DNA from: Hemiscyllium ocellatum | Lineage: Eukaryota | Assembly: GCF_020745735.1 (NCBI RefSeq) | Contig: NC_083435.1 | Coordinates: 46,004,498 to 46,068,497 of the forward strand | Length of the DNA: 64,000 nucleotides | Reading direction: 5' to 3' | Shown here: piece after piece, positions 1 through 64,000 of the stretch | Layout of the letters: each line of letters begins with the position of its first letter | How positions within the stretch are numbered: position 1 is the stretch's first letter | Program-made: the position numbers and the translations under genes | Notes under the pieces: generated by a model | What the model saw: only the letters and a program-made list of their open reading frames with translations | What the model was told of the DNA's origin: nothing | Databases searched by the model: none

Positions 1-1890
1 AGACAGAGCAGTGGAGGGATACAGGATAGCCAGAAGGGACCTGAAGAAAGGGATTAGGAGAGCTAAGAGAGGGCATGAAAAATCCTTGGCGGATAGGATC
101 AAGGATAACCCCAAGGCATTTTATGCGTATGTGAGAAACATGAGAATGACGAGAACGAGGGTAGGTCCGATCAAGGACAGTAGTGGGAGATTGTGTATTG
201 AGTCGGAAGAGATAGGAGAGGTCTTGAACAAGTACTTTTCTTCAGTATTTACGAACGAGAGGGACCGTATTGTTGAAGAGGAGAGTGTGAAACGGACTGG
301 TAAGCTAGAAGAGATACTTGTTAGGAAGGAAGATGTGTTGGACATTTTGAACAACTTGAGGATAGACAAGTCCCCCGGGCCTGACAGGATATATCCTAGG
401 ATTATGTGGGAAGCAAGAGAGGAAATTGCAGTACCGTTGGCAATGATCTTTTCATCTTCACTGTCAACGGGGGTGGTACCAGGGGACTGGAGAGTAGCAA
501 ATGTTGTGCCCCTGTTCAAAAAAGGGAATAGGGATAACCCTGGGAATTGCAGGCCAGTTAGTCTTTCTTCTGTGGTAGGCAAAGTAATGGAAAGGGTACT
601 GAGGGATAGGATTTATGAGTATCTGGAAAGACACTGCTTGATTAGGGACAGCCAGCACGGATTTGTGAACGGTAGGTCTTGCCTTACAAGTCTTATTGAA
701 TTCTTTGAGGAGGTGACCAAGCATGTGGATGAGGGTAGAGCACTGGATGTAGTGTACAAGGATTTTAGTAAGGCATTTGATAAGGTTCCCCATGGTAGGC
801 TTATGCGGAATGTCAGGAGGCATGGGATAGAGGGAAATTTGGCCAATTGGATAGAAAACTGGCTGACCGGTCGAAGTCAGAGAGTGGTGGTAGATGGTAA
901 ATATTCAGCCTGGAGCCCAGTTACAAGTGGAGTTCCGTAGGGATCAGTTCTGGGTCCTCTGCTGTTTGTAATTTTTATTAATGACTTGGATGAGGGAGTT
1001 GAAGTGTGGGTCAGTAAATTTGCAGATGATACGAAGACTAGTGGAGTTGTGGACAGTGAGGAGGGCTGTTATCGTTTGCAAAGGGACTTAGATATGATGC
1101 AGAGCTGGGCTGAGGAGTGGCAGATGGAGTTCAACCCTGCCAAGTGTGAGGTTGTCCATTTTGGAAGAACAAATAAGAATGCGGAATACAGGGTTAACGG
1201 TAGGGTTCTTAGGTGGAGGAACAGAGGGATCTTGGGGTCTATGTATATAGATCTTTGAAAGTTGCCACTCAGGTAGATAGAGCTTGTAAGAAGGCCTATG
1301 GTGTATTAGCGTTCATTAGCAGAGGGATTGAATTCAAGAATCGTGAAGTGATGTTGCAGCTGTACAGGACTTTGGTTAGGCCACATTTGTAGTACTGTGT
1401 GCAGTTCTGGTCGCCTCACTTTAGGAAAGATGTGGAAGCTTTGGAGAGGGTGCAGAGAAGATTTACCAGGATGTTGCCTGGAATGGAGAATAGGTCGTAC
1501 GAGGATAGGTTGAGAGTTCTCGGCCTTTTCTCGTTGGAACGGCGAAGGATGAGGGGTGACTTGATAGAGGTTTATAAGATGATCAGAGGAATAGATAGAG
1601 TAGACAGTCAGAAACTTTTTCCCCGGGTACAACAGAGTGTTACAAGGGGACATAAATTTAAGGTGAAGGGTGGAAGGTATAGGGGAGATGTCAGGGGTGG
1701 GTTCTTTACCCAGAGAGTGGTGGAGGCATGGAATGCACTGCCAGTGGGAGTGGTAGAGTCAGAATCGTTGGCGACCTTTAAGCAGCAATTGGATACGTAC
1801 ATGCTTGGGTGCTTAATCTAGGATAGATGTTCGGCACAACATCATGGGCCGAAGGGCCTGTTCTGTGCTGTATTGTTCTATATGTTCTAT
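1..1890 (+). mobile_element. CR1-clade LINE (HER1-like), 3' part of ORF2 reverse transcriptase plus 3' tail, inactivated
   Basis: ORFs 11-940, 986-1258 and 1399-1821 carry CR1 RT motifs (KSPGPD, WRVANVVPLFKKG, QHGFVNGRSCLT, DFSKAFDKVPH, GVP*GSVLGP, SKFADDTK, QFWSPH, LERVQRRFTRM, RGHKFK). In-frame TAG at 938-940 and a frameshift near 1215. Ends in a GTTCTAT-type tail near 1880. Confidence 0.95.
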
Positions 1891-2744
1891 CTATCTATAT
1901 AGCAGCCAGATTTTCAAATTCAACTCAATTCAGTGATTTCTAATTATTCACAATTTGAAATCTGTTCCACATACCTCACTCACTTGAAAGGGTCTGAATT
2001 TCACAGGGAACATTTCACTTTTCTAATAATATTTTTTTAAAAGTATGATTTTTGTTACATAATGTGAGAAACAAAGCTCACTCACTGCAATAATTTCAGT
2101 CCGAGACAAGATCTGAATCACCAGAGCTCTTTATTTCACACTTGCAAGTGGGTGTGATGTCCACAAGGCAGGGACAAAACACCCCAAATTCAACAAATAC
2201 TCGATATTTATATAATTTGGTTCCTATATGTTTTTTTCTTATTTCATTGTTTCCTCCCTGTTTACATCCTCCACTTCCCTGAGACCCTCCTGTTTATCTC
2301 ATGTCTTATCCGGTCTTGTCTGTGAAAAACATGCTCATTCCTGTTCTCAAGGCTATTTGCCCTCATCCTGCCTTTTCACAGCATCTTATTATTAAGACTC
2401 GTTTAATTGGGGTTTGTTCCTGTGTTTCTGTAAAAGTGGGAAACAGATGTTTATATCAACTGTTTATACAGGCATATCTAGTTTAACTGTCTGTCTTCAC
2501 AGCATCTTATCACGAAGCCCTTCTAAATGGGGTTACCATTTGTTGTGTATTCCCGTTACATTCGTAGCTAATATAAACAAACCAATTAGCATTTCCTCCA
2601 CAGAGTTCACATTCTTGTTGACTCAGCTCCTGGCTGAAACAGTTATACACTGATGTGAATTCAGTTATTTTTATATAATAAATTTAGATATTGCAGAAGA
2701 AACATAAATTTCCTATATCCCACAATAATTATATTCACTCACAG

Positions 2745-3005
2745 AATGTGGGTATCTCTGACTGAGCCTGCATTGCCCACAGGGCAGTGAAGAGTAAACC
2801 ACGTTACTGTGGGTCTGGAGTCACATGTCGGGAGATCAGGAAGGTAGATTTCCTTCCCTGAAGGAGATTAGTAATTTCCTAATAATGGATTTGTGGTCAT
2901 TGATACACACTTAATTCCAGACTCTACAGATGGCACATTCCACCATCTGCTGGGCTGGGATTCGAACCTGTGTCCCCAGAACATTATGAAAGTCTCCAGA
3001 CTAAT
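2745..3005 (-). mobile_element. tRNA-derived SINE of a family distinct from HE1
   Basis: Pol III B-box GGTTCGAATCCC on the - strand near 2960. The body (AAGAGTAAACCAC...GGAGTCACATG...TTTCCTTCCCT) is shared with a second copy at ~36130-36430. Confidence 0.6.
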
Positions 3006-3377
3006 ATTTCGGTGATAAATGAATTGAATTGAATTAGTTTTATTGTCATATGTTCTCAATTCAATGCAAAGTTGAGAGGTCACCACTAACAGCACCATCT
3101 TGGGTTTAAAGGTACAGGGTACAGTTTATTCAGTTACAAATTAGTTACAGTGCAACGATGTCATCATCACGCCGCCATCTTAGGTACAGAGGGTCGAGGG
3201 ATGTTCCTTAATTATGGAATAAAAAGAATGAAGAAGAAAAAGGTACATTACAGCGATACAAAGTATAACTACAGTTCAGAAAAACAAGCAGGAAAATTAT
3301 AAGACAAACATCAGAGTCTCTCTCTAAGAGATCTCTGCAGCTGACCAGTGCCGGGTGGTCTCCATGTGGTCTGTAGA

Positions 3378-6300
3378 GCTCTGTTTCAGGGTTTATTTAC
3401 AGGGAGTTCTTTGTTTTAGGGTTTATTTACAATGGCATTATGTTTTAGGGTTTATTTACAGGAATCTGTGTATTAGGATTTATTTATAAGAGGCCCTGTG
3501 CGTTTCACGGTTTAGTTAAAGTGGCTCTGTGTTTTAGGGTTTATTTACAGAGGGCCCTGTGTTTTAGTGTTCATTCACAGGAGACTCTTGTTTTTAGGGT
3601 TTATTTACAGGGGATTCTGTGTTTTTAGGGATTATTTACAGGGCACACTTGTGTTTTAGGGTTTATTTACTGGGAGCTTTTTTAGGGTGTATTTACAGGG
3701 AGCTCTGTGTTTTATGGTTTACTAACAGCAAGCTGTGTGTTTTACAGTTTATTTACAGGGGGCCCTGTGTTTTAGGGATTATTTACAAGAGGCCCTGTGT
3801 TTTAGGGATTATTTACAGGGAGCTCTGTGTTTTAGGGTTTATTTACAGGGGGCCCTGTGTTTTAGGGTTTATTTACAAGAGGCCCTGTGTTTTAGGGCTT
3901 ATTTACAGGGTGCTCTATATTTTAAGGATTATTTACTGGGGGCTCTGTGTTTCAGGGTTTATTTACGGTGTCTGGGTTAGGGTTTATTTCCAGAAGGCCC
4001 TGTGTTTTCAGATTTATTTACAGTGGGCCCTGTGTTTTCAGATTTATTTACAGGGGGCTGTGTGTTTTAGGGTTTATTTACAGGGCTGTGAGTTTTAGGG
4101 TTTATTTACAGCGTGCCCTGTGTTTTGGGGTTTAGTTATGGGGGCCCTGCGGTTTCGGGTTTATTTACAGGGATTTAGGGATTATTTTAGGGATTATTTA
4201 CTGGGGGCTCTATGTTTTAGGGTTTATTTACTGGGGGCTTAGTGTTAAAGGGATTATTTACTGGGGATTCTGTGGTTTAGGGATTATTTTCAGGAGACAA
4301 TGTGTTTTAGGGTTTAATTACAGGTGGCTCTGCATTTTAGAGTTTATTTACAGTGAGCTCTGCATTTTAGGAATTATTTACAGGAGGCTCTGTATTTTAG
4401 GATTTATTTACAGGGGACCCTGTGTTTTAGGGATTATTTACAGGGGGCCCTGTGTTTTAGGGATTATTTACAAGGGGCCCTGTGTTTTAGGGTTTATTTA
4501 CAAGGGGCCCTGTGTTTTAGGGTGTATTTACAAGGGGCCCTGTGTTTTAGGGTGTATTTACAGGGGGCCCTGTGTTTTAGGGTTTATTTACAGGGGGCCC
4601 TGTGTTTTAGGGTGTATTTACAGGGGGCCCTGTGTTTTAGGGTTTATTTACAGGGGGCCCTGCATTTTAGGGATTATTTACAGGAGCTTTGCATTTTAGG
4701 GTTTATTTACGGGGAGCTCTGTGTTTTAGGGATTATATACAGGGGGCTTTGTGTTTTAGGGTTTATTTACACTGTGCCCTGTGTTTTAGGGTGTGTTTAC
4801 AGGGATCCCTGTGTTTTAGGGTTTATTTACATGAGGCCCTGTGTTTTCAGGTTTATTTAGTGTGCTCTGCATTTTAGGGATTATTTACAGTGACCTCTGT
4901 GTTTTGTGATTTAGTTCCAGGCAGCTCTGTGTTTTCGGGTTGATTTACAGGGGTCTGTGTGTTTTAATGTTTATTTACAGAGGGATGTATGTTTTAGGGT
5001 TTATTTACAGTGAGCTTTGCACATTAGCGATTGTTGACGGGGGGCTCTGTGTTTTAGGGTTTATTTACGGGGGGCTCTGTGTTTTTGGGTTTATTTATAG
5101 GGGGCCCTGTGTTTTAGGGATTATTTACAGGGGGCTCTGTATTTTAGGGTTTATTTACAAGGGGCTCTGTGTTTTAGGGTGTATTTTCATGAGGCCCTGT
5201 GTTTTCAGGTTTATGTACAGTGAGCTCTGCATTTTAGGGATTATTTACAGGAGGCTCTGTGTTTTTGGGTTGAATTACAGGGGGCTCTGTGTTTGAGGGA
5301 TTATTTGCAGTGGGTTCTGTATTTTAGGGATTATTTATGGAGGCTGTGTGTTTTGGGGGTTATTGACAGGATGACCTGTATTTTAAGGTGTGTTTACAGG
5401 GATCCCTGTGTTTTAGGGATTATTTACAGGGGGCCCTGTGTTTTAGGGATTATTTACAGGGGGCCCTGTGTTTTTGGGATTATTTACTTGGGGCCCTGTG
5501 TTTTAGGGTTTATTTATAGGGGGCCATGTGTTTTAGGGTGTATTTACAGGGAGTTCTGTTTTTGGGTTGATTAACAGGGGGCTCTGTGTTTGATGGATTA
5601 TTTGCAGTGGGTTCTGTATTTTAGGGATTATTTATGGGGGCTGTGTGTTTTGGGGGTTATTGACAGGACGACCTGTGTTTTAGGGTGTATTTACAGGGAC
5701 CCCTGTGTTTTAGGGTTTATTTACAGGAGCTCTGCATTTTAGGGTTTATTTACGGGGAGCTCTGTTTTAGGGATTATATACAGGGTGCTTTGTGTTTTAG
5801 GGTTTATTTACACTGTGCCCTGTGTTTTAGGGTGTGTTTACAGGGATCCCTGTGTTTTAGGGTTTATTTACATGAGGCCCTGTGTTTTCAGGTTTATTTA
5901 GTGTGCTCTGCATTTTAGGGATTATTTACAGTGACCTCTGTGTTTTGTGATTTAGTTCCAGGCAGCTCTGTGTTTTCGGGTTGATTTACAGGGGTCTGTG
6001 TGTTTTAATGTTTATTTACAAAGGGATGTATGTTTTAGGGTTTATTTGCAGTGAGCTTTGCATTTCAGGGATTGTTGACAGGGGGCTCTGTGTTTTAGGG
6101 TTTATTTACATGAGGCCCTGTGTTTTCAGGTTTATGTACAGTGAGCTCTGCATTTTCGGGATTATTTATAGGGGGCTCTGCATTTTAGAGTTTATTTGCA
6201 GGGAGTTCTGTGTTTCACGGTTTATTTCGAGAGGGGCGGTGTGTTTTAGGGTTTATTTACAAGGGTCATTGTTTTAGGGTTTAGTTACAGGGGGCTCTGT

Positions 6301-9300
6301 ATTTTCGGGATTATTTACAGGGCCTGTGTTTTGGGGTTTATTGACAAGGGGCCCTGTGTTTTAGGGATTATTTGCAGTGGGTTCTGTATTTTAGGGATTA
6401 TTTATGGGGGCTGTGTGTTTTGGGGGTTATTGACAGGACGACCTGTGTTTTAGGGATTATTTACGGGGGCCCTGTGTTTTAGGGTTTATTTACAGGGGGC
6501 CCTGTGTTTTGGGGATTATATTCAGGGGGCCCTGCGTTTTAGGGATTATATTCAGGGGGCCCTGCGTTTTAGGGTTTATTTACAGGGGGCCCTGTGTTTT
6601 AGGGATTATATTCAGGGGGCCCTGCGTTTTAGGGTTTATTTACAAGGGGCCCTGTGTTTTAGGGTTTATTTACAAGGGGCCCTGTGTTTTAGGGTGAATT
6701 TACAGGGGGCCCTGCGTTTTAGGGATTATTTACGGGGAGCTCTGCATTTTAGGGTTTATTTACGGGGAGCTCTGTGTTTTAGGGATTATATACAGGGGGC
6801 TTTGTGTTTTAGGGTTCATTTACACTGTGCCCTGTGTTTTAGGGTGTGTTTACAGGGATCCCTGTGTTTTAGGGTTTATTTACATGAGGCCCAGTGTTTT
6901 CAGGTTTATTTAGTGTGCTCTGCATTTTAGGGATTATTTACAGTGACCTCTGTTTTGTGATTTAGTTCCAGGCAGCTCTGTGTTTTCGGGTTGATTTACA
7001 GGGGTCTGTGTGTTTTAATGTTTATTTACAGAGGGATGTATGTTTTAGGGTTTATTTATAGTGAGCTTTGCATTTTAGGGATTGTTGACAGGGGGCTCTA
7101 TGTTTTAGGGTGGATTTACATGAGGCCCTGTGTTTTCAGGTTTATGTACAGTGAGCTCTGCATTTTACGGATTATTTACTGGGGCCCTTTGTTTTTGGAT
7201 TTATTTACAGGGGGCGCTGTGTTTTAGAGTTTATTTGCAGGGAGTTCTGTGTTTCACGGTTTATTTCGAGAGGGGCTGTGTGTTTTAGGGTTTGTTTACA
7301 AAGGCCATTGTTTTAGGGTTTAGTTACAGGGGGCTCTGTATTTTGGGATTATTTACAGGGAGCTCTCTGTTTTTGGGTTGATTTACAGGGGGCTCTGTGT
7401 TTTAGGGATTATTTGCAGTGGGTTCTGTATTTTAAGGATTATTTATGGGGGCTGAGAGTTTTGGGGGTTATTGACATGACAACCTGTGTTTACAGGGATC
7501 CCTGTGTTTTAGGGTTTATTTACAAGGGGCCCTGTGTTTTAGGGTGTGTTTACAGGGGGCTGTGTGTTTTAGGGTTTATTTACAGGGGGCTCTGTATTTT
7601 CGGGATTATTTACAGGGGGCTCTGTGTTTTAGGGTTTATTTACAGTGAGACCTGCATTTTAGGGATTATTTACTGGAGCTCTGCATTTTAGGGTTTATTT
7701 ACGGGGAGCTCTGTGTTTTAGGGATTATTTACAAGGGGCCCTGTGTTTTAGGTGGATTTACATGAGGCCCTGTGTTTTCAGGTTTATGTACAGTGAGCTC
7801 TGCATTTTATTGATTATTTACAGGGGGCCCTGTGTTTTTGGGTTTATTTACAGGGGGCCCTGTGTTTTTGGGTTTATTTACAGGGGGCCCTGTGTTTTAG
7901 GGTTTGTTTACAGGGGGCCCTATGTTTTGGGGTTTATTTACAGGGGGCCTTGTGTTTTAGGGTTTATTTACAGGGGGCTCTGTTTTAGGGTTTATGTACA
8001 GTGAGCTCTGCATTTTAGGGATTATTTACAGGAGGATCTATGTTTTAGGACGTGTTTACAGGGGGCTGTGTGTTTTAGGACGTGTTTACAGGGGGCTGTG
8101 TGCTTTTAGGGTTTGTTTACAGGGGGCCCTGTGTTTTAGGGTTTGTTTACAGGGGGCCCTGTGTTTTAGGGTTTGTTTACAGTGAGCATTGAATTTTAGG
8201 GATTATTTACAGGAGCTTTGCATTTTAGGGTGTATTTACACTGTGCCCTTTTTTGGGGGGTTTATTTACACTGTGCCCTGTGTTTTAGGGTGTGTTTACA
8301 GGGATCCCTGTGTTTTAGGGTTTATTTACATGAGGCCCTGTGTTTTCAGGATTATTTAGTGTGCTCTGCATTTTAGGAATTATTTACAGGGAGCTCTGTG
8401 TTTTGTGATTTAGTTCCAGGCAGCTCTGTGTTTTCGGGTTGATTTACAGGGGTCTGTGTGTTTTAATGTTTATTTACAGAGGGATGTATGTTTTAGGGTT
8501 TATTTACAGTGAGCTTTGCATTTTAGGGTTTGTTGACAGGGGGCTCTGTGTTTTAGGGTTTAGTTACCGGGGGCTCTGCACTTAGGGTGTATTTACAGGG
8601 GTCTGTGTGTGTTAATGTTTATTTACAGAGGGATGTATGTTTTAGGGTTTATTTACAGTGAGCTTTGCATTTTAGGGTTTGTTGACAGGGGGCTCTGTGT
8701 TTTAGGGTTTATTTACAGGGGGCTCTGCATTTTAGAGTTTATTTGCAGGGAGTTCTGTGTTTCACAGTTTATTTCGAGAGGGGCTGTGTGTTTTAGGGTT
8801 TATTTACAAGGGTCATTGTTTTAGGGTTTAGTTACAGGGGGCCCTGTATTTCGGGATTATTTACAGGGGGCCCTGTGTTTTAGGGTTTATTTACAAGGGG
8901 CCCTGTGTTTTTGGGTTGATTTACAGGGGGCTCTGTGTTTGAGGGATTATTTGCAGTGGGTTCTGTATTTTAGGGATTATTTATGGGGGCTGTGTGTTTT
9001 GGGGGTTATTGACAGGACGACCTGTGTTTTAGGGTATGTTTACAGGGATCCCTGTGTTTTAGGGTTTATTTACAGGGGGCCCTGTGTTTTCGGGATTATT
9101 TACAGGGATCCCTGTGTTTTAGGGTTTATTTACAGGGGGCCCTATGTTTTTGGGATTATTTATAGGGGGCCCTGCATTTTAGAGTTTATTTGCAGGGAGT
9201 TCTGTGTTTCACGGTTTATTTCGAGAGGGGCTGTGTGTTTTAGGGTTTATTTTCAAGGGTCATTGTTTTAGGGTTTAGTTACAGGGGGCTCTGTATTTTC

Positions 9301-12300
9301 GGGATTATTTACAGGGCCTGTGTTTTGGGGTTTATTTACAAGGGGCCCTGTGTTTTAGGGTTTATTTACAAGGGGCCCTGCGTTTTAGGGATTATTTACA
9401 GGAGCTTTGCATTTTAGGGTTTATTTACGGGGAGCTCTGTGTTTTAGGGATTATATACAGGGGGCTTTGTGTTTTAGGGTTTATTTACACTGTGCCCTGT
9501 GTTTTAGGGTGTGTTAACAGGGATCCCTGTGTTTTAGGGTTTATTTACAGGGGGCTCTGTGTTTTCAGGTTTATTTAGTGTGCTCTGCATTTTAGGGATT
9601 ATTTACAGTGACCTCTGTGTTTTGTGATTTAGTTCCAGGCAGCTCTGTGTTTTCGGGTTGATTTACAGGGGTCTATGTGTTTTAATGTTTATTTACAGAG
9701 GGATGTATGTTTTAGGGTTTATTTACAGTGAGCTTTGCATTTTAGGGTTTGTTGACAGGGGGCTCTGTGTTTTAGGGTTTATTTACGGGGGGCTCTGTGT
9801 TTTTGGGTTTATTTGTAGGGGGCCCTGTGTTTTAGGGATTATTTACAGGGGGCTCTGTATTTTAGGGTTTATTTACAAGGGGTTCTGTGTTTTAGGGATT
9901 ATTTACAGGGGGCTCTGTATTTTAGGGTGTATTTTCATGAGGCCCTGTGTTTTCAGGTTTATGTACAGTGAGCTCTGCATTTTAGGGATTATTTACAGGA
10001 GGCTCTGTGTTTTTGGGTTGAATTACAGGGGGCTCTGTGTTTGAGGGATTATTTGCAGTGGGTTCTGTATTTTAGGGATTATTTATGGGGGCTGTGTGTT
10101 TTGGGGGTTATTGACAGGATGACCTGTGTTTTAGGGTGTATTTACAAGGGGCCCTGTGTTTTAGGATGTGTTTACAGGGATCCCTGTGTTTTAGGGTTTA
10201 TTTACAGGGGGCCTTGTGTTTTAGGGTTTATTTACAGGGGGCCCTGTGTTTTAGGGTTTATTTATAGGGGGCCATGTGTTTTAGGGTGTATTTACACTGT
10301 GCCCTTTTTTTTGGGGTTTATTTACACTGTGCCCTGTGTTTTAGGGTGTGTTTACAGGGATCCCTGTGTTTTAGGGTTTATTTACATGAGGCCCTGTGTT
10401 TTCAGGTTTATTTAGTGTGCTCTGCATTTTAGGGATTATTTACAGTGACCTCTGTTTTGTGATTTAGTTCCAGGCAGCTCTGTGTTTTCGGGTTGATTTA
10501 CAGGGGTCTGTGTGTTTTAATGTTTATTTACAGAGGGATGTATGTTTTAGGGTTTATTTACAGTGAGCTTTGCATTTTAGGGATTGTTGACAGAGGGCCC
10601 TGTGTTTTCAGGTTTATGTACAGTGAGCTCTGCATTTTCGGGATTATTTATAGGGGGCTCTGCATTTTAGAGTTTATTTGCAGGGAGTTCTGTGTTTCAC
10701 GGTTTATTTCGAGAGGGGCGGTGTGTTTTAGGGTTTATTTACAAGGGTCATTGTTTTAGGGTTTAGTTACAGGGGGCTCTGTATTTTCGGGATTATTTAC
10801 AGGGCCTGTGTTTTGGGGTTTATTTACAAGGGGCCCTGTGTTTTAGGGATTATTTGCAGTGGGTTCTGTATTTTAGGGATTATTTATGGGGGCTGTGTGT
10901 TTTGGGGGTTATTGACAGGACGACCTGTGTTTTAGGGATTATTTACAGTGTGCCCTGTGTTTTAGGGATTATTTACAGTGTGCCCTGTGTTTTAGGGGTT
11001 ATTTACAGGGGGCCCTGTGTTTTAGGGATTATTTACAGTGTGCCCTGTGTTTTAGGGATTATTTACATGAGGCCCTGTGTTTTCAGGTTTATGGACAGTG
11101 AGCTCTGCATTTTATTGATTATTTACAGGAGGCTCTGTGTTTTAGGGTTTATTTACGGGGGCCCTGTGTTTTAGGGTTTGTTTACAGGGGGCCCTGTGTT
11201 TTAGGGTTTGTTTACAGTGAGCATTGAATTTTAGGGATTATTTACAGGAGCTTTGCATTTTAGGGTGTATTTACACTGTGCCCTTTTTTGGGGGGTTTAT
11301 TTACACTGTGCCCTGTGTTTTAGGGTGTGTTTGCAGGGATCCCTGTGTTTTAGGGTTTATTTACATGAGGCCCTGTGTTTTCAGGATTATTTAGTGTGCT
11401 CTGCATTTTAGGAATTATTTACAGGGAGCTCTGTGTTTTGTGATTTAGTTCCAGGCAGCTCTGTGTTTTCGGGTTGATTTACAGGGGTCTGTGTGTGTTA
11501 ATGTTTATTTACAGAGGGATGTATGTTTTAGGGTTTATTTACAGTGAGCTTTGCATTTTAGGGTTTGTTGACAGGGGGCTCTGTGTTTTAGGGTTTAGTT
11601 ACCGGGGGCTCTGCACTTAGGGTGTATTTACAGGGGTCTGTGTGTGTTAATGTTTATTTACAGAGGGATGTATGTTTTAGGGTTTATTTACAGTGAGCTT
11701 TGCATTTTAGGGTTTGTTGACAGGGGGCTCTGTGTTTTAGGGTTTAGTTACCGGGGGCTCTGCACTTAGGGTGTATTTACAGGGGTCTGTGTGTGTTAAT
11801 GTTTATTTACAGAGGGATGTATGTTTTAGGGTTTATTTACAGTGAGCTTTGCATTTTAGGGTTTGTTGACAGGGGACTCTGTGTTTTAGGGTTTATTTAC
11901 AGGGGGCTCTGCATTTTAGAGTTTATTTGCAGGGAGTTCTGTGTTTCACAGTTTATTTCGAGAGGGGCTGTGTGTTTTAGGGTTTATTTACAAGGGTCAT
12001 TGTTTTAGGGTTTAGTTACAGGGGGCCCTGTATTTTCGGGATTATTTACAGGGGGCCCTGTGTTTTAGGGTTTATTTACGGGGGCCCTGTGTTTTAGGGT
12101 TTGTTTACAGGGGGCCCTGTGTTTTAGGGTTTGTTTACAGTGAGCATTGAATTTTAGGGATTATTTACAGGAGCTTTGCATTTTAGGGTGTATTTACACT
12201 GTGCCCTTTTTTGGGGGGTTTATTTACACTGTGCCCTGTGTTTTAGGGTGTGTTTACAGGGATCCCTGTGTTTTAGGGTTTATTTACATGAGGCCCTGTG

Positions 12301-13180
12301 TTTTCAGGATTATTTAGTGTGCTCTGCATTTTAGGAATTATTTACAGGGAGCTCTGTGTTTTGTGATTTAGTTCCAGGCAGCTCTGTGTTTTCGGGTTGA
12401 TTTACAGGGGTCTGTGTGTGTTAATGTTTATTTACAGAGGGATGTATGTTTTAGGGTTTATTTACAGTGAGCTTTGCATTTTAGGGTTTGTTGACAGGGG
12501 GCTCTGTGTTTTAGAGTTTAGTTACCGGGGGCTCTGCACTTAGGGTGTATTTACAGGGGTCTGTGTGTTTTAGGGTGTATTTACAGGGGGCTCTGTGTTT
12601 TCGGGGCGTATTTACAGTGAACTCTTAGGAATTATTTACAGGAGGCTCTGTATTTACAGGGAACTCTGCATTATAGGGATTATTTACAGGGGGTTCTGTG
12701 TTTTCGGGATTATTTATGGGTGCTGTGTGTTATTGGGTTATTTACAGGGGGCTCAGTGTTTTTGGGGTTATTTACAGTGGGTTCTGTATTTTAGGGATTA
12801 TTTATGGGGGCTGTGTGTTTTGGGGGTTATTGACAGGGATCCCTGTGTTTTAGGGTTTATTTACAGGGAGCTCTGCATTGTCGGGTTTATTTACCGGGTG
12901 CCCTGTGTTTTAGGGATTATTTACAAGTGGCATAATGTTTTTGGGTTTTGTTACAGGGGGTGCTGTGTTTTTGGATTTATTTGCAGGAGGCTGCATGTTT
13001 TAGGGTTTCTTTAGAGGAAGCTCTGTATTTTGGGGTTTATTTACAGGGAGTTTGTGTTTCACGGTTTATTTAGAGAGGGGCTGTGTGTTTTACGGTTTAT
13101 GTACAGGGAGCTCTGTGTTTTTGGGTGTATTCACCGTGGTCTCTGTGTTTGAATGTTAATCTGTAGGGGTCTGTGTGTTT
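3378..13180. repeat. 30-bp minisatellite array, ~325 units, in presumed intron 1 of the class I gene
   Basis: Consensus GGGTTTATTTACAGGGGGCCCTGTGTTTTA read directly in tandem over ~9.8 kb with many variant units. Confidence 0.98.
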
Positions 13181-13415
13181 ATTTCCCCCTGGTTTGGTGT
13201 GTTGTTGCCCTGTCTGTGCTGTGTACAGTGTAGTGTGTGTGACTGTGTGTGTGTGACTGTGTGGCGATGATGTTGAGTCTCTGAGCTGCAGCTCGGGGCT
13301 GATGCTGAGTGTGTCCCCTCAGCCCGGACTGGGGGCTCTCTCTGATGGTCCTTCCCCTGGCTGGGGTGTCTCTCCCTGGTCACAGTCTCTCTCTCTCTCT
13401 CTCTCTCAGTGTCAG

Positions 13416-13676
13416 TGTCTCACTCCCTGCGGTATTTTTCCTCCTGGATGAGCCCGATGCCGGGATTGCCGGAGTTTGTGCTGGTCGGTTATGTGGATGA
13501 GCAGGAGTTTGTTCACTATGACAGTGATCGGAAAAAGATGATCCCGCGGCAGCGCTGGATCGCGGAGCGTGAGGGAAAGGATTACTGGGATGGGCAGACA
13601 CAGATCCTGCGGGATGAGGAGCCGGTGGGAAAGGCCGACATCCAGACCATGATGGGGAGGACCAACCAGACCGGGG
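13416..13676 (+). CDS. UAA: MHC class I exon 2, alpha1 domain
   Basis: VSHSLRYF...PEFVLVGYVD..FVHYDSD..MIPRQRW...YWD.QTQ...RTNQTG, with Y7, Y59, R84 and the N86 glycosylation sequon NQT. (CT)n polypyrimidine tract, AG at 13408-09 and 13414-15, donor GTAAGT at 13677. Confidence 0.97.
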
Positions 13677-16600
13677 GTAAGTGACCGGGGGATCACCCCG
13701 GGGGGGCGGTGATTGGCTCTCTGTGGGTGATCCCTCCCTGTGATTGGCTCCCTCTCTCTGTGATCCACAGGGATCCACACTGTCCAGCTGATGTACGGCT
13801 GTGAGCTCCGGGAGGACGGCACCACCGGCGGGTTTATGCAGTTCGGCTGGGACGGCCGGGACTTGATCAGCTTCGACAAGGACAGCCAGGTGTGGGTGAC
13901 CCCCGTCAGCTGGGGGCAGATCACCAAAAATAAATGGGACAACACCCCGGGATTAAACCAACAGCGGAAGGGTTACCTGGAGGGAATCTGCATCGAGTGG
14001 CTGAAAAAATACCTGGAATACGGAAAGGAGCAACTGAGACCAGGTAATGGGATAGGGGGGGGGGGGGGGGGGGGGGATACGGGGAGAGAGAGAGAGAGGG
14101 GGGGATACGGGGAGAGAGAGAGAGAGGGGGGGATACGGGGAGAGAGGGGGGATACGGGGAGAGAGGGGGGATACGGGGAGAGAGNNNNNNNNNNNNNNNN
14201 NNNNNNNNNNNNNNNNNNNNNNNNNNNNNNNNNNNNNNNNNNNNNNNNNNNNNNNNNNNNNNNNNNNNNNNNNNNNNNACGGGGGAGAGAGAGAGGGGGT
14301 GATACGGGGAGAGAGGGGGGGATACGGGGAGAGAGGGGGGGGGATACGGGGAGAGAGGGGGGATACGGGGAGAGAGGGGGGATACGGGGAGAGAGAGAGA
14401 GAGAGAGGGGGGATACGGGGAGAGAGAGGGGAGGATACGGGGAGAGAGAGAGAGAGAGAGAGGGGGGATACGGGGGAGAGAGGGGGGATACGGGGAGAGA
14501 GGGGGGGGATACGGGGGGAGAGAGAGAGAGGGTGGGAATACGGGGAGGGGGTGTGATACGGGGTGGGAGAGAGAGAGAGAGTGTGGGGCATACGGGGGGT
14601 TGAGAGAGAGAGGGTGGGGCATACGGGGAGAGAGAGAGAGGGGGGGAATACGGGGAGAGAGAGAGAGGGGCATACGGGGAGAGAGGGGGGTATACGGGGA
14701 GAGAGAGAGAGGGTGGAAATACGGGGAGAGAGAGGGGGGGTGATACGGGGGTGGAGAGAGGGGGATATGGAGAGAGAGAGGGGGATACGGACGGAGAGGG
14801 AGAGGAGGATGAGGTGGGGGGATAGGGAGGGAGGGGGGATACTGGGGGGATAGGGATGCAGAGGGAGGGAGGGAGGATACGGGGAGGGAGAGGAGGATAG
14901 AGAGGGAGGGGGTTACGGGGAGGGAGAGGGGGATAGGGAGGGCGGGGGGATCCGGGGAGGGGGATGGGGGGAATACGGGGAGGGGGAGGGGATACGGGGA
15001 GAGGGATACAGGGAGGGAGAGGGGGATAGGAAGGGAGGGGGGATACGGGGAGGGAGATAGGGATAGGAAGAGAGGGATACGGAGAGGGAGGGAGAGGGGG
15101 GATACGGAGAGGGAGGGAGAGGGGGATACGGAGGGAGGGAGAGGGGGATACTGAGAGGGAGGGAGAGGGGGATACGGAGGGAGGGAGGGAGAGGGGGATA
15201 CGGAGGGAGGGAGAGGGGGATACGGAGGGAGGGAGAGGGGGATACTGAGAGGGAGGGAGGGAGAGGGGGATACGGAGGGAGGGAGGGAGAGGGGGATACG
15301 GAGGGAGGCAGGGAGGGAGAGGGGATACGGGGGGAGAGGGAGGGAGGGAGAGGGGGATACGGGGTGGGAGGGAGAGGGGAAAAGGAGGGAGGGGGGATAT
15401 GGAGGGAGGGAGAGGGGGAAAAGGGGAGGGAGGGAGAGGCGGAAACAGAGGGAGGGAGAGGGGGATACGGGGGGGAGAGGGAGGGAGGGAGAGGTGGAGA
15501 GGGAGGGAGAGGGAGGGAGAGGGGGATACGGAGAGGGAGGAAGAGGGACAGGTCGAGGCGTGGGATGAGGGAGATAGAGAGGCCGAGGCGGGGAGTGAGG
15601 GAGGGAGAGGGACAAGAGAGGGACAGGCCGAGGCTGGGAGGGAGGGAAGGAAGGAAGGAAGGAAAGGGACAGGCCGAGATGGGGAGGGTGAGGGAGAGGC
15701 CGATGCGGGGAGGGAGGGAGTGGGTGAGGGAGAGGGACAAGCCGAGGCAGGGCGCTGGGGAGAGAGGGAGAGGGAGAGGGACAGGCTGAGGCGGGGATGG
15801 AGGGAAGGAAAGGGACAGGCGGGGAGGGAGGGAGAGGGAGAGGCCGATGCGGGCTGGGTGGTAGACGGAGATCGACAGGTCGAGGTGCAGAGGGAGGGAG
15901 AGATTGAGGGGGAGGGACAGGCCGAGGTGGGAAAGGAGTGAGAGGGACAGGCCGAGGGAGGGAGGGAGGGAGGGCGAGGTAGAGGGACAGGCCGAGGCAG
16001 GGACGGAGAGAGGAAGAGGGAGAGAGGAACAGGCCGATGCGGGAGGGAGGAAGAGGGAAAGGGACAAGCTGAGGCAGGGAGGGAGAGGGACAGGCTGAGG
16101 GAGGGAAGGCGAGGTAGAGGGACAGGTCGAGGCGCGGAGGGGAGGCAGAGGGAGGGAGGGAGAGGAACAGGCCGAGGCAGGGAGAGGGACAGGCGGGGGA
16201 AGGCGTGAGAGGGACAAGTCTAGGCGTGGAGGGAGGGAAAGGGAGAGGCGAGGGCGGGTGAGGGAGAGATACAGGACGAGGCAGGTAGGGAGGAAGAGAG
16301 AGGGACAGGCCGAGGGTGGGAGGGTGGTAGAGGCAGATGGACAGATCGAGGCGGGGAGGGAGGGAGAGGGACAGGCCGAGGTGAGGAGGGAGGGGGAGGG
16401 GGAGGGACAGGCCGAGGGAGGGAGAGGGACAGGCTGAGGCTGGGAGGGAGGGAGAGGGTGAGGGAGAGGGACAGGCCGAGGGAGGGAGGGACTGGCCGAG
16501 GCGGGGAGGGAGTGAGAGGGTGAGGGAGAGGGACAGGCCAAGGGAGGGAGGGACTGGATGAGGCGGGGAGGGAGGGAAGGAAAGGGACAGGCCCGAGATG

Positions 16601-19372
16601 GGGAGGGAGAGGCCGATGCGGGCTGTGTGGTAGACGGAGATTGACAGATCGAGGTGCGGAGGGAGGGAGAGGGACAGGCCGAGGTAGGGAGTGAGGGAGG
16701 GAGAGGGTGAGGGAGAGGGACAGACCAAGGCGGGGAGGAGGGAGTTGGACAGGCTGAGGCTGGGAGGGAGGGAAGGAAAAGGACAGGCCCGAAATGGGGA
16801 CGGAGAGGGAGAGGCCGATGCGGGCTTGGTGGTAGACTGAGATTGACAGGTCGAGGTGCGGAGGGAGGGAGAGGGATAGGCCGAGGCGGGGAGGGAGGGA
16901 GTGGGTGAGGGAGAGGGATAAGCCGAGGCAGGGTGCTGGGGAGAGAGGGAGAGAGAGAGAGGGACAGGCCGAGGCTGGGACGGAGGGAAGGATAGGGACA
17001 GGCGGGGAGGGAGGGAGAGGGACATGTCGAGGCACGGAGTGAGGGAGAGGGAGAGGGACAGTCCCGAGATGGGGAGGAAGAGGGAGAGGGAGAGGCCGAT
17101 GCGGGCCGGGTGGTAGACGGAGATCGACAGGTCGAGGTGTAGAGGGAGGGGAGAGAGTGAGAGAGAGAGAGACAGGCCGAGACGGGGAGGGAGGGAGAGG
17201 GACAGGGTGAGGCAGGGACGGAGGGAGGAAGAGTGAGAGGGACAGGCCGAGGCGTGGAGGGATGGAAAGGCCGAGGCGGTGAGGGAGAGAGGAACAGGCC
17301 GAGGCGCAGAGGGAGAGGGACAGGCTGATGCGGGAGGGAGGGAGAGGGACAGGTGGGGAGGGCGTGAGAGGGACAAGTCTATATGCGGAGGGAGGGAAAG
17401 GGAGAGGCGAGGGCGGGTGAGGGAGAGATACAGGACGAGGCAGGTAGGGAGGAAGAGAGAGGGACAGGCCGAGGGTGGGAGGGTGGTAGAGGCAGATGGA
17501 CAGATCGAGGCGGGGAGGGAGGGAGAGGGTGAGGGAGAGGTACAGGCCGAGGGAGGGGGAGAGGGACAGGCCGAGGGAGGGAGGGACTGGACGAGGCGGA
17601 GAGGGAGAGGGACAGGCCGATGCGGGCTGAGTGGTAGACGGAGATCGACAGATCGAGGTGCGGAGGGAGGGAGAGAGTGAGGGAGAGGGACAGGCCGAGG
17701 GAGGGAGAGGGACAGGCCGAGGCGGGGAGGGAGGGACAGGCTGAGGGAGGGAGGGACTGGCCGAGGCGGGGAGGGAGGGAGTGGGTGAGGGAGAGGGACA
17801 AGCCGAGGCAGGGCGCTGGGGAGAGAGAGAGAGAGAGGGAGAGGGACAGGCTGAGGCTGGGAGGGATGGAAGGAAAGGGACAGGCGGGGAGGGAGGGAGA
17901 GGGACATGTCGAGGCGCGGAGGGAGAGGGAGTGGGAGAGAGAGACAGGCCGAGGCGGGAAAGGAGGGAGAGGGAGAGACAGGCCGAGACTGGGTCGGAGA
18001 GAGGGACAGGTCGAGGGAGGGAAGGCGAGGTAGAGGTACAGGACGAGGCAGGTAGGGAGGAAGAGAGAGGGACAGGCCGAGGGTAGGAGGGTGGTAGAGG
18101 CAGATGGACAGATCGAGGCGGGGAGGGAAGGAGAGAGAGAGGGACAGGCCAAGTCGGGGGGGTTGAGGGAGAGGGAGAGGGACAGGCCGAGGTGGGAAGG
18201 GAAGAGGAGAGGCCATGGTGTGGAGGGAGGGAGGGGGAGACGAACAGGTCGAAGTGGGGAGGGAGAGGGACAGGCCGAGGCGAGGAGAGTGTGAGGGACA
18301 GGCCGAGGCAGAGAGGGAGAGAGGGACAGGCCGAGGGAGGAAGAGGGAGAGGGACAGGCCAAGGCAGGGAGGGAGAGAGGGACAGGCCGAGGGAGGAAGA
18401 GGGAGAGGGACAGGCCAAGGCAGGGAGGGAAAGGGACAGGCTGAGGCAGGGAGGGAGGGAGAGGGAGGGGGACAGGCTGAGACGTGGAGGGAAGAGGAGA
18501 GGCCAAGGTGTGGAGGGAGGGAGGGGGGGACGAACAGGTCGAAGTGGGGGAGGGAGATGGACAAGCCGAGGCGTGGAGGGAGGGAGAGTGTGAGGGACAG
18601 GCCGAGGCCGGGAGGGAGGGAGGGGGAGAGGGACAGGCCGAGGCAATGGAGGGAGGGTGAGGGAGAAGGATAGATCAAGGGAGAGAGACAGGCGAGGTGG
18701 GGAGGGAGAGGGACTGGCCGAGGGAGGGAGGGCGAGGTAGAGGGTCAGGCCGAGGCGTGGAGGGATGGAAAGGCCCAGGCGGTGAGGGAATGAGGGACAG
18801 GCCGGGGCGCAGAGGGAGAGGGACAGGGTGAGGTGTGGAGGGAGGGAGAGATGGACAAGCCGAGGTGGGGAGGGAGGAAGAAGAAAAGGGACAGGCTGAG
18901 GCAGGAAGGGAGGGAGAAGGTGAGGGAGAGAGGCAGGCCGAGGCATGGATCTGGGAAGAGGGAGAGGGACAGGCTGAGGCAGGGAGGGAGGGAGGGAGGG
19001 AGAAGTAGAGTGACAGGCCTAGGCATGGAAAGAGGGAGAGTGACAGGCCGAGGGGGGAGATGGAGAGGGACAGATCGAGGCAGGGGAAGACGGAGAGGGA
19101 CAGGCCGAGGTGGGGAGGGAGGGATGGAGGGAGAGGGACAGGCCGAGGCGCGGAAGAAGAGTCAGACGGACAGGCCCAGGCAAGGAGGGAGGGAGAGGGA
19201 CAGGCTGAGGCAGGGAGGGAGAGGGACAGGCGGAGGCAGGGCGGGAGAGGGTGAGGGAGAGGGACAGGCGGAGAGAGGGAAAGGGAGAGGGACAGGCGGA
19301 GGCGGAGAGGGAGGGTGAGAGAGACGGACCGGCCGGGGAGACGAGGGTGGGCGAGGGAGAGGCTCAGGCCGG

Positions 19373-19416
<44 letters not shown>

Positions 19417-19820
19417 AGTCTGAGTGGGAAGGGAGATGGGTTTAGGCCGAGCGTTATGTGGTGGGAGAGAGAGTGGCGCTGAGGAGGAGAGGGTGAGGAG
19501 GGAGAGTGAGATCTGGTGGCAGGCCGAGTGAGGGGGGGTGTGAGAGGAGGGGGCTGGCTGATTGTTGGGAGAGATGGTGAGTGTGAGAGTGAGAGAGAGA
19601 AAGAAAGACAGAGAGATACAGGCCGGGGGTGTAGATGGCAGAGAGAGTACAGGGAGCCAGGCTGTGGTAGAGGGTGTTGGGAGGGACAGCGGGAATGAGG
19701 CCGATGTGTGGGACCTTGGCTGAGAGAGAGAGAGGTCGAGGGAGAGAAGGAAGGGACGGGGTGGGTGAGGAGGGAAGGTGGGTGGGGGTGAGGGGTTGAG
19801 AGTCTCTGTGTCCCTATCTA

Positions 19821-19870
<50 letters not shown>

Positions 19871-22800
19871 GTGAAACCCTCTGTAACCCTGACCCCTGTG
19901 AGGGAGAATAAAGATCTCTCCTGTATCGCCACTGGCTTCTACCCTCAGGCCATTGAGGTGAATCTGTTCCGGGGTGGAGTAAGGATTGATGACTCAGAAT
20001 CGACTGGAATCCGACCCAATCACGATGGATCCTACCAGATCCGCAAGTGGATGGAGTTTGACCCAAATTCCCAGGCCAAGTATTCCTGCGAGGTGGAACA
20101 CAGCGGATTGGGGCAGAAGCTGGTGGTGTTTTATGGTACGGATCTTCCTCAGTGTGTCAGGGACCAGTCCCTCTCTCCCCAGGAGGGGGATCAGTGCTGA
20201 GCACAGGGTGGGGATCCAGTCCCTCTCTCCCCAGGAGGGGGATCAGTGCTGAGCACAGGGTGGGGATCCAGTCCCTCTCTCCCCAGGAGGGGGATCAGTG
20301 CTGAGCACAGGGTGGGGATCCAGTCCCTCTCTCCCCAGGAGGGGGATCAGTGCTGAGCACAGGGTGGGGATCCAGTCCCTCTCTCCCCAGGAGGGTGATC
20401 GGTGCTGAAACAATATCCTGATCAGACTCTGGATATTGTGATGTATGGATTGTGTGACCTTCCATCTGTTGCGATGGGTTACCCTGGTAACAATGATGTT
20501 GGTGCTCAGTGGTTCGTTTTCAGATGCTTGATATTGCAGGTGAACTGAAAAGTCTTTATCCTGTTCCTTTTCTCTGGGGTTTCACACCCACTCTCTGTGC
20601 TGGAAGCCAGGGAGAGAGAGATGGAGTGACTGCCTTTCCTTTTACTTGCAGTGCATAGATGACAATTAGTTTTCATCACCGTGACTCTCACAGTACACAC
20701 CTTCACTCGCTGTCTGTCTATCTGTCTCTCTCTCACTCTTACTCTCTTTCTCACATACACACACTCTATCTCTCATTTGCTCTCTATTGCAATCGCTATC
20801 GATCGCGCTCTCGCTCTCGCACTCTCTCCCTTGATGTCTCCCTCCTTCTCTCAAACACACACACGGTGAAACAGGCTTTTCACCCTCTGTGTGTGTATAT
20901 GATTGAAAGGGAAATCCACAGCACCTATCTTCACATCCTGACTGTGTTTACACTCCCACTGTATACACACACTGAAATAACTCCCAGCAGAGGACCCTTC
21001 TGTCTCCCTCTGAGATTTCCTTCACTCCTGCTCGGAGGGTATTCCAGAGTTTCTGTCCAAACTCTCTGAGTCTCCATCTAAAGACATTTGACTGTGTCTT
21101 TTTTTCTACAAAGCGTACACTGGAATCAGTCTGTAAGTGATCTGGCATTTATTATCTGTTGTCATGACAGTTGGGTACAGCGTGCCCGGGATATTCTCGT
21201 GTTCTTGTTAATTGCTTCTTAAATCTCCCTGTGTTTCAGCCCCAGGAGGCTGCTACAGTTCCAGCCTTTAGAAACTTATGCAAATGAAGTTTAAAGCTAA
21301 TGGTAAACGTTGGTTCTGTTTGTAGTCAGGGAGCCTCCTGTGATTTGGGTGAAAGCTGTTGTGTGCATTGGTCACGCCTATTCTATATCTACAAGGATAG
21401 ATACAAAACCCGGAATCTCCTGTCACGATAATCCACAAAGGACTGAGATGCATACCCAACATTCAGTCATCAGAAATAGGACTGACAGTAGTGATAACTT
21501 TGGGAGACCCATCTATCCATAACCCCTGTGCACCTGCACAGTATTATTCATTGTGCGTGTACATCAGCATGAAAGGCTTTTACCGAAACGTCGATTCTCC
21601 TGCTCCTGGGATGCTGCCTGACCTGCTGCGCTTTTCCAGCACCACACTCTCGACTCTGATCTGCAGCATCTACAGTCCTCGCTTTCACAACAGTGGTATG
21701 GGGTGTCTGTGGGTTGTCTGTATCAATTATCCCCTGTCTCTCCACAGCACGTGGGAGAGTGTCATGGTAACCCATCTGAATACCTTTGCAAAAAATTCCA
21801 ATCTTTTCACTTTCCAACTTTGTCATGAGGTAACATTTGAAATCCCGAGCTCCAAGCCCGGCAGCTCTCTGACAGTGTCCTTGCAGCTCTCATCAAACCA
21901 TACTTGTATCTCTAGCTGTCAGCTTACACTAGTGTGGGGGTTTCCTCTGGAACAAATGGGGAGGCAGGACCCCAAAGGCCAACATTATCCAATTCTGGGC
22001 AGAGACCTGGTTTACTCGATTATGTTTGTTCCTGGCACTTTGAGTGTTCCACACTGGGGCCTGATGTGCATTGCTCTGTGTTGCAGAGTTAGAGAGTTTA
22101 CAGCTGCATGAAGCTCCTGACACTGTTGTTCCAGCTTGTCTATTTACACTGGGGCTGTCTCCTGCTCCCCCATGGTCCTCCTCTCACTCAGATCATCTCT
22201 TTCAAATTGTGACTGGAACTGTCCCATACGGATCAGGGTTTTTCCTGTATTTTAGGGTCCTGTTGTTTAATTACAAGTTTTAACTTTTCCAATTCATACT
22301 AGTGATTTCTAACCACTCCCACAGCGATCTAATCTCAGCTGGTCAGCTGCAGAACTCTCCTCGGCTACACGCTGCTACTGGTGCTGTGGTTCCCTCAGCT
22401 GCCTTCTTTCCGAACTTATTCTGTGTTTCTTGCCATATGTCTTGGGTCATGGAACCCAAGGGTGCAGGGTCAGTCTGGGTGTGACCAAAATCTGTGTATT
22501 TAGGCCATTTTTCAAAAAAGGTATGGTCTGAGCGTGTCCTCCCATGTCGGACGAGGGGATATTGTCCCATTTTGCTTATAAGCATATTATTTCCGGTGTC
22601 TCTTCCATGTTATTACATTCTGGGAAGTGGCTGTAGTTAAGGTAAAGCTTTAGCTAGATTCTTATTACAGCTTCTCAAAGTCTTAGACGTTTGGAACTAG
22701 AGCATGGTGATCCCTTCAAACAGTTCGCAGAGATAGGTCTTTAACCCCTTCTCGTGGCCTGACTGTAGAGTTCCCCACAGTCACATCACTATTCCAGCTA

Positions 22801-23870
22801 TCCCTGGGTTTCTGACCCAGCCTCTGCCAGGTACTGTTTAAAACACCTAGCAGTCATTTCCATTGGAGCAGTAGAGTGTTCAGAGCTGTCAACGGCTGGC
22901 AATGTCTCTACTTCTTTTAACAGAAACATTTCCTCAACTCTTTGGAACTCAAAGGTCCCTCAATTCAAAATAAAGTTCCTTCAACTCTGGAAAAAATGAC
23001 TTTCCCTGAACTGTGTCCCCACCGAACACTCCTGGGGTAGGAATGAAATACAGAGGAAACTTTCCTCTCCTCATTCCAACCCAAAGTAAACTGAAAATCA
23101 TATCCAGTCAGCTCCATCCCCATCGAACACTCCCATGGCAGGAACAACGAGAGTTTCAAATTCAGCAGAAAATTTCTCCTACTCGTTGAAACTGCAAATA
23201 AACAAAATAAAGCTCCCTCACACTGAACCCAGCAAGCATTTCGGGAATGGGGAGAACAGGGGGTTCAAATAAACGCACCTTTGGTTCTGTCAAGGAATTC
23301 AATATATTTCTAACGGTGTGTACACACGAGGGGAACATAGCTGCCCCCACCCCCTCCAAACCTCGAGCTGACTTCCTCAGAGACCCTCGATACCCCATTA
23401 CCCTTTCCCAACTCGTGTGTTTGCTGGCTTTGGCTGTTAGGCCGAGTTCTGTTCAGCTGCCTGAATCCACAGTCCCTTGAGTCCTGACTTACTGCTCATG
23501 CTGAATTCTGAGCGTACCAGGCTGGTGGGTTCGACATTAGAAGACCTGTTGGTCACTTCTTATCCCAGGGACACCAACTGTTGTCTAGTTCCTTGTTAGA
23601 CAATTCTGACCAGAATGTTATGAATGAATTTGTCCAGGTTTCCAACTGATGAACACAAGCAGGTCCCAATGCAGAACAGTCCCAACTTGATTCGGAAACC
23701 AGTTACAATAATCTTCAATACGAAATATCCTCTCATCCTTTAGGCCCCTTAAGCCTTACAACACTTCGCGAGTCTCTTGTAGATTTACACAGTGGCTGTC
23801 GTTCTGTCTCTGGGTCTGTGGAGCTACTCTCTCACTCACTCTCTCCTCACTCACTCTCTCTCCTCACTCA

Positions 23871-23901
<31 letters not shown>

Positions 23902-25902
23902 ACTCTCATTACTGAGTCCCTGCCTCTTGCTATGATGATCTGTCCGAAGGCCTCAGATGATTTGAGAGAGGGGACTGGAGGTGAACCCTGGTTTTAGACC
24001 TTTTAGATAGTTTCAAACTGTGAAGGGTGTCTCCCTGATTGACCAGAACTATAGAACATTCCAGAAAACTGTCAGCCATTTGGATGGCTTGTTACTGATG
24101 GTGTCTTTGTGTAACTGGACTCTGTACCTTTCTGTCTGGGCCCTCTGTTTGGAGCTTAAATTGTTTGGGACAAGTCTGTCCAGGAAAACGTTTGCCTTTT
24201 ACGTTACCCTGATATCATTAGCACCAGGTCACTGTGTCTGCACTGTGCCTGGTGTGTGGCTTTGGGATTTTAAGCTTTTTCTGGGCCTATGTACCCAGCA
24301 TCCCTTGGTGTTTGGCCAAGTTAACAATCTGTCTGTGTGTCAGCAGCCAGGGGGCTGCGAGTGTGTCCCTGCCCAGTGTATGCTCTGTTGGATGGCTGAT
24401 GTCTGACTGTCTCTTGTTGGATAATTCTCTTCCAGAACCAAAGAGCAGCTCCATCATCCTGATTATAATCGGTATTGTCGTTGCTCTCCTGCTAATTGTT
24501 GCTGTCATCGCTGGGGTTGTCTGGTACAAGAAGAAAGGTAGGAGTCTGGGTGTGAATGGGCAGGTACATGCTGTGGGAAGGGAGTCTGGGTGTGAATGGG
24601 GAGGTACATGCTGTGGGAAGGGAGTCTGGGTGAGAACGGGCAGGTACATGCTGTGGGAAGGGGGTCTGGGTGAGAACGGGCAGGTACATGCTGTGGGAAG
24701 GGGGTCTGGGTGAGAATGGGCAGGTACATGCTGTGGGAAGGGAGTCTGGGTGTGAATGGGCAGGTACATGCTGTGGGAAGGGAGTCTGGGTGTGAATGGG
24801 GAGGTACGTGCTGTGGGAAGGGGGTCTGGATGCAGAAGTGCGGGGATAGACTGGGGAATTGTGTTGGAGAATGAAGAGGGTCAGGTGAGTAGGAATGGGC
24901 TGGTCCTGTGGGTGGGGAGGTGTCAATGTCAGCATCCAGTGGGAGGAGAGCGGGGAGTGTGATACTTGGGAACTTCCAGTAACGGGAGAATTTGAGGATG
25001 TGAAATCTGGAATGTGACAGTGTAGTGTCAGAGCAGGAGGACAGATTGGAGACTGTGGAGCTTTGTTCACACAGACACGGGGAGTGTCGGGAATAAATAG
25101 GACCGATACACTAATTACTGTGGAGGGTAGGAGACGGTGGGCAGGGCTGCTCCATCAACTAGACCCTGAGAGGGTGGGGGCTGGGGTGGGGGTTGGGTGG
25201 GAGCAGGGGTGGAGGGGGTTCGGGGTGGGGTTGGGTGGGGGCGGTGGTGGAGGGTGTAAGGGAAGGGTTGGGAGTTGGGTGGGAGCAGTGGTGGAGGGGA
25301 TGGGGGGCAGTGTTGCTATCTGGTCCTCTCTTACCCCTCGGTGCTGAGCTCTCTGTAGGAGCTGCTCCCGGGGGAGATGGGAGGTGACAGTCTCTCCCTC
25401 CCAGGTCTCTCGGCCTGACTGTGGGGGTGTGGTCACTAACTGAGCTTTCCTTGTTTTTCCAGCAGGCCAGAAGGCAGACTACAAACCAGCGAAGAGTAAG
25501 TTTACCCCAATTACTGTCTGTCTGTCAAGTGGTGAAGCAGGCAANNNNNNNNNNNNNNNNNNNNNNNNNNNNNNNNNNNNNNNNNNNNNNNNNNNNNNNN
25601 NNNNNNNNNNNNNNNNNNNNNNNNNNNNNNNNNNNNNNNNNNNNNNNNNNNNNNNNNNNNNNNNNNNNNNNNNNNNNNNNNAGACCGTCTTCATTTCTGA
25701 CTGACATCTGTTGTCTCCATGAATATGTCAGGCTGCATCACCACCCCCCCCCTCTCCTTATTTCACATTCCCCTCCCCTCCACTCCACTCCACTCCCCTG
25801 CCTGTGTCCCCCAATGGTAAACATTATTTTGAAATGTGTTCTTTTGCTTTAACAGGTTCTGATAGAGGGGAGTCCTCCTCAAACTCCTCTGCCAATGCCT
25901 AG
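13416..25902 (+). CDS. UAA: MHC class I heavy chain, classical UAA-like; join(13416..13676,13771..14043,19872..20135,24436..24537,25466..25495,25856..25902); leader exon not in window
   Basis: Six exons, all with phase-1 GT-AG junctions, total 977 nt; with 1 nt from the missing exon 1 this gives 325 aa plus TAG. Domain order is alpha1, alpha2, alpha3 (IgC1), TM, cytoplasmic. The lineage name rests on recalled similarity to nurse shark UAA, not on a search. Confidence 0.95.
13771..14043 (+). CDS. UAA: MHC class I exon 3, alpha2 domain
   Basis: GIHTVQLMYGCEL...FGWDGRDLISFDK...ITKNKWD...GYLEGICIEWLKKYL: C101/C164, T143, K146, W147, Y159, Y171. Acceptor CACAG at 13766-70, donor GTAATG at 14044. 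Confidence 0.98.
14050..19420. repeat. purine-rich (G/A) compound tandem array filling intron 3
   Basis: Sub-array of GGGGGATACGG(GA)n units (~14050-15540), then GAGGGACAGGCCGAGG-type units (~15540-19370), then (GA)n. A 22-G run at 14055-14076 and an N gap at 14185-14278. Confidence 0.95.
19872..20135 (+). CDS. UAA: MHC class I exon 4, alpha3 IgC1 domain
   Basis: VKPSVTL...LSCIATGFYPQAIEVNL...RPNHDGSYQ...KYSCEVEHSGL: C1-set motifs. (CT)n tract and TAG acceptor at 19869-71, donor GTACGG at 20136. Confidence 0.98.
20165..20407. repeat. 52-bp minisatellite, ~4.7 copies
   Basis: CAGTCCCTCTCTCCCCAGGAGGGGGATCAGTGCTGAGCACAGGGTGGGGATC starting at 20165, 20217, 20269, 20321 and 20373. Confidence 0.97.
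21565..21670 (+). mobile_element. Penelope-like element terminal fragment with degenerate hammerhead core
   Basis: ...ATGAAAGGCTTTTACCGAAACGTCGATTCTCCTGCTCC...ATGCTGCCTGACCTGCTG.., the same short family as the copies at 34.2, 35.7, 37.0, 37.7 and 41.2 kb. Confidence 0.7.
24436..24537 (+). CDS. UAA: MHC class I exon 5, connecting peptide and transmembrane
   Basis: EPKSSSIILIIIGIVVALLLIVAVIAGVVWYKKK: hydrophobic run plus basic stop-transfer. Acceptor TTCCAG at 24430-35, donor GTAGGA at 24538, phase 1. Confidence 0.95.
24541..24830. repeat. 40-bp minisatellite, ~7 copies, starting at the exon 5 donor
   Basis: GGAGTCTGGGTGTGAATGGGCAGGTACATGCTGTGGGAAG with period 40 from 24541 to 24821. Confidence 0.97.
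25466..25495 (+). CDS. UAA: MHC class I exon 6, cytoplasmic (GQKADYKPAK)
   Basis: Pyrimidine tract then CAGCAG acceptor (25460-65), donor GTAAGT at 25496. Conserved cytoplasmic Tyr in a YxxA context. Keeps frame between exons 5 and 7. Confidence 0.9.
25545..25681. other. assembly gap (137 N) in intron 6; other gaps at 14185-14278 and 45436-45849
   Basis: N runs in the sequence. Confidence 1.
25856..25902 (+). CDS. UAA: MHC class I exon 7, cytoplasmic end (SSDRGESSSNSSANA*)
   Basis: Acceptor TTTGCTTTAACAG at 25843-55. Ser-rich tail typical of class I. TAG at 25900-02, then AG|GTAGGA donor at 25905. Confidence 0.9.
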
Positions 25903-26211
25903 AGGTAGGAATCTTTCTGGGAGTAGATGCTGCTGGTGTGTTCCCCCTGGGAGGGGAGGGGAGGCGGGTGACACTGTGTGTGGTTACTGTGCCCAGGGTC
26001 TGCTTCTCCCCCTCACTGACCGGTGGGTCAAAGAGCAACTCCCACAATTCCCCACTGAGTTTCGAGACTGCCCTCCTGGAGGTGCTGACCCTGGGGACAT
26101 TGTGGGTTGTGGTGGAGAGCTGGGTGTGTCTGGCAGGGAAGCAGGCCTTGTAGCATCTCACCCAGGATGTGGCCTCCCATCAGTCACTCTCCTTAATGTC
26201 TCTGGGGCTTC

Positions 26212-26900
26212 ATAGAACATAGAACGGTACAGCACAGAACAGGCCCTTCAGCCTTCGATATTGTGCTGACCATTGATCCTCATGTAAGGTAAACCTAATG
26301 TACGAACCCTCACATTTCTGTGACCATACGTATGTCCAGCGGTCTCTTAAATATCCCCAATGACCGCGCTTCCACAACTGCTGCTGGCAACGCATTCCAT
26401 GCTCCCACAACACTCTGTGTAAAGTACCCGCCTCTGACATCCCCTCTATACTTTCCTCCAACCAGCTTAAAACTATGACCCCTTGAGAAGACAATTTCTG
26501 CCCTGGGAAATAGTCTCTGGCTATCAACTCTATGCCTCTCATTATCTTGTATACCTCAATTAGGTCCCCTCTCTTCCTTCTTTCTTTCCAATGAAAAAAA
26601 GTCCTAGCTCAGTCAACCTCTCCTCATAAGATAAGCCCTCTAGTCCAGGCAGCATCCTGGTAAACCTCCTCTGAACCTCTCCAAAGCATCCACATCTTTC
26701 TTATAATAGGGCGACCAGAACTGGATGCAGTATTCCAATTGCGGTCTAACCAAAGTATTATAGAGCTGCAACAAGATCTCACGGCTCTTAAACTCAATCC
26801 CCCTGTTAATGAAAGGCAAAACACCAAATGCTTTCTTAACAACCCTGTCCACTTGGGTGGCCATTTTAAGGGATCAATGTACCTGCACACCAAAATTCCT
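26212..26900 (-). mobile_element. CR1 LINE 3' fragment
   Basis: Minus ORF 26640-26864 (QVDRVVKKAFG...RPQLEYCIQFWSPYY) and the reverse-complement tail CATAGAACATAGAAC at 26212. Confidence 0.9.
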
Positions 26901-27159
26901 GTTGGCATCCCCAGGAGTCAGTCTGACTGGGACTTGGAAAGGGGCGGCTGTGCTGGGATCGGGCTGGTGTTAGGGGGAGAGTTATGCTGGGAATGAGCCA
27001 GAGCTGGGCGAGGGCTCTTCTGGGATTGGTCCGGTGTTGGGGGAGGGCTGTGCTGGGATAGGCCTGGTGGGTCTCACGTCAGCGGTAGGAGAAGTTAGAG
27101 ACAATTCTGAAGGGGTGAATTAATACCCAGTTGGAAAGGCCTGGGTTAAATAGGTGGGG

Positions 27160-27460
27160 TTTGGTGGTGGGAGTCAGGGGGAGTGTGGGGTGATGTCTGA
27201 TGGAGTTTGGGGGGAGTCAGGGGGAGTGCGGGGTGATGTCTGATGGAGTTTGGGGGGAGTCGGGGGGAGTGCAGGGTGATGTCTGATGGAGTTTGGGGGG
27301 GAGTCGGGGGGAGTGCAGGGTGATGTCTGATGGAGTTTGGGGGGGAGTCAGGGGGAGTGTGGGTGATGTCTGATGGAGTTTGGGGGGAGTCGGGGGGAGT
27401 GTGGGTGATGTCTGATGGAGTTTGGGGGGAGTCGGTGGGAGTGCGGGGTGATGTCTGCTG
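27160..27460. repeat. ~43-bp G-rich minisatellite, ~7 copies
   Basis: TGGAGTTTGGGGGGAGTCGGGGGGAGTGCGGGGTGATGTCTGA units at 27201, 27244, 27287, 27331, 27374 and 27416. Confidence 0.95.
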
Positions 27461-27553
27461 GTGTTTGTTGTCTCTGGGAGGCTCTGCTGGGTTTTCTCTG
27501 TCTCTAACCCGTAGCCTTACCCTGTAACCATCTCCTTTATTTCTCCTCCACAG

Positions 27554-28320
27554 CTGACTCTCGTGTCCCACAGATATTCCTGGGAGTTCAGACAACACGT
27601 TGGCAACAGGATTTTATTGAAGAACTGGGGGAGGGAGGGGGGATTTCTGTCACGTTAACAGTTCTCTGTCTTGTAACAGGGTGTGGGGGAACCTTGATTC
27701 TAAATGTTTGCTCCTGCTGATTGAAGCTTTGATTTGCACTGACCTTTGTACTGACTGGGGGGATGCAGCTGAACTCAGGCACTTCAGCCTGAGGCTTGTT
27801 TTCAATGTTGTATTTTAAGGGGTGAAGCCCCCTCATTGTGACTGGACTGAAGGGAAGGGACTCTGTGGGAGAATGACTCTCAGCTCCAGCTCACTCACTC
27901 ACTCACTCACTCCCACCCTCACGGTCTGGCTGCTGTGTCAGATACATTCCCTGGTGCTGGACCTTCACACCCACTCAGTCCAACTGGCCCCTGACAAACT
28001 CTGGGGTCCGCAGGGACAGTCCCTCCCACCGGACAGTTCCCAGAGAGGGGAGGGGGGTGTGTGGGCCTGATTCCAGAGACCTTCCGTCCGAGTCAGTGGG
28101 GGCTACAGATCCGGGGGGGCCTGCTTTGTGTGCTGATTCAAGATGGGAGGGAAGTGCCTGATGATATGGGGCAGTGGGGGGAGGAATGATCAGATTTATT
28201 ATTTTTTTGCAGGTGGTTTAAGAGGGAAAGCTTTGTTAAATGTTTGCAAATACAATTTTGTCTCTGTAATTTCACAGTTTCTCGATTTGCCAATAAATGA
28301 GGTTTGGCGACTCCACACTG
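27554..28320 (+). other. probable terminal 3' UTR exon of the class I gene with poly(A) signal
   Basis: Strong acceptor CTCCTTTATTTCTCCTCCACAG ending at 27553. AATAAA at 28292-97 followed by GT-rich sequence. Inferred, with no transcript evidence. Confidence 0.55.
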
Positions 28321-28563
28321 TGTCTCTGTTAGTGTTGTACCTCAGGGTGAGGAGAGTTACAATCGGTAACAAGGTATTTCCCAGATTTCCAATCGCTGTG
28401 TCTCTGCTTCCCACAGGTTGGCTGTGAACTTTAACCTTTAGTTTGATGTAGCTCCAGCTTTTATCCCGCCGATATTCCCGTGTGCCGGGGACTGATTTCT
28501 TCCGATGTTCATTTTCCAACGTACCACATTCTGCTGAGATCAGCCTTAACTCTGAGCAGAATT

Positions 28564-28770
28564 GGGGCAGCACAGTGGCTCAGTGGTTAGCTCTGCTGCC
28601 TCCCAGCGCCAGGGACCCACGTTCGATCCCAGCCTCAGGCGACTGTCTGTGTGGGTTTCCTCCGGGTGCTCCGGTTTCCTCCCACAATCCACAGTTGTGC
28701 AGGTTAGCTGGATTGGCCATGGGAGATTGGCCATAGGGTGCAGGGATGTGTCGGTTACATTAGTCAGGGG
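28564..28770 (+). mobile_element. HE1-type tRNA-derived SINE, internally deleted
   Basis: GGGCAGCACAGTGGCTCAGTGG (A box), GTTCGATCCC (B box), GGGTTTCCTCCGGGTGCTCCGGTTTCCTCCCACA core. Confidence 0.9.
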
Positions 28771-28789
28771 TAAATGTACAGAAACAATC

Positions 28790-28990
28790 ATCCCAACACC
28801 CACAAACAAAGCTGCGTCAGAATATTATTTCAATGAGCCAACGCACACACTGCAGCACAGAGGAACTACACAGAGCAGAGGAAAATCACCGATACCGTGC
28901 ATTCATAAAGAACGGGTACCCAATGAACACAGTCTGCTGATTTCTCAGCAACAAACTCAAACCAGCAGACAGAACATATCCAGAAGCCTA
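28790..28990 (+). mobile_element. Penelope-like element RT C-terminal fragment
   Basis: Conceptual translation HCSTEELHRAEENH...KNGYPMNTV with a stop; the NGYP motif is typical of PLE ORFs. Confidence 0.7.
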
Positions 28991-29129
28991 TCCCCCTACA
29001 CTACCCCATCATCATCCACACGCTTATCCAAGAACTGTTTAACTGTCCCGAATGTGGCTGAGTTAACTAAACTGGCAGGCAGGGCCGTCCACCTGAAAGG
29101 TTCCTGTCCTAAAGGCCATTTCCGAGAGC

Positions 29130-29800
29130 ATATCCCACATGGAGGTGTGTGATATCCTGTTGAAGACCTTCTCCTGGTCCAGGTGCCCATCCCCCTGTCC
29201 TGCACGTAGGTGACTCTATCCCTGAGGAGCCTGAGACTCTCTGGGATAGTCCTGCCCGCTACAGCACAAGGTTAGCCGGGGTGAATCCCAATCCCAGGGC
29301 AGATTTTGTAATCTGCTTGAAGTGACATTGTTCATTAACTTCCTCCCTTTCCCCCTTTCACTGGCAGATGAGGGTGATGATGCCTTTCCTCATAGATTCA
29401 CTCATGGTACCTGCTCGAAGCATACAGCCAGACACCTCCAGCAGGTCCTGGCCAATCAAGGCCAGAACTCAATACAACTCGGCCGGTAAGCCATCTCTTC
29501 AGGATGTTTACTGTAAGGACTCGAGGGTCTCTGTCAGCTCATCCAGAGATAACTGTTGGTCCAGCCTCTCCCACATTGTCTCAGATCTCTGTGATAGAGA
29601 GGACAGGAATGATTGGGAGGCTGTGCTGTCTGTGGGTTTTGTGTCCTACAGTCTGGTAGAAAAGGCTTTGCTCATCCTCAGGATGTCAGACTGAGATGGC
29701 GTGACCTGAGCCGCCATCTTTGTTCAGGCCACTGGATCATCGAGCCCTCCCTGGGCACCTCCTGGATAAGGAAACATGAGCTCTCGCTCCTCGGAGGGGA
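29130..29800 (-). mobile_element. Tx1/L1-clade LINE RT fragment, degenerate
   Basis: Minus-strand reading gives MRKGIITLI..KGEREE, CAVAGRTIPESL.LLRD..YVQDRG and LDQEKVFNRISH (compare L1/Tx1 LDQEKAFDR.SH). Confidence 0.8.
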
Positions 29801-30509
29801 CCCTGCACTGGATGTTTACCTGCTGTACCTGTACACGCCTCTGCTGACTTGTTCCTCAAACGTTATTCTGCATTGAACCAGGTTCGGTCACTCCTGGGAA
29901 TATTTGCAACTTGAAGGAACTGAACAGAACGATAAGAACATACCCACTTGATGGAAATCACATCCATTTGATAAAATGACGAACATTGATCTGAGTGGAA
30001 TTTGAACTGACCACGTGAACCACGATTGTTTCGTGATTCGGGGAGCCTGATTGTAATCTGATCTTTGTAGAGATTTTCAACTGAATCTGTTCTGGAGCAA
30101 GTGGGACTTGAACTCAGGCTTCCTGACTCAGAGATAGGGACACTACCACTGTGCCACATACACTGCCCAAGTGTCTGATTGGACACACAGAGTGAGGAAG
30201 CTTTCCCTGAGATTACTGATGCAGACACAAACACTGAGTGCTCACTGGGATACTGCATCCCTGTTCGTTAATAAGGCCCATTGCCCAGGGCTTAATGTTC
30301 CTGTCAACCACAGAGACAGCTCCATCTGGTTGGAAACTGTAGGACATTCAGGAATTTCCTGGTTTTTGATTATTGGGCGATGTTAGTTCAGACAGGGACA
30401 GTCTCGGAGTGGGGAGGGGTGTCCAGAATTCCAGGTGGAATACTCCGCCCTGAGGTAAATTGGAGGGAAAGGTATTGGCAGTGAGAGCCATCAACACATC
30501 ATCAACAGG

Positions 30510-30655
30510 ACCCCATGTGACCCCATCATTCCTCACAATCCCAATCTGACCCCCTCATTCCCCACAATCCCAATCTGACCCCATCATTCCCCCCAATTCC
30601 AATCTGACCCCCTCATTCTCCCCCATCCCAGTCTGACTGCCTCATTCCCTGCAAT
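30510..30655. repeat. 29-bp minisatellite, 5 copies
   Basis: GACCCC(A/C)TCATTCCCCACAATCCCAATCT at 30519, 30548, 30577, 30606 and 30635. Confidence 0.9.
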
Positions 30656-31110
30656 ATTGGAAAGATATGGAAGCTTTGGAAAGGATTCAGAGGAGATTTA
30701 CCAGGATGTTGCCTGGTATGGAGGGAAGGTCTTATGTGGAAAGGCTGAGGGACTTGAGGCTGTTTTCCTTAGAGAGAAAAAGGTTAAGAGGTGACTTAAT
30801 CGAGACGTATAAGATAATCAGAGGGTTAGATAGGGTAGGCAGTGAGAGCCTGTTTCCTCGGATGGTGATGGCCAGCATGAGGGGACATAGCTTTAAATTG
30901 AGGTGTAATAGATACAGGACAGATGTCAGAGGTAGTTTCTTTACTCAGAGAGTAGTAAGGGCATGGAATGCACTGCCTGCAACAGAAGTAGATCACTTTT
31001 AAAGGCATTTAAATGGTCATTGGATAAACATATAAATGAAAATGGAATAGTGTAGGTTGGATGGGCTTTAGATTGGTTCCACAGTTTGGCACAACATCGA
31101 GGGCTGAAGG
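30655..31110 (+). mobile_element. CR1 LINE 3' fragment
   Basis: ORF 30667-31002 (ALERIQRRFTRMLPG...RGHSFKL...FFTQRVV.AWNALP). Confidence 0.92.
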
Positions 31111-31650
31111 GCCTGCGATAGGGAAGGGTGACCAGCTGGTAATGGAGACTGTTCGTGACTAACAATGTAATGGCATACAGTGGGAGGATAAGGCCTGGTG
31201 TGTGGGGGTTGGGATAAGGACATGGGACAAGATTGAGTCCGGATCCCTGCAGAGTTCCCAAGCGGAGAATGAAATGCTGTTCTTCCAGCTTACACTGAGC
31301 TTCACTGGAGCACTGCAGTAAGCCAGAGGCAGAGATCTCGGCCAGGGAATGGGGTGGGGTGTTGAAGTGGCAGGCAGCTGGAAGCTCAGGGAATTTTTTA
31401 TATCCGAGGGAACAAAGGGGTTTTGTACAGTGTGTGCTTTGTTCCCCCAGTGCTGAGGTGACCACACTGTCAGCAGGGAATGCAGTCGACATGATGGTGG
31501 GAAAGTGCTGCTTCACCTGGAAGGTGTGTTTGAGCTGTTGTTACCTTCAGAGGGAGGAGGGCAATGGGCAGGGGTTACACCTTCAGCAGCTGCCGAGGGA
31601 GATACCGTGGGGCGGGGGGAGTGGGGAGGGCATGTTGGGCACGTGATGAC
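31110..31650 (-). mobile_element. Penelope-like element GIY-YIG endonuclease C-terminal fragment
   Basis: Minus ORF 30941-31516 contains PELPAACHFN...SASGLLQCSSEAQCKLEEQHFILRLGTLQ.SGLN, the characteristic PLE endonuclease end. Confidence 0.8.
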
Positions 31651-31734
31651 AGGCAGATGAGAGGACATTGTAGTTCTGTCACACACTTTCACAGCCAGAA
31701 CTGGTTATTAGGGAGAGGGAGAAAAACTTAAAAC

Positions 31735-33084
31735 CCACCCTGGCTTTTAAGTTACAACATGGAGTGATGGTTGCCGTGGATACCAGAGCTTCAGCAGGTT
31801 CCTACATCGGTAAGTGATCAAACATTGCCACAGCTCTGTGGGAGCACTCTCCACATGGAGTTTAATCATCGGGCCTAGTCCTTTCTCAAGATTGTGAGCG
31901 AATTACCTACATCAGAACTGGATATTAGAGAGAGAGGAGCTGAGGGCTCTGTGTGTGTGTGTGAGAGAGAGAGAGGGACAGACTGACTGCACGATGTGAC
32001 AGAGAAAAACATAGAAAATAGCAGCAGGAGTAGGCCATTCAATATGGTCATGGCTGATCCTCCAACTCAATCCCCTCGACCTGTTTTCTCTCCTAAATCT
32101 TTTAAACTCTTTAGTTCGAAGAAATATCTCAAACCTCTTCATGAAAACATTCAATGTTTTGACCTCGAACACTTCCTGTGTTAGAGAATTCCACAGGCTT
32201 TCCCTCCGTGCTAAACAGCCCATCCTGTACACTGACCTGTGAGCTCTGCTTGGAGACTGCCCCACCATCACCAACACCAACACCAACACCAACACCAACA
32301 CCCGTCCAATGGTTAACTTGTCCAGTCCTACTAGAATTATACTGATTGCTCTAAGACTCCCCCATCCCCAGTGGATATAATCCAGTAAATACATTCCAAA
32401 CCAACTCATTCTCTCTTCATACCTCGGTCCTGCCATCCCTGGAATCAGTCTGGAAAATCTTTGTTCCATTCCCTCCACAGCCGGAATATCCTTCCTCAGG
32501 TAAGGAGAGCCAAACTGCTCACAATACTCCAGCTGTGGTCTCGGCATTTCTGTCTCAACCTTTCTTCATAAAACCAATCCAGGACAAAATGCATCCCTTA
32601 AAGCCACAGTAACATCACATGTCCCTGTAAACAGTCCTCCCACTTTTCTGATCTCAAACTCACAAGAACAACTCTGAAAATGAACTAAATTCAGGCAACT
32701 TGTCCGTTAACTGTCATCATCATTAATTGTTGCTTCTGCCATGTCTACAAGCCAACCAATCAGCACCCTCCTCTCTAATACCCACATCCCATGGATGCAT
32801 AAATACAATTCTTCATTAATGTTTATCTTTTTGCAGCCAGTGAGATTCCTTAAACCATCCATTGATGGTGATGATGGGGTTGAGATTAAACTCCATCACG
32901 GTACAACCACCCTGGCTTTTAAGTTTTAACACAAGTGATGGTTGCCATAGATTCCAGAGCTTCAGCAGGTTCCTACATCGGTAAGTGATCAAACATTGCC
33001 ACAGCTCTGTGGGAGCGCTCTCCACATGGAGCTTAATCATCGTGCCTAGTCCTTTCTCGAGATTGTGAGTGAATCATCCACATC
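31735..33084 (+). repeat. pair of ~180-bp direct repeats (31735-31913 and 32907-33084)
   Basis: Near-identical blocks, including CCAGAGCTTCAGCAGGTTCCTACATCGGTAAGTGATCAAACATTGCCACAGCTCTGTGGGAGC in both. Confidence 0.95.
32005..32545 (-). mobile_element. CR1 LINE 3' fragment lying between the two 180-bp repeats
   Basis: Minus ORF 31912-32547 (RPQLEYCEQFGSPYLRKD...SLWNSL.QE). Confidence 0.85.
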
Positions 33085-33269
33085 TGAGGTTTACCAACCT
33101 GTTTTACTGATTGTTCCTGTCAGAGAGTCAGGGACCAATGGTTTTCTAAGAAGCTATCTTTCATCTCAAAGACTTCGATACTCTCGAATTCACAAACCAG
33201 GGGAATGGAGACAGCACAGATACATAACAATTCATTTTTATATTTCTTCATAAAATGTAAGCTTTGATG

Positions 33270-33810
33270 ACTGAGCCAGCATTTATTGCTCTTGGGAAGG
33301 TGGTGGTGAGTTGCCTTCTTTGACCACTGCAGTCCATGTGACCCACTATGCTGTTGGGAAGGGAATTCTGGGAATGTGACAGAGACAGAACGGTAATATA
33401 TTTCCAAGTCAGGATGGTGAGTAGCTTGGAGGGAAACTTGCAGATAGTGGTGTTCCCAACACCTTGTCCTTCTAGATGGAAGTGGTCACGGGTTTGGAAG
33501 GTGCTGTCTAAGTATTGTTGGTGAATCTCTGAAGCACATCTTGAAGGTGGTATTCCCTGCTGCTACTGAGTGTCAGTGGTGGAGAGACTGAATGTTTGTG
33601 GGTGTGTTGCCAATGGAGCTGCACCCATCTCGGCGAGTCAGGACCAGATCATGGACAGGCTTTTGGGAGTCAGGTGGGGAAGAACTCGCTGCAGGATCCC
33701 TAGTCCCTGACCTGCTCTTGTAGTCAATGTGTTTATGTAGTGAGTCCAGTTGCGTTTCTGGTCAATGGTAGTACCAGTGAATATCAGTGTTTGACCCTGT
33801 TGGAGATGGT
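33270..33810 (-). mobile_element. old LINE 3' fragment (CR1/L2 group)
   Basis: Recognised shark repeat signature GCCTTCTTTGACCACTGCAGTCC...TATTTCCAAGTCAGGATGG...GGTTTGGAAGGTGCTGTC; a related piece is at ~42570-42760. Family assignment from memory. Confidence 0.55.
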
Positions 33811-34179
33811 CATTGCCTCGCTATAGAATGAAAAAACAGCCGACACTTGGAAAGATTATTGAGGTTGTGCAGCTATCAGGAAGTGTTAGATAAACGTCTT
33901 TCATTTTAATTAATACGGTTTGGCTGAACAGAACAAGTTCTCCAGGATTCAGTGCTGAAGCCTCTGTTATTTACAATGTACCTCCATAATACAGACTTGG
34001 AGATTCAGGGCACAGTGTTAGGTTAGCACTTGGAAAGGGCAGAGCAGTGAGGAACTGAATAACCAACTGTAAGAGGATTGTTGAAGTGGGCTGAGCAAGT
34101 GCAGAGGAAATGCAATTCAATCCAGAAAAGTATCTGGTGTTAAATTTTGTTGGGAAGACTGAGCGGAGATTGTCAGGAC

Positions 34180-34305
34180 AAGTGAGGACTGCAGATGCTG
34201 GAGATTCAGAGTCAAGCGTGTGGTGCTGGAAAAGCACAGCAGGTCAGGCAGCATCCAAGGAGCAGGAAAATCGATGTTTCAGGGAAAAACCCTTCATCAG
34301 GAATT
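34180..34305 (-). mobile_element. Penelope-like terminal fragment with hammerhead core
   Basis: Minus strand reads ATTC-CTGATGA-AGGG-TTTTT-CCCT-GAAAC-ATCGATT (34304-34270). Confidence 0.75.
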
Positions 34306-46150: not shown

Positions 46151-46185
46151 CACTAGCTTTCGGAGCAATGCTCCTTCGTCAGGTG
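46151..46185 (-). ncRNA. minimal type I hammerhead ribozyme motif (Penelope-associated), structurally complete
   Basis: Minus strand CAC-CUGACGA-A-GGAGC-AUU-GCUCC-GAA-AG-CU-A-GUG: stem I CAC/GUG, core CUGANGA and GAAA, stem II GGAGC/GCUCC, palindromic AGCU stem III, cleavage triplet CUA. Confidence 0.75.
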
Positions 46186-46612
46186 AAGGAGATACAGTAT
46201 GTGTATCTGACAGTAAGGGAAAGGAGGCTGGAGAGGGTGAGAGAGAGACGGACAGACATTGTGGGGTCTGGGGTCTATAGTGCTTTTGCCCAATTAGATT
46301 CTAGCCAAAGTTAATAACCTGCTCACTGATCATTGCCCAGAAACACAAATTCTGTTTCATTTCAAAGAGACGGAAAGTTGCTGAGGATTTTCAGTAAACT
46401 TTCAGTTTGGATTCAGAGTCCACACTATCTTGTTCTTGTCAAAGCCACTCTTCTCTTTGTGTTACAAGCTGCAATTATCCCCCAGTGTCTACGGTTTTAT
46501 GGGGAGAACATTCTGGATTTTCACTCCCCTTTTGTGTGAGAATCTGTTTCCTGGTTTCCCTCCTGAACAGTCGGTGTTTAATGTTCAGATTATGTTCAGG
46601 TTCTGTCTGCTC

Positions 46613-46626
46613 CCAGCAGGGGGAGC
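46613..46626 (+). promoter_or_regulatory. candidate CTCF site
   Basis: CCAGCAGGGGGAGC versus the CTCF core CCAGCAGGGGGCGC (one difference). Motif match only. Confidence 0.4.
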
Positions 46627-47099
46627 AGTTCCTCTGGATCTGAAACCTGGTGTTGAAAGTTCCTCTCAGGATTGTTATAAAATAAACTCTGACGCAGGGA
46701 GATATTCAGTCAGACACAGGTCAGAGAGGGTAGTGAATGGAGGGTCTGAAAGGAGGAAGGTGGGCTGCAGAGACAGAGAGGTTTAGGGAGGGAATTCCCC
46801 AGACTGGGCCTATGGCAGCTGATGGTGCAGCCACTGATGGGGCAGGGAGTAAAATGGGAATAAAATGGGAGCTGCTCGCATGCCCTTGGTCTTCCAACAT
46901 AAACCTGGGTGTACAAGGCAAAATGACGACGTTAGGAAGGATTGTGAGCTGTGAGGAGGGGAGTTTACCTCAGGGAATCCCAAAGGTAGGGGATTGGGAA
47001 CTGCAAACAGCTGATACTGGGGATGCAGTCCCCAGAACCGGCTCGACCGGTCTGACAGCAGCCGGGCTCCTGCTCTTGGAGACCACCACTCCCTACCCC

Positions 47100-47540
47100 A
47101 GTCCTCCCATACCCCCTCCTCTTTCCCTTCCCCTGACCTTCCACCGACCTCTGCTCTCCCTCAACTCTATCCCCCCACCTCCTCTCCCCTTCAGCTCTAT
47201 CCCCCACCTCCTCTCCCCCTCAGCTCTATCCCCCCACCTCCTCTCTCCCTCAACTCTATCCCCCCACCTCCTCTCCCCTTCAGCTCTCTCCACTTCCTCC
47301 CCTTCCCCCTCCTCTCCCCATCACTCCCACCTCCTCTCTCACCCATCTGTCCTGCTCCCACCTCCTCTCACCCTCAGCTCCCTCCACCTCCTCCCTGTTC
47401 CCCCTCCTCTCTCGCCTCTCTCCCCTCTCTCCCACCTCCTCTCTCCCCCATCCGGCCTCCTCCCACCTCTTCTCCCCCTCAGCTCTTCCCACCTTCTCCT
47501 CTCTCCCTCACACCTCTGTCTCTCTTTCCTCCCTCTTACA
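47100..47540. repeat. pyrimidine-rich low-complexity tract with ~33-bp repeats
   Basis: CTCTATCCCCCCACCTCCTCTC... units, almost only C/T on the + strand. Confidence 0.85.
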
Positions 47541-47871
47541 ACCAAAACTCTCTCCAATCTCACCGAGGGACAACACCAATTTTCAAGACTGGAAATGGGA
47601 CCCTGGAGAGAAACCCTTCTGGAAGCACTGACATAGAAACTGAGGAAGACAGAGACTTGTTGTTGGAATGTGTGAAGAGATTTCAAATGAGTATCAGTTA
47701 TTGAAGGGGGCAGCACAGACGGAGAGGGTGTTTTGTAAACCAACAGCATCCTTGGCTCTCAGGTTAATGAAGAAAAGAATTTACACCCAATAATTGGTTA
47801 GGATTTGGAATGCAGTGCTGGAGACGGCAGTGGAGGGAGATTCATTTGAGCACTCAGAGGGAATGAGACTA

Positions 47872-48358
47872 TAGTGCTGGGGTCTCAGTGATTCACAATG
47901 TAACTAATGGAGTGAGACAGGGCTCAGTGCTGGGCTCTCAGTGATTCACAATGTAACTAAGGGAGTGAGACAGGGATCAGTGCTGGGCTCTCAGTGATTC
48001 ACAATGTAACTAAGGGAGTGAGACAGGGATCAGTGCTGGGCTCTCAGTGACTTACAATGTAACTAATGCAGTGAGACAGGGATCAGTGCTGGGGTCTCAG
48101 TGATTTACAATGTAGCTAATGGAGTGAGAGAGGGATCAGTGGTGGGGTCTCAGTGATTCACAATGTAACTAAGGGAGTGAGACAGGGATCAGTGCTGGGC
48201 TCTCAGTGACTTACAATGTAACTAATGCAGTGAGACAGGGATCAGTGCTGGGGTCTCAGTGATTTACAATGTAGCTAATGGAGTGAGAGAGGGATCAGTG
48301 GTGGGGTCTCAGTGATTTACACTGTAACTAATGGAGTGAGACAGGGATCAGTGCTGGG
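47872..48358. repeat. 53-bp minisatellite, ~9 copies, derived from CR1 RT sequence
   Basis: CAGTGCTGGGCTCTCAGTGATTCACAATGTAACTAAGGGAGTGAGACAGGGAT in tandem; aligns to the GVPQGSVLGP-coding segment of the CR1 at ~920-970. Confidence 0.9.
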
Positions 48359-49149
48359 TGTTGAAGATTTCATGGATGGGATAGCGACGTTTGCTGATCA
48401 CTCCACATTTTGCCCAGTCGGCAGTGACCTGTAGACTCTCTGGATGGGTATGAATGGGTTTGCTGAGTGGATCGATGTGGTTCAGATGCAGTGTGATGTG
48501 CGACAATGTGAACCCTCTGGCTTCAATCATCCCGAGGGCTCTGTGTATCCTGGTCCATGAGCTACATAAAGCTGGTGCACAGGAGGTGCAGGGATTTCGT
48601 GCTCACAAATCGTGCTGTGTGGTGGGGAAATCCTGCTGCTACCCTACAGATCATTTACTGAAGACATCGAGAGTACTATATCACTGTACTTTTATTTCAT
48701 GAAGGAGAATTGAGCAGGTCATGTGTTTACTCATTAAATGTTAAAGGAATGAGAGGTGATGTTGTTGTCACATCCTGAGAAAGTGACACACACACTGCTC
48801 TCTCTCTCACACACACTGCCCTCCCTCTCTCTTTCTCTCACACACAAACTTTGTCTCTCTCCCTCTCTCTCACTCTCACACATATACTCTCTCACATGCA
48901 TATACTTCATCTCACTCACTCTCTCACACAACACACTCACATAGACCTTCTCTCATACATGCACACTTACACTCACTCTCTCACAGGCATATACTCCCTC
49001 ACACTTGTGCAGGCACTCCCTCAAGCACACTCACACTCACACACATGCTCTTACACACATATTCCCCCTCACAAGTACACACACTCTCTCAAGAGCATGT
49101 GAACCTACACACACACCCCCACACTCTCTCCTTCTCTCTCACAGACACG

Positions 49150-49790
49150 CACACATCTAACTATGGGGGTAAATTTGCAATTGCCAATTTGAATTTTCAG
49201 ATACATTCTATTTTGTTCAAAAAAACACACAGTCTGTTGGCAGTCAGTCAATGTGGAGTTTTACAAATTCCTACTTTGGAAATAAAACCAGTCTGACTCC
49301 AGGATACGACACAAAACAAAGCCCTCACAGCTAAAACACATTATCTGACTTGAGGCATCACCTTCTTTCTGACGAATATCACACAACACCGGGTTATAAT
49401 CCAACAGGTTTATTTGGTACCACAACCTTTCGAAGCACTGCTCCTTTATCAGACTTTTATTCTGGTCAAACATGAAGTTATCTTGGTGCAGGGATTTACA
49501 TATTAATCAATCGAAACCTGCACCTCCATTCTAACTGATTAAAGATTTAATAATTACCTTGGTTTGTTCAGTGTGTTTGTGTGTAAGTTGTATGACCCTT
49601 TTGATGTTTTCCTGTAAATTCTGTGTCTGTTGCATTCTCTCTCTCTCTCGAGCTGCCTGAGGATGGAGTTGGGTGTCCAAAAGCTTGTGGTTTCAAATAA
49701 ACCTGGTGGACTATAACCTGGTGTTGTGTGATTTTTCACTTTGTCCACCCCACTCTAACACCGGCACCTCCACATCAAGCCTTTCAGAGT
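49150..49790. mobile_element. Penelope-like fragments (third family) with degenerate hammerhead cores
   Basis: ACACAACACC.GGTTATA.TCCAACAGGTTT block at 49381 and its inverse at ~49690-49730. 49160-49370 is the reverse complement of ~51110-51315. Confidence 0.7.
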
Positions 49791-50829
49791 CTCGGTGCTC
49801 AATGCAATTCTTTCCAGCAGCTGAAGGGCTGGGGAATTGAATAAATTCAAGACAGAATTTGATGTTTGATGAACACAGGACTCACTGGTCATCGGGCCAG
49901 GCAGGGCAGTGAGTTCAGGTTACAATGGGATCTTGGGAGCTCATCGGTTGGAGTCCCCAAAATAAAGGCCATTCCATTCAGATTTCTCATTTTCATTTGG
50001 ACCTGATGCTATCTTTTCTGCATCTGGATCTCGAAATATTTCTACTTATCTGCATATTAGTCACATCTCACATAAATGTAATAACTGACATTTACAGCTT
50101 TTCTTTGAACACAATGACATGTCTCTAAATGCTTCACAGCAGATTTATGAACCAAAATGTGACACTGACCATCCAAAAGGAGGAAGACACACAGAGATGT
50201 TTAGGGAGAGTATTTCAGAGCTTTGGGCCATTTAAAAGCAGAGATTGCTTCGGCATCACCAAGTCACATCCTCCTGTCTCTGACCACAGTCCGAATTCAA
50301 CATCTGAAGCTTCAGGGGTATGACTCCTGCCCGGAACAAAATGTCCAGCTGACCCGACATCTCCCTGACGTCTGTCATGGTCAGACTCCAGTTCACACCA
50401 GCAACTTAGCTGTCACCTTTATCATGTTTTATTTAACAAGTTTACAACGATCGGTCAATGACGATCTGTAGGTACATTAAGTGGTTTAACTAGTTAGTTA
50501 TAAATATAACCCGGTGCTTGTATGTCCCCAGTGGCTGACAGAATCCCTGCACTTGTTCAGGCAGAAGATTGATTCAATCCCTTCGGGCTGGGTTGATTGC
50601 TGGTCTCTGCCTCCCTCTTGTGGTCTAATCCTATTTTACAGGAAATCAGAACAGAATCTGTTCAGTCCTTCACTGACTCCCAGTCTGACGCTTTGTCCAG
50701 AGCTGAACTCTGTGAGGAGCTGCTGTCCCTTGTATGCTTCGCGAGGGCACTGGTATTTATAGTATCCGCGGGTGTAAAGTCAGCGCTGCAACACGTCAAG
50801 AAACAAGATTTGACTCGCTCCCTATTATT

Positions 50830-51315
50830 CCAGAAAAAGATAACACCAGATTATAGTCCAACAGGTTTATTGGGAAGCACTAGCTTTCAGAGCGCTGCTC
50901 CTTCATCAGGGGGCGAGTGGGGCAGGATCCGACACAGAATTTATCGTAAAAGGTCAAAGTGTCATACAACTAATGTGATGTATTGAACAAACCTAGATTG
51001 CTGTTCAGTCTTTAATCACTCAGAGTGGATTTGCACGTTTTGATTGATTATTATGTAAATACCAGAACTTCTGGCAATTCACATTCCTGAGATAACTGAA
51101 GGTTTTATTTTTAAAAAAGTGACACCTCAGCTCAGACAATGCATTAAAGGTGAGGTTACAGTCTGTATCCCAACCCTGAGTCGGACTGGTTCTATTTCCA
51201 AAGTAGGAATTTATAAAATGTCACATTGACTGGCTGCCAACAGATTGTGTATTTTTTTTAACAAAACAGAATGTATCTGCAAGTAAAAATCTGCAAATGT
51301 AAGTTCACCCCTTAG
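50830..51315. mobile_element. Penelope-like fragment, inverted relative to 49150-49620, with hammerhead-like motif at 50878-50912
   Basis: Minus strand CCC-CUGAUGA-A-GGAGC-AGC-GCUCU-GAA-AGCU-A-GUG; flanks match the 49 kb copy in reverse. Confidence 0.7.
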
Positions 51316-51389
51316 AGTATGGGTATATGTGTGTGTGTGCGCGTGTGTGTGTGTTGGGGTGTGTGTGGTGGAGGTGGAGGAGCTGCTCC

Positions 51390-52370
51390 TCTATGGTTTT
51401 GGCATTATTTATACGGGGTTCTGTGTTGTAGGGTTTATTTCCAAGGGGCCCTGTGTTTTAGGGTTTATTTACCGGGTGCCCTGTGTTTTAGGGATTATTT
51501 ACAGGGGCCCTGTGTTTTAGGGTGTATTTACAAGGGGCCCTGTGTTTTAGGGTTTATTTACAGGGGCCCTGTGTTTTAGGGTGTATTTACAAGGGGCCCT
51601 GTGTTTTAGGGTTTATTTACCGGGTGCCCTGTGTTTTAGGGATTATTTACAGGGGCCCTGTGTTTTAGGGTTTATTTACAGGGGGCCCTGTGTTTTAGGG
51701 TTTATTTACAAGGGGCCCTGTGTTTTAGGGTTTATTTACAGGGGGCTCTGTGTTTTAGGGTTTATTTACAGGGGGTCCTGTGTTTTAGGGATTATTTACA
51801 GGGGGCCCTGTGTTTTAGGGTTTATTTACAAGGGGCCCTGTGTTTTAGGGTTTATTTACAGGGGGTCCTGTGTTTTAGGGATTATTTACAGGGGGCCATG
51901 TGTTTTAGGGATTATTTACAGGGGGCCCTGTGTTTTAGGGTTTATTTACAGGGGGCTCTGTGTTTTAGGGTTTATTTACAGGGGGCTCTGTGTTTTAGGG
52001 TTTATTTACAGGGGGCCCTGTGTTTTAGGGTTTATTTACAGGGAGCTCTGTGTTTTAGGGTTTATTTACAAGGGGCAGTGTGTTTCAGTGTTCATTTACA
52101 GGGGTTCATCACCGGGAGATGTGTGGTTTAGGTTTCATTTACAGGGACCTTTGAGTTTTCAGGTTCATTTACAGGGGGCAGTGTGTTTCTGTGTGTTATG
52201 GTTTATTTACAGGGATCCCTGTGTTTTAGGGTTTATTTACAGGGGGATGTGTGGTTTAGGCTTCATTACAGGGACCTCTGAGTTTTCAGGTTTAGTTCCA
52301 GGGGTCAGTGTGTTTCAGTGTTGATTTACAGGAGTTTCTGTGTTTTAGGGTTTATTTACGGGTCCTGTGT
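51390..52370. repeat. second array of the 30-bp minisatellite, ~32 units
   Basis: Same consensus GGGTTTATTTACAGGGGGCCCTGTGTTTTA, same orientation as 3378-13180, and more homogeneous. Confidence 0.97.
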
Positions 52371-52415
52371 TGTATCTGGCTGATTAAAATGACTATATTC
52401 TGCCTTCTCCTGCAG

Positions 52416-52662
52416 CTTCTCACTAATCTGTGGAAATATTGAGTTCTGTGCCTGTGCGTCTGCTCCTGCCAGAGTGTGTGGTGGAGCTGATGTTTAATGG
52501 TATGATACAGGTGAACGATGACAAGAACATGAAGGAGCTGTGGCAGGAGGGGTTTGAGGCCAGGGGTCCTAATTTCTGGGAGTGAGGGACCCAGAGCCTG
52601 TAAGGCTGGTGGCACTGTGAGGGTAAGTATCCAGTTCACCATGTGTCGCACTGTCCAGGCAG
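52416..52662 (+). pseudogene. degenerate MHC class I alpha1 exon
   Basis: Acceptor TGCCTTCTCCTGCAG (52401-15). Phase-1 reading ASH*...LLPECVV...QVNDDKNMKEL...GPNFWE*GTQSL*GW..EGK, then after a frameshift IQFTMCRTVQA. Aligns to exon 2 of the intact gene (SH, LPE.V, V..D, FW/YW..TQ.L, GK, IQ..M.RT.Q). Stops at 52424, 52583 and 52601. Confidence 0.72.
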
Positions 52663-52764
52663 ATAGTGCGGGGGGCATGCTCCGACACAATTGACGACAT
52701 GGGCCCTGTGGAGAAGTTATGTTACAAATTTAACAATCAGTCTTTTAAATAGGTCTCGAAGTCT

Positions 52765-55700
52765 CTCTGTGTAATATACTATTTACATTTTCCTGTAACT
52801 CCCGAAATCGCTGACAATGTTTAATGTATTATTTACATTATCGTGTAATTCCCAAAATTGCTGGCTTTGTTTAATACATTATTTACATTATCCTGCAAAT
52901 CCCGAAATTGTTGAGTCTGTTTAATATATTATTTAAATTTTCCTGTAGCTTCCGAAATTGCTGACTCTGTTTAATATATTATTTACATTATCCTGTAACT
53001 CCCGACATCGCTGACTCTGTTTCATATAATATAAACCTTAATCTGTCACTCCCGAAATTACTGACTCTTTTTAATATATTATTAACATTATCCTGAAACT
53101 CCCAAAATCGCTGACTCTCTTTAAGACATTATTTACATTATCGTATAACTCCTGCTATCGCTGACTCTGTTTAATACATTTTTTACATTATCTTCTCTCC
53201 CGAAATCGCTGACTCTGTTTAATATATCATTTACATTATCCTGAAACTCCTGGAATCGCTGACTCCCTTTAATACATTTTTTTTTACATTATCGTATATC
53301 TCCTGATCTCGCTGACACTGTTTAGTGGATTATTTACATTATCTTGTCTCCCGACATCGCTGACTCTGTGTAATATAATACAAACATTAATCCGTAACTG
53401 CCAAAATTACTGACTCTTTTTAATATATTATTTAAATTACCCTGAAACTCCCGAAATCGCTGACTATCTTCAATACATTATTTACATTATTGTATAACTC
53501 CTGGCATCACTAACTCTGATTTATATATTATTTACATTATCCTGCAACTCCCGAAATTCCTGACTCTTTTTAATAGATTATTTACATTATCCTGTAACTG
53601 CTGAAAACTCTGACTCTGTTTAATATATTATTTAAATTATCCTGTGTCTCCTGAAATCTCTCACTCTGTTTAATATATTATTTACATTATCCTCTATCTA
53701 CCGAAATTGCTGACCTGGTTTAATATATTACTTACATTATCTTGTACATCCTGAATTCGCTGACACTGTATAATATATTATTCACACTATCCTGCAATTC
53801 TCGAAATTGCGCACTCTGTTTAATATATTATTCACATTATCCGGTAACTACTTAAATCTCTGACTCTGCTTCATATATTATTTGCATTTTCCTGTGTCTC
53901 CTGAAATCTCTGATTCTGTTCAATATATTATTTACATTATCCTATAACTCCCAAAACCGCTGACTCTGTTTAATAGATTATTTATCTCGTCATGTAACTG
54001 CTGAAATTGCTGACTATCTTTAATACATTATTTACATTATCCTGTAACTCCCAGAATCGCTGACTCTGTTTAATATATTATTTACATTATCTTGTTACTC
54101 CTGCACACTATCCTGCAATTCTCGAAATTGCTCACTCTGTTTAATATCTTATTCACATTATCCTGAAATTCCTGAAATCGCTGACTCTGTTTAACATATT
54201 ATTTACTTTATCCTGTAACTCTAGAAATTACTGACTCTGTGTAATATATTATTTACATTATCCTGTAGCTTCTGGAATCGCCGACTCTGTTTAATATAAT
54301 ATTTACATCATCCTGAAACTCCCAAAATCGCTGACTCTGTTTAATATATTATTTACATGATCCTGAAACTCCCAAAATCGCTGACTCTGTTTAATATATT
54401 ATTTACATCATCCTGTAACTCCTGAAGTCGTTGACTCTGTTTAATATAATATAAACATTAATCTGTAACTCCCGAAATTACTGACTCTTTTTAAAATATT
54501 GTTTAAATTGACCTGAAACTCCCGAAATCGCTGACTCTCTGTAAGACATTATTTACATTATTGTAGAACTTCTGGCATCACTGACTCTGTTTAATACATT
54601 ATTCACATTACCTTGTCTCCCGAAATCGCTACCTCTGTTTAATATACTATTTACATCATCCTGTAATCGCTGACTGTTTAATATATTATTTACATTATCC
54701 TGTAACTCCTGAAATAGCTGACTCTGTTTAATATAATACAAACATTACTCTAACTCCCGAAATTACTGACCTTTTTAATATATTATTTAAATTATCCTAA
54801 AACTCCCGAAATCGTTGATTCTGATTAATATGTTATTTACATTATCCACTATCTCCCACAAAATTGCTGACCTTGTTTAATATATTATTTACATTATCTT
54901 GTAACTCCCGAAATTACTGACTCTGTTTAAAATATTATGTAAATTATCCTGTAACTCCCGGAATCGCTGTCTCTGTTTAATAAATTATTTACATTATCCT
55001 CTATCTACCGAAATCGCTGACACTGTTTAATATATTATTTAAATTATCCTGTGACTCCTGAAATCTCTCACTCTGTTTAATATATTGTTGACATTAACCT
55101 CTATCTCCCGAAATTGCCGACCTTGTTTAATATATTATTTACATTATCTTGTAACTCCTGAAATCGCAGACTCACTTTAATACATTTTTTACATTATCGT
55201 ATAACTCTTGACCTCGCTGACTCTGTTTAATATATTATTTACATTATCCCGAAACTCCCGAAATTGCTGACTCTGGTTAATACATTATTTATATTGTCAT
55301 GAAACTGCTGAAAACTCTGACCCTGTTTCATATATACTTCACATTATCCTGTGACTCCTGAAATCTCAATATCTGTTTAATATATTATTTAAATTATCCT
55401 GTAACTCCCGAAATTACTGACTCTGTTTCATGTATTATTATCGGTATCCTATAACTCCTGGAATCGCTGACTCTCTTTAATTCAATATTTACATAATCGT
55501 ATAACTCCCGAAATCGCTGACTCTGATTAATATATTATTTGTATTCTCCTGTAACTCTAGAAATTACTGACTCTGTTTAATATATTATTTAAATTATCCT
55601 GTAGCTTCGGGAATCGCTGACTCTGTTTAATATATTATTTATATTATCCTGAAACTCCCAAAATCGCTGACTCTGTTTAATATATTATTTACATTATCTT

Positions 55701-56370
55701 GTAACTCCTGAAATCGCTGACTCTCTTTAATACATTTTTTACATTATCGTATAACTCCTGGAATCGCTGACTCTGTTTAGTAGATTATATGCATTATCTT
55801 GTCTCCCGAAATCGCTGACTCTTTTTAATATATTATTTAAATTATCCTGAAACTCCCTATATCACTGATTCTATTGAATATATTATTTTCATGATCCCGT
55901 AATTTCTGAAATCGCTGACCCTGTTTAATATATTATTTACATTATCGTGTAACTCCCGAAATCGTTGATTCTTTTTAAGATATGATTTACATGATCCTGT
56001 AACTCCCGAAATGGCTGACTCTCTGTTTAATATATTATTTAAATTATCCTGTAGCTTCTGGAATCGCTGACTCGGTTTATATATTATTCACATTATCCTC
56101 TAACTCCCGAAATTGCTGACCTTGTTTAATATATTATTTACATCATCCTGTAACTCCTGAAATCGCTGGCCCTGTTTAACATATTATTTAAATTATCCTA
56201 CAGCTCTCGAAATCGCTGACACTGTTTGGTATACTATTTACATTATCATGTAACTCCTGAAATCTCTGACTCTGCTTAATATATTATTTCCATTATCCTG
56301 CAACTTCTTAAATTGTTGAATATAGTATTCACGTTATCCTGTCTCCCCCGAAATCGCTAACTCTGTTTAA
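52765..56370. repeat. AT-rich 50-bp satellite, ~72 units
   Basis: TGACTCTGTTTAATATATTATTTACATTATCCTGTAACTCCCGAAATCGC with period 50 (e.g. 54311 versus 54361). Confidence 0.97.
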
Positions 56371-56519
56371 TTTGGACACTTTCTTCCGTGTAGACAGACT
56401 TGGTAGTGGTGTCAAGCATCACTATAGTCAACGACTTGACATCTCAGATGGAATGCAAGAAGAATTTCCCGATGTTGGGGAAATCCGGAGCTCCGGATTT
56501 CCCAGCCAGACAATAAGTG

Positions 56520-58690
56520 GTAAGCCATTCAGGATTGAGATGAGGAAGATTTTTTCACCCAGAGAGTTGTGACCCTGTGGAATTCTCTCCCAGAGGAAGC
56601 TGTCGGGGCCAGGTTATGAGATATATTCAAGAGGGAGCTGGACATGGTCCTTGTGGCTGAAGGGATCAAGGGATATGGAGAGAAAGCGGGAATGGGAGAG
56701 CCTGGTATTGAGGGTGACATTGCTGAGTACTTGGAAGTGCATGATAAAGTAGGGCTGAGTCAGCAGCATGGCTTCATCAAAGGGAGGTCATGCCTGACAA
56801 ATCTGTTAGAATTTGAGGAGGCACAACATCGTGGGCCAAAAGGGCCTGTTCTGTGCTGTTCTATGTAATAAGGACGGTGGCACAGTGGTTAGCACTGCTG
56901 CCTCACAGCGCCTGAAGACCCGGGTTCAATTCCCGACTCAGGCGACTGACTGTGTGGAGTTTGCACATTCTCCCCGTGTCTGCGTGGGTTTCCTCCGGGT
57001 GCTCCGGTTTCCTCCCACAGTCCAAAGATGTGCGGGTCAGGTGAATTGGCCATGCTAAATTGCCCATAGTGTTAGGTAAGGGGTAATGTAGGGGTAGGGG
57101 TATGGGTGGGTTTCGCTTCGGCGGGTCGGTGTGGACTTGTTGGGCCGAAGGGCCTGTTTCCACACTGTAAGTCTAAGTCTAAGGACGTTAGACAAGAGAG
57201 CCAGAGGACATGATCTATTTGGATTTCCAGACGGCCTTTGATACGGTGCTGCAAAGGAGGCTGCTAAATTAGCGAAGAGCCCATGGTGTTTGTAGCAAGA
57301 CGCTGGTCTGCATAGAGGATTGGCTGACTAGCAGGGGGTGGAGCCAAATGGGTCTTTTTTTTCATGCTGGCAGACCGTGACCAGTGAAGTCCCACAGGGG
57401 GCAGTGTTGGGACTACAACTTTCGGTGGTGATATTTTAATAATATGGATGAAGGAACATTGTTGCTGAGTTTGCAGATGACACCAAGACAGGTGGAGGGA
57501 CAGGGAGCGTGTTCAGGAAGTGGGCAGGCCTGCAGACCGCGTGGACGTGCGAGGCAAGTGGACAAAGAAATGACAGGTGGAATACAATGAGGGAAAGTGT
57601 GCGGTTATCCACTATAGTAGGAAGAATATAGAAGCATAGACTATTCCCTGAATGGGGGAAGGCTTCCAGAAATCTGAAGCACTAGGCGACATGAGAGTCC
57701 TAGCTCAGGATTCTCTTCCAGTTAATCTGCAGGATCAGTCGGCTGTACAGAAGTAAAATGTAACATTGGGTTTTATTTCAGCAGCACTAGAGCAGGATGT
57801 ACTGCTGAGGCTGTATAAGACTGTGGTCAGTCACATTTTAAATATTGAGAGTAGTGTTGGGCCCCGTATCTAAGGAAGGAAGTGCTGCCACCTGGCGGTT
57901 TACAGGAATGATTCTTGGGCTTGTCATTGGATGAGCAGTTAAAGACTCTGGATCTGTACAATGGAGTTTTGGAAGATAAGGCTGGTTCTGATTGACACTC
58001 ACAGAATACTGACAGGCCTGGATCGAGAAGCTGTTTTCACGAGTAGGAGAGACTGGGACCTGAGGCAATAGCGTTTAGATTGTGATGAGGGGGAATTTCT
58101 TCAGCGAGAGGGTGATTAATCTGTGGAACATGCTGCAGGAGGCCAAATCATAGAGTCATAGAGATGTATAGCATGGAAACAGACCCTTTGGTCCAACTTG
58201 TCCATGCCAACCAGATATCCTAAACTAATCTAATCCCACCTGCCAGCACCCAGCCCATATCCCTCCAAACCCTTCCTATTCATATACCCATCCAGATGCC
58301 TTTTAAATGTTGCAATTCCTCTGGCAGCTCATTCTATACACGTACCACCCTCGGAGTGAAAACGTTTGCCACTTATGTCTCTTTTATATCTTTCCCCTCT
58401 CATCCTAAATCTATGCCCACTCGTTCTGGACTCCCCAACCCCAGGGAAAAGACTTTGTCTATTTATCCTATCCATGCCCCTCATGATTTTGTAAACCTCC
58501 ATAAGGTGACCCCTCAAAGTAATTGAGTGTCTTTAAGACAGAAATGGATAGGTTATTGATTAGTAAGGGAATCAAATTTTACAGGAATAAGGCAAGAGAT
58601 TGGGCTTGTTAATGATATCAGTCTTGAGTGGGGACAAACCCAATGGGCCGATACCCTGATTCTGCTCCTTTATCTCACGGTCTTATGGGA
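56520..58690. mobile_element. nested CR1 fragments (mostly +, with a - strand piece ~58150-58520)
   Basis: QHGFIKGRSCLTNLLEF (ORF 56644-56868), DFQ.AFD.V and FADDTK equivalents near 57220 and 57470, and minus ORF 58329-58517 (RGHLMEVYKIMRG). Confidence 0.85.
56875..57180 (+). mobile_element. young full-length HE1-type SINE inserted in CR1
   Basis: Intact A box (GTGGCACAGTGG) and B box (GGTTCAATTCC), core and tail. TAAGGACG at 56869-76 and 57180-87 is a likely TSD. Confidence 0.92.
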
Positions 58691-60359
58691 ATATCATGAT
58701 CCTATGGAAATCATCCCCTCATCCCCAGTATTCAAACAGTTACCACTCGGGCTAAATTACTCATTTATTCATCAAAAAGCACAATTAGCTTGTCCTTGAT
58801 CCTATGATAAGAAAACTCTCTTTTAACAAACGGCAAATCAGATTCTTAATTATTAGTATACAAACTTGAACTATCACACCTCACGAGAGTAGTGCACTAC
58901 TCCCAGAGTCATCACAAAGTCAAAGATTTTAAAAATTTCGCTGGATTTCCAAATTGACTTGTCTTTTTAGACCCAGGTTGATAGAAAGGACAGACCAGAT
59001 TTCTGCATTTAACAAGGATTATAATTTAATCCGAGTAATCAGACTCAAGCTGCAGGTAAACTGTTCTGAATAGTTGGGAGCTGCACCTGATCAAAGAGCA
59101 GCACTCCAAAAGTTTGTGATTTTAAATGAACCTATTGGACTATGACCTGGTGTCATGTGACTTCTGATCTTGTCCACCCCAGTCCAACATTGGCACCTCC
59201 ACGTCATGTAATTCAGTTGGTGAAATCAACAAGTAAAGAATAAAATTAGAGATCTGAATGAAATCAAATGCTTTTGGACGCACACCCTATTTCTGCCTTC
59301 TGTATGTGCTATTTACTATTTCTTCTCATGGTTAGGAACTAACCTTTCTTATTAATTCAAGAAAGCCTGGTCAAATTTGTTTTTTTTTTAGATTCAACGT
59401 TCATTTGGATCTGGGAGAAAAAGATCGTTAATCTTATCGTGACCAACTGAAGGTGGATAACCAAGAGGAGTACTGGGTCTGTACTCAGGAGTTTAGGAGG
59501 GGAAGAGGGATCTCATTGACTCTTACAGAGCACCAAAAGTCCTGGATAGGATGCTTGTGAAGCTGATGTGTTTAGTGGTAGGAGAGACTAGGATCTGAGG
59601 GCACAGACTCAGAATGGGAGGGATGTCCCTTTCGAACTGAGAGGAGGGTGAGCCTCTTCAGCCAGAGGGTGGAATCTGGGGACCTGTTTGTTGAAGAATG
59701 CTGTGAAGACCAAGGAATTGAGCATATCTAAGACGGAGGTAGAAAGATTCTTGGTTAGTAAGAGGATTGGGGTTAATGGGAAAAGGGGGAGATTTGGTTG
59801 AGAAACATATCAGCCATGATTAAATGGGCCAAATAGCTTAATTCTGTTCTGATGTCTCACAGTCTAAGTCATTTAATACTGAACATTGTTTGTGAATCTC
59901 CTGTCTTTAATAACATGTGTAGAATGCCCTGCCCCTCTGACATCCTTGTAGCTTTCTGTTTCTGGAGACTTTTAATCTCGCTGACTAGTTCAGTATATGC
60001 ACTTTCCCAGCAATCCCATGGGATCTTCCATCCACTCCGCTGCCACAGCTCTCGATATCACTGAGCATTCCTCCCTCCTGTCCCTCTCCCCCTTTCAGCT
60101 GACACCCTCACAGTTCCTCTGTATCACAGTATCCCTTTCCAGCTCACGCCATGCTTGTTCCACTTCCATAATTCTGGGTATATGGCCTAGAAGGGTCCAT
60201 CCTGATGTCTCAGTCTCACAATTGAATCTTGGCCCTTGCGTGGGACATCTACCCTCTTTACAGCCAGCTCCAGCAGACTGTGCACACACAGCAGGTAGTG
60301 TTGGGTGTTCATTTTGGAGGACATGAAGCTCACTTCTTAATGAAAGCCACCCAGGGAAG

Positions 60360-63300
60360 CCATATGTTGTTCAAGCTGTTAGGACCTATTAAACCCTTCA
60401 ACCAATAGATTATAAATGAAAGAATCCCGTGGCCGAATTGTTAAATCACTACAGACTTAGGTTGGTACTGATATAAAGTATTCCTCTGCTCCCTGTCCAT
60501 TCATGAATCTATCTAGATACATCTTAAATGCTGCTATCATGCCCGCCTCTGCTACTTCTGCGGGCACCCACCACCCTCTGCATATCCTTTTCCATGCATA
60601 TGGCCCCTAAACTTTTCCCATCTTATCTTGAAGTCATGATCCCTCATAATTGAATCTCTCACTCTGGGAAAACGTTTCTTGCTTTCCACCTCTCATGATT
60701 TTTTTAGACCTCAATCAGGTCCCCCCTCAACCTCTGTCTTTCTCTTGTAAATAATCCTAAACACTCAACCCCTCTTCATAGCTACTGCACTCCATATCAC
60801 GCAACATCCTGGTGAACCTCCTCTGCACCCACACCTTTTTTGTAATGTGGCGACCAGAACTGTATGCAGTATTCTAAATGTGGCAAAACCAAATTCTTAT
60901 ACAACAGTAACATGACCTGCCAACTCTTGTACTCAGTATCCCATCAGATGAAGGAAGGCATGCCGTATGCCCTCTTGACCACTCTACTGACCTGCATTGC
61001 CACCTTCAGGGTACAATGGACCTGAATACCCAGATCACTTTCCCCAGGATATTGCCATTTACCGTATAGTTCGCTCTTGAACTGAATCTTCCAAAATGCA
61101 TCACCTCACATTTGCCCGGATTGAGCTCCATCTACTATCCCTCTGTCTATCTCTCCAATATATCTATATTCTGCTGCATTCTCTAACAGTCCCCTTCCCT
61201 ATCTGCTACCTCACTAATCTTAGTGTCATCTGCAAGCTTGCTCATTAGACCACTTACACCTTCCTCCAGATCATGCATGTATATCACAAACAACAGTGGT
61301 CCCAGCACAGATCCTTGTGGAGCACCAGTTCTCCATTTTGAGAAATTCCCTTCCACTACTACTCTGTCTCCTGCTGCCCAACCAGTTCTCTGTCCATCTA
61401 GCTGTACACTCTGGACCCATGCGACTTCATTTTCTCCATCAGCCTACCATGGGGAACCTTATTAAATATCTTACTGAAGTCAATGATGACATCTACAGCT
61501 CTTCCCTCATCAATCAATTGTGTCACTTCCTCAATGAATTCTATTAGCTTTGTAGGACGTGACCTTCCTTCCACAAAACCATATTGTCTGTCACTGATAA
61601 TCCCATTTTCTCCCAAATGGGAAGAGATCCTGTCCCTCAGTATCTTCTCCAGCAGCTTCCCTACCACAGATGTCAGGCTCACCAGTTTATAATTACCTGC
61701 ATTATCCCTTCTCTCCTTCTTAAACAAGGGACAGCATTAGCAATTTTCCAGTCCTCCAGCACCTCAACCGTGTTCAAGGATGCTGCAAAGATATCTTTTA
61801 AGGCCCAGCTTCTCTCAGTAACCTGGGATAGGACGCTTCTGGACATGGAGACTTGTCGACCTTAATGCTTTTTAGAATATCCAACATTTCATCCCTTCAG
61901 ATGCTCACCTGACCTAGAATAATCAAACATCTATCTCTAACCTCACCATCCATCATGTGCCGCTCCTTGGTGAATACCAATGCAAATTACTCATTAAGAA
62001 TCTCACCCATTGTCTCTGACTCCACACGTAACTTTCCTCCGTTGTGCTTGAGGGGGCAAATCTTTCTCTAGTTACCCTCTTTCTCCTTGTACATGAATAA
62101 AATGCTTTGGGATTTTCCTTAACACTGTTTGCTAAAGATATATAATGACCGCTTTTAGCCTTCTTAATTCCTTGATTCAGATTAGTCTTACATTCCTGAT
62201 ATTCTTCCAAAGCTTTGTCTGTTTTCAATCGCCTAGACGTTATGTATGCTTCCTTTTTCCTCTTAGCTAGTCTCACAATTTCACCTGTCATCCATGGTTC
62301 CCTAATTCTGCCATTTCTATACCTCATTTTCACAGGGACAGATCTCTCCGGAACTCTAATCAACCTCTCTTTAAAGCCTCCCACATATCAAATGTGGTTT
62401 ACCTTCAAATAGCTGCTCCCAATCCACATTCCCCAGCTCCTGCCGAATATTGGTATGGTTGACCATACCCCAATTTAGCAGTCTTCCTTGAGGACCACTC
62501 TCATCCATGAATATTCTAAAACTTTTGGAATTGTGGTCACTATTCCCAAAGTAATCCTCTACTGAAACTTCAACCACTTAGCTGGGCTCATTCCCCAACA
62601 CCAGGTCGGGGATGGCCCTTACCCGAGTTGGACTATTTACATATTTTGCATATGTTCATCTAAACACTTCTGAAATATCTTAATATTCGCTACCTTTGCC
62701 ACCCTTTCACGCAGTGAGCTCCAGATTCCCACCACAGAAACATAGTTTCCCAAATCCCCTCTAAAACACCTGCTTCTTACCTTAAGTCTGTATTCCTTGG
62801 TTTTTGACCCCTTTATTCAGGTGAAATGTTTCTCCCTATCAACCCTGTCCATGCCTCCCAGAACTTTGTAACATCAATCACCTTCTCTGCTTGAAGGAAA
62901 ACAACCCCAGCCAGTCTAAACTCTCTTCATTGCTCCAACCCAGGCAAAATCCTGGTCAATCACCTCGACACTTCCTTTAAGACAATCACTTCCTTCCGAG
63001 AGTGGACTGACCACAACTGCACACAATACAATCATAGAGATGTGCAGGACAGAGACAGAAGCTTTGGTCCAAATTCCAGCTGTGGGCTAGCTATAGCTAG
63101 AACATTGAACATAGAGCACAAAACATAGAACAGTGCAGCACAGTACTGGCTTTTTGGCCCACAGTGTTACGCCAACCATTTATCTTAATCTAAATCAATT
63201 TAACCTACACACGCCAACTTATTGCCATCTATGTGCTTGTCCAGCATTGCTTAAATGTCCCTAATATCTCTGACTGTACTACCACCGCTGGCAGTGCATT

Positions 63301-64000
63301 CCACACAAACACAACACTCTGCATATAGAACCTATCTCTGACATCTCCCAAATCTTTCTCCAATCACCTTCAAATTATGACCCCTCGTGACAGCCATTTC
63401 TGCCGGAAGGAAAGGTGTCTGGCTATCCACTCTATCTATGCCTCTCATTACCTAGTATTCCACTATCAAATCACCTCTCTTCCTTCTTATCTCGAGCGTG
63501 AAAAGCCCTAGCTCACTCAACCTGTTTTCATAAAACAAGCCCTCCAATCCAGGCAACATCCTGGTAAATCTCCTCTGCACCCCCTCTAAAGCATCTACAC
63601 CCTTCCTGTATTGAGGTGACACAATATTCAAGTGTGGTCTCACCAGGGTTTTGTAGAGTTGCAGAGGCTCTTAAACTCAATCCCCCGTTAATGAAAGCCA
63701 AAGCACCATACTATTTCTTAACAACTCTGTCAATTGAATGGCAACTTTAAAGGATGAACCCCGAGATCCTGCAGTTCCACCACACTGCCAAGAGTCCTGC
63801 CTTTAACCCTGTATTCAACATTCAAATTCAATCTTCCAAAATGAATCACTCCACATTTATCCAGGTTGAACTCCATCTGCCACATCTCAGCCCAGCTATG
63901 CATCCTATTAATGTCATATTGCAGCCTGCAACAGCCGTCTACACTACCTACAACCTCACCGACCTTGCTGTCATCAGAAAACTTATGAACCCCTCCTTCC
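60360..64000 (-). mobile_element. stack of minus-strand CR1 ORF2 fragments
   Basis: Minus ORFs 61398-61727 (GNYKLVSLTSVVGKLLEKIL...QYGFVEGRS), 61953-62384, 62371-62577 (SDHN) and 63452-63643 (RPHL...RRFTRMLPG). Confidence 0.9.

Follow-up and report, generated by a model that had tools for sequence, protein, structure and literature searches.

The window analysed here, a stretch of 64,000 nucleotides from the genome of the epaulette shark Hemiscyllium ocellatum, carries an intact classical MHC class I gene on its plus strand (Table 1). The five exons of this gene that lie in the window match the H. ocellatum RefSeq protein P0183 at 100% identity throughout, and the Pfam families MHC_I and C1-set match the gene strongly. 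No part of the window encodes the leader peptide of P0183, so that exon 1 lies upstream of the window; intron 1 consequently includes a LINE fragment (11-1821, plus strand) and, downstream of that fragment, a 9.8-kb minisatellite of 30-bp units. Further LINE fragments of the reverse-transcriptase type were observed at 30667-31002 and 41889-42194 on the plus strand and at 61398-62384 on the minus strand. Purine-rich minisatellites of the GGGAGGGAGAG type, with an assembly gap among them (14185-14278), make up the ~5.8 kb of intron 3 (14100-19800). Immediately after exon 4 and after the transmembrane exon come shorter tandem repeats, of a 52-bp unit (20160-20408) and a 40-bp unit (24541-24829), respectively.

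A second stretch of class I appearance lies 39 kb downstream of this gene, in a unique island of 400 bp enclosed by two satellites. A sequence-only reading of the window had taken it for a decayed alpha1 exon, and the elements on which that reading was built were all recovered from the sequence: an acceptor, a translation broken by three stops, a frameshift at 52628 and an internal GTAAGT (52623-28). In the frame 52415+3n the stretch reads ASH-stop-SVEIL...NFWE-stop-GTQSL-stop-GWWHCEGK, and past the frameshift it continues from 52629 as IQFTMCRTVQA. The motifs and spacings said to be common with exon 2 of the intact gene (H to PE, G..F/YW...TQ.L, GK and IQ..M.RT.Q) hold as well. However, calling the alignment almost gapless was an overstatement, as fitting the window copy to alpha1 in a profile alignment takes a gap of 5 residues ahead of the Trp, an insertion of 2 residues and some smaller shifts.

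Table 1. Class I exons, putative relic exon with its lesions and splice sites, and 30-bp and 50-bp satellites in the window. B, related species.
Feature	Position	Strand	Details
30-bp satellite array, intron 1 of intact gene	3382-13150	+	9.8 kb; ends 260 bp upstream of exon 2
Exon 2 (alpha1), intact classical class I gene	13410-13676	+	267 nt; Pfam MHC_I E = 4e-23; comparison exon
Exon 3 (alpha2), intact gene	~13770-14045	+	
Exon 4 (alpha3), intact gene	~19871-20134	+	
Transmembrane exon, intact gene	~24435-24536	+	
Cytoplasmic exon, intact gene	25462-25497	+	
30-bp minisatellite	51405-52359	+	ends 56 bp upstream of the relic
Pyrimidine tract and CAG, phase-1 acceptor	52398-52415	+	present in H. 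ocellatum, absent in B
Putative relic alpha1 (exon 2-type) pseudo-exon	52416-52665	+	250 nt; from translation and frameshift-aware profile alignment
In-frame stop TAA, at the Ser position of S-H-S	52424-52426	+	common to B
Site of 17 additional bases in B (V-P-P-E-G + 2 nt)	52540-52541	+	
In-frame stop TGA	52583-52585	+	common to B
In-frame stop TAA	52601-52603	+	stretch deleted in B
+1 frameshift, one surplus base ahead of the I-Q-F-T-M-C-R-T tail	52628	+	same frame change required in B
Relic donor GTGCGG (GTGTGG in B)	52666-52671	+	homologous in place and phase to the donor of the intact gene
50-bp satellite	52765-56305	+	3.5 kb; in the expected place of intron 2 and exon 3

Taken from the H. 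ocellatum genome alone, the evidence that this putative relic derives from an alpha1 exon is weak. Searches of the window with the intact exons by tblastn and blastn gave nothing significant at the relic, at either the protein or the DNA level, Pfam MHC_I did not match its 52-residue stop-free piece, the only piece submitted, at E values up to 10 (the intact exon scores 82 bits), and the ESM Atlas feature search returned no usable match to it. The relic is the best alpha1 match outside the intact gene in all six frames of the window, be it by HMMER, by both frameshift-aware profiles or by a DNA scan, in which GA-rich repeats nearly equal its score. With a pan-vertebrate alpha1 profile of 169 domains from 150 representative class I proteins, six-frame HMMER gives it 5.9-7.6 bits and covers only the W...YW..TQ...IQ..M part; the score by HMMER alone varies between 5.9 and 10.7 bits with the way in which the frames are joined. 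Frameshift-aware alignment to the whole pan-vertebrate profile reaches 20.3 bits, the best value in the window, and is matched by 18% of 200 dinucleotide-shuffled 64-kb decoys (window-wide p = 0.18). Composition-matched shuffles of the island itself never equalled the score of the relic (0/4000), and aligned globally at the DNA level the relic and intact exon 2 are 57-58% identical (z = 6.7-7.5). Of the two outcomes that the sequence-only reading had named as speaking against it, one was therefore obtained, in that Pfam gives no match, but not the other, as the alignments to alpha1 are clearly better than those of shuffled sequence. Separately, the next-best plus-strand score of the alpha1 and alpha2 profiles (16.1 each) falls at 45170-45185, beside a gap at 45436-45849, and lies in the noise range.

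Read on their own, the lack of a Pfam match, the frequency with which shuffled windows equal the pan-vertebrate score, the fairly high score of the minus strand of the island and the absence of partner exons from the window would all fit an ordinary non-coding island between satellites whose translation resembles alpha1 by chance. Against this stands the result obtained with a second profile, built from 78 named cartilaginous-fish alpha1 domains only, which assigns 25.7 bits to the H. ocellatum relic, a score equalled by 9 of 800 shuffled 64-kb decoys (window-wide p ~0.011). The relic also matches cartilaginous-fish sequences clearly better than those of other vertebrates, with mean values of 12.9 vs 6.3 in H. 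ocellatum and 13.7 vs 5.7 in a related species, B, a comparison whose direction is clear although its nominal p-values are inflated by the relatedness of the sequences to each other. This preference for cartilaginous-fish alpha1 counts against a chance resemblance.

Species B has an orthologous island of ~91% identity, represented by sequences from three studies and rebuilt here from the listed differences relative to H. ocellatum. The 30-bp and 50-bp satellites flank the island in this species too, the former as loose ends. The relic of B scores 30.3 bits with the cartilaginous-fish profile (0/800 decoys, ~0.0015 by Gumbel fit), and with the pan-vertebrate profile it reaches 22.3, against 20.3 in H. 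ocellatum and 9.2 +/- 5.6 after random mutation of the H. ocellatum copy to the same degree (P = 0.016). Taken singly, the differences between the two species improve or worsen the alpha1 match about equally often. A better match in B combined with differences in both directions is what independent decay from a better-matching ancestor predicts, and a chance match does not predict it. With the pan-vertebrate profile, a statistic based on the paired mean of the two species gave p ~0.10; we replaced it by a mosaic statistic, in which either species' base is allowed at each differing site as an approximation of the ancestor, because this models decay from a shared ancestor better. The mosaic alignment scores 39.3. 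Decoy pairs brought to an equal divergence gave null maxima of 30.3 +/- 2.6, and 3 of 960 such pairs reach the observed value (0.006 by Gumbel fit), corresponding to a window-wide p of ~0.003-0.006. With the cartilaginous-fish profile and the mosaic test, homology to alpha1, as distinct from function, thus holds over the whole search space. As several profiles and statistics were tried, the smallest of these p-values deserve a few-fold discount, after which the overall case for the relic is still strong.

The 17 surplus bases of B fall between a Leu and a Trp codon, precisely at the 5-residue gap of the window copy. The segment reads V-P-P-E-G where the family profile has V-P-K-Q, and B thereby shows D-D-S-N-M-K-E-L-V-P against Y-D-S-N-T-K-K-A-V-P of the profile. 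Once it is included, the stretch from the acceptor to the conserved Trp aligns without gaps to intact exon 2, counted from an inner AG at 13416, and the exon attains 267 nt, the length of its intact counterpart. When it is restored, the HMMER score climbs from 10.7 to 14.8 bits, and the match, previously confined to profile positions 49-86, covers 19-86. Random 17-nt insertions perform equally well in ~6% of trials. That the match is kept and improved in B, with a segment that fills the alignment gap, is a further point against chance. The absence of the segment from H. ocellatum is probably due to a microhomology (GCTG) deletion, the direction of this and the other indels being deduced without an outgroup. 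If the 17 nt are ancestral, the alpha1-like parts can be read only with two compensating frameshifts.

On the minus strand, whose score was mentioned above (17.3 with the alpha1 profile), an antisense ORF of 112 residues spans the whole relic (52352-52690). A Pfam search of this ORF gave no match, and since the -1 and +17 indels interrupt it in B, it was treated as a product of chance.

The comparison between species also clarifies the boundaries of the putative exon. The tail of B, R-T-D-Q-T-D-G/GTGTGG, is homologous to that of the intact gene, R-T-N-Q-T-G-G/GTAAGT, so that the true donor is the GT at 52666-67, three bases past the mutated donor that the sequence-only reading had placed at 52663, and the exon ends at 52665 rather than at 52662. 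This end is in phase 1, like the ..Q-T-G-G/GT of the intact gene. The relic alignment thus begins at a phase-1 acceptor and ends at a phase-1 donor, and the structure is that of one phase 1-1 exon, with a CAG acceptor ending at 52415 in H. ocellatum only and a GT donor at 52666-67 in both species.

The position of the relic adds independent weight for homology. The 30-bp satellite occurs twice in the window, as an array of 9.8 kb within intron 1 of the intact gene and as one of 1 kb just upstream of the relic; the two consensus sequences agree at 29/30 bases and have the same orientation. The consensus is TGTTTTAGGGTTTATTTACAGGGGGCTCTG, and each unit carries the acceptor-like motifs TTTACAG and TTTTAG. 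We estimate the chance that a random top match would land behind this satellite at ~0.002-0.02. The minisatellite of intron 1 either predates the duplication or has spread between the copies.

Taken together, the cartilaginous-fish profile, the mosaic test and the ortholog in B support the proposal of a decayed class I alpha1 pseudo-exon. We therefore regard 52416-52665 as the decayed alpha1 exon (exon 2) of a second MHC class I gene downstream of the classical one, a reading to which we assign a probability of roughly 0.87, and we consider an accidental resemblance of non-coding DNA to alpha1 very unlikely.

The relic has no present function and is neither a coding nor a spliced exon. The two species differ at ~9.5% of sites inside the exon and at 9.7% of sites in the adjoining 100 bp, and the indels between them in the island (-12, -1, +17 and -15) are not multiples of three; equal divergence inside and outside, together with indels of such lengths, indicates the absence of constraint on the exon. 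A second B haplotype (52426-52540) carries further single-base indels and a few substitutions, and two haplotypes of B that differ in this way fit unconstrained DNA. The stops at 52424 and 52583 and the frameshift at 52628 are common to both species, which dates the death of the exon to before their split. Of the attributes of a functional class I gene, an open reading frame and purifying selection are lacking, and no sign of expression was found in the RNA runs searched.

A live cryptic or alternative exon, spliced into some transcript through the acceptor at 52415, is scarcely credible. The acceptor is strong in H. ocellatum, and donor-like sites follow downstream (GTAAGT at 52623 and GT at 52666), but three stops and a frameshift interrupt the frame and none of the RNA runs searched carries the stretch. 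Moreover, the exon is under no constraint, and both the acceptor and the GTAAGT are destroyed in B. There, 12 nt (CTTCTCCTGCAG, between two CTTCTC repeats) are missing and the AG of the acceptor is gone, by parsimony a loss in B, while deletions totalling 15 nt remove the stretch with the stop TAA 52601-03.

As the sequence-only reading had stated, partner exons of the relic for alpha2 and alpha3 are lacking. Run over the whole window, frameshift-aware alpha2 and alpha3 profiles find the intact gene only, with nothing above noise in the 52.7-64 kb part, and no copy of a leader exon or promoter was found upstream of the second 30-bp satellite. The leader, alpha2, alpha3 and transmembrane exons that make up a complete class I locus are consequently missing from the relic. 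A weak DNA match between the end of the relic and the start of intact exon 3 (19/23 bases, E = 0.57), at first weighed as a hint of a processed copy, was dropped as insignificant.

The relic is not a recent copy of the intact gene, as had been supposed from the sequence, since its DNA identity to intact exon 2 is ~58% vs ~91% between the islands of the two species. In terms of distance, the relic and the intact exon are separated by ~0.6 substitutions per site or more, compared with ~0.1 between species, which suggests that the relic copy is several times older than the species split. As an alternative to such great age, the gene may have diverged while working and have died later.

Whether this divergence reflects a separate ancestry was addressed by single-sequence matches and by a quick maximum-likelihood tree, in neither of which UBA, UDA, UEA, UFA and UGA figure under their own names. 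The best single-sequence matches are the classical UAA alpha1 domains of Triakis scyllium (P0004, P0174), followed by other UAA-like elasmobranch sequences. In the tree the relic sits on a branch of ~3 changes per column within an elasmobranch polytomy, with Triakis UAA nearest by path. Best matches to UAA and a long branch in a polytomy mean that long neutral decay explains the divergence as well as a separate lineage would. The further suggestion of the sequence-only reading, that the relic might represent a different or undescribed shark class I lineage, is thus unsupported. For a remnant of such a lineage, as opposed to a decayed copy of UAA/UBA type, speak the ~58% DNA identity to the intact exon and a distance that we estimate at about six times that between species, a divergence that, at shark rates, neutral decay alone would hardly produce in less than hundreds of millions of years. 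Nevertheless, the closest matches are to classical UAA, and the tree provides no grouping apart from known sequences, so that we hold a separate lineage to be unlikely.

A decayed exon 2 of a second class I gene could have arisen as follows. A second class I gene would once have followed the classical, TAP-linked one of the epaulette shark on its downstream side, the old duplication having carried, we infer, the end of intron 1 with the 30-bp minisatellite as well as exon 2. The exon was already dead in the common ancestor of H. ocellatum and B, as the two stops and the frameshift that they have in common show, and neutral drift has followed in both lineages, with 17 nt probably lost in H. ocellatum and the acceptor and 15 nt probably lost in B. 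The other exons would have been lost or overwritten, and the 3.5-kb satellite of 50-bp units would now occupy the place of exon 3.

A more far-reaching version sees in the relic all that remains of a once-functional second class I locus, which the hemiscylliid ancestor would have had within its compact, TAP-linked class Ia region and which would have belonged to a lineage without any living or described member. We judge this decidedly improbable; if it were true, the hemiscylliid group would have come secondarily to the 'single MHC-Ia gene' state of elasmobranchs.

Among known systems, the elasmobranch UAA exon 2 (that of Triakis scyllium UAA and of the P0183 gene) is likewise a phase 1-1 exon, of ~260-270 nt. 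The relic retains in the same order and spacing its S-H-S, L-P-E-x-V, D-S-(D/N)-x-K-x-x-(I/V)-P and W, followed by G-x-x-(Y/F)-W-x-x-x-T-Q-x-L, G-K and I-Q-x-x-M-x-R-T-(N/D)-Q-T-x-G and then GT, and it has the same 30-bp satellite upstream as the intact Hemiscyllium gene. In contrast to UAA, it carries two to three stops and one to three frameshifts at a residue identity of only ~25-30%, and lacks leader, alpha2, alpha3 and transmembrane exons, constraint between species and RNA.

Gene birth and death is a familiar feature of MHC regions, in which a dead class I fragment next to a classical gene is to be expected. Like the class I pseudogenes and fragments produced by birth-and-death turnover, the relic is partial, inactivated and located beside a functional TAP-linked class Ia gene; unlike typical annotated class I pseudogenes, it has one exon left and is far more decayed, and its detection takes both a lineage-matched profile and a second species. 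Elasmobranchs are reported to possess a single MHC-Ia gene tightly linked to tap1/2 and psmb8/9, and a species-variable number of 'MHC-Ia-like' genes near MHC-Ia (PMC10751288). The nonclassical shark class I lineages UBA, UDA, UEA, UFA and UGA (PMC12562908) are MHC-linked paralogues of old origin, as is the relic, but nothing ties it to any of them. Very probably, then, the relic is ordinary gene-family debris of birth-and-death turnover, and nothing about it points to a novel type of class I gene.

By itself the relic is of little importance, although it records a past duplication in the compact, single-gene class Ia region of a shark. The point of method may matter more: a generic profile and one genome could not tell the relic from chance, and it became clear only after a lineage-matched profile and a second species were brought in. 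Finally, the island constitutes a neutral marker common to two species at ~9% divergence, which could help to calibrate rates in the region.
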